Below, in pieces: positions 1 through 60,690 of a DNA stretch of 60,690 nt. Location: NCBI GenBank assembly GCA_964425105.1, contig CAYRLE010000001.1, forward strand, positions 1 to 60,690, written 5' to 3'. The DNA comes from an uncultured Gammaproteobacteria bacterium (lineage in GTDB: Bacteria > Pseudomonadota > Gammaproteobacteria > SZUA-140). A model generated the notes under the pieces. That model worked only from the letters and a program-made list of their open reading frames with translations, did not search any database and was not told where the DNA came from. Numbering within the stretch: position 1 is the first letter of the stretch; each line of letters opens with the position of its first letter. A program made the translations under genes and the position numbers.

Positions 1-1998
<1,998 letters not shown>

Positions 1999-2115
1999 GG
2001 GCTGAAGGCACGCCTTGTCTTCCGGGGTTGCCTCTCTATTTGTCTTCTTCAGGAGGCGGTTCTAAGATAGACAAAAATCCTGTTGTCGCAACGCAGTGGC
2101 CGTAGCCAAGGAGAG

Positions 2116-3192
2116 ATGATGCGCGAAAATAATGATGCCTTTCGGTTCGATCCGGAGACGCTGCATCAGGTTGCCGATCATATCGCCGAGGTGTTCTGGG
2201 TCTGCGAGCCAGGCCACCAGGATCTCATCTATGTCAGTCCTGCCTATGAGCAGATTTGGGGGCGCAGCCTGGAATCGCTGTACGCCGATCCCTGTCAATG
2301 GTTGGAAGCGGTGCACCAGGAGGACCGGCCACGTATCGAGCCGCTCTTCAAACAGCAACGCTGCAATGGCAGTTTCTCCGAGGAATACCGTATCGTGCGC
2401 GCCGATGGCGAGGTGCGCTGGATTAGCGATCATGTCTTCGCCGTGCTGGATGGTAGGGGCATGCCCCACCGGGTGGCCGGGATCGCCGAGGACATTACCG
2501 AACGCAAACTGGTGGAGGAGGAGTTGCTGGCCTCCCGGGGACAATTGCGGGAGTTGGTGCTGCGCCAGCAGTGGGACCGGGAGGTGTTGCGCACCCGCAT
2601 CGCCCGCGAGATCCACGACGAACTGGGGCAGTCGCTGATGGCCCTGAATATGAACGCCTATTGGTTGTTGCATCAACTGCCCGACGAGTCTGGGCAGCTG
2701 AAGGGCAAGATCCAGGAGATGATCGACATCATCGTCGGCACGGTGCGGGCGGTGCAGCGCATCTCCAGCGAACTGCGCCCTAGCATGCTGGATGAACTGG
2801 GGCTGGGTGCCACCCTGCGCTGGTATGTGGAGCAGTTCCAGGAGCGCAGTGGCATCCGTTGCCAGGCCGCCATCGCCATCGACACCGTCGTCATGGATAA
2901 TGACCATGCCACCGCCGTCTACCGCATTCTCCAGGAGGCGCTGACCAATATCTCGCGTCATTCCTATGCCGACGAGGTCACATTGAGGGTGCTCGTCGAA
3001 GACGGTTGCCTGACCATGGCGATTCGTGACAACGGCCGGGGGATCGATCACAATGAGGTCGATATGAGCCGCTCTTTCGGCCTGCTGGGCATGCAGGAGC
3101 GGGCGGGGGCGCTGGGCGGTTCCCTGGAGATCGACAGCAAGCCCGGTGAAGGGACGCAACTCGTCCTGAACATGCCCCTGGACTGCGGCTGA
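2116..3192 (+). CDS. PAS-domain sensor histidine kinase, HisKA_3 (NarX/LiaS-like) type, cytoplasmic
   Basis: PAS-like N-terminus (HIAEVFWVCEPG..YVSPAYEQIWG), a second PAS-like stretch (YRIVRADGEVRWI), the HisKA_3 H-box (IAREIHDELGQSLMAL) and HATPase_c motifs (NISRHS, DNGRGI, GLLGMQERA). ATG at 2116 follows AAGGAGAG; the ORF-track start at 2083 is less likely. No adjacent response regulator. Confidence 0.85.
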   Translation: MMRENNDAFRFDPETLHQVADHIAEVFWVCEPGHQDLIYVSPAYEQIWGRSLESLYADPCQWLEAVHQEDRPRIEPLFKQQRCNGSFSEEYRIVRADGEVRWISDHVFAVLDGRGMPHRVAGIAEDITERKLVEEELLASRGQLRELVLRQQWDREVLRTRIAREIHDELGQSLMALNMNAYWLLHQLPDESGQLKGKIQEMIDIIVGTVRAVQRISSELRPSMLDELGLGATLRWYVEQFQERSGIRCQAAIAIDTVVMDNDHATAVYRILQEALTNISRHSYADEVTLRVLVEDGCLTMAIRDNGRGIDHNEVDMSRSFGLLGMQERAGALGGSLEIDSKPGEGTQLVLNMPLDCG

Positions 3193-3314
3193 TGCCCTGA
3201 CGCCTTTCCCCGCTATTGCCTGCCCTGTTGTGGAGCACCGCCCAACGCACTCCGCAGTGGACGGCGCTTCGGTAAGACTGCCGACATGCTAGAAAGAATA
3301 AGGAGAATAGTGTC

Positions 3315-4391
3315 GTGGCGATAGTCGACTTGCGAGACATGCTGGATCATGCCCGGGGCCATGCGTATGCGCTGGCCGCCTTTGAGGTGACGGATCTGAG
3401 CTTCCTGCACGGCATCCTGGCCGGCGCCGTGGGACAACAGGCACCGGTCATTCTCTCCCTGGGCGCCTCCTGCCAAGACCCGGCGCGCCAGGCGGATCTG
3501 CTGGCCGCCATGGAGTCGGCGGCGCAGCGGGCAGCCGTGCCGGTGGCCATTCATTACGACGGCACTACCAGCATGGAGGCGGCCGTCCATGCCATCAACC
3601 GCGGCTGCAACAGCATCGGACTGGCGCCCTTCCTCGGCCAGGACGCTGCACTCAGCCGCCGTATCGTCGAGATGGCCCATGACTGCGGCATCCCGGTGAC
3701 GGGCAGTGCGGCGGCGGCCGCCGTAGATGGCGCGCAGATCAGCGCCTATCTCCGGGACAGCGGCGTCGATTTCCTGGAACTGGGCCGCCCGGACAGCGAG
3801 GCGTTTTTTCAGCGCCTGCCGCAGGATGCCGCGGTGCCGCTGTGGATCCGCGAGGGCGCAGCGCTGACGGCCGAGCAACGTCGCACCCTGATTGCGCAAG
3901 GTGTGGCGGCCGTGCTGCCGGGCGCCGCCTTGCAGGATGTCGCTGCCCGTTGTCTGGCGGTGGGCCATGAGGGATACGGCCAGTTGGCGGCGGCCGTGGA
4001 CAGCGCCATTGCCGATAGCGTCGGCGCCGCGCTGGCGCAGTGGGGTGCGGCAGGGCAGGCGGCGGCCGCTTTGCAGCACTGCCGGTCCTGGGCGCCGGTG
4101 GAACATCTCATTATTTACAATGTCGCCGGTATCTCGGCGCAGCAGGCCGAGGCCATGATGGCGGAGGGGCGCGAGATCCTGGGGGCGATTCCCGGCGTGC
4201 GCCGGGTGTTCACCGGCAGCGCCGTGCAGGAGGCGGCGGCCTACCGCTATTGCTGGCTGGTGCGTTTCGTCCATCCGCGGGTCATCGACAGCTACCGCAA
4301 TCATCCCGCCCATGTGGCCTTCGCCGACCAGTGCTTCCGGCCCGTGGCGGGAGAGCGTATCAGTATCGACTATCAGGCCTCGCCGGGCTGA
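3315..4391 (+). CDS. Fusion protein: degenerate class II aldolase-like domain + C-terminal Dabb (stress-responsive alpha/beta barrel) domain
   Basis: The N-terminus aligns by eye with class II FBA/KbaY (DLRDMLDHARGHAYALAAFEV..APVILSLG..VPVAIHYDG), but the metal-ligand His positions appear replaced. The last ~100 aa (HLIIYNV..FVHPRVIDSYRNHPAHVAF) look like a Dabb domain. Confidence 0.7.
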   Translation: MAIVDLRDMLDHARGHAYALAAFEVTDLSFLHGILAGAVGQQAPVILSLGASCQDPARQADLLAAMESAAQRAAVPVAIHYDGTTSMEAAVHAINRGCNSIGLAPFLGQDAALSRRIVEMAHDCGIPVTGSAAAAAVDGAQISAYLRDSGVDFLELGRPDSEAFFQRLPQDAAVPLWIREGAALTAEQRRTLIAQGVAAVLPGAALQDVAARCLAVGHEGYGQLAAAVDSAIADSVGAALAQWGAAGQAAAALQHCRSWAPVEHLIIYNVAGISAQQAEAMMAEGREILGAIPGVRRVFTGSAVQEAAAYRYCWLVRFVHPRVIDSYRNHPAHVAFADQCFRPVAGERISIDYQASPG

Positions 4392-4430
4392 AACAAGCCT
4401 GCCTGATGCGGCTTGAATCTGGATACGCCC

Positions 4431-5642
4431 ATGGAAGTCCATACCTTCTTTCTGTATCTGCTGGCCATTCTCCTCAGTGCGCGGATCTTCGCCGAACTGG
4501 CGGTGCGCCTGCAGGCGCCCTCCGTCATCGGCGAACTGTTCGCCGGCGTGGTGCTGGGGCCCAGCCTGCTGGGCTGGATCGAGCCGATGGATGCCCTCAA
4601 ACTGCTGGCGGAGATCGGCATCATCCTGCTGTTGTTCGAGGTCGGACTGGAGACGGACGTCAAACGCCTGGTGAGCAGCGGCATGCGCGCTTTCGTGGTG
4701 GCCATGGCCGGTTTCTTTCTGCCCCTGATACTGGGGTTCGCCCTGGGCTATTGGGCATTCGCGCAGAGCTTGCTGGTGTCCCTTTTCATCGGCGGCACGC
4801 TCACCGCCACCAGTATCGGCATCACCATCCGGGTATTGAGCGATCTCAAACGGCAGCAGTCCGCCGAGGGCCAGGTGGTCCTCGGCGCCGCGGTGCTGGA
4901 CGATGTCATGGGGGTGGTACTGTTGGCCATGCTCTATGAGTTCTCCCTGGTGGGAGATGTGAGCCTGATGAATGCCGGCAAGGTGCTGCTGTTCGTGGGC
5001 GCCTTTTTTGTGATCGCACCGCTGGTGGCCAAGATGATGTCCATGGTCATCAAGCATTTCGACCAGGTCAGCGAGGTGCCGGGGCTGATCCCCACCTCTA
5101 TTGTTTCCCTGGTGCTGTTGTTCGCCTGGCTGGCCCATGCCGCCGGTGCGCCGGAACTGCTGGGCGGTTTTGCCGCCGGCGTGGCCCTGTCGCGGCGCTT
5201 CTTCCTGCCCCTGGGGGTGTCCCTGCACGCCGACGAGGTCTTCGCCCGCCGCATCGAGGAGCAGATGAAGCCCATCGTCAATCTCTTTACGCCGATCTTT
5301 TTCGTGATGGTGGGCTTGTCCCTCAATCTGCGGGAGATCGACTGGGGCTCGCCCTTCATCTGGTGGTTCTCGGTCTCCATGCTGGCGGTGGCGGTGATCG
5401 GCAAACTGGCGGGTGCTTTTCTGATTCGGGAGCCGCCCCTGGCCCGCTGGGCCATCGGCATGGCCATGATTCCACGCGGTGAGGTGGGCTTGATCTTTGC
5501 CGAACTGGGGCGGGTGAGCGGCATCTTCAACAATGAGTTCTATGCCGGGTTGGTCATCGTCATCGCGCTCACCACCCTGGTGCCGCCCTTTGTGATGAAG
5601 TGGTTCTACGGGCGCTACGGGGAGGCGATTGATGCCCGCTGA
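4431..5642 (+). CDS. Cation:proton antiporter (CPA family Na+/H+ or K+/H+ exchanger membrane domain)
   Basis: Polytopic hydrophobic protein with a typical N-terminus (LLAILLSARIFAELAVRLQAPSVIGELFAGVVLGPSLLG) and an LLLFEVGLE motif. ATG at 4431 is preferred over the in-frame TTG at 4413. Confidence 0.85.
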   Translation: MEVHTFFLYLLAILLSARIFAELAVRLQAPSVIGELFAGVVLGPSLLGWIEPMDALKLLAEIGIILLLFEVGLETDVKRLVSSGMRAFVVAMAGFFLPLILGFALGYWAFAQSLLVSLFIGGTLTATSIGITIRVLSDLKRQQSAEGQVVLGAAVLDDVMGVVLLAMLYEFSLVGDVSLMNAGKVLLFVGAFFVIAPLVAKMMSMVIKHFDQVSEVPGLIPTSIVSLVLLFAWLAHAAGAPELLGGFAAGVALSRRFFLPLGVSLHADEVFARRIEEQMKPIVNLFTPIFFVMVGLSLNLREIDWGSPFIWWFSVSMLAVAVIGKLAGAFLIREPPLARWAIGMAMIPRGEVGLIFAELGRVSGIFNNEFYAGLVIVIALTTLVPPFVMKWFYGRYGEAIDAR

Positions 5643-5664
5643 AGAGGTTAAACGGGGAAGGGGG

Positions 5665-6381
5665 TTACAGGTGCAGGCCGCACTCCGTCTTGGGGCAGTT
5701 GTTCCAGCGCCCGCTGCGGTCTTCCCCCGGCACCGTGCAGTGGACGCAACCGATGGATGAATAGCCCTTGAAGACCAGGGGGTGGAAGGGCAGCTTGTGC
5801 TCCTTGATGAAGGAGTCCCGCTCTTCCTTGGTGATGTCGATGAGGGGGTAGAACTTGATGATGCCACCCCGCTCTTCGAAGATGTCCAGACCGGAGCGGT
5901 GGTCCGTCTGCCAGCGCATCAGTCCCGAGGCCCAGACATTGTAGTTCTGCTTGATTTCCTCCAGGGGCTCCACTTTGTTGATGGAGCAGCAGAAGTCGGG
6001 GTCGGATTTCCAGGTCTGGTCCTTGACGGTGAATTCGTGTTTCCAGTCCTCGGCGCGGATGTCCACCACATTGAGGCCGTACAGTTCGGTGAGCTTGTTC
6101 TTGTACTCCAGGGTTTCCGGGAAGTGAAAGCCGGTGTCGATGAAGAAGACCGGCTGGTTGGGATGGATCCTGGAGAACAGATACAGGAAGAAGGCAGAGG
6201 TGGAGGCGAAGGAGGAGGTGAGCATCACCTTTTCAGGCGCGAAATCGTTGTAGAGTTCCCGGATTCGTTCCTCCACCGAGAGATCGCGGTATTTTTCATT
6301 GAGGGCGGCAAGAAATCCCTGGTCTTCAGTGTGGCCTTTCTCTTTGCTGATGGTTTGGGCGTTGTTTAACATATTGGTCAA
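5665..6381 (-). CDS. cysH: Phosphoadenosine/adenosine phosphosulfate reductase (Fe-S type, APS-reductase-like CysH)
   Basis: PAPS_reduct fold motifs (LTSSFASTS, FIDTGFHFPETL), the CC..CxxC cluster (DPDFCCSINK; GCVHCT) and the typical C-terminus RSGRW..KTECGLHL. Confidence 0.9.
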   Translation of the reverse strand: MTNMLNNAQTISKEKGHTEDQGFLAALNEKYRDLSVEERIRELYNDFAPEKVMLTSSFASTSAFFLYLFSRIHPNQPVFFIDTGFHFPETLEYKNKLTELYGLNVVDIRAEDWKHEFTVKDQTWKSDPDFCCSINKVEPLEEIKQNYNVWASGLMRWQTDHRSGLDIFEERGGIIKFYPLIDITKEERDSFIKEHKLPFHPLVFKGYSSIGCVHCTVPGEDRSGRWNNCPKTECGLHL

Positions 6382-6610
6382 ATCCCAGGATTGATGCTGA
6401 ACAGGGTAGATGGACTCGCTTTCAATACATGGCCAAGGTGGCGTCTGGATTGCGTCTGCCGCTTCCCTTCGATAACAGGGTTATTTTAATCGTTATAACA
6501 AAAAATGTAAAACGCTTCTCTTTTATAACTATTGATTATATGTAATGCGTGGACGGCTATAAGCCGCTGCGGTTGTGATCCGGCCTGGGCAGGGTGCCTA
6601 GTGTGGCGCT
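6382..6610 (-). promoter_or_regulatory. Intergenic leader/promoter region upstream of cysH with a locally AT-rich block
   Basis: 229 nt non-coding. The stretch around 6480-6545 (gttattttaatcgttataacaaaaaatgtaaaacgcttctcttttataactattgattatatg) is strikingly AT-rich for this window and repeats TTATAAC. No specific operator was recognised. Confidence 0.3.
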
Positions 6611-7045
6611 TCAGGGGATGGCGAGGGATTTTTCCAGTGTTGACAGCAGGCTGTCGCAGGTGGCGCGCCGCAGGTCGCGGTTGGCGCCGGCATAACCTTC
6701 CAGCAGCAGTTTGCCACTGGCGTCGTAGACACAGCTTTTCTCGCCCTCGGCACTCTCCGGCGTGACGATGAAACGCCCCTCCGAAGGCTTATAGACCGCG
6801 CTGAGGACGCCGCCGATAAAATAACTGTATTCCCCGCTGCTGGATGAAAAGAGTGTGCGGCGATGTGCAGTGAGGGTCTGGATGAGGGTTTGCACCTGCT
6901 CTTCGCTATAGGAGATGTCCAGGGGGCTGGCGATGGAAGAAGTTGGCAGCTGCTGCGCCTGGCGTTCAGGGGGTGCTGTGGTGCATGCCGCGGTGATGCT
7001 CGCCAACAGCATGAGGGTGGCCATAGTCCTTGTGGTGATCTGCAT
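6611..7045 (-). CDS. Small lipoprotein of unknown function
   Basis: ATG at 7045 is preceded by GAGGAGAAG. Signal peptide with lipobox (MATLMLLASITAAC). The longer ORF-track version (to 7480) has an Arg/Pro/Ser-rich, non-protein-like N-terminus and overlaps rlmD. Confidence 0.6.
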   Translation of the reverse strand: MQITTRTMATLMLLASITAACTTAPPERQAQQLPTSSIASPLDISYSEEQVQTLIQTLTAHRRTLFSSSSGEYSYFIGGVLSAVYKPSEGRFIVTPESAEGEKSCVYDASGKLLLEGYAGANRDLRRATCDSLLSTLEKSLAIP

Positions 7046-7151
7046 TGCAATCTTCTCCTCAGCGCATATTGTCTGATCAGAACGGAATGTCCATTTTAAT
7101 CCTCCGGGGTCCGCAGCGAAAGCGGCCTGCAGCCTCTTGTGATAGCATACG

Positions 7152-8513
7152 ATGGCCATGAGCGAGATACAGGAAAAGACGGCGCGCACGAATAGGAAAC
7201 GGCAGCCGCAGGAACTGTTCACCGTGGAGGTGACGGGGCTGGGCGACGACGGGCGGGGCACCGCCCGCCTGGAGGAAAGCCAGGTTTTCATCGACGGGGC
7301 CCTGCCGGGCGAGACGGTGCGTTTCCATTTTCTGCGCAGGCGCAAACGCAGTGCCGGTGGGCGCGTGGTGGAGGTGCTGCGCGCCTCGCCCCAGCGGGTG
7401 TCCCCGCCCTGCGCCCATGGCACGGTGTGCGGCGGTTGCCGCCTGCAACACCTGGAGCCCGGGGCCCAACTCCAACTCAAGGAGCGCGTGCTGCGCGACC
7501 ATCTCCTGTCCTGCGGCGGCCTGGCGCCGCGCCAGTGGCTGGCGCCGCTGTGCGGTCCCGGTCTCCATTACCGACGCCGGGCGCGGCTGGGGGTGCGCTA
7601 TCTTCCCAGCAGGGGGGGTGTGCTGGTGGGTTTCAGGGCGCGCTTCAGCAGCTATATCCTCTCCCTGGACCTGTGCCATGTGCTGGACCGGCGGGTGGCC
7701 GGTCTGCTGCCGGCCCTGCGGCAGCTGCTGGACGGGCTCAGCTGCCGCGAACGCATTCCCCAGATCGAGGTGGCGGCCGGGGACGACGCGGCGGCCCTGG
7801 TATTCCGTCACTTGGTGCCGCTGAGCGAGGAGGACGAGTCCCGCCTGCAGGACTTCGGCCAGGCCCATGATGTCCAGATCTATCTCCAACCCAAGGGGCC
7901 GGACACCATTTGGTGCCTCTACCCGGGGCCCCAGGCGCGCCTCAGCTATCGCCTGCCCGATCACGGGGTGGAGATCGTCTTCCGCCCCACGGATTTCATT
8001 CAGGTCAACGGGGCGGTCAACCGGCTCATGGTGAACCAGGCCCTGGAGCTGTTGCAACCTGCAGCGCAGGACACGGTGCTGGATCTGTTCTGCGGCCTGG
8101 GCAATTTCACGCTGCCCCTGGCGCGCCGCGCCGGGCAGGTGATCGGCCTGGAACTGAACCCGCAGCTGGTGCAGGGCGCCGCCGCCAATGCCCGTCGCAA
8201 TGGCATCGGCAACGCAGCTTTCCATGAGGTGGACCTGCGGGACAGCGAGGCGGGGGCCTTCTGGGAGCGCTACGACCCCGACAAGGTGTTGCTGGATCCC
8301 GCCCGCGACGGGGCCATGGAATTCATCAAGCACATGCCGCGGCAGCGGGGGCCGCGGCGCATGGTCTATATTTCCTGCAATTCCGCGACCCTGGCGCGGG
8401 ATGCCGAGTACCTGGTGAGGGTCCTGGGCTACACCCTGAGCCAGGCGGGCATCGTCGACATGTTTCCCCATACCAATCATGCGGAAGCCATGGCCGTCTT
8501 CGAGCGGAAGTAG
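7152..8513 (+). CDS. rlmD: 23S rRNA (uracil-C5)-methyltransferase RlmD/RumA
   Basis: TRAM-like N-terminus (FTVEVTGLGDDGRGTARL), Fe-S Cys motif (C..CGGCRLQH), SAM motif (VLDLFCGLGNFTLPLA) and the catalytic region (YISCNSATLARD, DMFPHT.H.E). Confidence 0.9.
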   Translation: MAMSEIQEKTARTNRKRQPQELFTVEVTGLGDDGRGTARLEESQVFIDGALPGETVRFHFLRRRKRSAGGRVVEVLRASPQRVSPPCAHGTVCGGCRLQHLEPGAQLQLKERVLRDHLLSCGGLAPRQWLAPLCGPGLHYRRRARLGVRYLPSRGGVLVGFRARFSSYILSLDLCHVLDRRVAGLLPALRQLLDGLSCRERIPQIEVAAGDDAAALVFRHLVPLSEEDESRLQDFGQAHDVQIYLQPKGPDTIWCLYPGPQARLSYRLPDHGVEIVFRPTDFIQVNGAVNRLMVNQALELLQPAAQDTVLDLFCGLGNFTLPLARRAGQVIGLELNPQLVQGAAANARRNGIGNAAFHEVDLRDSEAGAFWERYDPDKVLLDPARDGAMEFIKHMPRQRGPRRMVYISCNSATLARDAEYLVRVLGYTLSQAGIVDMFPHTNHAEAMAVFERK

Positions 8514-9738
8514 GGTCGTGGGATCCGTCCGCGTCCAGTTTCCAAACGCTGCGGGGCAGCAGCTGGCGGCCTTTCTCGACCAGCCGGCCCACTGCGCGCC
8601 GCGCGCCTTTGCGGTTTTCACGCATTGTTTCACCTGCAACAAGAACTACAAGGGCATTCGCAACATCAGCCGCGTCCTGAGCGAGGCCGGTATCGCCGTG
8701 CTGCGTTTCGACTTCACCGGCCTGGGGGAAAGCGAGGGCGACTTCTCCACTACCACTTTCAGCAGCAACATCGAGGATATCGTGGCCGCCGCCCACTGGC
8801 TGGAAACATACCACCAAGCGCCGCAGCTGCTCATCGGCCATTCCCTGGGCGGCACGGCCATGCTGGCGGCGGCGGGGCGCATCCCCGCCAGCCGCGCCGT
8901 GGTGACCATCGCCTCGCCCAGCGAACCCAGGCATGTGGCCGAGCATTTCGCCGACCGCCACCAGGAGATCCGCAGCCGCGGCGAGGCGCTGATTCGTATC
9001 GGTGGCATCGATTACCGCATCACAAAGGATTTTCTCGACGACGTGCAGCAGTACCATATGGCGGAGACCCTGAAAACGCTGGGCCGGGCGCTGCTGATCC
9101 TGCATTCGCCCCGCGACCGCACCGTGGACGTCGCCCACGCCGCGCGGCTCTTCGCCGCGGCACGCCATCCCAAGAGCTTCGTGTCCCTGGACGAGGCCGA
9201 TCATCTCCTGATACGTGAGGCGGATGCGCGTTATGCAGGGAGCGTCATCGCCGCCTGGGCGGAGCATTATCTGGCAGCAGTGGCCTCTACTGAGTCTCTG
9301 GTGACGGAAAGTACGGATGATGTGGAGGTGCTCATCGGCCGCCAACATTACCGCACCCGCATCAATATCCATGGCCATGAACTGACGGCCGACGAACCCC
9401 ACAGGCTGGGCGGTGGTGACTGTGGTCCCAATCCCTATGAACTGCTGGCGGCCTCCCTGGGCGCCTGCACCGCCATCACCCTGCGCATGTACGCCGACCG
9501 CAAGCAATGGCCGCTGGAGGCCGTCCAGATCGCCCTGCGCCATAGCAAAGTGCACGCCGATGATTGCCGGGACTGCGGCCGGCAGCACCAGGCCCTGGAC
9601 CGCATCGAGCGTGACATCCGTCTCCACGGCGAGCTGACGGAGTCACAGCGTCAGCGCCTGCTGGAGATCGCCGACCGCTGTCCACTGCACCGCTCCCTGC
9701 AGGAGCGCATCCTCATCGCAACCCGCCTCCTGGACTGA
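8479..9738 (+). CDS. Bifunctional alpha/beta hydrolase - OsmC family protein
   Basis: The N-terminal half has a hydrolase nucleophile elbow (GHSLGG) and FTHCFTC. The C-terminal ~140 aa are OsmC-like (GPNPYELLAASLGACTAITLRMYA). The start is uncertain: ATG 8479 overlaps the rlmD end, and GTG 8518 is an alternative. Confidence 0.85.
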   Translation: MRKPWPSSSGSRVVGSVRVQFPNAAGQQLAAFLDQPAHCAPRAFAVFTHCFTCNKNYKGIRNISRVLSEAGIAVLRFDFTGLGESEGDFSTTTFSSNIEDIVAAAHWLETYHQAPQLLIGHSLGGTAMLAAAGRIPASRAVVTIASPSEPRHVAEHFADRHQEIRSRGEALIRIGGIDYRITKDFLDDVQQYHMAETLKTLGRALLILHSPRDRTVDVAHAARLFAAARHPKSFVSLDEADHLLIREADARYAGSVIAAWAEHYLAAVASTESLVTESTDDVEVLIGRQHYRTRINIHGHELTADEPHRLGGGDCGPNPYELLAASLGACTAITLRMYADRKQWPLEAVQIALRHSKVHADDCRDCGRQHQALDRIERDIRLHGELTESQRQRLLEIADRCPLHRSLQERILIATRLLD

Positions 9739-9897
9739 ACCATTTCATGCGCGGTCGCCGCCGGGCACTTGCCGGCGCGGCCTTCCCTTGCCTGGCGAAT
9801 GGTAAAGCCCCTGCCGCCAGGGCCGATAGCATTGTCAGGGCGAGTGCTCTGCCCCGGCTGTTGCCGGCCCCCTATGAATCCGGAAGATGCTGTGAAG

Positions 9898-10920
9898 ATG
9901 AGTGAGTTGAGAAGCCTGAGGCATTTGGCTGTGCTGGCGACAGCATTGTTTCTTGGCGCCTGCGGCGGTAGTGGCAAAGAGGGCAGTGGCGCGCCTGCCA
10001 ACAGTGGCGCAGATGCGCCTGCGACACCTCTGGTGGTGAGCATCGGACGCCTGATCTGTGGTGGTCACCTGTCCCTGGCCGTGGTGGAAAAGAAATTTCA
10101 ACATGAACTAGAGGGCTTCAGTCTCAGGACGGTGCAAAACCACAATTGGGACGATGTGGTGGCGGATCTGGAATCGGGCAAGATGGATGGCACTTTCATT
10201 CTCTCGCCACTGGCCATGAAGCTGATCCGCGATGGCCTTGCCGCCCGCATCGTCTTGCTGGCGGATCGCAACGGCAATGGTTTTGTGCTCTCCAACAGTA
10301 TTCCCAGCATCGCTGCCCTGGGCGAACGACAGCGCATCATTGCCGTACCCCATCTTTACTCCCAGCATCATGTGCTGCTGCACCGCGTCCTGCGCCAGCA
10401 TGGTGTGGACGAAAGCAAGGTCAGCGTGGTGGCCATGCCGCCGCGGGACATGATCAACTCACTGCGCAGCGGTGAGATCGACGGCTTCGTGGTGGGCGAG
10501 CCGGAGGGTCATAAATCCATTGAGCTGGGAGTGGGCTGGATGGCGTCCATTTCTCCGCAGATCTGGCGCAATCACATGGATCATGTGCTGCTGGTCAGTG
10601 AGCGCTTCATCGAGGAACATCCACGGCAGCTTCAGAAACTGGTGGCTGCCCTGGTGAAGGGGGGGCGCTTCATCGAGGATCATCCGGAGGAGGCTGCACG
10701 CATGGGCGAGGACTATACCGGCTCCTCCGCCAAGGTGTTTGCACGGGTGTTGAGCGATCCACCGGAGTGGATCGATTACGGCGATATGGTGCCCACGACG
10801 GAGGATGTGCGGCTCATGGCAGAGCAGCTGGTGGAGATGGGATTGTGGCAGGATCTGCCTGCGGATCTGCCACGCTATGTCGATGACCGTTTCGTGAAGC
10901 AGGCAGGCGGGGTATCGTAG
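9898..10920 (+). CDS. Periplasmic substrate-binding lipoprotein, NMT1/SsuA/TauA (NitT/TauT) family, with no cognate permease or ATPase nearby
   Basis: Signal peptide with lipobox (LAVLATALFLGACGG), then an SBP-like fold (GHLSLAVVEKK.., GKMDG, GEIDGFVVGEPEG). The stop TAG (10918-10920) directly abuts the next gene's GTG at 10921. ATG 9898 is chosen; the upstream in-frame codons do not look protein-like. Confidence 0.8.
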   Translation: MSELRSLRHLAVLATALFLGACGGSGKEGSGAPANSGADAPATPLVVSIGRLICGGHLSLAVVEKKFQHELEGFSLRTVQNHNWDDVVADLESGKMDGTFILSPLAMKLIRDGLAARIVLLADRNGNGFVLSNSIPSIAALGERQRIIAVPHLYSQHHVLLHRVLRQHGVDESKVSVVAMPPRDMINSLRSGEIDGFVVGEPEGHKSIELGVGWMASISPQIWRNHMDHVLLVSERFIEEHPRQLQKLVAALVKGGRFIEDHPEEAARMGEDYTGSSAKVFARVLSDPPEWIDYGDMVPTTEDVRLMAEQLVEMGLWQDLPADLPRYVDDRFVKQAGGVS

Positions 10921-13743
10921 GTGTCCATATCCAGGGGTATTTCTCTCAAATCCGCGTGGTACGGTCTGATCATCCTGCTGACACTGCTGCCGGTAGCCGT
11001 GCTGCTGCCCTGGATTGGTCCCAAGGCCTTTGATCTGCTGCAAGAGAAGGCCCTGCTGGCGGAGTCCCAATTCAACGAAAATATCCGTGACCATGTGGAG
11101 GCGGAGATCTCGCGCATGGTGACCATGCTCACCAACAAGACCGATCCTATTGCCTATACCCTGAGCGAGGAAGATTACGACGCCAGCCTGTTGCAGGCAT
11201 TGCTCGGCAAAGTCTTGCAGCGCGAACATTCGGTCTTTGCCCTCATGCTGCTGGATAGCCGTGGGCATGTCATCAGCGGCATGGAGCGCCATGATGATGT
11301 GATAAGCAGTGTCTCGGCCGAGCATCCCCGCTCTCTTGCCGAAGACCGCATCGATAGCCGTTCCGCGGCCCTGGTCATACCCCTGCATGGCCGCACCTAT
11401 ATCGGCTCCACCAATAACCGTCATGGCAGCGCCAGTTTCCATGTCGCCGTGCCGGTGGGGGGGGAGCGGCCCAGCGCCGTGTTGCTGGCGGATATCGATG
11501 CCAAACTGTTCTGGCACGAGGTGGAGGACAAGCTCTCGCGACGCGGCGTGATTACCTACCTGGTGGATCGGCGTGGCAGCCTCCTCAATGTGCCGCCGGG
11601 CGTGGTACAGCACAAGGGTGATCTGCTCACCCATCTGCCCATCGTGCGCGCCCTGCTGGCGGACCAGGAATGGGTCAAGGAAAGGGACTACACCGGTCTC
11701 AATGGAGAGCAGGTCTTTGGCGTCGTCTCCCCCATCGAAATGCTGAACTGGGGCGTGATCAGCGAGGTGCCTACACGCACCATCACCTATCCCATCGCCA
11801 CCATGCTGTCCGTGATCGCATTCATCGTCGTCGCGCTCATGGCGCTGGTGGGCATTGCCGGCCTGTGGCTGGTGAACAAGATGCTGCGACGCATGCTGAA
11901 CCTGTCGCAGGCCTTTCAGGCCATCGCCAATGGCGACTACAACCAGCACCTGTCTTCCTCGCCCTTTGCCGAAGTGGCCGACCTGATCGCCGCCGTGAAC
12001 CGCATGAGCCAGGATCTGCAGCACCGTGAAGATGCCCTGCGTCAGAGCGAACAACGCCTGCAGGCCATTCTCGACAATTCCACCGCAGTGATCTGCATGA
12101 AGGATGTGGAGGGCCGTTATCTGCTGGTCAATCGTTATTTCGAGGAGTTGTTCTCTGTGTCCAAGGATGAGGCCGAAGGGCGCAGCGACCGGGATTTGTT
12201 CCCCCCCCTGATGGCGCAGGCCATACGTGACAACGATCTCCAGGTGATCCGTTCACGTAGCCCCATGGAATTCGAGGAGCAGGTTCAGCTGGGTGATGAA
12301 TCACGCACCTATATCTCGGTGAAATTCCCGCTCACTGAGCGCAATGGTGAGGTCTATGCCGTATGCAGCATCTCCACCGACATCACCCAGCGCATGCGCG
12401 ACGAAGCACGCCTCGAATATCTGGCCTATCACGATGTCCTCACCGGTCTCGCCAACCGCGCCCTGTTTCTGGACCGCCTGGAGCATGCCCTCAACCGCCG
12501 TCATCCCGCCGACCGTATGCTGGCGGTGATCTTCATGGATCTGGACCGCTTCAAGTACATCAATGACACACTGGGGCACGAGATCGGCGATCATCTGCTC
12601 CAGGACCTGGCCCGGCGCCTTGGTGAGTGCCTGCGCAAGAGCGACACCATTGCCCGTTTCGGGGGTGATGAATTCGCCATCCTGTTGGAAGACCTGGAAT
12701 CCAGCGAGGCCATCTCTGTGGTGGCTGAACAATTGCTGGAGATCTTTACCCGGCCCTTCCACCTCCAGGGGCACGAATTCTATATGACCACCAGTATCGG
12801 TATCAGCATTTTTCCCGATGACTGTGATGATGCCGGCTGCCTGCTGAAGAACGCCGATACCGCCATGTACCGCGCCAAGGAGATGGGGCGCAACATCTAT
12901 CAGTACTATTCCGTGGAGATGGGCAACCAGACACTGGAACGCCTGCGCCTGGAGACCGATCTGCGCCATGCCACGGAACAGGACCAGTTTTACATGGTCT
13001 ATCAGCCCCAGATCGATCTGGGCAGCGGGCGCGTCATCGGCGTCGAGGCATTGATCCGCTGGCGTCATCCTGAACTGGGATTGATGAGCCCCCTGAAGTT
13101 CATTCATATTCTGGAAGAGATGGGCATGATCGTGGCAGTGGGTGACTGGGTGCTGGAACAGGCCTGCACACAGGCAGGCATCTGGCAGCGCAACGGTAAT
13201 CCCGGACTGCGCATGGCGGTTAACCTGTCAGGGCGCCAGTTCCACGATCCGCTGCTCCACGAGCGGATCCGCCATATCCTGGCGGAGATCGGTGTGGCGG
13301 CCTCGACCCTGGAGTTGGAAATCACGGAAGGCGTGCTCATGCAGCAAGACCAGGTCACCATGGCCAATCTCAAAGCCCTGCAGCGCATGGGTGTGCGCCT
13401 GTCCATCGACGACTTCGGCACCGGCTACTCTTCCCTGAGTTACCTGAAGCGCTTTCCCATCAGTACCCTCAAGATCGACCGTTCGTTCATCCGCGACCTG
13501 GCCGACGACCCGGAAGACGCGGCCATCGTCAGGGCCATTATCGCCATGGCCCAGAGCCTGAAACTGGAGATCATTGCCGAAGGGGTGGAAACAGAGCAGC
13601 AGCTGGCCTTTCTGAACGCCCAGGGCTGCGACGCAGTACAGGGGTATCTGTTCAGCGCCCCCCTGGCAACGGACGAAGTGGGCAAATACCTGGAATCAGG
13701 TGCCGGTGCTGCGTGTGATGTTATCAGCCAGACTGCCGTCTGA
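10921..13743 (+). CDS. Membrane sensor: periplasmic Cache-like domain - HAMP - PAS - GGDEF - EAL (c-di-GMP cyclase/phosphodiesterase)
   Basis: Two TM segments flank a ~280-aa periplasmic region. HAMP (AFQAIANGDYNQHL), PAS (ILDNSTAVICMKDVEGRYLLVN), GGDEF (RFGGDEFAIL) and EAL (EALIRW..; DDFGTGYSSLSYL; QGYLFS). Confidence 0.9.
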   Translation: MSISRGISLKSAWYGLIILLTLLPVAVLLPWIGPKAFDLLQEKALLAESQFNENIRDHVEAEISRMVTMLTNKTDPIAYTLSEEDYDASLLQALLGKVLQREHSVFALMLLDSRGHVISGMERHDDVISSVSAEHPRSLAEDRIDSRSAALVIPLHGRTYIGSTNNRHGSASFHVAVPVGGERPSAVLLADIDAKLFWHEVEDKLSRRGVITYLVDRRGSLLNVPPGVVQHKGDLLTHLPIVRALLADQEWVKERDYTGLNGEQVFGVVSPIEMLNWGVISEVPTRTITYPIATMLSVIAFIVVALMALVGIAGLWLVNKMLRRMLNLSQAFQAIANGDYNQHLSSSPFAEVADLIAAVNRMSQDLQHREDALRQSEQRLQAILDNSTAVICMKDVEGRYLLVNRYFEELFSVSKDEAEGRSDRDLFPPLMAQAIRDNDLQVIRSRSPMEFEEQVQLGDESRTYISVKFPLTERNGEVYAVCSISTDITQRMRDEARLEYLAYHDVLTGLANRALFLDRLEHALNRRHPADRMLAVIFMDLDRFKYINDTLGHEIGDHLLQDLARRLGECLRKSDTIARFGGDEFAILLEDLESSEAISVVAEQLLEIFTRPFHLQGHEFYMTTSIGISIFPDDCDDAGCLLKNADTAMYRAKEMGRNIYQYYSVEMGNQTLERLRLETDLRHATEQDQFYMVYQPQIDLGSGRVIGVEALIRWRHPELGLMSPLKFIHILEEMGMIVAVGDWVLEQACTQAGIWQRNGNPGLRMAVNLSGRQFHDPLLHERIRHILAEIGVAASTLELEITEGVLMQQDQVTMANLKALQRMGVRLSIDDFGTGYSSLSYLKRFPISTLKIDRSFIRDLADDPEDAAIVRAIIAMAQSLKLEIIAEGVETEQQLAFLNAQGCDAVQGYLFSAPLATDEVGKYLESGAGAACDVISQTAV

Positions 13744-13939
13744 GGCCGGTAACTGGCGCTCGCCTAGAGCGGTCGTCAGAAGCCTTCCCTTTTGGCAAAG
13801 AGGTGGCTCAAAAGGCAGGCGGTTGTCATCATGCGGCTAAAAATTCACTAAGGATGTTGAGCAAGAATCCCCTTGAGGCTGGCGCATTGTTTGCATCATT
13901 ACCGGACAGAGGAGGTGGTGGCTCAATTTTGCCAACGCC

Positions 13940-14860
13940 ATGACCGCTGCCTATAAGCATGGGAGATGCCTCGCTGTGAAAATCAGGATCTTACTCCTGC
14001 TCAGCTGTCTTAGCATGACCCTGGCGCCACTTGTGGCGGCAGAGAAGCAGGAGAGTTTTGGCCGGGAAATCGGCCCGCTGCTCGAGGCGGCGGAGGAGGG
14101 GTCGGCGGACGCCGCCTATTTGCTTGCCAGTTTCTATTTTCATAAAGGCGATGCAAGCGAGGACTACCGTCAGGCCGTGCACTGGTGTGAGCGGGCTGCC
14201 CAGACGGGCCATGCCAGGGCACAGTACCTGCTGGCCTTTCTCTACGAGGCGGGGCTGGGGGTCAGTCAGGATCGCGATCGGGCGCTGTATTGGTACCGGC
14301 AGGCCGCCGAGCAGGGCGACGCCGGCGCCCAGTATCTGCTGGGTCGCCATTTCAGCGCTGCGGAAGAGAGTGCCCGACACCATGAGATGGCCGCCTACTG
14401 GCTGGGACAGGCGGCGGCGCAAGGCGTGGCGGCGGCGCAGTACGAACTCGCCTGGCTCTATCAGCATGGCCGGGGCGTGGTGCGTGACGAAGAGACAGCA
14501 GCCGGCTGGCTGGCCGAGGCCGCTGCCCAGGGGTTGCTCCCGGCCCAGCTGGAACTGGGCGTACGCTGCCTGGAGGGGCGGGGTGTGCCGCAGGACGATT
14601 ACCAGGCCATGGAATGGTTCTTCAAGGCCGCAGCCCAGGGCAGCAGAGAGGCCCAGTACAATCTCGGCATGATGTATGCCTATGGCATCGGTGTATTGCG
14701 CAACGAACGACGCGCAGCCCGCTGGCTGCGCAAGGCGGCACGCGCCGGGCATCCCCAGGCGCGCCACCAACTCGAGGTGCTGTGGCGCAGTATGGCAATG
14801 CACAAGCAGAACAGGCCACTGCCCGATATGCGCCATATCCGACGCAATCTCAACGGCTGA
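13940..14860 (+). CDS. Sel1-repeat (SLR/TPR-like) secreted protein
   Basis: At least six Sel1-type units (A..WY.KAAEQGDA.AQY.LG). Has an N-terminal signal peptide. GTG 13976, behind GGGAGA, is an alternative start. Confidence 0.85.
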   Translation: MTAAYKHGRCLAVKIRILLLLSCLSMTLAPLVAAEKQESFGREIGPLLEAAEEGSADAAYLLASFYFHKGDASEDYRQAVHWCERAAQTGHARAQYLLAFLYEAGLGVSQDRDRALYWYRQAAEQGDAGAQYLLGRHFSAAEESARHHEMAAYWLGQAAAQGVAAAQYELAWLYQHGRGVVRDEETAAGWLAEAAAQGLLPAQLELGVRCLEGRGVPQDDYQAMEWFFKAAAQGSREAQYNLGMMYAYGIGVLRNERRAARWLRKAARAGHPQARHQLEVLWRSMAMHKQNRPLPDMRHIRRNLNG

Positions 14861-14926
14861 GCTGTTGGCTTGGCAGCGACGGGAAGGCTGCTAAGGAAGG
14901 GTGTTTCTGACCATTGGAGGCTTCTA

Positions 14927-15808
14927 ATGTCTGAACAGGAACAGGCGGGGGGCAGCGCACACAGTCCTGTCCCGGTGCTCATCCTCGGGGCAGGACGCGG
15001 CGGCAGCGCCATGCTCGAGTTGCTGAGCGGCGAGCAGGCGGTGCGGGTAGTGGGCATTCTGGACTCGGTTGCAGATGCGCCCGGCATGATCATGGCCAGG
15101 GAGCAGGGGATTCCGGTTTTTTGTGATCTCCATGAAGCGGTGGAGCAGAGTGCGCCTGCCATGGTGTTCAATCTCACCCATGATGAGTCCCTGGGCGCCA
15201 GGGCCGCCTCCCTGCTGGGGCGGGAGGCCGTCATCGGGGGGCTGCAGGCGCACCTCTTCTGGAACATGGTCACTGGTCTCAAGCAGGCCCGCGACTGTTT
15301 GCGCCACGAAGCCACTCATGATGCGCTGACCGGCATACTCAATCGGCGTGGCATCATCGAACGCGCTGCAAGCGACCTGAAAGAGGCGCAGCGCTATGGC
15401 TTCTCCTTTACCGTGGCGATACTCGATATCGATCACTTCAAGCGTATCAATGATCAATTCGGGCATGATTGCGGGGATGCCGTCCTGCAACAAATGGCAA
15501 AGACATTGCAACGTGGTATGCGTCTCCACGATTCTTTGGGGCGCTGGGGCGGAGAAGAGTTTCTGGTGCTGCTGCCCCATACCGGTGGAAAAGATGCGGT
15601 GGCGGCAGCGCGCCACTGGTTGGCCAGCCTGCAGGCTGCGGCAATAGAATGCAGGGGGCAGAGGATCCCCCTCGCTTTTTCGGCTGGTGTGGCCTCCCTG
15701 TGCGAAGTGGAGGAAGCATCGCTGGATGCGCTGCAGGCGCTGGCGGACCAGCGCCTCTATCAGGCCAAGGAGGCAGGGCGCGCCCGGGTGGTCGGCCCGC
15801 AGGATTGA
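14927..15808 (+). CDS. Diguanylate cyclase (GGDEF) with an N-terminal Rossmann-like (GxGxxG) domain
   Basis: ATG 14927 follows GGAGG. N-terminus VLILGAGRGGSAMLELL..VRVVGILD. The C-terminal GGDEF domain has RWGGEEFLVLL and an RxxD-like I-site context. Confidence 0.85.
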   Translation: MSEQEQAGGSAHSPVPVLILGAGRGGSAMLELLSGEQAVRVVGILDSVADAPGMIMAREQGIPVFCDLHEAVEQSAPAMVFNLTHDESLGARAASLLGREAVIGGLQAHLFWNMVTGLKQARDCLRHEATHDALTGILNRRGIIERAASDLKEAQRYGFSFTVAILDIDHFKRINDQFGHDCGDAVLQQMAKTLQRGMRLHDSLGRWGGEEFLVLLPHTGGKDAVAAARHWLASLQAAAIECRGQRIPLAFSAGVASLCEVEEASLDALQALADQRLYQAKEAGRARVVGPQD

Positions 15809-16139
15809 CCGTCCACCTGGAACTTTCGTCTGCTTTTGCCGCCACATGGGGTGGCCGGTCGGCCGCTGCCCATTATGTCTCTGTATCACAAGCCCATGGA
15901 ACTTTCCTTCCGGCTTGCAGTCACATTCGATAGCCAGTATTCGCTACTGGTTTGCTCTGTCAAGGCGGGTGAGGATGACAAGGACCTAAACGGACTTAGG
16001 CGCCTTGGCGGGGTATTCACCCTTCCTGTTTCGCCGCATCCTTCCCCTTTAAGAGTGCCTTAAGAAATATCTGAGAAAATACAAGGCAGTCTCGAAGTAT
16101 CGAGTTGTCTTTTCTCATTGAAAGGGGTGGAACACGGAT

Positions 16140-16403
16140 ATGTTGGTTTTGACGCGGCGCACAGGTGAATCCATACACATTTACCCTTCCGACAAGATCC
16201 GGCCCGATATGACGGTGGCCGAGTTATTCCGGGACGGCCCCTTTGAGATCCATATCCGTAAGATCAACCCCGGCCAGGTGCGCATCAGTATCAAGGCCCC
16301 TCATGAGTTGACCATTCTGCGCAATGAGTTGGAGAGAAATCCTGCCAGCGAACAGGGCGTGAAGGTCGAAGAAGAAGACAGCCGGGCCAGCGCCACTCCC
16401 TGA
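16140..16403 (+). CDS. CsrA/RsmA-family RNA-binding protein of the RsmN/RsmF type (insertion between beta2 and beta3)
   Basis: Has the MLVLTRRTGESIHI signature and a C-terminal QVRISIKAPHELTILRNEL. A ~20-aa insert (SDKIRPDMTVAELFRDGPF) sits where canonical CsrA has a tight turn. Confidence 0.75.
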   Translation: MLVLTRRTGESIHIYPSDKIRPDMTVAELFRDGPFEIHIRKINPGQVRISIKAPHELTILRNELERNPASEQGVKVEEEDSRASATP

Positions 16404-16830
16404 GCAGATCGTTCCAATCGGGCATAGCGCCCGCAGTCACGTCTCCTGTCCCTGCCGGTTCTGTGCCGGGCACTTTCTCTGTTTTGCCTCCTCAACGGAT
16501 CTGCGTCATGCCGGCGCTGGCCGGAATTCCGTAACACATTGAATCACTGGCCGGATTCCGGTCTGCGTCAGGCTATGCTGGGCATGATGTATTGATCGAA
16601 GAATCCTTGTTCAGAGGATCCTTGTATGGTTTAGCGCTTATCTTTGTAATACGATGATTGCCTGTGCGCTAAAGCGCCTTGCACTCTGCCGGCTAAAGTG
16701 GAGCATGGCGCCATGACGGCGGTGAGCGGATGTTTCGCCATGGCTGCTTGCAGAGGGCAGGATATTCAGCCGGGATTCATCGCCCGGGACTATCATCAGG
16801 CGGACGGCATGTGCCGTGAGGGAGATGACA

Positions 16831-17403
16831 ATGCAGAGGGGATGGCGGAATTCCATGGCAGTGCTGGGGCTGGGGGGGCTGCTCCTGCTGGGGGCTTGTG
16901 CCGGCAAGACCCGGGTCGAGAGCGACCTCCATGTCAAGGGGGCGCCGGACTGGGTAAACGAAGGCACCAGTGTCCTCAAGGATCGCAAGGGGCGCCTGTT
17001 TCACGGCGTGGGCTCGGCGCCTCCCATGGGGGACCGTTCCCTGCAGCTGGAGACGGCAGACAACCGGGCGCGGGCCGAACTGGCGCGCGCCCTGGCGTCC
17101 TATCTGGAAGTGGTTTCCAGCGACTATGCCGCGGCCAGCGGCAGCGGCGAGGAGGCCGGCCTGGCGCGCAGCGTCTCGCGCCAGATCGATACCCTCACCC
17201 GCATCAACCTCACCGGCAGCCGCATCATCGGGCGCTGGCGCGATAAAACGAGCGATGTGATCTATTCCCTGGCAGAGCTGGACATGAAACAGGTGAAGGA
17301 GACCCTGCGCCGTATCGAGGACATGGATCCCGGCTTCCGCGCCTATATCGAGCGCCAGGGCGGCAATATTTTCGACAGCATGGCCGAAGGAGGCAGACCA
17401 TGA
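16831..17403 (+). CDS. LPP20-family lipoprotein
   Basis: Lipobox LLLLGACAG, then APDWV..G..H..G and ..A.NRARAELAR as in LPP20/FlgP-like proteins. ATG 16831 follows GAGGGAG. The end overlaps the next gene by 4 nt (ATGA). Confidence 0.75.
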   Translation: MQRGWRNSMAVLGLGGLLLLGACAGKTRVESDLHVKGAPDWVNEGTSVLKDRKGRLFHGVGSAPPMGDRSLQLETADNRARAELARALASYLEVVSSDYAAASGSGEEAGLARSVSRQIDTLTRINLTGSRIIGRWRDKTSDVIYSLAELDMKQVKETLRRIEDMDPGFRAYIERQGGNIFDSMAEGGRP

Positions 17404-17999
17404 CACAAGCACGGGGCATGTTTTCCATTTTTCTGATGCTGGCGCTGCTGGCGGGCTGCGCCACCCGCGTGGAGCGCATCGATAGCGACGAAGTCAGGGA
17501 TCTCAGCGGCCGCTGGAACGATACCGATTCGCGCCTGGTCTCGGAGGAGATGATCGCCGACCTGCTGTCCCGGCCCTGGGTGGGGGAGTTCCGCGGTCGC
17601 GAGGGCAAGGCGCCTGCCGTGATCGTCGGTGAAGTGCTCAATCTCAGTCACGAGCATATCAATGTTCAGACCTTCGTCAATGACATGGAGCGGGCCCTGA
17701 TCAATTCCGGCCAGGTGATCTTCGTGGCCTCGAGCCAGGAACGCCAGGAAGTGCGCGAGGAGCGTCAGGACCAGGATATCCATGCCCGCGAGGATACCCG
17801 CAAGCCCATGGGCCGTGAACTGGGCGCCGACTTCATGCTCAAGGGTAGCATCAATACGATCTTCGACACCGAAGGCAAGCGCCAGGTGCGCTATTACCAG
17901 GTGGATCTCACCCTCATCAGCCTGGCGGACAACCGCAAGGTATGGCTGGGCCAGAAGAAGATCAAGAAATTCGTGACCAAGGCCATCCTGCGCCCCTGA
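17400..17999 (+). CDS. lpoB: LpoB-family (COG3417) lipoprotein, penicillin-binding-protein-activator-like
   Basis: Lipobox LALLAGCAT. Conserved core (SGRWNDTDSRLVSEEMI.., AVIVGEVLNLSHEHINVQTF, GADFMLKGSI, YYQVDLTLISLADNRKVW). Confidence 0.7.
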   Translation: MTQARGMFSIFLMLALLAGCATRVERIDSDEVRDLSGRWNDTDSRLVSEEMIADLLSRPWVGEFRGREGKAPAVIVGEVLNLSHEHINVQTFVNDMERALINSGQVIFVASSQERQEVREERQDQDIHAREDTRKPMGRELGADFMLKGSINTIFDTEGKRQVRYYQVDLTLISLADNRKVWLGQKKIKKFVTKAILRP

Positions 18000-18019
18000 G
18001 GCAGCGCATAGAGGGCGCA

Positions 18020-19342
18020 GTGTGGCACGCTGGTCATGCTTGGCAGAAGGGCCCCTGCAGCTATGTGTTGCAGGCGCTGACGGGCACCCTGCTGGCGGGT
18101 CTGCTGACGGCCTGCGCCAGCTATGGCGACTGGGCGCGGCAGCTGGAATATGAACTGGCGGCAGGGGACTATCAGGGCGCCCTCGCGGTGCTGGAGGAGC
18201 AGGGCCGACGGCCGCGGGATGCGCTGCTCTATCTGCTGAACCGGGCCCTGCTGTTGCGTATGGACGGTGACTTCGCGGCGAGCAACACCGCCTTCGAGGA
18301 GGCCAAGGTGCTGATGGAAAAATTCTCCGCCGTGAGCGTCAGCGAGCAGGCCGGCGCCCTGACCGTCAACGATCTGCAGCGCAGCTACAGCGGCGAGGCG
18401 TATGAGCGGGTGCTGGTCCCTCTCTTTGCCGCCCTCAACTACCTGGAACTGGGCCAGCCCCGCGAGGCGCGGGTGGAGATCCTGCAACTGGATGTGCTGT
18501 TGGGCCAGCTGGAGACGGAGTCCCTGGCGGCGGGCGCATTCGCCCGCTATTTCAGCGGCATGGTGTTCGAGGCCCTGGGCGAGGTGGACCAGGCGCTGAT
18601 TGCCTATCGCAAGGCCTACCAAGCCTACCGCGAATATCCAGCCGCCGCCCTGGCACTGCCCGAGCAACTCAAGGCCGACCTGCTGCGCCTCAGCGCACGC
18701 CTGGGACTGAAGCAGGAGTTGGCACGCTACCGCAGGGAGTTTGCCATGACGGCACCTGCTGCGGAGGACGGGACAGTGGGGGAGGTCGTTTTCATCCTTT
18801 TCAGCGGCCTGGCGCCGCTGAAACGAGAAACCCGCGTCAACGCCTTCACCGAGAGCGGGGAGTTGGTGAGCATCGCCATGCCCTATTACGAAGGCCGCCT
18901 GCCCTATGTGCGCAAGGGGGTGCTCCAGGCCGGCGGGGCGCGGGCCGAGAGCGAGGCGGTGGAGGATATCAATACCCTGGCCGTGGAGACACTGCAGCGC
19001 CAGGCGCCCCTGATTCTGGCCCGCGCTGTGGCGCGGGCGGTCCTCAAGCACGAGGCGGTGGAAAAGGCCGGCGAGGAAAACGAAGGCCTGGGTTTTCTAG
19101 TCAATGTGGCGGGCGTGGTGAGCGAGCGCGCCGATACCCGCAGCTGGTCGATTTTGCCCAGCCGCATCTATGTGGCGCGCCTGGCGCTGGCGCCCGGCGC
19201 CTATGCGTTGCAGCTGCGCCTGATAAATGCCCAGGGGGAACTGGCGGGTACGCGCCGCTTCGACATCAGGCTCAAGGCCGGGGAGAAGCGCTTCCTCAGC
19301 CTGCACTGGATCGACAGCCATGACCAGGGGGTATCCCATTGA
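18020..19342 (+). CDS. TPR-like lipoprotein of unknown function (COG3014-like partner of LPP20/LpoB clusters)
   Basis: Signal peptide with lipobox (LTGTLLAGLLTAC). Helical-repeat N-terminal half and a beta-rich C-terminal half. The start is uncertain (GTG 18020, GTG 18065 or TTG 18068). The ORF-track start at 17942 overlaps lpoB and is rejected. Confidence 0.65.
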   Translation: MWHAGHAWQKGPCSYVLQALTGTLLAGLLTACASYGDWARQLEYELAAGDYQGALAVLEEQGRRPRDALLYLLNRALLLRMDGDFAASNTAFEEAKVLMEKFSAVSVSEQAGALTVNDLQRSYSGEAYERVLVPLFAALNYLELGQPREARVEILQLDVLLGQLETESLAAGAFARYFSGMVFEALGEVDQALIAYRKAYQAYREYPAAALALPEQLKADLLRLSARLGLKQELARYRREFAMTAPAAEDGTVGEVVFILFSGLAPLKRETRVNAFTESGELVSIAMPYYEGRLPYVRKGVLQAGGARAESEAVEDINTLAVETLQRQAPLILARAVARAVLKHEAVEKAGEENEGLGFLVNVAGVVSERADTRSWSILPSRIYVARLALAPGAYALQLRLINAQGELAGTRRFDIRLKAGEKRFLSLHWIDSHDQGVSH

Positions 19343-20358
19343 AACATCTTTCTTGTCTCGCTGTGCTTATTCTGTTGCTGGCGGCCTGCAGCACCACGGG
19401 CCGCCAGGCTGAGGTCCCCGGCTGGGTCAATGGCGCGGCAGCGGCCTATCCCCTGGAACGCTATCTGCTGGGGCGGGGCAGTGGCCCCACCCTGGCGCTG
19501 GCCCAGGATCGCGCCCGCGCAGATCTGGCCAAGGGGCTGCGGGTGGCCATCGAGGCCCGCAGCAGCGAGCGCCAGCAGTATCGCGCGGGCGAGGAGGGTG
19601 TCAGCAGCGAACTGGCCATCGAGCGCCAGTTCAGCGCACGCACCAGCGAGGTGATCCAGGGCATGGAGATCGCCGGCATCTGGCAGGAGCCGACGGGGGG
19701 GCGCTACCATGCCCTGGCAGTATTGGAGCGCACTGCCGCGGCACGGCGCCTGCGCACGGAAATCGGCGAACTGGACCGCCAGACGGCGGCCCGCATCGAG
19801 ACTGCGCGGCGCAGCGGCGACCCCTTGTCTGCCATCGCCGCAGCGGCCGAGGCGGTCCGCACTCAGGAAGCGCGCCATGCCCTGCAGCAACTCCTGCAGG
19901 TGTTGGAGCCCGCTGGCGGCGGCCTGGCGCCGCGCTGGTCCCTGGCGCGCTTGAGTGCCGACCGCGATGCCCTGCTGGCAAGATTGAAAATCGCCGTTGC
20001 CGTCCCGCCTACCGATCCCGGCCTCGCCGCCTTGCTGGAGAGCGCCCTGGCAGAGGCGGGCGTGCAGGTGGCGCAGGGCAATGCCGGTGATTATCTGCTG
20101 GCGGGGTCTTTGGACCTGCAGCCGCCCCAGCCTCGGGACGGCTGGTTCTGGGTGCGCGGCAGGCTGTCCATCCTGTTGCAGCAGGCGGATGGCCGGGGAC
20201 GCGGCAGCCACTTTTGGGAACTGAAGGTCGCCGGCCTGACCGCCGAGGTCGCACGTGGCCGCGCCCGCGACGAGGCGGCCCGCATGCTTCGGGAGGAACT
20301 GCTGCAAGCATTGCTGGGCTTTGCCGACAATCCTCGAGCGGGGGGTATCTTGCCCTGA
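19339..20358 (+). CDS. Lipoprotein with an N-terminal LPP20-like domain and a long Ala/Arg-rich extension
   Basis: Lipobox LLLAACST, then PGWVNG..YP..YLLGRGSG.TLALAQDRARADLAK, resembling the LPP20 fold motif. Overlaps the previous gene by 4 nt. Confidence 0.65.
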   Translation: MKHLSCLAVLILLLAACSTTGRQAEVPGWVNGAAAAYPLERYLLGRGSGPTLALAQDRARADLAKGLRVAIEARSSERQQYRAGEEGVSSELAIERQFSARTSEVIQGMEIAGIWQEPTGGRYHALAVLERTAAARRLRTEIGELDRQTAARIETARRSGDPLSAIAAAAEAVRTQEARHALQQLLQVLEPAGGGLAPRWSLARLSADRDALLARLKIAVAVPPTDPGLAALLESALAEAGVQVAQGNAGDYLLAGSLDLQPPQPRDGWFWVRGRLSILLQQADGRGRGSHFWELKVAGLTAEVARGRARDEAARMLREELLQALLGFADNPRAGGILP

Positions 20359-20379
20359 CAGCTAAAACAGGCTAGTGTC

Positions 20380-21267
20380 ATGCCGCTGATAAAAAAGAAT
20401 TTCAAATTGAAAGCCGCGATCCTTCTCAAATCATCGTTGCCCGTCCTGCTGCTTCTGCTGGTAGGCTGCGCCAACATTCCGGCAAACTACCTGGCCTCCA
20501 GCGTGGCGGACGGTATCCGCAATCAGCAGGATATCGACACTGCCGGGGTCGGTATTCCCTCCTATCTGCTGATGATCGACGGTCTGCTGGTGAAGAGCCC
20601 CCGGCAGAGCGGTCTGCTCATGGCCGGCGCCCGCCTCTACAGCACCTATGCCACACTCTTTGTCAAGGAAGAGAAGCGCGCCATTCTGCTCAGTGACCGC
20701 GCCCTGGAATATGCCCGCCGCGCAGTGTGCATCGAGGAGCCGCGTTTCTGTGCCAAGGAGGCCCGTGCCTATCCCCGTTTTCTGGAACTGGTCCGCGGCA
20801 TCAGCGACCGTGATCATCTCCCCTTCCTGTATACCTATGCCACCACCTGGGCTGCCTGGATCCAGGTCAACAGCAGCCGCTGGAGTTCCCTGGCGGATGT
20901 ACCCAAGGTGCAGGCCCTGCTGGAGGCCGTGGTGGAGTTGGACGAAGACTATGACCATGGCCAGGCCCATGTCTATCTGGGGGTCATCAATGCCCAGCTG
21001 CCACCTTCCATGGGCGGGCACCCGGATGTGGCGCGGGCCCATTTCGAACGCGCCATCGAACTGACCAATGGCCATAATCTCATCGCCAAGGTGGAATATG
21101 CGCGCACCTATGCCCGGCTGCTGTTCGACCGCGAACTCCACGACCGCTTGCTGAAGGAGGTGCTGGCGGCGAATCCGCGGATCAACGGCCTGACCCTGAG
21201 CAATGTCATCGCCCAGAAGCAGGCCCGTATCTTGCTTGCAGAATCAGAGGAATATTTCGAGGAATAG
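20380..21267 (+). CDS. TatT-family TPR lipoprotein (TRAP-transporter accessory component)
   Basis: Lipobox LLLVGCAN. About 290 aa, all-helical, with YL.MIDGLL, LYS.YA..F and GGHP..AR.HFERAI resembling T. pallidum TatT-type proteins. Lies immediately upstream of a DctP-type SBP. Confidence 0.7.
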   Translation: MPLIKKNFKLKAAILLKSSLPVLLLLLVGCANIPANYLASSVADGIRNQQDIDTAGVGIPSYLLMIDGLLVKSPRQSGLLMAGARLYSTYATLFVKEEKRAILLSDRALEYARRAVCIEEPRFCAKEARAYPRFLELVRGISDRDHLPFLYTYATTWAAWIQVNSSRWSSLADVPKVQALLEAVVELDEDYDHGQAHVYLGVINAQLPPSMGGHPDVARAHFERAIELTNGHNLIAKVEYARTYARLLFDRELHDRLLKEVLAANPRINGLTLSNVIAQKQARILLAESEEYFEE

Positions 21268-21269
21268 AT

Positions 21270-22253
21270 ATGGCAAGGATCGTAGTGACATGTTTGCTGG
21301 CCTTGTGCGTCTTTCAGGTCCAGGCCCTGACGCTCAAGATCGCCACCATCTCTCCCGACGGCACCACCTGGATGAAAGAACTGCGCAAGGGGGCGGCCCT
21401 CATCAAGGAACGCACCGAGGGGCGGGTCAAGCTGCGCTTCTATCCCGGCGGCGTGATGGGCAGCGACAAGAACGTGCTGCGCAAGATCCGCATCGGCCAG
21501 TTGCACGGCGGGGCCATGACCGGCGGCGGCCTGGAGCAGATCTATTTCGACTCCCAGATCTACAGCCTGCCCTTTGCCTTCCGCTCTTTCGAGGAAGTGG
21601 ACTATGTGCGGGCGCGCATGGACGACATGATCCTGCATGGCCTCTATGAACACGGTTATGTGGGCTTCGGTCTGGCGGAGGGGGGCTTTGCCTATCTGAT
21701 GTCCAACGCCCCCATTCGCCGCAATGGAGATCTGCAGGGCCACAAGGTGTGGGTGCCGGAGGGTGATACCATGAGCCAGCTGGTGTTCAAGGCAGCGGGC
21801 ATCTCCCCGGTGCCGTTGCCCTTGCCCGATGTGCTCACCGGCCTGCAGACCGGCCTCATCGACACTGTAGCCACGTCCCCCATCGGCGCCATCGCCCTGC
21901 AGTGGCATACGCGGGTGAAATATGTCACCGACACGCCCCTCATGTATCTCTACGGTGTGCTCATCGTGCAGCGCAAGGTCTTCGAGCGCCTGCGTCCCGC
22001 CGACCAGACCGTGGTGAAGTCCGTGTTGGAAGACGTGTTCCGCCGCCTCAACCGTATCAACCGTGAAGAGAACCGCCAGGCGCGCCAGGCCCTCATGGAC
22101 CAGGGCATCGAATTCGTGCAGCCGCCGGCAGAGGAACAGGCGCGCTGGTACCGCTTGGTGGCCCAGGCAGTCATCAACAAACACTTGTTTTCCCCCGGTA
22201 TACTGGAAACTTTCCAGGCTCATCTGGATGCCTTCCGCGCCCAACACCCCTGA
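21270..22253 (+). CDS. TRAP transporter substrate-binding protein (DctP family; TatP(T)-like)
   Basis: Signal peptide, then LKIATISPDGTTWMKELRKG...LRFYPGGVMG, typical of the DctP family. Confidence 0.9.
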   Translation: MARIVVTCLLALCVFQVQALTLKIATISPDGTTWMKELRKGAALIKERTEGRVKLRFYPGGVMGSDKNVLRKIRIGQLHGGAMTGGGLEQIYFDSQIYSLPFAFRSFEEVDYVRARMDDMILHGLYEHGYVGFGLAEGGFAYLMSNAPIRRNGDLQGHKVWVPEGDTMSQLVFKAAGISPVPLPLPDVLTGLQTGLIDTVATSPIGAIALQWHTRVKYVTDTPLMYLYGVLIVQRKVFERLRPADQTVVKSVLEDVFRRLNRINREENRQARQALMDQGIEFVQPPAEEQARWYRLVAQAVINKHLFSPGILETFQAHLDAFRAQHP

Positions 22254-22755
22254 CCATCGCTGGCTGACCCGTTTCGGGCGCTTCACCGGCTGGCTGGAGG
22301 ATGCCCTGCTGGTATTCATGCTGGCGGTCATGATTCTGGTGGCCACGGCGCAGATCGTGCTGCGCAATTTTCTGGACATCGGGCTGATGTGGGGCGACCC
22401 CCTGTTGCGGGCCCTGGTGCTGTGGGTGGGACTGCTGGGGGCCATCGTCGCCAGCCGTACCGAAAATCATATCACCATCGACATTCTGTCCCGTTATCTG
22501 GCACCGCGCTGGCGGGCTGTGTCGCGCCTGGTCACTGATCTGTTTACCGTGTTTGTCTGTGCGCTGGTGAGTTATTACAGCGCCAGCTTGGTGCAGATGG
22601 ATCACGAGGCGGGCGTCGAGGCCTTCAGCGGCGTGCCTGCGTGGCTGGTGGAGTTGATCATTCCCGTGGGCTTCGCCATCATGGCGCTGCGCTACCTGGG
22701 CGGCTTTTTCCGCAGCGCGCGCCTGGTGCTGAAGGGGAGGGACGGGGCGACATGA
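22228..22755 (+). CDS. TRAP transporter small permease (DctQ family)
   Basis: Four hydrophobic helices; LEDALLVFMLAVMILVATAQIVLRNF is the DctQ hallmark. ATG 22228 overlaps the SBP gene end. The stop overlaps the dctM start (ATGA at 22752-22755). Confidence 0.8.
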   Translation: MPSAPNTPDHRWLTRFGRFTGWLEDALLVFMLAVMILVATAQIVLRNFLDIGLMWGDPLLRALVLWVGLLGAIVASRTENHITIDILSRYLAPRWRAVSRLVTDLFTVFVCALVSYYSASLVQMDHEAGVEAFSGVPAWLVELIIPVGFAIMALRYLGGFFRSARLVLKGRDGAT

Positions 22756-24023
22756 CCATCGCCCTGCTGCTGGTGCTCCTGGCCCTGCTGGGGGCGCCGC
22801 TCTTTGCCATCATCCTGGCTTCGGCGCTGCTGGGTTTCTACCATGCCGATATCGAGTTGTCGGTAGTGGCCATCGAGTTCTATCGCCTGGCGGAGATGCC
22901 GGTGCTGCTGGCCATCCCCCTGTTCACCTTCGCTGGCTATCTGCTGAGTGAGAGCCAGGCGCCGCGGCGCCTGGTGCGGCTGACCCAGGCCCTGCTGGGC
23001 TGGATGCCGGGCGGCCTGGCCATCGTGGCGCTGACCGCCTGCGCCTTTTTCACCGCCTTCACCGGTGCCTCCGGCGTCACCATCGTGGCTCTGGGTGCGC
23101 TGCTCTATCCCGCCCTGCAGCAGGCAGGCTTCAAGGAGAATTTCAACCTCGGCCTGATCACCACCTCCGGCAGTCTGGGGGTGTTGTTCGCACCGTCCCT
23201 GCCCCTGATCCTCTATGCAGTGATCGCCCAGCAACTCACCGTGGGCACACCGGTGTCGGTGGACGACATGTTCCTGGCCGGCATCGTGCCGGGTTTTCTG
23301 ATGCTGGTGGCGCTCTCGGGATGGAGCCTGTGGGTCAATCGCGGTCAGACCCTGAGGCCTTTCAGTGCCAGCGAGGCCTGGTCCGCCCTGCGCGAGGCCA
23401 AGTGGGAACTGCCCTTGCCAGTGCTGGTACTGGGGGGGATCTATAGCGGTTATTTTGCGGTCTCCGAGGCGGCCGCGGTAACCGCGTTGTATGTGATGAT
23501 CGTGGAGGTAGTGATCTACCGCGAAGTGGCGGTGCGCCAGCTGCCGGGGGTGATGCGCGAGTCCATGGTGCTGGTGGGCGCTATCTTGGTGATTCTCGGT
23601 GCCTCCCTGGCCTCCACCAATTATCTCATCGACGCCGAGGTGCCCAACCGTCTGTTCGATGCCGTCAAGGCCCATATCAGTGATCCGCTCACCTTTCTGA
23701 TCCTGCTCAATATCTTCCTGCTGATCCTGGGCACCATGCTGGATATCTTCTCCGCCCTGGTGATCATGGTGCCCCTGCTGCTCCCCATCGCCATCGGTTA
23801 TGGCATCGACCCGGTACATCTGGGCATCATCTTCCTGGCCAACATGCAGATCGGCTATTTCACGCCGCCGGTGGGCATGAACCTGTTCATTGCCAGTTAC
23901 CGCTTCAAAAAGCCGGTGATGCAACTCTATCGCGCCACCCTGCCGTTTTTCTTCATACTCCTGCTGACGGTGCTCATCATCACCTACTGGCCTTCCTTGT
24001 CCCTCAGCCTCATCGGCCGCTGA
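22752..24023 (+). CDS. TRAP transporter large permease (DctM family)
   Basis: About 420-aa polytopic protein (MTIALLLVLLALLGAPLF.., IPLFTFAGYLL, GIIFLANMQIGYFTPPVGMNLF). Confidence 0.9.
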   Translation: MTIALLLVLLALLGAPLFAIILASALLGFYHADIELSVVAIEFYRLAEMPVLLAIPLFTFAGYLLSESQAPRRLVRLTQALLGWMPGGLAIVALTACAFFTAFTGASGVTIVALGALLYPALQQAGFKENFNLGLITTSGSLGVLFAPSLPLILYAVIAQQLTVGTPVSVDDMFLAGIVPGFLMLVALSGWSLWVNRGQTLRPFSASEAWSALREAKWELPLPVLVLGGIYSGYFAVSEAAAVTALYVMIVEVVIYREVAVRQLPGVMRESMVLVGAILVILGASLASTNYLIDAEVPNRLFDAVKAHISDPLTFLILLNIFLLILGTMLDIFSALVIMVPLLLPIAIGYGIDPVHLGIIFLANMQIGYFTPPVGMNLFIASYRFKKPVMQLYRATLPFFFILLLTVLIITYWPSLSLSLIGR

Positions 24024-24170
24024 CCAGCCTGTCACCCTGGGGGCTTGTTTCTCCCACCATCGATAGGATAACTCCTATAAGGAAAATCCTTATGAAATTG
24101 ACGCATCGAGCGATAGTACTTAAACAGGCTTTTGGAGCCACGGGGCCACATCCTGCGGGCAGACTTCTCG

Positions 24171-27100
24171 ATGACCTTAAATACAACTCGCAACCGACTG
24201 ATCCTGCTTGCATTCATTGCCTCGGCCACGTTGGCCGTTGTTGCCTGGCAGGTGCAGAGAATCACGGCCGACAATCAGCGCCGCCAACAGGGTGAAATGC
24301 TCTCCACGGTGCTGGAGACCAGTCACCAGGCCGTGAATTCCTGGAGCCGCGCCCACCTCGCCACTGCTGTCATCTGGGCCAATTCACCGGAGATCATCAA
24401 GTTTGCCAGCAAGTTGCTGGCCCTGCCGGGGACGCAGCGGGATCTTGTCCACTCTCCGCTGCAGGCGCAAGTACGCGAATGGTTGCAGCCGTTGATCGAT
24501 GCCATGGGTTACCAGGGGTATTTCATCATCGGCCCGGACAATTTGAATCTCAGTTCCACCCGTGATGAAAACATCGGCGTCAGCAATCTGCTGACGGAGC
24601 AGGAAGGGGTGTTGGCGAGAATGTGGGCGGGGCAGCCGGCGCTCAGCCTGCCCTGGCGTTCAGACGTGCCGCTGCCGGATGAGCAGGGCAATTTGCAGGA
24701 GGGCTTGCCTTCCATGTTTGCCGGCGCACCGATCCATGACGACGACGGCCGTGTCATTGCCATTCTCACCTTCCGCATCGATCCGGGCGCTGATTTCACC
24801 AAAATCCTGCAGCAGGGCCGCCTGGGTATGACGGGTGAGACCTATGCCTTCAACCGCCATGGCCTGTTGATCAGTGAAAGCCGTTTTGACGAGCAATTGC
24901 GCCAGAGCGGCTTGCTGGCGCCAGGCGAGGCCGGCATTCTCAATCTGACCCTGCGCAATCCCGGCATCAAGATCCTGGGGAGGGCACCCTCTGGACTGGG
25001 AACAGCGTCCAGGCCCGCGGCTGCCCCATTGGTGGATGACATCGCCAGGGACCTGGACGGTTATCTCAATTACCGCGGGGTGCCGGTGATCGGCGCCTGG
25101 CTGTGGGATGATGGCCTGGGGTTTGGCATCGCCACCGAAGTGGAAATGGCCGAGGCGTATCAGCCACTGGTATTCAATCGCTATGCCATCAGCGGCATGG
25201 CCCTGTTTTCCATTCTGCTGTTGTGCAGCCTGACATGGGTCTTCATTCGTTCCCGCGAGCGGCTGGCCGGCAACGAGGCCCGTCTCAGGGAGGCGCAGCA
25301 TATCGGCCGGATGGGCAACTGGTCCTGGGATGTGGGCAGCGGTGCCATTCACTGGTCGGATGAAATCTATCGCATTTTCGGGCGCAGCCCGGAAACCTTC
25401 AGGCCGACTTATGAGCGCTTCATCGCCATGCTCCATCCCGATGACGTGGCGCGAGTGAGTGCTGCGGAGCAGGCGGCATTCAGCAGTGGGCGCAAGCACA
25501 GCATCGACTACCGGGTGCTGCTTCCCGACGGCAGTATTCAGTGGGTGCATGAGGAAGCCGTGGCCGATTTCGATAAGCGGGGAAGGGTGCTGCGCCTCAG
25601 CGGGACAGTACAGGATATTACGGAACGCAGGAAGGCCGAGCAGGCCTTGCGGGAAAGCGAGATGCGTTTCAAGGCGGTGCTCGACAATTCACCCACCATG
25701 ATCTATGTCAAGGACCTCCAGGGACGCTACCTGTTCGTCAACAAGACTTTCAGCGAACTGTTCGGTATCGGCTCAGCGGCGGCCAAGGGGCGGCGCGATC
25801 ATGAAATCCTGCCTGCTGCGGTGGCGGATATATTGGTAGCCGATGATCGCAAGGTCTATGAGTCGCAGGCCCCGCTGGAGATGGAGGAAAGAATCCCAGT
25901 GGGAAACGATCAGCGCACCTATATTGCCACCAAGTTCTGTCTCCGCAATGAGCAGGGTGAGCCCTACGCCGTCGGCAGCATCGCTACCGACATCACGCAC
26001 CGCATGCGTATGGAAGAGGAGCGCGCACAGCTGCAACGGCAGCTGCAACAGGCTCAGAAGATGGAGACGATCGGCCAGCTGACGGGCGGCATCGCGCATG
26101 ATTTCAACAATATGCTGGCCTGCATCCTGGGTTATACCACCCTGGCCTACAACAATTGCGTCCCTGACAGGGAAGGCAAGCTGGCGCACTACCTGCAGGA
26201 GGTGCGCAAGGCAGGAGAGCGGGGACGTGATCTGATCAAGCAGTTGCTGGATTTCAGCCGCACGGGCGACAGCACGTGCGGGCAGCTATCGCTGGCTGCG
26301 GTGGTGACAGAGAGTCTGAAGATGCTGCATGCCGTCATGCCGGCAGGCGTAAGAATCGATTGCAGCACTCCTGACGATCTGCCCTCCGTGTTCGCCGATC
26401 CCGTGCAGTTGCATCAGGCGCTGGTCAATCTCTGCATCAATGCCCGTGATGCCATGGAGGACAAGGGGGTGCTCAAGATCAGCGCGCAGCGCATGAGAGT
26501 CAGCGGGGTCTGCTGCGCCTCCTGCCATGAGATGGTGGCGGGTGATTTCGTGGTGCTTGCCGTAAAGGACAATGGCAGTGGCATGCAACCGGAGCAGCTG
26601 GAAAAGATCTTTGATCCTTTCTATACCACCAAGGAGGTCGGCAAGGGAACCGGCATGGGCTTGTCGGTGGTCCACGGCATCATGCATGCTTATGGCGGCC
26701 ATGTCCTGTTGTCTTCAGCAGCCGGCCATGGTACGGAATTCCGCCTCTTGTTTCCGCTCCAGGGCGGGGTGCATGCTTTGGAAATTGATCAGCAGGGAAA
26801 GCCGCCGCTTACCGAATGCTCTCTCGACGGCCATGTCATGGTGGTGGATGACGAGGTATCCATTGGCAGGTTTCTCAAGGAGTTGCTGGTGGACCGTGGT
26901 TGCCAGGTCAGCGTTTTTCATGACCCCGGCGCGGCATTGGCCGCATTCGAGGCCGACCCCGATGCCATCGATTTGCTGATCACGGATCAGGCCATGCCCG
27001 GCATGACGGGCATGGAACTCGCCACCAGGTTTCTTGACAAACGGCCCCATCTGCCGGTCATCCTGTGCAGCGGATTCGGCAAGGATGTCGATGAGCATTC

Positions 27101-27203
27101 GGCCCGGGACAAGGGTATTGGCGAGTTTTTCTATAAGCCCATTGACATCGGAAGGTTGCTCACGCTACTGCCCCGCCTGTTGCGGGGGCCGGCGCGGCAG
27201 TAG
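24171..27203 (+). CDS. Hybrid sensor histidine kinase: periplasmic Cache-like domain - 2x PAS - HisKA - HATPase_c - receiver
   Basis: TM1 (LILLAFIASATLAVVAW), a ~330-aa periplasmic part and TM2 (ISGMALFSILLLCSLTWVFI). PAS domains (GNWSWDV..IHWSDE; LDNSPTMIYVKDLQGRYLFVN). H-box (GGIAHDFNNML), N/G boxes (NARDAM, DNGSGM, GKGTGMGL) and REC (VMVVDDE..DLLITDQAMPGMTG). Confidence 0.9.
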   Translation: MTLNTTRNRLILLAFIASATLAVVAWQVQRITADNQRRQQGEMLSTVLETSHQAVNSWSRAHLATAVIWANSPEIIKFASKLLALPGTQRDLVHSPLQAQVREWLQPLIDAMGYQGYFIIGPDNLNLSSTRDENIGVSNLLTEQEGVLARMWAGQPALSLPWRSDVPLPDEQGNLQEGLPSMFAGAPIHDDDGRVIAILTFRIDPGADFTKILQQGRLGMTGETYAFNRHGLLISESRFDEQLRQSGLLAPGEAGILNLTLRNPGIKILGRAPSGLGTASRPAAAPLVDDIARDLDGYLNYRGVPVIGAWLWDDGLGFGIATEVEMAEAYQPLVFNRYAISGMALFSILLLCSLTWVFIRSRERLAGNEARLREAQHIGRMGNWSWDVGSGAIHWSDEIYRIFGRSPETFRPTYERFIAMLHPDDVARVSAAEQAAFSSGRKHSIDYRVLLPDGSIQWVHEEAVADFDKRGRVLRLSGTVQDITERRKAEQALRESEMRFKAVLDNSPTMIYVKDLQGRYLFVNKTFSELFGIGSAAAKGRRDHEILPAAVADILVADDRKVYESQAPLEMEERIPVGNDQRTYIATKFCLRNEQGEPYAVGSIATDITHRMRMEEERAQLQRQLQQAQKMETIGQLTGGIAHDFNNMLACILGYTTLAYNNCVPDREGKLAHYLQEVRKAGERGRDLIKQLLDFSRTGDSTCGQLSLAAVVTESLKMLHAVMPAGVRIDCSTPDDLPSVFADPVQLHQALVNLCINARDAMEDKGVLKISAQRMRVSGVCCASCHEMVAGDFVVLAVKDNGSGMQPEQLEKIFDPFYTTKEVGKGTGMGLSVVHGIMHAYGGHVLLSSAAGHGTEFRLLFPLQGGVHALEIDQQGKPPLTECSLDGHVMVVDDEVSIGRFLKELLVDRGCQVSVFHDPGAALAAFEADPDAIDLLITDQAMPGMTGMELATRFLDKRPHLPVILCSGFGKDVDEHSARDKGIGEFFYKPIDIGRLLTLLPRLLRGPARQ

Positions 27204-27227
27204 CGTTTCTGGTGCAGGATGGAGCAA

Positions 27228-27617
27228 TCAGGGGATCTGGATGCCGCCGCCTGGCCCCACCGGGCCGCCGGCACCACCTGCCTCGGGAACTACGATGCGT
27301 GAGGAGGCCTCGCGGCGCATTTCCTCCAGTTCCTTCATGGTTTCCTCCACCGCCTTTTCCGCGGCACCGGCAAATTTCTCGGCGGCCTCGCCGAGGCTGG
27401 CGGCCTCGATCTCGAAAGTGATGGGCAGTGTGCCCAGGGCAGTGAGGATCTGGGTGTTGCCTACATAGAGCACTGCGCGCCGCTCGTCGTCTGCGCCGTC
27501 CGGCGTCACCGGTGTCAGGCGTCGCAGCGTGCCGCTGCGACGGTCGGTGAACACCTCTTCGCGATAGAGGTCGTTGGGGTCCATCCGCAGGCTGTCTGCG
27601 ATATCGGGTTTGTCCAT
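27228..27617 (-). CDS. Hypothetical cytoplasmic protein with a Gly/Pro-rich tail
   Basis: Clean 129-aa ORF with protein-like composition, convergent with the kinase gene. No family recognised. Confidence 0.55.
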   Translation of the reverse strand: MDKPDIADSLRMDPNDLYREEVFTDRRSGTLRRLTPVTPDGADDERRAVLYVGNTQILTALGTLPITFEIEAASLGEAAEKFAGAAEKAVEETMKELEEMRREASSRIVVPEAGGAGGPVGPGGGIQIP

Positions 27618-27758
27618 GGGCCGTTACTCCTGGCTGTGTTGTGTGCTGTGAAGGGGGAATAGGGTAGCAGAATCGGGCCTTATGGTGCACGCTGTCCTCA
27701 CTGCAGGGCGCTGAGGCTGCTAGAATGGGCAGATACAGCCGCACAGGAGAGATGCCAG

Positions 27759-28439
27759 ATGAGCCAAGCGGAGGAAAAGCCACAGGCAGCGGGTGGGCAG
27801 CAGTGGCTGACGGCCATGCTCGGGCCGCAGTCCCTGGAGGATGCCGGCTGGCGCCTGATGGCACAGGATGCGCGCCTGATCACTGCGCAGAAGGGCGCAC
27901 GGCTGTTCCAGGCCGGTGATCCCTGTCGCGAATTTGTGATGGTGCTGGACGGCAGCATTCGGGTGCAATACCTGGATGAAGAGGGCAATGAGATTGTGAT
28001 CTACCGGGTGCAGGGAGGGGAGACCTGTATTCTGACCACCTCCTGCCTCCTCGGCCAGACCGCCTATCCGGCGGAGGGCATCGTGGAAGAGCCGCTGCAG
28101 GCGGCCCTGGTGCCGCTGGCCACTTTCCGGCGCGCCCTGGCTTCGGAGGCGGTGCGCAACTTCGTCTTTGCCGCCATGGGCCGTCGACTGGCGGATCTGA
28201 TGAGGCGTATCGACGAACTCGCCTTTCGGCGCCTGGACCGGCGCCTGGCCCAATATCTGTTACGCCAGGGCTGTGTGGTAGAGGCAACCCATCAGGAAAT
28301 CGCCGTGGAACTGGGTTCTGCCCGCGAGGTGGTGAGCCGTCTGCTCAAGGACTTCGAGCGCAAGGGTTGGCTGGTGCTGGGGCGGGGGCGCATCGAGATC
28401 TGTCAGTCAGCGGCGCTGGCCAGGCTGGCGTGTGACTAA
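27759..28439 (+). CDS. Crp/Fnr-family transcriptional regulator
   Basis: cNMP-binding beta-roll (LFQAGDPCREFVMVLDGSIRV..EIVIYRVQGGETC) and a C-terminal HTH (THQEIAVELGSAREVVSRLLKDFERKGWL). No N-terminal Fnr Cys cluster. Confidence 0.85.
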   Translation: MSQAEEKPQAAGGQQWLTAMLGPQSLEDAGWRLMAQDARLITAQKGARLFQAGDPCREFVMVLDGSIRVQYLDEEGNEIVIYRVQGGETCILTTSCLLGQTAYPAEGIVEEPLQAALVPLATFRRALASEAVRNFVFAAMGRRLADLMRRIDELAFRRLDRRLAQYLLRQGCVVEATHQEIAVELGSAREVVSRLLKDFERKGWLVLGRGRIEICQSAALARLACD

Positions 28440-28514
28440 GTCACAGAGGACTGTCATGTACTGTCTTATCTTCAGTGGGTAAGATGAACTGTCGCATTGA
28501 CAAAGGAGGAAGTC

Positions 28515-28700
28515 ATGCAAGCGAATGTTGGCAAAGTGGACAAGACCCTGCGTATCGTCATCGGCCTGGTGCTCATCAGCCTAGTGTTCGTCGGACCCCA
28601 GACCCCCTGGGGATGGATCGGCGTCATCCCCCTGGCCACTGCGCTCATCGGCTGGTGTCCCCTGTACAAGATCATCGGGGTCAATACCTGTAAGAAATAG
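28515..28700 (+). CDS. DUF2892 (YgaP-like) small membrane protein
   Basis: ATG 28515 follows AAGGAGG. Has N.G..D...R...G..L and GW.G..PL.T...G.CPLY, characteristic of DUF2892. Confidence 0.75.
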   Translation: MQANVGKVDKTLRIVIGLVLISLVFVGPQTPWGWIGVIPLATALIGWCPLYKIIGVNTCKK

Positions 28701-28720
28701 GGAGGAAAGATACAAGGGAA

Positions 28721-28750
28721 AAGATACAAGTCGCTTGCAACTTGTATCTT
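28721..28750. terminator. Perfect 11-bp hairpin between convergent genes (candidate bidirectional terminator)
   Basis: AAGATACAAGT-cgcttgca-ACTTGTATCTT. On the minus strand it is followed by a T-rich run (tcttttcccttgtatctttcc). AAGATACAAG also occurs as a direct repeat at 28707-28716. Confidence 0.5.
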
Positions 28751-28851
28751 CTGCCCAATGAAGGCCCCCTGGGATTCTGGTCATCGAGGTCAACCGTGCC
28801 TCGGTTGTCTGGTCAGGATGCTGCAGGTGGAGGGGCGTCGCTGATCCCAGG

Positions 28852-29898
28852 TCAGTGGTTGAGATTATTCCATAAGCCTTCACAAGCGCCTTTGCTCAGC
28901 ATGGCGAGCCGTGGCCGCGGTATCTCAGCCCCCGACGGCAAGGCGGCCTGCCGATCCCCCAGCCAAGTGGCGATATCCCTGATCACCTGCGCCCCCTCGA
29001 GGTCCCGGGTCAGCATGTGATAACCCTGGGGATAGAGCGCGAAGCGCCAGCGGCCGTCTGCCGGCAGCGCAGTGAGCATGCGGCAGGTGGGTGTCTTGGG
29101 AATGATCTGATCATGCATGCCGTAGAGGATCAGGGACGCTGTTTTGAGGCGCGGCGCGGCGGCCAGGGCCTGATCCATGAGGTTGCTCAGGCCGTAGAGG
29201 GTATCGATGCGGCTGGCGCGGATCACCAGCGGGTCCTGCCACAGCCGCTGCAGCATGGCCTCATTGTCGGAGGCGCGGATCTTCAGGCCTTGGCCGCTGA
29301 GGGTCTTTGCCGGCATGATGTGCACACCCAGCCACAGGGCCAGGCGTTGCAGTACCGGCATGGTGTCCCGTGCCCATACCGCGGGGGCGATGAGCACTGT
29401 GCCGGCCACGGGGGGCGCATCGGCTTGGCCCAGCAGCACCATGGCCACAGCACCGCCCATGCTCTCCCCCATGAGATAGAGCGGCCGGCCCGGATATGCG
29501 CGGCGCAGCAGGCGCACCATGGCGCGGGCATCCGCCACCAGGCGCCCCGTACCCGGCCACAGCCCGTGTCCCGCGGTGGCGCCGAAACCGCGCTGGTCAT
29601 AGGCATAAGTCACCACCCCGCGGTCTGCCAGGGCCTCGGCCACCCCGCTGAAGGCATTGTGGTAATCGTTGAAGCCGTGCAGCGCCAGCACCACTGCCTT
29701 GACAGCGCCTGGGGGGCGCCACTGTGTTACCGGCAGGTAGTAGCCGTCGCTCATCAGGGCATGGTCTTCATAGAGGGTGGGACTGACGGGATCTGCAGAG
29801 GCTGTCTGAAAATGGGGCGTGGCACAGGCGGCGGGCAGCAGGAGGATGGCCAGCAGAAGAAGAAAGCGGCTCACCTGATGATTCACGGCATGGTACAT
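28852..29898 (-). CDS. Alpha/beta hydrolase lipoprotein (lysophospholipase/monoglyceride-lipase-like)
   Basis: Lipobox LLLPAACAT; HGFNDY; nucleophile elbow GESMGG; C-terminal YPQGYHML. ATG 29898 is chosen over the ORF-track 29970. Confidence 0.85.
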   Translation of the reverse strand: MYHAVNHQVSRFLLLLAILLLPAACATPHFQTASADPVSPTLYEDHALMSDGYYLPVTQWRPPGAVKAVVLALHGFNDYHNAFSGVAEALADRGVVTYAYDQRGFGATAGHGLWPGTGRLVADARAMVRLLRRAYPGRPLYLMGESMGGAVAMVLLGQADAPPVAGTVLIAPAVWARDTMPVLQRLALWLGVHIMPAKTLSGQGLKIRASDNEAMLQRLWQDPLVIRASRIDTLYGLSNLMDQALAAAPRLKTASLILYGMHDQIIPKTPTCRMLTALPADGRWRFALYPQGYHMLTRDLEGAQVIRDIATWLGDRQAALPSGAEIPRPRLAMLSKGACEGLWNNLNH

Positions 29899-29975
29899 TG
29901 CTGATCTCTGACTTGCGTTGGTTCTGAAATAGTATAATGCCGCATTGCATCGAAGCGGGGCTGCCCCCAATATTA

Positions 29976-30000
29976 GTAGTGTGGGCGCCGCTCACCAAGA
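29976..30000. repeat. REP-like 25-nt element (GTAG + imperfect palindrome), copy 1
   Basis: GTAGTGTGGGCGCCGCTCACCAAGA. 23 of 25 nt are identical to 60589-60613. Both copies are intergenic. Confidence 0.6.
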
Positions 30001-30086
30001 CGCCGGGCATTGGCCCAGGATCTCGTGGGTGCATCCCATCCTACCATTCAGGCATTCAAACAAATGAATAAGCAAACGCAATTCCC

Positions 30087-31970
30087 ATGTCCATTCTGAC
30101 CCTGCGCGGTATCAACGTGAGTTTCGGTGCTGCGCCGGTCTTGGAGCATGTCGATTTGCGCATCGAGGCCGGCGAGCGCGTGTGCCTGGTGGGGCGCAAC
30201 GGCGAAGGCAAATCCACCCTGCTGAAGCTGATCGCCGGTGAACTGATGGCCGACGAGGGCCTCCTGGAACAACGCCAGGGCTTGCGCGTCGCCGCCCTGG
30301 CCCAGCAGTTGCCGGGAGATTTCCCAGGCTCGGTCTATGAACTGGTGGCCACAGGGGTGGGGGAGGTGGGCGACCTGCTGGCCCGCTATCATCAACTCAG
30401 CCAGCAGTTGGGCCAGGGCGACACGGAGCAGCTGGCGGAACTGGAGCGGATTCAGCATGCCCTGGAGAGCCGGGACGGCTGGCGCGTGGGGCAGCGGGTG
30501 GAAACGGTGCTGTCACGCCTGCAGCTGCCTGGGGACGCGGTGTTCCGGCAATTGTCCGGCGGCCTGCAGCGGCGCGTGATGTTGGCGCGGGCGCTGGTGG
30601 GTGAACCCGATCTGCTGTTGCTGGACGAGCCCACCAACCATCTGGACATCGAGGCTATCCGCTGGCTGGAGGACTTCCTGCTGGGTTTTCAGGGGACCCT
30701 GCTGTTCATCACCCACGACCGGGTGCTGTTGCAGAAGCTGGCCACCCGTATCGTTGAACTGGACCGCGGCCGGCTCTACAACTGGCCCGGCGATTATCAG
30801 ACCTATCTGCGCCGCAAGCAGGCGGCCCTGGATGCGGAGAACGCGGAACAGGCCCTGCAGGACAAGAAACTGGCCCGCGAGGAACAGTGGATCCGCCAGG
30901 GCATCAAGGCGCGCCGCACCCGCAACGAAGGACGGGTGCGGGCCCTGCAAAAGCTGCGCGAGCAGCGCCGCGCGCGGCGCGTCCAGCCGGGCAAGGTGCA
31001 GTTGCGCCACAACGAGGTGGAGCGTTCGGGGCGCATGGTGGTGGAGGCCCTGGGGGTGAGCCACAGTTATGGCGACCGCCCCCTGATCCGCGATTTCTCC
31101 ACCCTCATCCTGCGCGGCGACAAAGTGGGTGTCATTGGCCCCAATGGCGTGGGCAAAAGCACCCTGCTGCAGCTGCTGCTGGGACAACTCACCCCGCAAC
31201 AGGGCGAGATCCGTCTGGGCACCCGCCTGGAAATCGCCTATTTCGATCAACGGCGCTCACAGCTCAATGAGGAGAAATCCATCGTCGACAATGTTGCCGA
31301 CGGCAGCGAGGAGGTGACGGTCAATGGACGTCCGCGCCATGTGATCAGCTATCTGCAGGACTTTCTGTTTGCCCCGGCACGCTTGCGCACGCCGGTAAAG
31401 GCGCTCTCGGGTGGCGAGCGCAACCGCCTGCTGCTGGCCCGATTGTTTGCGCGTCCGGCCAATCTGCTGGTGATGGATGAACCCACCAATGACCTGGATC
31501 TGGAGACTCTGGAGTTGCTGGAGTCGCTGCTGGTGGACTTTCCCGGCACCCTGTTGCTGGTCAGTCATGACCGCGCCTTCATCGACAACGTGGTTACCAG
31601 CACCCTGGTGTTCGAGGGGGAAGGGCGCATCGCTGAATACGTCGGAGGCTATGCAGACTGGCTGCGCCAGCGCCCTGCAGCGACACTGGCACAGCCGGGC
31701 AAGCAGCCTCCGCCCCGGCCGCAGGCTATGGAGACGCGGCGCAATCGCCTGAGCTACAAGGAACAGCGCGAGTTGGATACCCTGCCGCAGCGCATCGAGA
31801 CCCTGGAGGCGGAGCAACAGGCCTTATTGGATACCATGGCCATGGCCGATTATTACCGCCGTGACAGCGAGACCATCGCCGCTGACAAGAGCCGCCTTGC
31901 CAACCTGGAGCAAGAACTGGCGGCGGTCTACCGGCAGTGGGAGGAGCTGGAGGCGCGCCGGGCGGGCTGA
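30087..31970 (+). CDS. uup: ABC-F family ATPase (Uup-like, two ABC domains plus a C-terminal coiled coil)
   Basis: Two Walker A motifs (GRNGEGKST; GPNGVGKST), two signature motifs (LSGGLQRR; LSGGERNR), a linker and a C-terminal coiled coil (LPQRIETLEAEQQAL). No TM domain. Confidence 0.85.
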   Translation: MSILTLRGINVSFGAAPVLEHVDLRIEAGERVCLVGRNGEGKSTLLKLIAGELMADEGLLEQRQGLRVAALAQQLPGDFPGSVYELVATGVGEVGDLLARYHQLSQQLGQGDTEQLAELERIQHALESRDGWRVGQRVETVLSRLQLPGDAVFRQLSGGLQRRVMLARALVGEPDLLLLDEPTNHLDIEAIRWLEDFLLGFQGTLLFITHDRVLLQKLATRIVELDRGRLYNWPGDYQTYLRRKQAALDAENAEQALQDKKLAREEQWIRQGIKARRTRNEGRVRALQKLREQRRARRVQPGKVQLRHNEVERSGRMVVEALGVSHSYGDRPLIRDFSTLILRGDKVGVIGPNGVGKSTLLQLLLGQLTPQQGEIRLGTRLEIAYFDQRRSQLNEEKSIVDNVADGSEEVTVNGRPRHVISYLQDFLFAPARLRTPVKALSGGERNRLLLARLFARPANLLVMDEPTNDLDLETLELLESLLVDFPGTLLLVSHDRAFIDNVVTSTLVFEGEGRIAEYVGGYADWLRQRPAATLAQPGKQPPPRPQAMETRRNRLSYKEQRELDTLPQRIETLEAEQQALLDTMAMADYYRRDSETIAADKSRLANLEQELAAVYRQWEELEARRAG

Positions 31971-32037
31971 GGTCTTTCTGAGATCTTTTTCCATGTAGGG
32001 TGGGTTAGGCCTACCAGTTCGTGGTTTGCCTTGGCGG

Positions 32038-33273
32038 TTATTGGTGGGCAGTGCCCTGGTGACGCCGCAGGTGTTCCAGCAGCGGCAGCGAAGGATAGCC
32101 ATCAACAGGCAGCCCCGCAGTCTTCTGATAGGCGCGCACCGCCGCCCTGGTGCGGCTGCCGGGGATACCGTCCGCAGCGCCGGTATCGAAACCCAGTTCA
32201 TTGAGGCGCCGCTGTAACTCCAGGGCCAGCTCCCGGGTCAGACGGCGGTTGTCCGCCTGGCGTCCATTATGCAGGGGCGGCAGACCGACGAGGCGGTCGG
32301 CAAGGTGACCCACTGCAATGGCGTAGTTGATGGAGCGGTTCCATTTCAGGATTACCTCGAAGTTGTCATAGACCAGAAAGGCGGGGCCGGCATGGCCCTG
32401 GGGTAGCACGATGGCTCCCCTCAGGTCGGCGGGGGGCAGGGGGGCGCCATCTGCCCGCCGCACTCCCAGCCTGCTCCAGGCGGCGAGCGGTTTCTTGATG
32501 TCGAGACGGGCCAGTTGCCAGTCGAAGCGGGCTGGCAGGCGTACCTCCCGTCCCCAGCGCTCGCCGTGCTTCCAGCCCATTTGCTGTAGATAATGGCCGC
32601 CTGAGGCAAACACGTCCTCGATGTCGTGCCACACGTCTTTTTTGCCATCGCCGTCGCCATCCACGGCGTAGCGCAGAAAAGTGGAGGGCAGAAACTGAAG
32701 CTGACCGATGGCGCCGGCCCAGGAGCCTTGCATGGCCGCGGGTGTGACGTGGCCCTGGTCGATAATGCGCAAGGCGTCGAGGGCCTCGCTGCGGAAAAAG
32801 TGGCTGCGGCGTAGGTCATAGGCCAGGGTGATCAGCGCTGGCACAGTGGGGAAGCTGCCCAGGTAGCTGCCATAATTGGTTTCCAGTCCCCAGAATGCCA
32901 CGAGGTAGCGGGGCGGGATGCCATAGCGCCGCTCCACATCGGCAAGCAGTGCTCGGTGGCGATGCAACAGGCGCCGCCCCTCTTGGATGCGGCGGGCTGT
33001 GACGCGCTTGTCCAGATAGTTCCAGAAGGTCTCGGTGAATTCCGGCTGGCGCCGGTCCAGTTCGATGACCCGCGGCAGTGGCCTGACACCGCGCAGCGCG
33101 CTGTCCAGGGTGTCGGCCGAGATGCCATGGGTTGCAGCTTCGTGGCGCAGATCCTGCAGCCACTGCTGGAAATCCTCCGCAGCTGCGGTGTTGCTGATCC
33201 CCGCCAAGATCAGCAGCAAGGCCAAGGCGAACTTGGCAGAAAAATGACGCTGGCTGATGCTGAAAGGGGACAT
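32038..33273 (-). CDS. Lytic murein transglycosylase (MltB/Slt35-like) with a C-terminal peptidoglycan-binding domain
   Basis: Signal peptide; YGIPPRYLVAFWGLETNYG, GSWAGAIGQLQFLPSTF, DGDGDGKKD; C-terminal PG_binding_1-like (LQRRLNELGFDTGAADGIPGSRTRAAVRAYQ). ATG at 33273. Confidence 0.9.
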   Translation of the reverse strand: MSPFSISQRHFSAKFALALLLILAGISNTAAAEDFQQWLQDLRHEAATHGISADTLDSALRGVRPLPRVIELDRRQPEFTETFWNYLDKRVTARRIQEGRRLLHRHRALLADVERRYGIPPRYLVAFWGLETNYGSYLGSFPTVPALITLAYDLRRSHFFRSEALDALRIIDQGHVTPAAMQGSWAGAIGQLQFLPSTFLRYAVDGDGDGKKDVWHDIEDVFASGGHYLQQMGWKHGERWGREVRLPARFDWQLARLDIKKPLAAWSRLGVRRADGAPLPPADLRGAIVLPQGHAGPAFLVYDNFEVILKWNRSINYAIAVGHLADRLVGLPPLHNGRQADNRRLTRELALELQRRLNELGFDTGAADGIPGSRTRAAVRAYQKTAGLPVDGYPSLPLLEHLRRHQGTAHQ

Positions 33274-33544
33274 GCCTGGGATGTAAACTCCTGTTGACTG
33301 CATGACGAGGATACAATTGTGGCGCGCCCAGGGGAAGTGCCGCGTAGACGTCGCTGGCGTGAATAAAACCACTCTTGCAAGGGCTCCGCTTGCCCTGGTT
33401 TTCTTTCCGGGATTGGGTTATGATTCCCGGCGAATGCATGCTATTGATTGTGACCCTTTTCGGTAATACCTCTCGTATCCACCAGAAAATCGCCCATCTA
33501 GCAATGCACTCATTTTCCATCAACATTCTCTAGAGGTTATTTTC

Positions 33545-33751
33545 ATGGCAACAGGTATTGTCAAATGGTTCAATGAAACCAAGGGTTACGGGTTTATTAC
33601 TCCGCAGGACGGTGGCAAGGACGTCTTCGTTCACCACAGTTCCATCGTTGGTAGCGGTTTCAAGACACTGCAGGAAGGCCAGGTGGTAAACTTCGAGATT
33701 GAGACGGCTCCCAAGGGGCCGCAGGCGGTGCAGGTTACGCCAGAGAGCTGA
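33545..33751 (+). CDS. Cold-shock protein (CspA family)
   Basis: [27 protein letters not shown]; RNP1/RNP2 motifs present. Preceded by a ~170-nt non-coding leader (33374-33544), as is usual for csp genes. Confidence 0.95.
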
Positions 33752-33771
33752 TCTGCTCTGTAGGCCTGAGC

Positions 33772-33801
33772 AAAAACCCCGCAAGCCCTTGCGGGGTTTT
33801 T
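33772..33801 (+). terminator. Rho-independent terminator after the csp gene
   Basis: AAAAA-CCCCGCAA-gccc-TTGCGGGG-TTTTT. 8-bp GC-rich stem, 4-nt loop and a T5 tail. The A5 on the 5' side makes it potentially bidirectional. Confidence 0.85.
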
Positions 33802-33859
33802 GCTTTCTGCCGGCCCGGCAGTCGCCGGGCCATAGCAATGTTATAGCGAGGATCTATTT

Positions 33860-34129
33860 TTGAAGAAAATGTATGTAGGTAATCTGCCTCCTGAGGCATC
33901 GGAGGCGTCGGTGACGGAGCTGTTCGCCCAATTCGGTACAGTGCGTTCCATCAAGTTGGCCAAGGATGTCTTTACCGGCAAGTGCCGTGGTTTTGCCTTC
34001 GTGGAAATGGAAGGCCACGAGGCCCGCGAAGCAATTGCCGGCCTCGACGGTAAACAGTGGAGCGGCCGTCCTATGAAGGTGCGCTTTGATGAACCGCGCG
34101 GCAACAAGTCGCGCCGCCGCCGTCACTGA
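33860..34129 (+). CDS. RRM-type RNA-binding protein
   Basis: MYVGNL (RNP2) and RGFAFVEM (RNP1), with a basic C-terminal tail. ATG 33869 is an alternative start. Confidence 0.9.
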   Translation: MKKMYVGNLPPEASEASVTELFAQFGTVRSIKLAKDVFTGKCRGFAFVEMEGHEAREAIAGLDGKQWSGRPMKVRFDEPRGNKSRRRRH

Positions 34130-34170
34130 TCTTTCTGTCTAGACTAAAGACTGGGGGTCATTTTTCACCC

Positions 34171-34431
34171 ATGTCAGATAACTGGTATGTCTATGTTGTC
34201 AGATGTGCAGACGGTACACTTTATACAGGCATCGCCAAGGACGTCGGGCAGCGTATCACGGAGCACAATGGTGCAGGGCGCCGCGGTGCGAAGTGCTTGC
34301 GCGGTAGAAGACCGGTGCGGCTGGTCTATCAGGAGTCTTTCCCCAGCCGTTCCACCGCTATGAAACGGGAATACCAGATCAAACAGTTTGACCGGGAACT
34401 GAAGGAGCGGCTGGTGGCGGCCACGCCATGA
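34171..34431 (+). CDS. GIY-YIG nuclease-family small protein (UPF0213-like)
   Basis: WYVYVVRCADGTLYTGIAKDV..R...HN and a C-terminal A...E..IK match the GIY-YIG core. Confidence 0.85.
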   Translation: MSDNWYVYVVRCADGTLYTGIAKDVGQRITEHNGAGRRGAKCLRGRRPVRLVYQESFPSRSTAMKREYQIKQFDRELKERLVAATP

Positions 34432-34536
34432 CAGTGGCCACCCCCTGTTGTTATCCTGACGCCCGATGCAATCGATTGGGGGATGATTTTCCTTTCCCTG
34501 CCTTATGTCTGAGTATGCGCATGAAACCAATCTGCC

Positions 34537-34722
34537 ATGGGTGACGTCATTCAGTTCAGGCGGCCGGGTGCCGCCGAAAAGAACAAGGGCAAGACCTTGT
34601 GCCGTAGCGGTTTTCACAAATGGAAGATCGTCCAGGAAAAGCAGTTCGATGTACGCCAGGGGAGGTTGGTCACCATCGAACGCTGCCGCCGTTGCGGCAA
34701 GGAGCGCGTCAGAGTGCTGTAA
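34537..34722 (+). CDS. Small basic hypothetical protein with a possible zinc-ribbon (C-x4-H ... C-x2-C)
   Basis: 61-aa ORF with protein-like composition (LCRSGFHKW...CRRCGKER). It lies in an otherwise unassigned gap. No family assigned. Confidence 0.4.
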   Translation: MGDVIQFRRPGAAEKNKGKTLCRSGFHKWKIVQEKQFDVRQGRLVTIERCRRCGKERVRVL

Positions 34723-34759
34723 GTCGCCGCGCTGTCCTGTCATGCGGGAGAAAAAGCAT

Positions 34760-35539
34760 ATGAAGAAAAACGCTCAGGGACTGCTGGGCCTGACGCTGTG
34801 CCTGTCGATCCTTGCCAGTGGGCCGGCTGCCGCGAATGAGGCGGATAAGGCTCTGTTCGCCAATATCGGCTATGTGAGTGATTACGTCTTTCGCGGTGTG
34901 GAACAGGCCAATTCCTCCGGCTCCGCAGGTCTCGATGCCTATTATGAGTTTCTCTACGCCGGCACCTACGTCATCGATGTGGGTACCGGCTTGGAGTACG
35001 ACCTGTATGGCGGGCTCAACGGGGAATGGTCCGGCTTTGCTCTGGATCTCAACTACACCACCTACAACTATACGCGGGACAATCCGCGCTTTTTCGATGA
35101 TGGCACCCCGGACGCGGCATCTTTTTTTGACGACACTTCCCGCGAGGTGAATCTGACCCTCGGTTATGGACCCCTGAGCGCCACCTATACCCGCGGCATC
35201 TATGACAACTTCCAGGGCAAGATTCCCGGCAATGAGGAGCAGGACTACAGCGCGACTATCGTGCGCGGCAACTATCGCGGTTTCTCTGCCACCTATGGCG
35301 TCTATGGCAAGGATTTCGACGGCAGTTGGTGGGAGTTCGGCTACAGCGCCGAGGTGGGTGGCTTCGATGCCGGCATCAATCTGGTGGCCTCCAACAACAG
35401 GCTGGACGATGAGGAATACATCGTCTTCTCCCTGCGCCGGGTCTTCGATGTGCTGGATGCCTTGCGCGGCGGGGATCAGGAGGAAGAACAGGACGACGAA
35501 GCGGATTTTCTGGTCAATCCTCCTTTGCTGCTGGACTGA
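34760..35539 (+). CDS. Putative outer-membrane beta-barrel protein (TIGR02001/TorF-like porin family)
   Basis: Signal peptide (LGLTLCLSILASGPAAA), then ANIGYVSDYVFRGVEQ, Y.E..Y.G and alternating beta-strand pattern. After the canonical terminal strand (IVFSLRRVF) comes an unusual acidic tail. The ORF-track 5' extension to 34505 is rejected. Confidence 0.7.
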   Translation: MKKNAQGLLGLTLCLSILASGPAAANEADKALFANIGYVSDYVFRGVEQANSSGSAGLDAYYEFLYAGTYVIDVGTGLEYDLYGGLNGEWSGFALDLNYTTYNYTRDNPRFFDDGTPDAASFFDDTSREVNLTLGYGPLSATYTRGIYDNFQGKIPGNEEQDYSATIVRGNYRGFSATYGVYGKDFDGSWWEFGYSAEVGGFDAGINLVASNNRLDDEEYIVFSLRRVFDVLDALRGGDQEEEQDDEADFLVNPPLLLD

Positions 35540-35831
35540 GGCGCAACTCCTCGATATCGAAACGCAAGATCCGGGGGCGTGCCGGGTCGCCCCATAGCAG
35601 GCGCTGGCGCTTGTCCACCAGCGGCCAGCGCCGCGCGCCACCCATCTCGGGGCGCCAGAACTCCTCCACCAGCCAGCCGTTGTCGCCTCTCTTGAAGGCC
35701 GCCGGAATGCGCCGCTCCAGCAGGGCACGGACCATGGCCCGCTCCGGGTTTTCCGCTGCCACAGTGGTGCTACGCACCACCTGGGGATGGTCATAGTGGG
35801 CGATGACGCGGTATCTCTTCATGGGCTGCAT
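35514..35831 (-). CDS. Hypothetical protein
   Basis: About 105-aa ORF (MQPMKRYRVIAHYDHPQVV..) with plausible composition. It overlaps the convergent porin gene tail by 26 nt, so one of the two ends may be wrong. Confidence 0.4.
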   Translation of the reverse strand: MQPMKRYRVIAHYDHPQVVRSTTVAAENPERAMVRALLERRIPAAFKRGDNGWLVEEFWRPEMGGARRWPLVDKRQRLLWGDPARPRILRFDIEELRLSPAAKED

Positions 35832-35963
35832 TATTGGGCTCGTTGTGGTCCATTCCATATACCAGCTTAACACCACCTCGTGTCTGGATGCTTAACAGAA
35901 ATTTAAGATATCCCGTCTATAGTTGAGTGGTGTTCCATCATCCTCTCTTCAAGGAGTTGACGA

Positions 35964-36728
35964 ATGAGGCGATTGACTCGTAAAGATAGCGCTCTTTCGG
36001 GGTGCCCTTTTGCTGGCGAGAAGCTTGCTGCCTGGCTGGGAGACGCCGCTTCCCACAGTTTGCCCAGTGACGCGCGGCTTGCTATATATGAGGCTGGGGA
36101 TCCCGGCAGGGACAGGATAGAACGCTATATCGCAGAAATGTTCGCCAGAAATTATTCTGCCCGTCTACGGCACTTCAAGCCCCGCCTGTTGGCCATGTTC
36201 TCAGAGGCAAACGAAATCCTTGCTGCACTGGGCCTGAGAAATGCCGCTACAGAGCGCCTGTTCCTGGAAATTTACCTGGACACCCCCGTGGAACGCCGCA
36301 TGGCAACCCTCTGTGGCCGGCCGGTTGCGCGGCAGGGGATCGTGGAAGTCGGCAACCTGGCATCCCGGCATCCCGGCCGCGCCCGCTGTTTGTTCCAGGC
36401 GCTGACCATTCATCTTTACCGTAGTGGGGCTGAATGGGCCCTGTTCACCATGGCGCCTTTTTTGCGCAACATATTCAGGAAGCTGGGGATCCGCTTGTTG
36501 CACGTGGGGCCCGCCGACAAGGCGCGGCTGGGCAAGGCCGCCACCGATTGGGGCAGCTATTATGATGGCCATCCTCAAGTCATGGCGGTCAATGTGGAAC
36601 AGGCCTTCCTGGCTGTCATGGCCTATTACGAAGATGGCGAGGCGACCGCTCTGCAGGGGCCGCGCCTTACAGCCGTTGACGACAGTGTGGTGACCATGGG
36701 TCGTCAACTCCCTCCACAAAGCTCATAG
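35964..36728 (+). CDS. Thermostable-hemolysin family protein (PF12261-like, GNAT/LuxI-like fold)
   Basis: RIERYIAEMFARNYSARLRHFKPRLLA, IVEVGNLAS and LF.AL...L...G..W..FT...LRN.F.KLG resemble the Vibrio delta-VPH family. Confidence 0.7.
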   Translation: MRRLTRKDSALSGCPFAGEKLAAWLGDAASHSLPSDARLAIYEAGDPGRDRIERYIAEMFARNYSARLRHFKPRLLAMFSEANEILAALGLRNAATERLFLEIYLDTPVERRMATLCGRPVARQGIVEVGNLASRHPGRARCLFQALTIHLYRSGAEWALFTMAPFLRNIFRKLGIRLLHVGPADKARLGKAATDWGSYYDGHPQVMAVNVEQAFLAVMAYYEDGEATALQGPRLTAVDDSVVTMGRQLPPQSS

Positions 36729-36753
36729 CGACGCCGCGACGTCCCATCCCACG

Positions 36754-38268
36754 GTGAGGTCCATACTCCAGGCCCTGGAAATCCATGCCCGCCTGCATCC
36801 AGAGCAAGCGGCCGTGGAGGGCGCGGGTATCCGCTTGAGCTACCGGCAGCTGCATCAGGAGGTCGAGGCGATGGCAGGGCGGCTTGCCGGCAGTCCCCAC
36901 CGCATACTGGGGCTGTTGGCCGACAATGGCCCTGCCTGGCTGGTAATGGATCTGGCGGCTGCCCGTGCCGGGGTGGCGCTGGTGCCGCTGCCGGGATTCT
37001 TCTCCGCAGGCCAACTCGCCCATGTCATTCGCGATGCCGGCATCCGTGCCGTATACACGGATCATGAGCAGCGTCTTGCCGGCATGGCGGTGCAGCGCCG
37101 CCAGGCACTGCAGATCTGCGGCAGCCGTTGGCAACAAGTGGATCTGGCCACTCCTGCGGCCGCCGCACTGCCACCCGCCACCGTCAAGCTGACCTACACT
37201 TCCGGCACCACAGGGACCCCCAAGGGGGTCTGTCTGGGTGCGGAGTCACTGGCCATGGTGGCCGAATCGCTGCGCGCCTGTACTGCCATTGCCGCCGCTG
37301 ATCGTCACCTCTGCCTGTTGCCGCTGGCCACGCTGCTGGAAAACGTTGCCGGCGTCTACGTGCCCTTGCTGGCCGGCGCCTGCATCTGTGTGCCGCCTCT
37401 GGCCGAGGTGGGGATGGAAGGGGCCGCGGGGCTGGATGTGGAGCGGCTGTTGGTGGCCTTCCATCGATACCGCGCCAGTCGTGCGATTCTCCTGCCGCAC
37501 ATGCTCCAACTCCTGGTGGAGGCCTTGCGGCAGGGGGCGTCGCCACCGTCCACCCTGCGCTTTCTAGCGGTCGGTGGCGCACCGCTCGCCGCCAGCCTTT
37601 TGGGAGAGGCGGAACATTTGGGCCTGCCCGTCTATGAGGGCTATGGGCTCTCGGAGTGCGCCTCAGTGGTGGCGGTCAATCATCCCGCTGCCTGCCGGGC
37701 GGGATCGGTGGGCAGGCCGCTGCCCCATGTGCGGCTGGATTTCGCCGGCGATGGTGAAATCCTGGTGAGTGGCGCCTGCTTCCTGGGCTATTTGGGCGAC
37801 ACGGGCAGGGGGGATGGCAGCGGCCCTTTGCACACCGGGGATCTGGGATATCTCGACGCACAGGGTTATCTCCACATTACCGGACGCAAGAAGCATATCT
37901 TCATCACATCCTTGGGCCGCAATGTGGCCCCTGAATGGGTGGAGCGGGAACTGGTGCTGCACGCCGCCATCCGTCAGGCCGCCGTGTTCGGCGAAGGCTG
38001 TCCATGGTGTGTGGCGGTGGTGGTCAGGGCGCGGGACTGCGACGACCGGCAGGTGGCGGCAGCCATTGCCGCCGCCAACCGGACATTGCCCGACTATGCC
38101 CGGATAGGGGGCTGGGTGGCGGCGGTGGAGCCTTTTCTGCCAGCCAATGGCCAGTTGACCGCGACGGGGCGTTTGCGGCGCTCTGTCATCAGGGAAATCT
38201 ATGAACCGGCTCTGTCATTGCTGTACGGCAATGGACGAGAGCCATCTTACAAGGAGGATCAGGCATGA
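36754..38268 (+). CDS. AMP-dependent synthetase/ligase (acyl-activating enzyme)
   Basis: A3 motif TYTSGTTGTPKGV, GYGLSE, TGDLGYLDAQGYLHITGRKK. GTG start at 36754, 25 nt after the previous stop. Confidence 0.9.
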   Translation: MRSILQALEIHARLHPEQAAVEGAGIRLSYRQLHQEVEAMAGRLAGSPHRILGLLADNGPAWLVMDLAAARAGVALVPLPGFFSAGQLAHVIRDAGIRAVYTDHEQRLAGMAVQRRQALQICGSRWQQVDLATPAAAALPPATVKLTYTSGTTGTPKGVCLGAESLAMVAESLRACTAIAAADRHLCLLPLATLLENVAGVYVPLLAGACICVPPLAEVGMEGAAGLDVERLLVAFHRYRASRAILLPHMLQLLVEALRQGASPPSTLRFLAVGGAPLAASLLGEAEHLGLPVYEGYGLSECASVVAVNHPAACRAGSVGRPLPHVRLDFAGDGEILVSGACFLGYLGDTGRGDGSGPLHTGDLGYLDAQGYLHITGRKKHIFITSLGRNVAPEWVERELVLHAAIRQAAVFGEGCPWCVAVVVRARDCDDRQVAAAIAAANRTLPDYARIGGWVAAVEPFLPANGQLTATGRLRRSVIREIYEPALSLLYGNGREPSYKEDQA

Positions 38269-38951
38269 GTTTCTATCAAAATCTGCAAGAGGCGACGGCG
38301 GCGGAACGCGCCACCCTGCTGTCCTTGCCCTTCATCCAAGCAGGCGCCGCCGGCGAACTGTCCCTGCACAGCTATGTGGCCTTTCTCGGTCAGGCCTATC
38401 ATCATGTGAAGCACACCGTCCCTTTGTTGATGGCCTGTGGCGCGGCCCTCCCGTCCCGCCTGGAATGGCTGCGCAGTGCGGTGGCGGAATACATCGATGA
38501 AGAACTGGGACACGAGGAATGGATCCTCAACGATCTACGCAACTGCGGCGCCGATGCCGAGGCGCTGCGTGAGTCGCAGCCCCTGCTGGCCACGGAATTG
38601 ATGGTGGCCTACGCCTACGACACCATTCAGCGCCGCAATCCGGTCGCCTTCTTCGGCATGGTGCAGGTGCTGGAGGGCACCAGCATCCAGGTGGCGACCC
38701 GGGCTGCCGAGGCCTTGCAGGCCAGTCTCGGGCTGCAAGGCGCGGCCTTCAGCTATCTGAAATCTCACGGCTCCCTGGATATCAGTCATGTGGAGTTCTT
38801 CGAAAAGCTCATGAACCGTATCGACGATCCTCAGGATCAGGCGGATATCATTCACTGTGCGCAGGTCATGTACCGCCTCTACGGCGATATCTTCCGCTCG
38901 CTGCCATTGCAACTGCAGCACGAGGAGGTGGGCAATGCAGCTGCAGGATAG
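38265..38951 (+). CDS. Heme-oxygenase-like / iron-containing redox enzyme family protein (often annotated TenA family; putative diiron HDO)
   Basis: All-helical ~228 aa with ExxH (EELGHEEW), LEGTS and DxxH (HGSLDISHVEFF) motifs. ATGA overlap with the ligase gene. Confidence 0.65.
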   Translation: MSFYQNLQEATAAERATLLSLPFIQAGAAGELSLHSYVAFLGQAYHHVKHTVPLLMACGAALPSRLEWLRSAVAEYIDEELGHEEWILNDLRNCGADAEALRESQPLLATELMVAYAYDTIQRRNPVAFFGMVQVLEGTSIQVATRAAEALQASLGLQGAAFSYLKSHGSLDISHVEFFEKLMNRIDDPQDQADIIHCAQVMYRLYGDIFRSLPLQLQHEEVGNAAAG

Positions 38952-39768
38952 CCGTATCATCCTCACCGGCGCCTCCAGCGGCATCGGCCGCGCCCTGGCC
39001 CGGCGCCTGGCGGATGGCGGTGCCCGCCTGTTGCTGATCGGACGCCGACAGGAGGCGCTCAACGAAGTTCGTACGGCACTCGGCGACGGTCACCACACCC
39101 TGGCGGCGGATATCAGCACAGCACAGGGACGCCGTGAGGCGGTGGATGCCTGCCATGCCGTGCTGGGCGGAGTCGACGTACTGATCAACAATGCCGGCAT
39201 TTCCAGCTATGCCCTGTTCGACAGGGAGGATCCGGTGCTCAGCGAGCGCATCATCCAGACCAATCTGATGGCACCTATAGCGCTGACCAGGCAGGTGCTG
39301 CCCACCCTGCTGGCACAGGGGCGGGGGCAGATCGTCAACATCGGTTCCGTCTTCGGTGGCATCGGCTTTGCCTGCTTTGCCAGCTATTCCGCCAGCAAGT
39401 TCGGCCTGCGCGGTTTCTCCGAGGCCCTGCGCCGCGAACTAGAAGGCAGCGGTGTCGGGGTGACCTATGTTGCGCCGCGCGCCACCAGGACGGCCATCAA
39501 CAGCCCCACCGTCTACCGGATGATGGCTGCGTTGAAGATGAATCTCGATACCCCGGAGCAGGTGGCGATGCAGATCACCGCGGCGCTGACGGCACAGCGC
39601 AAAGAACGCTGCCTGGGGTGGCCGGAGAAGTTCTTCGTGCGCGTCAATGCCTTGTGGCCGCGCCTGGTGGACAAGGCCCTGCGCGGCCAGACCCGCGAGA
39701 TGAAGAGGATTTTGCAGGAATCCCCGGCAGGGGAAGACGGCAACGACTCCCAGGTTCGGACGCCCTAG
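38935..39768 (+). CDS. Short-chain dehydrogenase/reductase (SDR)
   Basis: TGASSGIGRALA, NNAG, S..YSASK catalytic motif. ATG 38935 follows GAGGAGG and overlaps the previous gene by 17 nt. Confidence 0.9.
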   Translation: MQLQDSRIILTGASSGIGRALARRLADGGARLLLIGRRQEALNEVRTALGDGHHTLAADISTAQGRREAVDACHAVLGGVDVLINNAGISSYALFDREDPVLSERIIQTNLMAPIALTRQVLPTLLAQGRGQIVNIGSVFGGIGFACFASYSASKFGLRGFSEALRRELEGSGVGVTYVAPRATRTAINSPTVYRMMAALKMNLDTPEQVAMQITAALTAQRKERCLGWPEKFFVRVNALWPRLVDKALRGQTREMKRILQESPAGEDGNDSQVRTP

Positions 39769-40721
39769 CCTGGAAAGAAGTCGATGGGATAGGTGACGCG
39801 GGTGACGGCCACCTCCATGGCGCCGAAGTCGAACATCTTGATGCGCGCCACCAGGCGCCGCTCAAGCTTCGGGTTGTCCAGTTCACTGCTAATGATTTCG
39901 CAGGCGCTGACCTTGCCCTCGGGGCTGATGGTCAATTGCAACACCACCTTGCCCTGCAGGGTGGAGTCGCGGCGCAGGGCGCGGTTGTAGAGGGCGTAGA
40001 GCTTGCCCTTGTTGCGGTCGAACACCAGCTGGATGTCCTCGTCGCTGCGCCGCGGCAGGCCGGCTGCCCCGCTGCGTCCGCTGGTGGGTCGCTGCTCGAT
40101 CTGCGCCAGCTTGCTCTGCACCCGTGACGTCTGATGGCTGCCCACCAGGCGGGTCTTGCCGGTGTCGCGGCTCAGCCGGGCCGTGTCGATGCCGCCGCTG
40201 GTCTGCGTGGCGCGCCGGGTGATGACGGCGCGCTGCACCTTGGGCGCCTTGCCAGCGGTGGATTTCCTCAGGGTCTGTTTGCGCACGCTGGCGATGGCGC
40301 TGTTTTTGCGCAGTGCCGCCAGTTCGCTGCTAAAGGCCAGCAGTCCGGAGCGCGCGGCCTTCTCGCGTGCCGCCGGGCGTGGCTTGGATGCCGGCTTGGG
40401 GGCGGGCTTTTGCGCCTTGGGAGGCTGCTTCTTGGCTGCTGTCTTCTTCTCCACAGGCTTGGGTTGCGGTCTGGGTTCCGGCTTGACCACGGGCATGGGT
40501 GGTGGTGGCGCTTTGTGCGCCATGAGCAGGCGGGCATAGCGTGGCGGCACGGCCGGCGCCAGGTCCTGCAGGGTCTGCGGGACGGGGAGCAGGGGCATCA
40601 CCACGGAGAACAGCAGGGCCAGGGCGGTGACCGCCGCCAGGATGCGCCGGAAACGCTGCTGGTCCTGCGGCGAGGCCGACCAGGGCAAGTCAGCGGCGTG
40701 ATAGAAGACTGTCGCCGTCAT
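39765..40721 (-). CDS. TonB-like energy transducer (AgmX/GltG-like C-terminal domain suspected)
   Basis: N-terminal anchor (ILAAVTALALLFSVVMPLL), a Pro/Lys-rich spacer (PPPPMPVVKPEPRPQPKPVEKK..KPAPKPASKPRP) and a C-terminal TonB_C-like domain (GKVVLQLTISPEGKVSACEIISS..VTYPIDFFP). ATGA overlap with the upstream exbD. Confidence 0.8.
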   Translation of the reverse strand: MTATVFYHAADLPWSASPQDQQRFRRILAAVTALALLFSVVMPLLPVPQTLQDLAPAVPPRYARLLMAHKAPPPPMPVVKPEPRPQPKPVEKKTAAKKQPPKAQKPAPKPASKPRPAAREKAARSGLLAFSSELAALRKNSAIASVRKQTLRKSTAGKAPKVQRAVITRRATQTSGGIDTARLSRDTGKTRLVGSHQTSRVQSKLAQIEQRPTSGRSGAAGLPRRSDEDIQLVFDRNKGKLYALYNRALRRDSTLQGKVVLQLTISPEGKVSACEIISSELDNPKLERRLVARIKMFDFGAMEVAVTRVTYPIDFFPG

Positions 40722-41215
40722 GCCTCTTCTCCGCCTTTCTGCATCACCGCCAACGAGACCTTGCCGTAGCGGGCCAGAGTACAGCTGACCATGACCTTCT
40801 TCAGCAGGCGGTAGGGGATCTCGCGGTCGCCCATGATAGTGACCTCGGGGCCGGCGCCGTCACGGTTCCGCAGGCGGCGGGCGGCCTGTTGTTCCAGTGC
40901 ATCCTGCAGGGCTTTGATGGCCGGGCCGCGCTCCGCCAGGGCCGCGGACACGCTGGCCACCTTGCGGCCCTGCACCAGGATATCCTTGTCGGTGACCAGG
41001 ACCACCACGGTTTCGCGGGGCTTCTCCTCGGCAATGGACTGGGGCAGCTCGATGGTCTTGGCGCTGGGCAATACCTCGACGTCGGAGGAATTCACCAGCA
41101 GGAAGAACACCAGGATGGTGAAGATGTCCATCAGTGACACCAGGTTGAGCGGTGCCGCGCGGCGGTTGCGTTTGTGGTGGCGCGCCATGCGCTGGGCGCG
41201 GCGGGATTTTTCCAT
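40718..41215 (-). CDS. exbD: ExbD/TolR-family protein (second of two paralogs)
   Basis: APLNLVSLMDIFTILVFFLL TM segment and a periplasmic domain. The start ATG sits 5 nt after AGGAGG, which overlaps the upstream TAA stop. Confidence 0.85.
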   Translation of the reverse strand: MEKSRRAQRMARHHKRNRRAAPLNLVSLMDIFTILVFFLLVNSSDVEVLPSAKTIELPQSIAEEKPRETVVVLVTDKDILVQGRKVASVSAALAERGPAIKALQDALEQQAARRLRNRDGAGPEVTIMGDREIPYRLLKKVMVSCTLARYGKVSLAVMQKGGEEA

Positions 41216-41225
41216 GTCCGCCTCC

Positions 41226-41735
41226 TTAGCGTCTGGCTTGTTTGATGGCGGCCGGCGGGGCGTCGCCGATGGAGATATCCGGGAACAGTTCGATCTTGAG
41301 GTGCCGCCCGCCCTGTTCCAGCACGGCCACGCGCACCGTGTCCATGACCTGCACCAGTGCGTCGTAGGGGATCTCGGGTTCCAGGAGCAGGGTGATGTCG
41401 GTCTTCTCCGGGTGTTGCGCCTTGATCTGCTGGAGCAGCGCAGAGACCCTGTCCAGGTCGTAGCCGCCATCCTTTTTTGCCACCACCACGGCGCCGCCGC
41501 CCTGTTGCGCCACCTCGATGGCGTCGCGGCGCAGAATCACTTCCAGGTGCAGGACCGGTTTCTGCGGCGCCGCACCTGCGGCGTCAGCGGGCAGGTTGAG
41601 TTCCAGGATGGCGATGCGCGAGAACACCGCGGTGATGAGCAGGAAGGGCACCAGGATCACCATCAGGTTCATGAAGGCGGTGATGTTCATCTCCGCCGGT
41701 TCCTGGAGGCGGCTGCTGCGCCAGCGGCGGTTCAT
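41226..41735 (-). CDS. exbD: ExbD/TolR-family protein (first of two paralogs)
   Basis: MNITAFMNLMVILVPFLLI TM segment and a periplasmic domain (ITLLLEPEIPYDALVQVMDTV). ATGA overlap with exbB. Confidence 0.85.
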   Translation of the reverse strand: MNRRWRSSRLQEPAEMNITAFMNLMVILVPFLLITAVFSRIAILELNLPADAAGAAPQKPVLHLEVILRRDAIEVAQQGGGAVVVAKKDGGYDLDRVSALLQQIKAQHPEKTDITLLLEPEIPYDALVQVMDTVRVAVLEQGGRHLKIELFPDISIGDAPPAAIKQARR

Positions 41736-42376
41736 CGCGCCGCTTCCGCCCGCTCGGTGACCATGTTGAGGAACTTCACCGAGGCCATCTCCAGGCTGTC
41801 CACCAGTTCCACGGTCTTGGTCTGGAGCACGGTGTGCATGAGCAGCAGGGGAATGGCCACGATGAGGCCGAAGGCGGTGGTGTTCATGGCCACCGAGATG
41901 CTGGCGGAGAGCATGTCGGCCTTCTCTGCGGGGTTGGCCGCCGACACTGCGGTGAAGGCCTGGATCAGGCCGATGATGGTGCCCAGCAGGCCCAGCAGGG
42001 TGGCGATGTTGGCGAAGGTGGCCAGGTAGTGGGTGCGTTTCTCCAGTTGGGGGATGACCTCCATCAGGCCCTCCTCCATGGCGGTGCCGATGTCGTCGCG
42101 GCGCCGCGCCGTGGTGGTGCGGCTCAGGCCGTAGTGGAGCACTTTGCCGATGGCCGTGCTGGACTTGGCCAGCAGGCTCCCGGCCCGCTTGAAGTCACCC
42201 TGGCGTAACAGCGGCTGCAGTGAACTCCACAGCTTGCGGTTGGTGGTGCGCGACAGGGTCAGGTAGACATAGCGTTCCACGGCGATGGCCACGCCCAGGG
42301 CGAGCACCAGCACGATGGGATACATGAACAGTCCGCCGGTCTGGAAGAACTGCACGATGGCGTTGTAGGCGTCCAT
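41732..42376 (-). CDS. exbB: MotA/TolQ/ExbB proton-channel protein
   Basis: Three TM helices, with the conserved C-terminal half (LATFANIATLLGLLGTIIGLIQAF...AMNTTAFGLIVAIP). AAGGAG RBS; starts 3 nt after the upstream stop. Confidence 0.9.
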   Translation of the reverse strand: MDAYNAIVQFFQTGGLFMYPIVLVLALGVAIAVERYVYLTLSRTTNRKLWSSLQPLLRQGDFKRAGSLLAKSSTAIGKVLHYGLSRTTTARRRDDIGTAMEEGLMEVIPQLEKRTHYLATFANIATLLGLLGTIIGLIQAFTAVSAANPAEKADMLSASISVAMNTTAFGLIVAIPLLLMHTVLQTKTVELVDSLEMASVKFLNMVTERAEAAR

Positions 42377-42379
42377 AAT

Positions 42380-42673
42380 TCACTCCTTGCTTGTTTGGCT
42401 GTGGGTTTCACGGTTGAAGGCATTGAAATAGTCCAGCTGGCGGCGCAGAACCTCGCGGTCCACGGGCTCCAGGGCCTGGTCGTAGAGGGTGCTGAAGGGG
42501 CGCACCACCATCTGGCCGGGCTCGGCTTGTTTCCAGGGCACGATGTAGAGCACCTTGGGCAGTTCGCGGTTGCCGATGATGGTGGTGCCTTCCATCTCGA
42601 TGGCATCTCCCGCCAGGGCGGCGCCTGCCAGCAGGGCGCTGCAGAGCAGCAGCGGCGCAGTGAGCAGCTTCAT
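42380..42673 (-). CDS. Small secreted protein (~97 aa) of unknown function, coupled to exbB
   Basis: Signal peptide MKLLTAPLLLCSALLAGAALA. Has an ELPKVLYIVPWK motif. ATGA overlap with the upstream TPR gene. Confidence 0.55.
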   Translation of the reverse strand: MKLLTAPLLLCSALLAGAALAGDAIEMEGTTIIGNRELPKVLYIVPWKQAEPGQMVVRPFSTLYDQALEPVDREVLRRQLDYFNAFNRETHSQTSKE

Positions 42674-43302
42674 GGCTGATTCTCCTCGTTGCGGGCTAGG
42701 GCCTGCAGGCGCTGGCGCAGGTCCACGATCCACAGCTGGATGGTACGCTCTTCCTTCCCGCTGAGTGCCTGGTAGCGCTGATAGTGTTGCAGGGCCAGTG
42801 CAGGCTGCTGCAGATAGAGATCGTAGAGGATGCCCACATTGAGATGGGCGTTGGCGTAGTCCGGGTCCGCCGCCAGGGCCTGTTCATAGGCGCGTCGCGC
42901 TGCCTGGAAGTCTCCACTCTGGCGTTGCAGGATGCCTATCTGGTTGTGGGCGGCGGCCAGCTTGGGGTTGAGGCGCGCGGCCGCCTGCAAGGACGAGAGC
43001 GCCGCAGCGCGTCGTTCCGTGCGTGCATAGATCAGTCCCAGGTTGAAGCGTGGGCCTGCCAGGTCGGGGCGGGCCTGGATCACTGCCTGCAGCGGGGCCT
43101 CGGCGGCGGCGTAATCGCCTGCGGCCATGGCGTCCAGGGCCTGGCGGTATTGCTGCGCCAGGGGAGGCGCCAGGGGCGCCGGCGCGGTGGCCTGCTCCTG
43201 TTCCAGGGGCAGGGTGCTGCAGGCCGTCAGCATCATGATCAGCAGGGCGCTGAAGACAGCCAGGGACGCATGGTGGAAAAACGCAGCGCCGTAATCCACC
43301 AA
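42670..43302 (-). CDS. TPR-repeat lipoprotein
   Basis: Lipobox IMMLTACS and three or four TPR units (RFNLGLIYAR.., AHNQIGILQRQSGDF.AR.AYEQAL..DP.YANAHLNVGILY). TTG 43302 or GTG 43299 after GAGGAA is preferred; the ORF-track ATG 43362 would overlap the upstream gene. Confidence 0.75.
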   Translation of the reverse strand: MVDYGAAFFHHASLAVFSALLIMMLTACSTLPLEQEQATAPAPLAPPLAQQYRQALDAMAAGDYAAAEAPLQAVIQARPDLAGPRFNLGLIYARTERRAAALSSLQAAARLNPKLAAAHNQIGILQRQSGDFQAARRAYEQALAADPDYANAHLNVGILYDLYLQQPALALQHYQRYQALSGKEERTIQLWIVDLRQRLQALARNEENQP

Positions 43303-43315
43303 TAAAATCCGTTCC

Positions 43316-46114
43316 TCAGTGAATGGCTTCGACAAGATCCTCGCTCCTTTCCGTCTTGGCATAGCGCACCGGCAGCAGTTCCGCCAGCTGCCGGAAGCTG
43401 GCCTTCACCCAGCGATCGTAGATGCCCTCGGCGGCGTGCCTGCTGTTGACCTCGTGCAGGGCGATGGCCTCCTCTTCGAAGGGGTAGGCCTGTTCCTCCA
43501 GCAGGATGTCGTACTGCTCCAGTTCCTCTTCCGAGAGGCCCTTGGGTCGCTGGGATTCCAGCAGGGCGCGGCTGAAATCGTGGTAGATCTCGGCGATGTC
43601 GAAGGTAGCGGCGGTGGCGACTTCGGCGATGCCGTAGTCAGCCGCCTGCTGGTAGGCCGCCAGCGCCTTTTCCATGCGCTGTTTCTTGGTCTTGAGGGAT
43701 TTCTCCAGCGGCGCCTTCAGGGCCACCTTGCGGAACGCCGCCAGTGCCGGCCGCGCCAGCACCAGGGCCGCCTGGGCGGCCAGTGAACGGCTGCGCTCGC
43801 TGCGCGCAGCACCCGCCGTACGGTCGGCCTCCATGATGCTGCGCAGCCAGTAGTGATAACGGCGCGTGTTGCCCACCGCGAGGTTGAGTTCCGCCAGGCG
43901 CTGACGGGCCTCCAGGGCCATGGCGAAGGGCTGGGGGAAGTCTTTCAGATAGCGCTTGTAGGCCGCCGCGGCCTTGCTCGTCTTGTCGGCCTTGGCATAC
44001 ATTTCCGCGGCGCGCCACAGGGCCTCGCGGCGCAGGGCAGGCTCGCCGCCGCCAGTGCCGATGCGTTCGAATTCCTGCGCCGCCGCCTCTGTACGGCCGC
44101 TCTCCAGGTAGGCGGTGGCCAGTTTGATGGGGATCTCCGCCTGCAGCGGGTGGCCGGGATGCTGCTTGCGGAAGGCCTCCAGCACTCGGATGGCCTGAGG
44201 CCATTGCTGCAGGGTGATGAAGGCGGCGGCGGCATCGTATTCGGCGGTGGCGCGGATGGCGGAGCCGGGGGCGGCCTCGGCGACTTGCAGGAAGAGCTCG
44301 GCGGCGCCCGCCAGGTCGCCGGCGGCGCGCAGGGCCTCGCCCTGTTTGTAGATACTGGAGGCCAGGCGCTCCACGATGGCTGCCCGTTTGTCGTCGCTGC
44401 GCGCCATGAGGGCCAGGGCCCGGCGGTAGGCCGTCTCCGCCGCCGGGAAGTCCTGGCGGTCGAAGGCGCTGTGGCCCAGCACCAGCCAGGCGGACAGGCG
44501 CAGGGGTGCAGCAGGGGCGGGCTGCATGGCCAGCAGGCGCTGCGCCACCACGGTGGCGGCTTCCTCTTCTCCCAGGGTGAAATAGTCCTGGGCCGCCTTG
44601 GCCAGGGCGGGCGCCGCCTCGGGGTGAGAGGGATAACGGTCAGCGAAGCGCAGGCTGCTGGCCAGGGCGCGGCGCTGCCAGCGGGTTTTCTCGGCATCCT
44701 TCAAGAGAGCGGCCCGTTTCTCGTAGGCGACGAGGGCGGCATGGGCCGCCTTGGCGCCCCGCGGATGGAGGGCATAGTCATAGGCGGTCTGTTCATAGGC
44801 CAGGGCCGCCTCGAGGTAGCGGTGATCCTCGAACAGGGCCTCGGCCAACAGGTAGTGGAGTTCCGGCGCATCTTGCGCAGTGGGAAAATAGGCCAGGTAA
44901 CGACGATACCAGTGCACGGCCTGTTCGTAGTCGGCATCCGTGGGGTTGTGCTGGGCGCGGGCATGGAAATGGCGCGCCAGTTCGGCGATGGTGGTTCTCA
45001 GATAGGCCACGGTGTCGGGTAGTTCCGCTCTTGCATGCTGTTGCCAGAAGGCCTGGTCCAGGCCGTATTGTTCAGCGAGGGCGATCTTGCTCTCCAGCAC
45101 CTGCGAGGGAAAGCCGCCATTCCGGTAGGCCGCGGTGGCGCGCATGAGAAAGGCCGGCGCCAGGCGCTCCATGGGGTTGCGGCGGGCATAGCCCTGGAAG
45201 GCGAGAGCGGCATCGTGAAAGCGTTCCTTGTCCAGGTACAACTCACCCAGGCTGGCGTAGACGCGGTCTTCGTAGCCGCTGCCGGGATGGGCCGCGAAAT
45301 AACTGTCGACACTGGCGGTGCCATCCAGATAGGAGAAGGCCAGGCTGACCACGCGCAGGGTGTCGTCCACCAGTTCCTGCTCTGCCCGGCTCAGTACCGC
45401 AGGCGGCTCGCTGTCCTTGGGGGTGGGTGCCAGCCTGCTGTCGAGGATAGAGAAGAAGGCCTCCAGGGCATTGCCGTAGGCCTCCTGCTTGAACAGGGCC
45501 CAGCCATATTTGTAAAGGGCCTGTTGATAAAAGGGGGTTTGCTCACCGAAGGCCAGCACGGCCTCGTAGGCGCGCCCGGCCAGCAGGTAGTCGCGGCGCA
45601 GAAAGAGCATCTCGGCGCGCCGGAAGTGGGCCTCGGCCACATAGGGGGAATCCGGATATTCCTCCACCAGGCGCTGCAGCGTATCGAGGGCCTCCTCCAT
45701 GCGCCCGCTGTCGTCATAGGCGCGGGCCAGCTGATAGAGCACGCGGTCGTTGCCGGCCTGCCGCGGATAAGTGGCCAGCAGGTCCCGGTAGAGGCGGATG
45801 GCAGCCTCGGGGTCGGCGTCTTCTTCGTGTTGGGCAGCGGTTTGGCTGGCCTCGTCCGCAACGCCTATTTCCAACTGCAGGTCGGCGAGGCGGCGCATGG
45901 CTTCCACCTCCAGGGGCGCGCCCGGGTGGGTAGCGAGAAATTCCCGGTAGCGCTGCAGGGCCTGCAGGCGGCTGCTTTCTATGGCACTGTCGGTCTCGAT
46001 CACGATGTTGCGTTGCTCCAGGTCTTTCAGGGTCTGCACTTGCTGGCGCTGCAGGGGCAGGCAGGCACTGAGCAGCAGGGCCATGCCAGGCAGCAGCCAG
46101 GTCTTGCTCCTCAT
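43316..46114 (-). CDS. Large (932 aa) periplasmic TPR-repeat lipoprotein (GltD/NfsD-like scaffold suspected)
   Basis: Lipobox LLLSACLP. TPR-like helical repeats run through essentially the whole length. ATGA overlap with the upstream gene. Confidence 0.8.
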   Translation of the reverse strand: MRSKTWLLPGMALLLSACLPLQRQQVQTLKDLEQRNIVIETDSAIESSRLQALQRYREFLATHPGAPLEVEAMRRLADLQLEIGVADEASQTAAQHEEDADPEAAIRLYRDLLATYPRQAGNDRVLYQLARAYDDSGRMEEALDTLQRLVEEYPDSPYVAEAHFRRAEMLFLRRDYLLAGRAYEAVLAFGEQTPFYQQALYKYGWALFKQEAYGNALEAFFSILDSRLAPTPKDSEPPAVLSRAEQELVDDTLRVVSLAFSYLDGTASVDSYFAAHPGSGYEDRVYASLGELYLDKERFHDAALAFQGYARRNPMERLAPAFLMRATAAYRNGGFPSQVLESKIALAEQYGLDQAFWQQHARAELPDTVAYLRTTIAELARHFHARAQHNPTDADYEQAVHWYRRYLAYFPTAQDAPELHYLLAEALFEDHRYLEAALAYEQTAYDYALHPRGAKAAHAALVAYEKRAALLKDAEKTRWQRRALASSLRFADRYPSHPEAAPALAKAAQDYFTLGEEEAATVVAQRLLAMQPAPAAPLRLSAWLVLGHSAFDRQDFPAAETAYRRALALMARSDDKRAAIVERLASSIYKQGEALRAAGDLAGAAELFLQVAEAAPGSAIRATAEYDAAAAFITLQQWPQAIRVLEAFRKQHPGHPLQAEIPIKLATAYLESGRTEAAAQEFERIGTGGGEPALRREALWRAAEMYAKADKTSKAAAAYKRYLKDFPQPFAMALEARQRLAELNLAVGNTRRYHYWLRSIMEADRTAGAARSERSRSLAAQAALVLARPALAAFRKVALKAPLEKSLKTKKQRMEKALAAYQQAADYGIAEVATAATFDIAEIYHDFSRALLESQRPKGLSEEELEQYDILLEEQAYPFEEEAIALHEVNSRHAAEGIYDRWVKASFRQLAELLPVRYAKTERSEDLVEAIH

Positions 46115-47997
46115 GGCTGCGCCACCTTCTTGTCCGCCGCCAGGTCGTAGATGCGTGCCAGGCCGAAGCGGGCCTGGACTTCATAGGCCCGCAGGCGTTC
46201 CTCGCGCTGGGCCAGGGTGCGCAGTACCAGAGTGCGCAGGTAGGCCTCGTGGTGTTCCTTGGCGGCGGTGACGCGCGCCTGCAGGTCTCCGAGGCGCGCC
46301 TGCAGCGTGGCGATACGCTGGTCGTAACCGGCGAAACCGCGCGGCGCCTGTTGCTTGGCCGCGGCCAGGCTGCGGCGTTGCTTGCCAGCTTCATCCAGGG
46401 CCGAATCCAGCGCCCTGAGGTGCTTGCGCAGCGTCCACAGCCGGGCCTTGTAGTCCTGGGCCAGGCGCCAGCGGTAGACACCTTGCAGCAGGCGCAGTTT
46501 TTCCCGCTGGGGGTTTAGGGCATCCTCTTCCCCGTGGCGCTGTAGCAGGGTGGCGGCCTTCTCCAGTCTGGCCTGGAGGCGCAGTTCCTTTGCCGTGGCC
46601 AGCGCCGTGGCATCTTCCCTGGCGGTGATGTCCCGCAGCTGGGCGGCATAAGCGTCGCGTTGGCGGCGCACCGCCGCCGGGTCCAGGCGCCGATAGCCGG
46701 CCTCGATGCGCGGTAGGCGCTGTTCATAGCCCAGGCGGCGCAGGGCCAGCATGTCCTGGAAGGCCGCGGTGTTGCGCTGCCAGCGTTCCAGGTCGCGCGC
46801 CAGGAAGCGCAGTTCGCGGTAATTGCGCAGCACGGCCTGAAATTCATTGCCCGCCAGCAGGCGCAGCAATTCGCTGTTTTGGGCCTCCGCCGGGGGATTG
46901 CGCAGCTGCCACAGCCAGCCGCGGCTCTTGTCCTCGTCCTTGCTCAGCAGCAGTTCGGCAATGCCCTGGTCACGAACCTCCTTGCCGAGGGCTCGGACGT
47001 GCTGCCGTTCCGCCACCAGGGCATCGACGGCCTGCTGGTAGCGCTGCGCTGCCTGGCCATAGACGCCGGCTTCCACGAGGGCATAGGGTATCGCGAGCAG
47101 GGCTTCCTGGACTGCAGGTTCCGTCACACTTCGCCCACTCAGTTCCTCCCAGGGCACCAGTGCCCGCGACAGTCTGCCAGCGGCGAATTCGGCCCAGCCC
47201 AGGCCCAGCAGGGCGGGAGCGGCGGACAGGCCCTGGAGACGGACCTGCTGCAGGCGCTGCGCGGCGTCTGCGGCCTGCCGGTCACGCAGATGGATATAGC
47301 CCAGGGCGAGATTGGCCTTGTCGCGCAGGGCCAGCAGTTCCTCGTCCTGTGTCTGCAGGGCGCCGACCTCGGCCAGTAGATCCAACCCTTCCGCGCGCTG
47401 TCCGTCGCGCACCAGGGCGACGCCCAGGTTGAAGCGGGCATAGGCAGCCCACAGGTGGGAGCGGGTGGGGGCGGCCAGCAGGCGCGCGGCACTTGTGTAG
47501 TCCCCCAGGTCCATCAACACCCGGCTGCGCAGCAGGCGGGCCTCGTCGCGCAGTTCCACGGGCAGCGCCTGCTCATGCACCTTGTCCAGGGCGGCGGCGG
47601 CCTTGTCGGCATAAGCGTTTCGCTGCCAGATCCTGGCCAGGTGGAACCATGCCTGATTGCGCAGCGCTGGGTCGTCATTTTGGTCCAGTAGCCGGGTGAA
47701 GACCCGTTCGGCCTGGTCATGGAGGCCATAGGAGAGCAGCAGGCCGCCTTCCAGCAATTCTGCCTCTACGCGGTGGTGAGGCAGCTGCCCGCGCTGCAGG
47801 GCAGCCTGGAGGCGAGTAATGGCGCTGAAATAGTCTTCCTGGTAAAAGTCGAACAGCACTTCTCCATAGGCCAGATCGCGCACCGCCTGGGGGTGGGGCG
47901 CGGCAGCGGCCTGCGGACCCAGCAGGGCCAGCATGAACAGCAGCAGGGAGAGATGCCGGTGGAGGCCCATGGCTCTGGGAGTAAGTTTCAGTCCCAT
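46111..47997 (-). CDS. Secreted TPR + coiled-coil protein (628 aa)
   Basis: Signal peptide (LSLLLFMLALLGPQAAA), an N-terminal TPR-like half and a C-terminal Arg/Leu/Ala-rich coiled coil. The start is ATG 47997 or ATG 47970. Confidence 0.7.
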   Translation of the reverse strand: MGLKLTPRAMGLHRHLSLLLFMLALLGPQAAAAPHPQAVRDLAYGEVLFDFYQEDYFSAITRLQAALQRGQLPHHRVEAELLEGGLLLSYGLHDQAERVFTRLLDQNDDPALRNQAWFHLARIWQRNAYADKAAAALDKVHEQALPVELRDEARLLRSRVLMDLGDYTSAARLLAAPTRSHLWAAYARFNLGVALVRDGQRAEGLDLLAEVGALQTQDEELLALRDKANLALGYIHLRDRQAADAAQRLQQVRLQGLSAAPALLGLGWAEFAAGRLSRALVPWEELSGRSVTEPAVQEALLAIPYALVEAGVYGQAAQRYQQAVDALVAERQHVRALGKEVRDQGIAELLLSKDEDKSRGWLWQLRNPPAEAQNSELLRLLAGNEFQAVLRNYRELRFLARDLERWQRNTAAFQDMLALRRLGYEQRLPRIEAGYRRLDPAAVRRQRDAYAAQLRDITAREDATALATAKELRLQARLEKAATLLQRHGEEDALNPQREKLRLLQGVYRWRLAQDYKARLWTLRKHLRALDSALDEAGKQRRSLAAAKQQAPRGFAGYDQRIATLQARLGDLQARVTAAKEHHEAYLRTLVLRTLAQREERLRAYEVQARFGLARIYDLAADKKVAQP

Positions 47998-48536
47998 TCC
48001 TTGACGATGAATTCGGGCTGCTGCCTGCTCTCCACGTCAACGATCTTCAGTTCCAGGTATTTGGGGCCCAGTTGTTTCTCGAAGGTGAGGGTCGCACCGC
48101 GGCGGTATTCCCGGCCCTCGGGGCCCAGCCCCGTGAAGAAGGCCACCAGTTCATGCTCACCAGCGCGCAGGTTGCCGAAGTAGATGCGCTGCACGCCGCC
48201 GCGGCGCAGGGCCTCCAGTTCACGACGGGTATAGAGATAATTGCTCACCACCTTGTCGTCGATTTTCACCTGCACGGCATCCAGCTTGAAGAATTCGCCG
48301 GTATCCAGGGACAGGAACACCGCCACCTGGGTGTTGGTGGGAAAGAGCAGTTCCTCCTCGAGGACGAACAACTCGCGGTTGATCTCCAGGATGTCTTTCT
48401 TGAGCGCCTGCACCTCGTCGTCCAGACTGTGGAAGTCCGCCGGCGCGGTGCTGTTTTCTGCTTGGGCCACGACGGAAAAGACACTGCCCAGAAGGAGCAG
48501 TGCCACAAGAGGGTAGAGCTTGATGCTGCGTTTCAT
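47988..48536 (-). CDS. Secreted protein (~182 aa): N-terminal short coiled coil + beta-rich domain, unknown function
   Basis: Signal peptide MKRSIKLYPLVALLLLGSVFSVVAQA, then DDEVQALKKDILEINRELFVLEEELLFP. First gene downstream of heptamer hairpin H1. Confidence 0.6.
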   Translation of the reverse strand: MKRSIKLYPLVALLLLGSVFSVVAQAENSTAPADFHSLDDEVQALKKDILEINRELFVLEEELLFPTNTQVAVFLSLDTGEFFKLDAVQVKIDDKVVSNYLYTRRELEALRRGGVQRIYFGNLRAGEHELVAFFTGLGPEGREYRRGATLTFEKQLGPKYLELKIVDVESRQQPEFIVKEWD

Positions 48537-48615
48537 GATGGGCCTCGCGGGCTGGTGGCGCATTTCGTGTTATAGAGTTTTTCGGCTGAATGATACTTTG
48601 GCTTGATTGAAAATC

Positions 48616-48692
48616 CGTGAGGGGTGAGGCGAAAAGTCCATTGGGGTCTATCAGTTTCCCGTAGGATTTCCCCTCACCCCTCACCCCTCACG
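48616..48692. repeat. Heptamer-built hairpin H1 (GTGAGGG x2 ... CCCTCAC x3)
   Basis: Left arm cGTGAGGGGTGAGGcgaaaagtcc; right arm ggatttcCCCTCACCCCTCACCCCTCACg. It ends 2 nt before the stop codon (48695-48697) of the DUF1501-like gene. Confidence 0.85.
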
Positions 48693-48694
48693 AA

Positions 48695-50293
48695 TCATAT
48701 CGTCCCACTGACAATGGGGTCGAAGGCAGTGAGGCTGTCCATGAGCGTGGCATTGCCCAGGCCGTGGCCGGGGAACAGGAGGGGGAAGTTGCCCTGTTCG
48801 CCGTGCAGGGCCAGGTAGTTGAGGATCACGGTCTCCACCAGCAGGTTGACGTTGTTGGCCGCCGGGCTGGAGGCGGTCTCCACCGAACCGTCGGAGCGAA
48901 AGTAGCCCAGTTGCTGGTGCTGCTCCGGCGCCAGGCTGTCGCCGCTGAACAACTGGGGACGGCCGCCGGGATGATAGACGAGGAAGAAGGCGGCGGCGGT
49001 GGAGGAGTTGTCGCCGGTCCACACGCCCTTGCCGCGGCCTTCCGAGGAATTGTCCACGGCTCCGTTGCTGGCCACGGAGCCGTCGCTGAACACGTAGAGC
49101 ATCAGCGGCACACCCACCCGCGCGGCGTATTCCAGGCAGGCGCCCATGCAGCGTCCGGCGCGCAGGTCGCGGATCTCGCCCACGGCTCGGTCGCCGGTAT
49201 GGTAGTCATAGCCGCCCATGGTGATGGTGCCGGCGCCGGCGAAGCCGTTGACGACCATTTTCATCACCGAGGCGGTCTTGCGGAACTCGCCATCGCTATC
49301 GAACTCCGCCTGGCTGAAGATGCCCGTAGGACCGACGATGTCGGGGTCCAGGGCGGGGTTGAGGGTGGAGGGGTCGCCGAAGCGGTCGGCGATGTCGGCG
49401 GCCTTGACGTAGCCGCAGCGCACCAGGTCCTTGATCACGGCATCCGCCGAGACCTTGGTGTCGACCTGCCCCAGCTTCATGTCGCTGATGCGTTCGATGG
49501 ATTCCATCACCGCCACAGCATCGGCCTGGTCCAGGACACCGATGAGTTGCCCGGTGTCCACCAGGCCGGTAACGTCCGAAGGGCGGTCCACCTTGGTGGG
49601 GCGCGCCGCCGCGTCCATCATGGTGGCCGGCGCCAGGGAGTTGCCGCCGGAGTCGGAGCTGCGTGAGCCGATGAGGCTCAGCAGGCTGCCGTCGGCGCCG
49701 GCGCGGTAGATGCCGTACATGGGGTTGTGGGGGTTGTTGCCGGTATCGTTGTCGGAGCGTGCCGGAATCACCGCGCCGTTGATATTGGCGCTGCGCCCGC
49801 CAGCCTTCTCCAGGATGCCACGCAGAAAGGCGCTGTCGGCGTGAAAGGACAGGCCCATATCGCTGTTGATGAAGTCGTTGAGGCCCGTCTGTGGATTGGT
49901 CAGGGGCGGGATCATGTCGCCCGGCAGGCCCTGTTTTCTGTAGCCGGCGCTGGTGAGGAAATCCAGCTGGCCGCCCTGCTTGCCCACCAGGACGTTGGAG
50001 CCGGCGATGTTGGCGCCGCCCGCCAGGTCGAAGCAGATGAAGGGGATCTTGCCCGCCCCCTGGGTGGCGATGCCGCAGCCGGTCTTCAGCGCCTCCAGAT
50101 CCGATGACAGGGCGGCATAGGCGGCGCGCGGGTTGGCAAACAGGCTGAGCACCGTGGGGGCGGTCACCAGGCCGAGGCCGGTGAGAAAGCCCTGGGCGAT
50201 GAACTCGCGGCGCGTCATGGGCCGCCGGTGATCGGGGTGGCGGAGGGGCTCGTCGGGTGACAGGAATTTGCGTCGTTTGGCCATGGTGGTCAT
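48695..50293 (-). CDS. Tat-signal periplasmic protein, DUF1501-like (sulfatase/phosphatase-fold family of unknown function)
   Basis: Twin-arginine motif (MTRREFIAQGFLTGLGLV), FICFDLAGGANIAG (compare the DUF1501 GG.D..N motif) and GGYDYHTGDR (compare GGWDTH). Confidence 0.7.
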   Translation of the reverse strand: MTTMAKRRKFLSPDEPLRHPDHRRPMTRREFIAQGFLTGLGLVTAPTVLSLFANPRAAYAALSSDLEALKTGCGIATQGAGKIPFICFDLAGGANIAGSNVLVGKQGGQLDFLTSAGYRKQGLPGDMIPPLTNPQTGLNDFINSDMGLSFHADSAFLRGILEKAGGRSANINGAVIPARSDNDTGNNPHNPMYGIYRAGADGSLLSLIGSRSSDSGGNSLAPATMMDAAARPTKVDRPSDVTGLVDTGQLIGVLDQADAVAVMESIERISDMKLGQVDTKVSADAVIKDLVRCGYVKAADIADRFGDPSTLNPALDPDIVGPTGIFSQAEFDSDGEFRKTASVMKMVVNGFAGAGTITMGGYDYHTGDRAVGEIRDLRAGRCMGACLEYAARVGVPLMLYVFSDGSVASNGAVDNSSEGRGKGVWTGDNSSTAAAFFLVYHPGGRPQLFSGDSLAPEQHQQLGYFRSDGSVETASSPAANNVNLLVETVILNYLALHGEQGNFPLLFPGHGLGNATLMDSLTAFDPIVSGTI

Positions 50294-50365
50294 ACCTCGC
50301 CCGTTGGTTCGTTATCGTTTGTCTTAGTATGTGTGGGTGCATGTGTTGCTGTATCCTCGTGGGAG

Positions 50366-50496
50366 GTAATGAGTGATGCGTGATGAGTAATGAGAGGAAG
50401 AACTGCTTTCCCGCCATGCCATCTGTCCTGTCCCTTCTCATCACCCATCACTCATCACCCATCACTCATTACCCATCACTCATTACTCACGTCACT
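50366..50496. repeat. Heptamer-built hairpin H2 (GT[A/G]ATGA x4 ... T[C/T]AC[C/T]CA x7)
   Basis: Left arm 50366-50393: gtaatga gtgatgc gtgatga gtaatga. Right arm 50441-50489: tcaccca tcactca tcaccca tcactca ttaccca tcactca ttactca. The right arm runs into the stop codon (50492-50494) of the LamG gene. Confidence 0.85.
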
Positions 50497-52984
50497 GCAG
50501 CAGCAACACCGCGCTGCCCAGCACCGCCGCGCAACTGGCCTTGACCACTTCTGTGGTGCGCGCCGTGGTGGCGCAGGTGGGTGTGGGGCCGGTGGCGCAG
50601 GCCGTGAGGCGGTCCATGAGATTGTTCAGTTCATTCTTCACGCTCAGCGCATCGGGCTGGGTGGCGACATTGTTGCCCAGACTCCGGCTCAGCAGGGGAT
50701 CGATAATCGAGTCGCGCTTGGCCACTGTGTCGAAGGCGGTGTCGGCCGCGGCCGTGAAATCGAAGCCGGAGAAATAGCTGGCCGCGGGCTGTTGGCCCTT
50801 GCCGTCCACCAGGGCACTGCAGTATTCGATGGCCAGTTGGGAGACCGCCATCTGGTGGGCGGAGAGGAAGCCTTCGATGTTCTCCACCGTGGGCAGCTGT
50901 TGCTTGACGGTGGTGAAGACGACCTGCACGTCGCCCTGGCTGGGGCTGACATCGGTGACCGCTGCCATGGTGGCGTGGATCTCCTCGAAAGTGCGCAGGC
51001 CGATGTCGGGCACGGGCGCGGCATCCGGCGGGGGAGGGGGCGTCAGGGGCGCCGGCTCGGTGATCACGTTGCTGTTGTCGCCCAGGGTCTCGAAGGTGAG
51101 GAAGAACTCGTCGGCCTCCGGTCCCTTCTCCAGGGCGATCACGGTGCCGAGGCGCGACAAGAGCTGGCCCTTGGCGCTGTCGTAGGCGCTGCCCCCCAGG
51201 GTGAGGTCCAGGTTGCGGTAGGCCTGGCCCACCACGGCCTCCTTGCCGTTGATGCCAATGCGCATGGCGCGCAGGGGGATGTTGGCGGGGCTGGCCTGGG
51301 GGTCGAGGCTGATGAAGGTGGGCTGGTTGAAGAGATAGCTGTAGTTGTCGAACTGGCTGACCTCGAAGAGGATGTAGCTCTGGGGCACGCCGATGAGGTC
51401 GCTGACGCCGAACAGCAGGAAGAACTTCTCGCCCACGCCGACTTTGAAATTCTGCAGGATCTGCTCAGGTGTCAGGGCGCGGTTGTGAATGGCCACCAGG
51501 CGCAGCTTGCCCTGCCACAGGCGGTCGCCGGAGACCTCGTTGCCCAGCACGAAGGCGAAACTGTCGTCCCAGTCGCTGAGGTTGCCGCCGGCGACATTGT
51601 CCAGGTCGCCGGTGAACTGGCCGTTGACATAGATGCGCCGTCCGTTGGCCGGGTCGTAGGTGACCACCACATGCTGTTGGGTGGCCTGCAGCACTTCGGC
51701 GGCATCGGCGGTGGACAGGGCCGGCTCGCCGTTGCCGTCGGTGGTGCTGGAACGGTGCAGAAAGTCGTAGTTGTAGAGGGTCTGGCCCAGAGTGAAGTTG
51801 CGCGCCTGGGTGCCGGCGGAATAGCTGATGATACGCGCCGGGCCTTCCTGGGTGACATTGGCGGGCACCACCCAGGCCTCGATGGAGTATTCGCCGGTGG
51901 CGGTGATGAGGTCGTGGAGTTTCTTGCTGGCCGTGGTGCTGCCCTGGGCCTTGCCATCGATGATCTCGATGCCCCAGCCGCCGACCCAGTTGACGTTGCC
52001 GCTTAAGCTCAGGTGCAGGCCGGGTTCCACGCCGCTGGTGTCGTAGGCGGTGGTGCCCTGGCCGGTCTTGAATTCGTAGAGGGCGATGACATTGTCTTCC
52101 ACGCGGCTGCCGCCGCTGGCAATGATGCCGTCGGTCAGGCGCAGCGCCTTGCTGATCACCAGTTGGGGGGCCACCTGGGTCAGAGGCACCGTGGCAGCGA
52201 AGGCCTGGATGGCGGCCTCCATGTCGTTGGCGTCGTTCTGGCAGTCGCTGCTCCAGCAGTTGTGGAATTCATTGCGCAGGCGTACCACGAGGCGCGAATT
52301 GGCGGGATTGTCCAGGTCCATCTTGGCCTTGGCGGCCTCGTAGGCGGCGTCCACGTCGCTGCCCGCGAAGAAGGGCGCCTGGGGGGTGGCCGAGGATTCG
52401 CTGTGGCAGCCAGCGCAGTTGGCCGTGAGCAGAGGATGGACGGTGGTGGCGAAGTCGCTTGAGGCGGCAGGGAAGCTCTTGCTGGCGCCGGGATCCTTGT
52501 CCACCGGCGCCTTGAGTTCGATCTGGCGCCCGCCGCCGGCGCCCACGCCGCTGGCCCAGGCCTCGATATAGGCGGTGATCACCGCGCCGCAGGCGCTGTC
52601 GGCGGCCAGCCAGCAGTTGTGGCCGCCCGCCACCTTGCTCACCAGGCGCGAGTCGGCGGGCGAGTCCAGGTTCACCAGGGGATTGACGGCGCCATAGGCG
52701 AGATTGATATCGTCGCTGCGCACGAAGGCCGGCGAGGCGGGACCGTCCTGGCCATGGCAGGCGCCGCAGCGGTTGCCGGCGCTGAGATTGTCCCAGATAT
52801 TGAGTTTGAAGTTCTGCACGTCGCTGGTGGCGGGTGCCGGGCCACTATAGCTCACGCCTTGGGTATTGCTGTCGCGGGAGGGCAGGGGCTCGGTGGTGGC
52901 GCCGCCGCCACAGCCCGCCAGGATCAGGGCTGCGGCCAGCAGCATCAGACGTGCGCTCAGGGCAAAACGGGATCGGTTCATCAT
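50492..52984 (-). CDS. Secreted lipoprotein with two tandem CxxCH modules + LamG/concanavalin-like domain + long C-terminal region
   Basis: Lipobox LILAGCGG; CGACH and CAGCH; LamG-like core (ALYEF..G..AYD.SG..LHL.L.G.V.W....G..I..G.........GEYSIEAWV.P......ARIISYS....RNFTLGQ...LWQGKLRLVAIHNRALT). The ATG at 52984 overlaps the upstream stop (TGATG). Confidence 0.8.
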   Translation of the reverse strand: MMNRSRFALSARLMLLAAALILAGCGGGATTEPLPSRDSNTQGVSYSGPAPATSDVQNFKLNIWDNLSAGNRCGACHGQDGPASPAFVRSDDINLAYGAVNPLVNLDSPADSRLVSKVAGGHNCWLAADSACGAVITAYIEAWASGVGAGGGRQIELKAPVDKDPGASKSFPAASSDFATTVHPLLTANCAGCHSESSATPQAPFFAGSDVDAAYEAAKAKMDLDNPANSRLVVRLRNEFHNCWSSDCQNDANDMEAAIQAFAATVPLTQVAPQLVISKALRLTDGIIASGGSRVEDNVIALYEFKTGQGTTAYDTSGVEPGLHLSLSGNVNWVGGWGIEIIDGKAQGSTTASKKLHDLITATGEYSIEAWVVPANVTQEGPARIISYSAGTQARNFTLGQTLYNYDFLHRSSTTDGNGEPALSTADAAEVLQATQQHVVVTYDPANGRRIYVNGQFTGDLDNVAGGNLSDWDDSFAFVLGNEVSGDRLWQGKLRLVAIHNRALTPEQILQNFKVGVGEKFFLLFGVSDLIGVPQSYILFEVSQFDNYSYLFNQPTFISLDPQASPANIPLRAMRIGINGKEAVVGQAYRNLDLTLGGSAYDSAKGQLLSRLGTVIALEKGPEADEFFLTFETLGDNSNVITEPAPLTPPPPPDAAPVPDIGLRTFEEIHATMAAVTDVSPSQGDVQVVFTTVKQQLPTVENIEGFLSAHQMAVSQLAIEYCSALVDGKGQQPAASYFSGFDFTAAADTAFDTVAKRDSIIDPLLSRSLGNNVATQPDALSVKNELNNLMDRLTACATGPTPTCATTARTTEVVKASCAAVLGSAVLLLQ

Positions 52985-54162
52985 CAATCACCCATGCAGT
53001 AGACGGCGGCCTCGGCGAAGACCTGTTTCAGATTGTAGTTGCTGGCCTTGAAGGATGCGGTGATGGCTGCGATCTTGCTGCGGTCCGCACTGTTGCCTGG
53101 CTCGCGGAAGCACACGGCCTTGAAGACCTTCTTTACCTGGCAGCTGGCGAAGGCCGCGCTGTTCTCCAACTCCATGCCCATGCTCTTGGCGCCCTGGCCG
53201 CTGCCGGTCAGGGCACTGTCCCAGCCCAGCAGGGCATTGGGGCCGCTGCGCCAATAGTTGTCCCAGCGGTCGTCGGGGGTGATGTAGCCGTATTTGAAGT
53301 TGTCGGCGTTGATCAGGTATTTGGGCTGCACTGCGCCGGGGGTGTAGACGAGGCGCCCGGCGTCCTCGTCGTAGTCGTAGTAGGCATAGGCCTGGGTCAG
53401 CGGGTCCATGCCGCTGTGGCAGCCCACGCAGCTGTTGAGAAAGATGCGGCTGTCACCGCCGGGGCTGCGCGAGACGTCCTGGCGTATGCGGTCCGAGGGC
53501 CGGGTGTTGTCCTTGATCTGTTCCAGGTCGGTGCACAAATGGTTGAGCAGGGTGAAGCGGAACATGGCGCGGTTGGTGCCATCGATGAAAAAGGCCTTGG
53601 CGGCGGCGCGGGTGGTCATGACGCCCGCAGTGGCCGCGGCGGGGAGTCCGGTGAGCGCCGACTGGCTGCTGGGCACCAGCATGGCCTTGAGGTCGATGCC
53701 CTGGTTTTCCAGGGCCGCGTAGTGGTCGTTGTTGTCCACGGCATAGGGGGGCAGGCCCAGGGCCGGGTCGCCCACGTAGAGCAGATCAGCGGAGAGCAGG
53801 GTGTTGAAGGGCACGTTGTCGCGGACCATGCCGATCACTGTGGCGGTATAGTCGTTGAGAGGCGCGAAGACGGTCTGTTCCTCATTGGTCCAGGGGGTGA
53901 CGAAATTCTTCAGCGTGACGTTATAGAAGGCGCTGTTCTCCATGGCCGTGAAGGCGGCGTCCTCGGGACGGCCGGCGGCGATGTCCGCGGCCATGGCATC
54001 CAGTACCGCCGCGCTAGGCGGCACGCCGGCAAGGCGGTCGTGGAGACGCTTGGCCTGTTCGCGGTTGCCGGACCAGGCCGGGGAGGCAGCCAGTATCAGC
54101 AGCAAGGCGCTCAGGAAATAAAGCGTCAGGGCCGGCTGTTTGCTTGGTGTCGATGAATTCAT
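52984..54162 (-). CDS. Secreted CxxCH protein, DUF1588/PSD-family-like (Planctomycete-type cytochrome-associated domain)
   Basis: Signal peptide (LTLYFLSALLLILAASPAWS); FIDGTNRAMFRF.LLNHL.C; FLNSCVGCHSGMDPL. ATG at 54162 is chosen; the ORF-track extension to 54399 is not protein-like. Confidence 0.65.
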   Translation of the reverse strand: MNSSTPSKQPALTLYFLSALLLILAASPAWSGNREQAKRLHDRLAGVPPSAAVLDAMAADIAAGRPEDAAFTAMENSAFYNVTLKNFVTPWTNEEQTVFAPLNDYTATVIGMVRDNVPFNTLLSADLLYVGDPALGLPPYAVDNNDHYAALENQGIDLKAMLVPSSQSALTGLPAAATAGVMTTRAAAKAFFIDGTNRAMFRFTLLNHLCTDLEQIKDNTRPSDRIRQDVSRSPGGDSRIFLNSCVGCHSGMDPLTQAYAYYDYDEDAGRLVYTPGAVQPKYLINADNFKYGYITPDDRWDNYWRSGPNALLGWDSALTGSGQGAKSMGMELENSAAFASCQVKKVFKAVCFREPGNSADRSKIAAITASFKASNYNLKQVFAEAAVYCMGD

Positions 54163-54531
54163 GTGTCGTAGTGCTCTATGTTGGGTCCACGTGCGCCATG
54201 GGTTTCCCTGTGTTCTTGTAACGGCCGCTGCGCTTTTCACGCAAGACCGAGGAGTTCCTGCATTATGCAGGAAGCCGGGGAAGTTTTTGTGATTGGCTGC
54301 GCAGTTTGCCCCGTCGCCGCTGGCGGATAATGCAAACAGTGATGCCGTTCTCTCCAGCCAAGCAATCCCCCGGCCGCTGTCATAGAATGGCAGCGGCATG
54401 GCGGCTGGCGCTTATGGAGAAAATCACGCCTCCTCAACGTTAAACAAGCCGAAGTTAGAGATAATCTTGTTTTATTTTGTCTCTATTGCTCATTTGAATT
54501 CTAAGACGGAGATGCCAGCGGATTGGTTGCA
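54163..54531. promoter_or_regulatory. Divergent control region between the minus-strand operon and the beta-propeller gene
   Basis: About 370 nt non-coding between divergently oriented genes. Includes an AT-rich block (54440-54510: gttagagataatcttgttttattttgtctctattgctcatttgaattc). No operator identified. Confidence 0.4.
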
Positions 54532-57120
54532 ATGACGAAGAAATCCGACAGGATACCTGCGGCAATGGCCGTGATTTTGTCGTTTACTGTTTTACTGCTG
54601 GCTGCCTGTGGCGGGGGCGAGGGTGTGGACCCGGTGGTGGAGAATTTCGGCATCGCCTACGTGGTGCGCCCCTTGCCCGAGGATGGCAACAGCGACAGCC
54701 GCGAGTTGTTGGACTTCAAGGCCGGTGGCGATCTCTATTACCGCGACCTGGCCTCGCCGGGAGCCCGTGCGCGCAATATCACCGCAGACGTGACCGGCGG
54801 CCAGGGCGACGTGCGCGACGTGAGCGTCTCCTATGACGGCAGCAGGCTGTTGTTCGCCCTGCGTCTGCCTTCGATCGAGGGCGCCGATCCTGAGGACCAG
54901 CCCACGTGGAACATCTGGGAATACGATATCAGCGAAGACCGCCTGCGGCGCATCATCGCCTCCGATATCACCGCCGAGGCGGGCCAGGACCGCTCCCCCC
55001 AATACCTGCCCGACGGGCGCATCGTCTTCAGTTCCACGCGCCAGCGCCAGGCCAAGGCCACCCTGCTGGACGAAGGCAAGCCCCAGTTCGCGGCCCTGGA
55101 CGAGCGGCGCCGGGAGCCGGCCTTCGTGCTCCATGTGATGGAGGCCGATGGCAGCGATATCCGCCAATTGTCCTTCAATCAGAGCCATGACCTGGACCCG
55201 GTGGTGCTGGCCAGTGGTGAGATTCTCTTCAGCCGTTGGGACAACATGGGAGGGCGCAACCAAGCGAGCCTCTACAAGATCCGGCCCGACGGCACCGGCC
55301 TGGAAGTGGTCTACGGCGCCCACAGCCATGCCGGCGACAGCGGACAGTTGCAGTTCCTGCGTCCCCGGGAAATGCCCGATGGCCGCCTGCTGGCCCTGCT
55401 CAAACCTTTTCGCAGCCCCTATGGCGGCGCCGACCTGATCACCATCGATATTGCCAATTTTGTCGATAATGACCAGCCTGCCGCCGACGGGTCAGCGGGC
55501 GACAGCGCCCAACAGCCGGCCACTATCCTGAAGGTAAGCACCGGCAGCGGCCCATCGGCCGGCGGCCGCTTCAGTGCCGCCTTTCCCCTCTGGGACGGTA
55601 CCGTCCGCGCCTTGGTGAGTTGGACGCCCTGCCGCCTGCAGGCGGTGGATGGCCGCATCCTGCCCTGCACACCGGCACGTCTGGCCGAGCCCGATGTCCA
55701 GGAGGCCCCCCCGCTCTATGGCCTCTATCTCTACAATATGGATGACGACACCCAGGTGCCGCTGCTGGTGCCCCGCGAGGGCGTGATTTACACCGATGTG
55801 GTGGCTGCTCAGCAGCGCCGCCTGCCCGCCATCCTGGCCGATCGCAGCCTGGATGCCGATCTGGCGGAGGAGGGTGCGGGGGTGCTCGACATCCGCAGCG
55901 TCTATGATTTCGACGGTGTCTTCAATGGCCTGGGCGCGGCGGCTGCCGATATCGCCGAACTGGCGGACCCGGCGCGCACCCCGGCCGATGGGCGTCCCGC
56001 GCGCTTTCTGCGGGTGGTGAAGGCGGTGGCCATTCCCGACCGCAATCTGGTGCGGCTGCGGGGCACGGCCTTCGGGCGCAGCAGCCGCCAGCTGATGCGG
56101 GAGATCGTCGCCTACGCACCCATCGAGCCCGACGGCTCGGTGAAGATCAAGGTGCCCGCCAACGTGCCGCTGGCCATCAGCGTCCTGGACAAGGATGGCC
56201 GGCGCATCAGCAACCGCCACCAGAACTGGATCCAGCTGCGCCCTGGCGAGACCGTCACCTGCAACGGCTGCCACGACCACAACAGCGGTATTCCCCACGG
56301 CACCCCGCGGGGACCCGCGGCCCTCAACAGCGGCGCCGCCACCACGGGCCTGCCCTTTCCCAACACCGACCCCGCCCTGTTCGCCGACATGGGTGAGACC
56401 ATGGCCGAGACCCGCACCCGGCTGGATGCCGCGGCGCTGACGCCCAGCGTCGACCTGGTCTATGAGGATGTCTGGACGGATGAGACGGCAGCGGGGCGGG
56501 GCAAAGACACGCCTTTCGCCTACCGCTACGGCGACCTGGCCACCCCGGCGCCGGCGCCGTCCGCCTGCCAGACGGCCTGGAGCCCGGCCTGCCGCATCGT
56601 GATCCATTACGAGACCCACATCCACCCACTGTGGGGCCGGGACCGCGGCGCCGATACCTGCACCCTGTGCCATGGCAGCCGCGACGCCATGGACAATCTG
56701 CAGGTGCCGGCAGCGCAACTAGACCTCAGTGACGGCGCCTCCAGCGACCAGCCCGCTCATTTCACCTCTTATCGGGAACTACTGTTCAACGACAATGAGC
56801 AGGAGATCGTCATGGGCGCCCTGCAGGACCGCCTGGTGCAGGCCACCGACGGCAACGGCAATCCCTTGTTCGAGACCGACGAGAACGGCGATCTCATCCT
56901 CGATGCCGCAGACAATCCCATTCCAGTGATGGTGACCGTCACCGTGCGCCCGGTGATGTCCACGGCTGGCGCTTTAGCCAGCAGCCGTTTCTTCGAGCTC
57001 TTCGCTCCCGGCGCCAGCCATGCCGGGCGCCTGGAGCCGGCGGAATTGCGCCTCATCGCCGAGTGGCTGGACATCGGAGCCCAGTACTACAATGACCCCT
57101 TTGCCGTGCCGCCGCCTTGA
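54532..57120 (+). CDS. Lipoprotein: TolB/PD40-like beta-propeller + C-terminal region with two CxxCH motifs (hydrazine-synthase-alpha 'middle domain'-like architecture)
   Basis: Lipobox LLLAACGG. PD40-like repeats (VSYDGSRLLFA; PQYLPDGRIVFSS; ILFSRWDN; YKIRPDGTGLEVV). CNGCH and CTLCH lie in the last ~280 aa. Confidence 0.75.
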   Translation: MTKKSDRIPAAMAVILSFTVLLLAACGGGEGVDPVVENFGIAYVVRPLPEDGNSDSRELLDFKAGGDLYYRDLASPGARARNITADVTGGQGDVRDVSVSYDGSRLLFALRLPSIEGADPEDQPTWNIWEYDISEDRLRRIIASDITAEAGQDRSPQYLPDGRIVFSSTRQRQAKATLLDEGKPQFAALDERRREPAFVLHVMEADGSDIRQLSFNQSHDLDPVVLASGEILFSRWDNMGGRNQASLYKIRPDGTGLEVVYGAHSHAGDSGQLQFLRPREMPDGRLLALLKPFRSPYGGADLITIDIANFVDNDQPAADGSAGDSAQQPATILKVSTGSGPSAGGRFSAAFPLWDGTVRALVSWTPCRLQAVDGRILPCTPARLAEPDVQEAPPLYGLYLYNMDDDTQVPLLVPREGVIYTDVVAAQQRRLPAILADRSLDADLAEEGAGVLDIRSVYDFDGVFNGLGAAAADIAELADPARTPADGRPARFLRVVKAVAIPDRNLVRLRGTAFGRSSRQLMREIVAYAPIEPDGSVKIKVPANVPLAISVLDKDGRRISNRHQNWIQLRPGETVTCNGCHDHNSGIPHGTPRGPAALNSGAATTGLPFPNTDPALFADMGETMAETRTRLDAAALTPSVDLVYEDVWTDETAAGRGKDTPFAYRYGDLATPAPAPSACQTAWSPACRIVIHYETHIHPLWGRDRGADTCTLCHGSRDAMDNLQVPAAQLDLSDGASSDQPAHFTSYRELLFNDNEQEIVMGALQDRLVQATDGNGNPLFETDENGDLILDAADNPIPVMVTVTVRPVMSTAGALASSRFFELFAPGASHAGRLEPAELRLIAEWLDIGAQYYNDPFAVPPP

Positions 57121-57217
57121 GATGGGAAGATCATCAATGCATTGGGATGCCGGAGGTTTCCTTAAAGAAATGGCCCCACCCGCCGTATATGCCTGAAAGC
57201 GGAGTGGCCCCGAGGAC

Positions 57218-57955
57218 ATGCAAATCCCTGCCTTGTTATTGATGATGGCATTGTGCCTGGCGACGAACGCCTTGGCTGCCAAGCCAGCAGTGGAAGCGGA
57301 AGTGGCGGACCCCTATCTGGAACTGCACACCGGGCCGGGCGCGGCCTATCCGGTTTTCTATGTGGTGGAGCGAGGCAGCAAGGTGCGCATCCTCAAGCGC
57401 CGCACTGGCTGGTTCAAGGTGCGCAGCGCCAAGGGCAAGGAGGGCTGGGCCGCGCGCAGCGACATGGAGCAGACACTGCTGGCCGCCGGCGTCCCCTTGC
57501 GCATCGCGGAGCCGGGGCGTGGCGAATTCAGCGCCCGGCGCTGGGAGATGGGAGTCCTGGGCGGCGATTTCGAAGGAGCCGACTCCATCACCCTGTATGG
57601 CGGCTATGCCTTCAATGCCAATTTGTCGGCGGAGTTATCAGTGGCACAGATACTGGGAGATTTTTCGGACAGCATCCTGGCGAATGTCAATGTGCTGGTC
57701 CAGCCCTTCCCCCGCTGGCGGGCCTCGCCCTTTTTCACCCTGGGCACGGGGGTCATCGACACCAATGCCCGCAAGACCGTGGTGGAGGCCCAGGACAGCA
57801 CGGACCAGGTCAGTCACGTGGGGGCAGGCCTGCGGGCCTATCTGGGGCGGCGCTTCATCTTCCGCGCCGAATACAGGAATTACGTGATCTTCACCAGTAG
57901 AGACGACAACAAGGAAATCGACGAATGGCGCGCTGGCTTCGCATTCTTTTTCTGA
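57218..57955 (+). CDS. Outer-membrane protein: N-terminal bacterial SH3 domain + C-terminal beta-barrel
   Basis: Signal peptide; SH3b-like (LELHTGPGAAYPVFYVVERGSKVRILKRRTGWFKVRSAKGKEGWA). Alternating-strand C-terminal half ending ..WRAGFAFFF (aromatic OMP terminus). Confidence 0.7.
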   Translation: MQIPALLLMMALCLATNALAAKPAVEAEVADPYLELHTGPGAAYPVFYVVERGSKVRILKRRTGWFKVRSAKGKEGWAARSDMEQTLLAAGVPLRIAEPGRGEFSARRWEMGVLGGDFEGADSITLYGGYAFNANLSAELSVAQILGDFSDSILANVNVLVQPFPRWRASPFFTLGTGVIDTNARKTVVEAQDSTDQVSHVGAGLRAYLGRRFIFRAEYRNYVIFTSRDDNKEIDEWRAGFAFFF

Positions 57956-58581
57956 AACGCTTTGCCGCTGAATTTGGGGCGGGGCTGGCGTTATTGCTGT
58001 TGGTGGCGCCGGCACTGGCCGGGCAGGAGCAAGTCATCGAACCGCAGTTGGAGCGCCGCGACATCAACGTGCCGAAGATCGACAGCGAGAATTTCGAGAT
58101 CGGCCTCTTCGGCGGCGTCATGAGCGTGGAGGACTTCGGCACCAGCCCGGTCTATGGCGCGCGCGCGGCCTATCACGTCACCACGGGCTTGTTCGTGGAG
58201 GCCGCCTACGGGCGCACCGACACCGATGAGACCAGCTACGAGAAACTCAGCGGGGGCGCCAAACTGCTCACCGACAGCGAGCGCCAGTTGAGTTATTACA
58301 ACTTCTCTTTGGGTTACAATCTGCTGCCGGGAGAGACCTTCCTCACCCGCAGGCTCGCCTTCACTTCCGATTTCTATGTCATCGCAGGTATCGGCAGCAC
58401 CGACTTCGCCGGCGATCAGCGCTTTACCGTCAACTACGGCGCCGGCTACCGGCTGCTGGCCACGGACTGGCTGGCGGTCCATGTGGATGTCCGCGACCAC
58501 TTGTTCGATTCGGACCTGCTGGGTGAGACCAAGACTACGCACAATATTGAGATCAGTGGCGGACTGACGGTCTTTTTTTGA
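57925..58581 (+). CDS. Outer-membrane beta-barrel domain protein
   Basis: Signal peptide (LALLLLVAPALA), beta-strand periodicity and the terminal ..EISGGLTVFF. Overlaps the previous gene by 31 nt. Confidence 0.7.
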   Translation: MARWLRILFLKRFAAEFGAGLALLLLVAPALAGQEQVIEPQLERRDINVPKIDSENFEIGLFGGVMSVEDFGTSPVYGARAAYHVTTGLFVEAAYGRTDTDETSYEKLSGGAKLLTDSERQLSYYNFSLGYNLLPGETFLTRRLAFTSDFYVIAGIGSTDFAGDQRFTVNYGAGYRLLATDWLAVHVDVRDHLFDSDLLGETKTTHNIEISGGLTVFF

Positions 58582-58665
58582 GTGATGAATAATGGGTGAT
58601 GAGTAATGAGTGATGAATGAAGATCTTCCTATTATCCATCACTCATCACCCATTACCCATTACTG
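58581..58665. repeat. Heptamer-built hairpin H3 ([A/G]GT[G/A]ATG x5-6 ... AT[C/T]AC[C/T]C x5)
   Basis: Left arm: agtgatg aataatg ggtgatg agtaatg agtgatg aatgaag. Loop: atcttcct. Right arm: attatcc atcactc atcaccc attaccc attactg. Begins at the stop codon of the OM barrel gene. Confidence 0.85.
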
Positions 58666-58680
58666 CGCGAGTATCAACAG

Positions 58681-59202
58681 ATGAGGTGTCACATGAATTT
58701 ACGAATGAACAAACTGGCAGGCTATATCCTGCTCCTTGTGGCCATGCTGCTGCTGGCAGGCGCTGCCGTAGCCAAGGAGGTCTCGGGCCCGGCCCCTGAC
58801 TTCACCCTCAAGAGCCGCGGCGGCGAGAACCTCAAGCTCAGCGAATTCCGCGGTGAGGTGGTGATGATCAACTTCTGGGCCTCCTGGTGCGGTCCCTGCC
58901 GCAAGGAGATGCCCCTCCTGGATCAGCTCTACCAGCGCTATCATCCCCTGGGCTTCACCATTCTCGGTGTCAACGTGGAAGAGGATTCGGAAGAGGCATT
59001 GCGCCTGTTGAAGGAAATCCCCGTGACCTTCCCCATTCTCTTCGATCGCGACAACAAGGTTTCGGAGACCTATGAACTGGTGGCCATGCCCACCACGGTG
59101 ATGGTGGACCGCGACGGCAACATGCGTTTCGTCCACCTCGGCTATGTCCCCGGCTACGAACGGGAATACGAAGCCCAGATCAAGGCCCTGATCCGGGAGT
59201 GA
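58681..59202 (+). CDS. TlpA/ResA-family periplasmic thiol:disulfide oxidoreductase
   Basis: Signal anchor, thioredoxin fold and the active site WASWCGPCRKEMP. ATG 58693 is an alternative start. Confidence 0.85.
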   Translation: MRCHMNLRMNKLAGYILLLVAMLLLAGAAVAKEVSGPAPDFTLKSRGGENLKLSEFRGEVVMINFWASWCGPCRKEMPLLDQLYQRYHPLGFTILGVNVEEDSEEALRLLKEIPVTFPILFDRDNKVSETYELVAMPTTVMVDRDGNMRFVHLGYVPGYEREYEAQIKALIRE

Positions 59203-59420
59203 GCATGCGCCCCGTATTCCTGCTTGTGATGTTGCTGCTACTGGGAGGCTGCGGAATCAAGCCCTGGGTGAAACCCTACGAGCGTCACCGGCTGGCGGAC
59301 CCCATCATGAGTTTCAGCCGCGATCCGGTGTCCACGGCCTATAGCAACCACGTCTACGAGGCCCGCGAAGGGGCGCGCGGCGCAGAAGGCAGCCAGGGTG
59401 GGGGTTGTGGCTGCAATTAG
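59199..59420 (+). CDS. DUF4266 lipoprotein
   Basis: Lipobox LLLLGGCG and the family-typical C-terminus GGGCGCN. ATGA-type overlap with tlpA. Confidence 0.75.
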   Translation: MSMRPVFLLVMLLLLGGCGIKPWVKPYERHRLADPIMSFSRDPVSTAYSNHVYEAREGARGAEGSQGGGCGCN

Positions 59421-60552
59421 GGGCAGACACCTGCTGGCGGGCCTGCTGGCGGCCCAGGGGTTGCTGGTGCCCCTGCTAGCGGCCGTGCTCCCCGAGGACC
59501 GCGCCGACGCCCTCTATCATTCTTATGATGGCGGCGGGGTGGAGGTCAACGGTCCGTCCATTTTGCTGCGCAAGCAAGTGGGCAAGTACAGTTCCTTTTC
59601 CGCCAACTACTATGTCGATTCCATCACCAGCGCCTCCATCGACGTGGTGACCGCCGCCAGTCCTTACGAGGAGCAGCGGGTGGAGAAGAGCATCGGCGGC
59701 GATTTCCTGTTCGACAAGACCATCATGAGCCTGGGTTTCACCAGCAGCGAGGAAAACGACTTCGATGCCAAGTCCGCCGCCTTCAGCATCAGCCAGGACC
59801 TGTTCGGCGACCTCACCACCGTCACCCTGGGCTATGTGCGCGGCTGGGACAAGATCGGCAAGCGCGGCGACCCGGCCTTCTCGGAAGACGCCGACAGCCA
59901 GCGCTACCGCATCGGCATCAGCCAGATCTTCACCAAGAACCTGATCGTGGCCCTGAACTTCGAGACGGTCACCGACGAGGGCTTCCTCAACAACCCGTAC
60001 CGCTCGGTGCGCTTCCGAGACCCTGGCAGCGCCCTGGGTTACAGCTTCGAGCCCGAGGTCTATCCCCGCACCCGCACCAGCAACGCCATCGCCCTGCGCA
60101 GCCGCTACTATCTGCCCTACCGCGCATCGCTGCTGGGGGAATACCGCTACTACAACGACAGCTGGGGCATCGGCGCCCACAACATCGGCCTGGGTTACAC
60201 CCACGCCTGGCGCGAGCACTGGCTGTTCGACCTCAAGTACCGCTACTACACCCAGGGCCACGCCGACTTCTACAGCGACCTCTTTCCCTACAGCCAAGCC
60301 CAGAACTTCCTGGCCCGCGACAAGGAGTTGAGCCGCTTCAGCAGCCACACGCTGGGCTTCGCCCTGAGCTATGAAGTCAGCCCCAAGGACTGGAGTTTCA
60401 TCGATCGCGGCAGCGTGAATCTTTCGTATGACCGCATCTTTTTCGACTACGACGACTTCCGCGACCTCACCAGTGGCGGCAGCGCCGGGCAGGAGTCACT
60501 CTACAGTTTCAATGCCGACGTGCTGCAGCTGTATATTTCCCTTTGGTATTAG
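59398..60552 (+). CDS. DUF3570 protein (predicted outer-membrane beta-barrel)
   Basis: N-terminal ..DRADALYHSYDGGGVEVNGPS.., Y/F-rich alternating strands and the terminal ..LQLYISLWY. The DUF4266-DUF3570 pairing is typical. Confidence 0.75.
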   Translation: MGVVAAIRGRHLLAGLLAAQGLLVPLLAAVLPEDRADALYHSYDGGGVEVNGPSILLRKQVGKYSSFSANYYVDSITSASIDVVTAASPYEEQRVEKSIGGDFLFDKTIMSLGFTSSEENDFDAKSAAFSISQDLFGDLTTVTLGYVRGWDKIGKRGDPAFSEDADSQRYRIGISQIFTKNLIVALNFETVTDEGFLNNPYRSVRFRDPGSALGYSFEPEVYPRTRTSNAIALRSRYYLPYRASLLGEYRYYNDSWGIGAHNIGLGYTHAWREHWLFDLKYRYYTQGHADFYSDLFPYSQAQNFLARDKELSRFSSHTLGFALSYEVSPKDWSFIDRGSVNLSYDRIFFDYDDFRDLTSGGSAGQESLYSFNADVLQLYISLWY

Positions 60553-60588
60553 GCAGCAAGCATTGTATGACGGGGATCAAATACCTCC

Positions 60589-60613
60589 GTAGAGTGGGCG
60601 CCGCCCACCAAGA
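60589..60613. repeat. REP-like 25-nt element (GTAG + palindrome), copy 2
   Basis: GTAGAGTGGGCGCCGCCCACCAAGA. GTGGGCG/CGCCCAC is a perfect 7-bp inverted repeat. 23 of 25 nt are identical to 29976-30000. Confidence 0.6.
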
Positions 60614-60623
60614 GCTTGTTTAT

Positions 60624-60690
60624 CGTGAGGAGTAAGGTATGAGGGGTGAGGCACGGAATCAGCTCACGATCACCCCTCACCCCTCACCCC
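60624..60690. repeat. Heptamer-built hairpin H4 (NNT[G/A]AGG x4 ... TCACCCC x3, cut by window edge)
   Basis: Left arm: cgtgagg agtaagg tatgagg ggtgagg. Right arm: ctcacga tcacccc tcacccc tcacccc. Same arm order as H1-H3. Confidence 0.8.

Follow-up and report, generated by a model that had tools for sequence, protein, structure and literature searches.

In the 60,690-nucleotide stretch of DNA that we analyzed (the window), four genes for exported proteins, P1 to P4, belong to a larger, strongly conserved gene block of marine and sediment Gammaproteobacteria. On balance, we favor the view that they supply the heme and enzyme half of a redox system in the cell envelope; this system would comprise at least ten genes and be inherited as a block. 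The cluster is most likely an extracytoplasmic thiol-flavin-heme electron-transfer system around a conserved Tat-exported metalloenzyme. A literature search turned up no paper on this cluster.

A sequence-only reading of the window had described four exported proteins around a divergent promoter. Reading the ORFs places all four where they had been reported, and a periplasmic redox module, as then suggested, remains the best reading of the quartet. That earlier account was incomplete: it drew the unit too small and missed the invariable downstream partners.

Four exported proteins with conserved CxxCH motifs

The quartet and its intergenic region are arranged as follows.

48695..50293, minus strand: P1 (ORF)
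50492..52987, minus strand: P2 (ORF)
52984..54162, minus strand: P3 (ORF 52984-54399; probable start at 54162)
54163..54531, no strand: intergenic region that separates the divergent P3-P2-P1 and P4 blocks
54532..57120, plus strand: P4 (ORF 54523-57120; probable start at 54532 or 54565)

The stop of P3 and the start of P2 overlap by 4 bp. The 369-bp gap (54163-54531) does separate two divergent operons, but the claimed promoter was not recovered: a search for a sigma-70-like site in this gap found none, and Rfam gave no match there.

The four proteins contain five CxxCH motifs (CVGCH in P3, CGACH and CAGCH in P2, and CNGCH and CTLCH in P4), while 0.007 would be expected from amino-acid composition. 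In alignments with 65-67 orthologs from other species (40-80% identity), the Cys and His of all five motifs are 100% conserved, and so are the lipobox cysteines of the two lipoproteins (C26 and C29). The twin-arginine motif is invariant across about 65 species. All of these motifs are as the earlier reading had described them, and it was also right that there is no classical small cytochrome among the four proteins. From the heme-c-type motifs, we predict that P2, P3, and P4 have heme attached.

P3 is a secreted protein of about 392 amino acids with a monoheme motif, whose C245, C248, and H249 (mature-ORF numbering) are invariant. It had been called PSD-like. PSD2 (DUF1585) matches P3 from the window with E = 0.0095, which is below Pfam's threshold. 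When we scanned 22 members of the family, PSD2 matched 20 (best 1.3e-5) and PSCyt3 matched 14, so the similarity is consistent, but every match was below the gathering score. We regard P3 as a remote relative of the PSCyt3 (DUF1588) plus PSD2 (DUF1585) proteins.

The lipoprotein P2 combines two CxxCH modules in tandem with a LamG domain and a C-terminal half without an assignment. The LamG call is secure: the match to Laminin_G_3 (E = 9.5e-23) is above Pfam's gathering score, and the domain was found in 20/20 orthologs. Cytochrome_CBB3 matches weakly in 18 of the 20. The invariant residues are C74/C77/H78, H123, C191/C194/H195, and H242. In distant lineages, the parts of P2 are encoded by separate genes.

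These proteins recall the PSCyt-PSD and DUF1501/DUF1552 pairs of Planctomycetes and Verrucomicrobia, in that a PSCyt3/PSD2-like P3 and a P2 with CxxCH and LamG lie beside a twin-arginine P1. In contrast to those pairs, all matches of P3 are below Pfam's thresholds and P1 is neither DUF1501 nor DUF1552 by HMM. Also, those organisms have dozens of paralogous pairs, whereas in Gammaproteobacteria the genes are single-copy per locus and are tied to flavinylation genes.

The constant partner is a flavin and outer-membrane block

What constantly accompanies the four genes is not the motor operon but the block that follows P4. This block encodes a pair of small outer-membrane barrels, a TlpA-like thioredoxin, DUF4266, DUF3570, and ApbE, and because of these genes we tie the quartet to known flavinylation systems.

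57218..57955, plus strand: SH3-domain and small outer-membrane beta-barrel protein (SH3_3, 1e-11; OMP_b-brl, 1.4e-8); in 64/80 loci
57925..58581, plus strand: small outer-membrane beta-barrel protein (TIGR04565 OMP_myx_plus, 3.2e-51, 173.5 bits with a cutoff of 60; OMP_b-brl); in 64/80 loci
58681..59202, plus strand: TlpA-like periplasmic thiol-disulfide oxidoreductase (Redoxin, 3.5e-29)
59199..59420, plus strand: DUF4266 small lipoprotein (ORF; C-terminal GGGCGCN, a CXC motif)
59398..60552, plus strand: DUF3570 protein, predicted flavin carrier (PF12094, 1.9e-37)

The two barrel genes overlap by 31 nt, and the product of the first has an FFF C-terminal end. The CxxC motif of the redoxin (C70/C73) is kept in 98% of 60 orthologs. 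PF14086 is recorded for DUF4266 on a near-identical JGI contig. Where flavinylation motifs would lie, DUF3570 has ..SAS80.. and ..AS88.., both invariant, with two invariant Ser sites. Presumably, the ApbE gene lies just past the end of the window, after DUF3570, as it does in four of the other loci. Across loci ApbE is linked but mobile: it may follow DUF3570, P1 directly (in either orientation), or the TonB gene.

We measured conservation of the block from two independent anchors, P1 in genomes and DUF3570 in metagenomes. All six upstream core genes were present in 55/60 of the P1-centered loci with enough flank, and P3, P4, and both barrels were present in 26/28 of the DUF3570-centered loci. 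In three distant lineages, P3-like, P2-like, and P1-like genes are co-located without flavin genes. P3-P2-P1 is an older, self-standing module, and its presence without flavin genes suggests that the heme half and the flavin half may have separable roles.

Trx-like, DUF4266, DUF3570, and ApbE proteins form a described type of flavinylation cluster; the CXC feature of DUF4266 has been described, and DUF3570 is an experimentally proven substrate of ApbE (PMC8238504). The window has the same gene set, with ApbE beyond its end and present in relatives, and it shares export, the CXC tail of DUF4266, and two modification-type motifs on DUF3570 with the published clusters (Meheust et al. 2021, eLife, PMC8238504). 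Unlike in those clusters, these genes are joined to four large heme-motif or metalloenzyme genes and to a pair of small outer-membrane barrels; a Glt-type motor is often attached as well. Also, there is no membrane electron-entry protein such as DsbD in the cluster, and the motifs of DUF3570 are SAS and AAS instead of the published [S/T]GA[S/T]. Meheust et al. (PMC8238504) left the role of DUF3570 systems open.

We propose that operon 1 would provide P3 (periplasmic, with one CxxCH), P2 (two CxxCH and a LamG ligand-binding domain), and P1 (the putative catalytic metalloenzyme), while the divergent operon 2 would provide P4, the two barrels, the TlpA-like thioredoxin, DUF4266, DUF3570, and ApbE, which would load DUF3570 with covalent FMN. 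Reducing equivalents would enter the periplasm by a thiol-disulfide relay, from a DsbD-type protein to the TlpA-like redoxin to DUF4266, and would travel on to the outer membrane, where DUF3570 would carry the flavins, and from there to the c-type hemes, five in all, on P4, P2, and P3. The electrons may end at, or start from, either the metal site of P1 or a substrate that the LamG and propeller domains bind.

A Glt-type motor adjoins some of the clusters

The window's P1 gene is followed, on the same strand, by a motor operon.

47988..48563, minus strand: h191, small secreted protein at the head of the motor operon (no family match; always precedes the TPR genes)
42670..47997, minus strand: three TPR proteins of 628, 932, and 230 amino acids (TPR families, YfiO/YbgF-like matches; conserved together)
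39765..42733, minus strand: motor genes (h117, ExbB/TolQ, two ExbD/TolR paralogs, TonB-like protein)
41732-42376, minus strand: ExbB/TolQ (MotA_ExbB, 2.2e-28)
41226-41735 and about 40718-41218, minus strand: two ExbD/TolR paralogs (ExbD, 1.6e-16; the second by BLAST)
39765-40721, minus strand: TonB-like protein with a GltG/GltJ-type C-terminal domain (NF033768 AgmX/PglI, 5.5e-19, 68.1 bits with a cutoff of 40)

This operon corresponds to the Agl/Glt "core complex of unknown function" from the literature; in Gammaproteobacteria, the function of that complex was stated as unknown (Luciano et al. 2011, PMC3169522). Both are single operons that encode one TolQ-like and two TolR-like proteins, three TPR proteins, a TonB-like protein whose C-terminal domain is of the AgmX/PglI (GltJ/GltG) type, and one further small protein. 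The TPR proteins are candidate GltE/GltD/GltC-like periplasmic scaffolds. h191 may be the additional gene of the complex; in motor operons that stand alone, its identity is 63-66%. h117 is another small secreted protein, encoded within the motor genes. Linkage to heme or flavin genes was not reported in PMC3169522.

The quartet had been described as wired to this operon: it would be a dedicated client, or the business end, that needs the TPR/ExbBD/TonB motor for its function. We consider this possible but doubtful. Roughly half of the sampled genomes have the motor next to the cluster, and the motor is also found on its own. On the side examined, it was beside the cluster in 21/52 P1-centered and 3/25 DUF3570-centered loci and absent from the other 31 and 22. 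This adjacency is far above chance, and it comes in three forms or more: the motor follows P1, follows ApbE or DUF3570, or is inverted. In two loci, the motor lies between P1 and ApbE, so that ApbE is past the motor; in another, the motor and the P4-to-DUF3570 block form one co-directional array. Motors that stand alone come with a TlpA-like redoxin of their own (42-44% identity to that of the cluster), and the paired barrels with a propeller lipoprotein recall a complex in the outer membrane of Myxococcus, GltA/B plus CglB (PMC11761067). But Alteromonadaceae have no motor beside P1 (in Alteromonas, P1 is followed by ApbE and then by unrelated genes), 3/4 motor-centered samples had no quartet within 10 kb, and the distant P3-P2-P1 modules lack such a motor. 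The described wiring is borne out in part only. In the electron-transfer system that we favor, the Agl/Glt-type TolQ-TolR-TonB-TPR machine would be an optional accessory, found in the same gene array in about half of the lineages sampled, that probably positions or energizes the outer-membrane part.

P1 is probably a metalloenzyme

P1 is a Tat-exported protein of about 530 amino acids, from a family without an existing model, and it is the most conserved member of the cluster (70-77% identity across orders of Gammaproteobacteria). At E <= 1e-3, the family has 1512 representatives of 50%-identity clusters. In an alignment of 75 sequences, down to 28% identity, RR (28-29), GG (92-93), and D-Y-H (363-365) are invariant, and along with D363 and H365, so are D183, a DG, D404, and D428.

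P1 has no match in Pfam or NCBIfam. It had been called DUF1501-like, which we reject: PF07394 (DUF1501) found 0/75 diverse family members, even at E <= 10, and P1 passed no HMM test for this family. DUF1552 had no HMM match to P1 either. What remains is a weak similarity to the alkaline-phosphatase fold. When the AF2 model (pLDDT 85.7) was compared to the PDB with Foldseek, the top 50 matches were all to the alkaline-phosphatase superfamily and were all weak (best E = 3.6e-3, TM-score about 0.2). P1 is probably an alkaline-phosphatase-fold metalloenzyme; given this type of fold and the invariant Asp and His residues, we take it to be the catalytic metalloenzyme of the system. No catalytic nucleophile was identified in P1.

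Since the only fold matches are to hydrolases and mutases of this superfamily, P1 might instead be a phosphatase-, sulfatase-, or phosphodiesterase-type enzyme for nutrient scavenging; the LamG and propeller domains would capture its polymers, and the CxxCH modules would be structural or sensory instead of carrying electrons. The strong LamG domain would fit, as would the hosts that degrade polysaccharides (Microbulbifer, Alteromonas, Paraglaciecola) and the proposed role of PSCyt/PSD genes of Verrucomicrobia in carbohydrate metabolism (PMC5615132). However, the cluster is equally conserved in sulfur-oxidizing symbionts and autotroph-like lineages (Thiodiazotropha, Sedimenticola, Thiogranum, and the symbionts of Riftia and Escarpia), and it is invariably linked to the electron-transfer parts ApbE, DUF3570, and thioredoxin. 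Also, no sulfatase motif (C/S-x-P-x-R) is visible in P1, and the cluster contains no glycoside hydrolases or TonB-dependent transporters. We view a scavenging hydrolase as unlikely.

P4 shares its domain order with hydrazine synthase

[quoted passage not shown] The earlier suggestion of an HzsA-like architecture is borne out. A profile of the P4 family matches the alpha subunit of hydrazine synthase from Kuenenia stuttgartiensis (PDB 5C2V, chain 5c2v_A) in three collinear segments (6.5e-16), with the same order of propeller, middle heme domain, and C-terminal heme domain, and CNGCH aligns with the CxxCH of heme alpha-I. But the alignment is good over about 65 residues only, P4 is a lipoprotein without beta or gamma partners, and Tyr591, which is the proximal ligand of heme alpha-I in HzsA (motif His plus 4; PMC12607021), is replaced by Ser in the P4 family. 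P4 belongs to the many "HZS_alpha domain-containing proteins" without a known function (PMC12758564). It is very improbable that P4 is the catalytic subunit of a hydrazine-synthase relative that acts on nitrogen oxides or hydroxylamine: despite the shared domains, the full-length HzsA model (NF052339) gives P4 just 39.7 bits with a cutoff of 800, the Tyr591 position differs, no beta or gamma subunit can be assigned among the small barrels, redoxin, DUF4266, and DUF3570, and most hosts are aerobic heterotrophs or sulfur oxidizers.

As a putative electron-transfer system, the cluster is like MtrCAB-type conduits in function only: both combine heme lipoproteins with a barrel in the outer membrane and a heme protein in the periplasm. 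There is no homology, and the cluster differs in having five predicted hemes, a predicted covalent flavin on a barrel-type protein, and a Tat-exported putative metalloenzyme.

Four exported proteins with invariant CxxCH motifs

The sequence-only reading had described four exported proteins in this part of the window, and the ORF calls and the signal sequences bear it out. We will call them P1 to P4:

P1, 48695-50293, minus strand: long ORF with the twin-arginine signal TRREFI
P2, 50492-52987, minus strand: long ORF with a lipobox (LAGC)
P3, 52984-54399 (start at 54162, 392 aa, in the gene calls of a JGI contig), minus strand: Sec-type signal
P4, 54523-57120 (start at 54565 in the JGI contig calls; ATG at 54532 also possible), plus strand: lipobox (LAAC)

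The JGI contig is Ga0256750_1000044 (L081 among our loci; sample 3300023440). It is 99.97% identical to 42551-60284 of the window, and it extends ~42 kb past the window's right end.

The same reading had listed five heme-c-type CxxCH motifs: two each in P2 and P4 and one in P3. All five are there, and just 0.007 would be expected in P1-P4 from their cysteine and histidine content. From 80 species-level genome loci with a relative of P1, we aligned 65-67 orthologues of each protein (40-80% identity to the window's proteins). Each Cys and each His of the five motifs is 100% conserved. So are the lipobox cysteines of P2 and P4, the paired cysteines, and the candidate distal histidines (H123 and H242 of P2; H566, H592, and H833 of P4). 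This confirms the original observation: the CxxCH motifs are not due to chance. An Rfam search of the window gave no match.

The conserved unit includes a predicted flavinylation block

The unit had originally been drawn as these four genes plus a motor operon. The quartet is conserved, but the conserved unit is larger: a block of genes downstream of P4 is part of it.

3' of P4, plus strand: SH3 and outer-membrane barrel protein (domain matches)
3' of P4, plus strand: second small barrel (TIGR04565, 3.2e-51)
3' of P4, plus strand: TlpA-like redoxin with CxxC (Redoxin, 3.5e-29)
3' of P4, plus strand: DUF4266 lipoprotein, 73 aa, with a C-terminal CGC (CXC) (ORF and JGI contig record)
3' of P4, plus strand: DUF3570 (PF12094, 1.9e-37)

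Among 60 P1-centred loci with sufficient upstream flank, 55 contain P2, P3, P4, both barrels, and the redoxin, and in the other five the redoxin alone went undetected. With DUF3570 as an independent anchor, we found P3, P4, and both barrels in 26 of 28 metagenome loci with sufficient flank. When we clustered all of the flanking ORFs, no recurrent partner emerged beyond ApbE and the motor genes. One relative (L171) has an extra gene of 154 aa, with no Pfam match, between P4 and the SH3-barrel gene (3682-4146).

ApbE lies outside the window's own span. It is adjacent to the cluster in 22 related loci, plus L082 and L171. It is always near the cluster, and its position is variable: in Thiogranum and three metagenome loci, ApbE follows DUF3570; it comes directly after P1, in either orientation, in ~18 loci (including Alteromonas); and it follows the TonB gene in L003 and L024.

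ApbE has been shown to flavinylate DUF3570, and clusters of thioredoxin-like proteins, DUF4266, DUF3570, and ApbE have been described as an extracytosolic electron-transfer system that is widespread but has no known purpose (Meheust et al. 2021, PMC8238504). The block downstream of P4 has the same DUF3570, DUF4266 (with its CXC), and thioredoxin-like proteins, with ApbE seen in relatives. The two published flavinylation motifs are of the form [S/T]GA[S/T]. At those positions, the window's DUF3570 keeps two Ala-Ser sites; the pair is nearly invariant in the alignment, but the Gly is replaced (aligned motifs S-S-A-S80 and T-x-A-S88). We also considered whether this is a TonB-dependent uptake locus, and we rejected that reading because the cluster has no gene for a 22-strand receptor.

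P4 shares its architecture with HzsA

The likeness of P4 to HzsA of hydrazine synthase, which the sequence-only reading had pointed out, holds for the domain architecture. P4 matches HZS_alpha (PF18582) with 57.9 bits (cutoff 26.6; E = 1.5e-15), and this domain is precomputed for each of the 120 homologues listed. The PD40 score is just under the cutoff. A profile built from 25 orthologues of P4 matches HzsA (PDB 5c2v_A) with E = 6.5e-16. The three matching segments are collinear and cover a propeller blade, the middle domain together with its CxxCH, and the C-terminal helix.

The likeness does not extend further. The full-length HzsA model (NF052339) gives P4 39.7 bits, as compared to a cutoff of 800. 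In HzsA, the catalytic, proximal ligand of heme alpha-I is Tyr591, four residues past the motif's His587 (PMC12607021). The consensus of the P4 family is CxGCHxxxSxxPH, so that, if compared by spacing only, a serine takes the place of the tyrosine at +4 from the motif's His; an invariant His follows at +8. Furthermore, no genes for the HZS beta or gamma subunits lie beside P4, and there is no second propeller or heme subunit among its neighbours, which are the small outer-membrane barrels, the redoxin, DUF4266, and DUF3570. Given the full-length score, the serine, and the missing beta and gamma genes, we rejected the rival explanation of hydrazine-synthase-like nitrogen chemistry for the cluster.

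P1 is the most conserved protein of the cluster

P1 is 70-77% identical across Alteromonadaceae, Chromatiales-type sulfur oxidisers, Steroidobacteraceae, Woeseiaceae, Kangiellaceae, and Microbulbifer; across these lineages, identity in the remaining cluster proteins is 40-70%. This most conserved member matches no Pfam or NCBIfam model. Neither do ten distant relatives nor, weak Tat-signal matches aside, the 75 diverse members at E ≤ 10. Its relatives number at least 8,000 candidates at E ≤ 0.001 (all 8,000 that were scored passed); the family comprises 1,512 representatives of 50%-identity clusters at E ≤ 1e-3; and relatives are encoded in at least 583 matched stretches of a one-genome-per-species collection. 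In a tblastn search with P1, none of 72,556 plasmids gave a match at 1e-5. The one plasmid match at E ≤ 10 is spurious because it lies on the opposite strand to an annotated gene.

P1 had been described as DUF1501-like. PF07394 (DUF1501) gave no match at E ≤ 1 in the window's P1 or in 10 distant relatives, and no match at E ≤ 10 in 75 diverse members of the family. A regular expression for the DUF1501-type motif, GG[FWY]DxH, was run over 2.3 Mb of sequence and found solely a P1 orthologue. The RR of the twin-arginine signal is invariant in the 75 sequences. Tat-signal models match a few of these 75 weakly, and among PDB chains the family profile has weak matches to Tat-signal regions. When the PDB was searched by sequence with P1, P2, and P3, nothing came up past Tat-signal and lectin-domain noise.

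We modelled P1 with AF2 from the 75-sequence alignment (pLDDT 85.7; an earlier run on a shallow alignment of 20 sequences at ≥74% identity had pLDDT 42.6 and was discarded). The best 50 Foldseek matches of this model in the PDB are all from the alkaline-phosphatase superfamily, and they are weak (best E = 3.6e-3, TM-score ~0.2). They include cofactor-independent phosphoglycerate mutase, alkaline phosphatases, sulfatases, and LtaS. In a secondary-structure reading of the model, beta-strands are followed by D89, D363-x-H365, and D404, which presumably resembles the layout of the metal site in this superfamily. Because there are weak fold matches but no match to PF07394, "DUF1501-like" stands only as a motif and fold-level lead, and not as family membership.

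These fold matches would suit a less likely rival explanation, that the cluster is a hydrolytic nutrient-scavenging system; the linkage to ApbE, DUF3570, and a thioredoxin speaks against it. As for P1 being a type I sulfatase, we rejected this because the C/S-x-P-x-R motif is absent.

In public databases, members of the P1 family are named "hypothetical protein," "twin-arginine translocation pathway signal," or "general secretion pathway protein GspF." The last name appears in NCBI, nr, and UniRef records (P0007, P0010, P0019, P0076, P0106, and P0114 among our relatives). It looks like a propagated mis-annotation, since P1 is a soluble protein with a Tat signal and has no resemblance to GspF.

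P2, P3, and an older core module

The LamG domain that had been noticed in P2 is clear: Laminin_G_3 scores 81.5 bits (gathering cutoff 27.6; E = 9.5e-23) and is present in 20 of 20 orthologues. At the N-terminus of P2 are two modules with weak matches to class-I cytochrome c in 18 of the 20 orthologues, and residues 520-831 have no domain match.

P3 had been called PSD-like. The matches are consistent across 22 orthologues (PSD2/DUF1585 in 20, best 1.3e-5; PSCyt3/DUF1588 in 14, best 0.0063), but every one is below the gathering score. For instance, the window's P3 scores 16.5 bits for PSD2, versus a cutoff of 25.8. The CxxCH of P3 is invariant among the orthologues, and the P3-like gene is adjacent to a P1-like (Tat-signal) gene in all loci, including the distant L163-L165. 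Planctomycete-type PSCyt3/PSD2 proteins likewise have a conserved CxxCH and an adjacent gene for a Tat-signal partner. By these profile scores, P3 appears to be a remote relative of PSCyt3/PSD2 that lies outside the family as modelled.

More distant relatives of P1 (29-38% identity) are encoded on three unrelated contigs of 34-53% GC, each with a small module of P3-like, P2-part, and P1-like genes:

L163, 7901-15730
L164, 7908-11680
L165, 7333-12106

Each module comprises a P3-like CxxCH protein (E of 1e-100 or better with the family HMM), a small lipoprotein of ~220-250 aa that resembles the C-terminal domain of P2, and the P1-like protein. In two of the three contigs, the next gene encodes a lipoprotein with P2-type heme modules (290 or 1370 aa); the third contig breaks off within the next gene. 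P4, DUF3570, and a Glt-type motor are all missing near the three modules, so P3-P2-P1 is a self-standing ancient module. Also, the parts of P2 are separate genes in these lineages, which makes the window's P2 a fusion.

The motor operon is a recurrent neighbour

47988 down to 39765: motor genes, encoding in order a small secreted protein; TPR proteins of 628, 932, and 230 aa; a second small secreted protein; one ExbB/TolQ; two ExbD/TolR; and a TonB-like protein

These genes have MotA_ExbB and ExbD matches, and the second ExbD paralogue was also found. At its C-terminus, the TonB-like protein has a domain that scores 68.1 bits (cutoff 40) with the AgmX/PglI (GltJ/GltG) model NF033768. The three TPR proteins are of suitable size to be candidates for GltD, GltE, and GltC; there is a partial match to the NCBIfam model for GltE (42.8 bits, cutoff 225). 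By gene content, the motor fits the Agl/Glt core complex of Luciano et al. (PMC3169522), who stated that the function of that complex was unknown: a TolQ-like protein, two TolR-like proteins, and a TonB-like protein with a GltG/GltJ-type domain are common to both. The two ExbD/TolR paralogues span 40718-41735. The 250-aa ORF at 40718-41470 extends too far and runs into the first paralogue in a different frame, and the second paralogue likely starts at the Met at ~41218.

The quartet had been said to be wired to this operon. Of 52 loci that have 6 kb of flank or more, 21 have the motor after P1. Among 25 DUF3570-centred loci, three have it after DUF3570 or ApbE, and the same order is seen in Thiogranum. 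It is inverted in L035, while in L171 a single co-directional array of ~17 genes runs from ApbE to TonB. When we started from the motor instead, one of four samples was joined to the cluster and three were not. Given these counts and the several arrangements, the association in the gene order is real and recurrent, but it is not obligatory. A rival explanation, to which we give less weight than to the main reading, is that the cluster is an obligate client of the motor; the recurrence speaks for it, and the motor-centred samples that lack the cluster speak against it.

Two of the three unjoined motors come with a separate TlpA-like redoxin, which shares 42-44% identity with that of the cluster (L168 6895-7404; L169 6930-7442). 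In L030, L048, and L078, a second redoxin match lies just upstream of the match to h191, the small secreted protein that heads the motor. Thus, the motor has a connection of its own to periplasmic thiol redox, apart from the quartet.

A proposed role in electron transfer

What has to be explained is the gene content of the cluster, its conservation, the export signals, the invariant cofactor motifs, and the linkage to DUF3570, a proven substrate of flavinylation, and to the transferase ApbE. From these we infer a mechanism. A periplasmic thiol relay (the TlpA-like redoxin and DUF4266) would feed the covalent flavins of DUF3570 at the outer membrane, and electrons would move via the five predicted c-type hemes in P4, P2, and P3. 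The end point or source would be either P1, as a putative Tat-exported metalloenzyme, or a ligand bound to the LamG and propeller domains. The Glt-type motor would have an accessory role, in which it positions the outer-membrane components or supplies them with energy.

The role of the Agl/Glt core complex outside the gliding myxobacteria has been an open question since 2011, and a link between this cluster and that question is credible but unproven. A bolder reading, which we consider unlikely, is that the core complex originally served an outer-membrane redox complex, with the motor coupled to the barrels, the heme lipoproteins, and flavinylated DUF3570, and that P1 represents a new class of metalloenzyme. 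In detail, and just as doubtfully, a TolQR/TonB-like motor powered by protons and equipped with a TPR scaffold would provide mechanical coupling, and the thiol-flavin-heme chain would feed P1 in the periplasm.

Every part of the cluster is of a known kind. In the literature on HzsA-like proteins in Gammaproteobacteria, DUF1585/1588, and DUF3570, we found no paper on the joined cluster or on the P1 family. The cluster physically joins three gene sets that have so far been studied apart, none with a known function: DUF3570/ApbE flavinylation, the PSCyt/PSD-like heme proteins with their Tat-exported partner, and the Agl/Glt core complex of Gammaproteobacteria. The joined block is found in hundreds of species, including chemosynthetic symbionts and the cultivable and tractable Alteromonas, Paraglaciecola, Microbulbifer, and Pseudoalteromonas. 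A phenotype in one tractable host could be the first for all three gene sets together.

Surroundings of the cluster

Elsewhere in the window are two signalling genes of an ordinary kind that have no apparent connection to the cluster: a Cache-HAMP-PAS-GGDEF-EAL protein (10921-13743) and a Cache-PAS hybrid histidine kinase with a receiver domain (24132-27203). Two ORFs of 884 aa (3213-5867, minus strand) and 344 aa (34505-35539, plus strand) have no Pfam match at 1e-5 and may not be real genes, as the DNA is GC-rich. Convergent with the TonB-like gene, at 36754-39768, are genes for an AMP-binding enzyme, an iron-containing redox enzyme of the Haem_oxygenas_2 type, and a short-chain dehydrogenase. 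Because these genes are not conserved beside the cluster elsewhere, they mark its left border.
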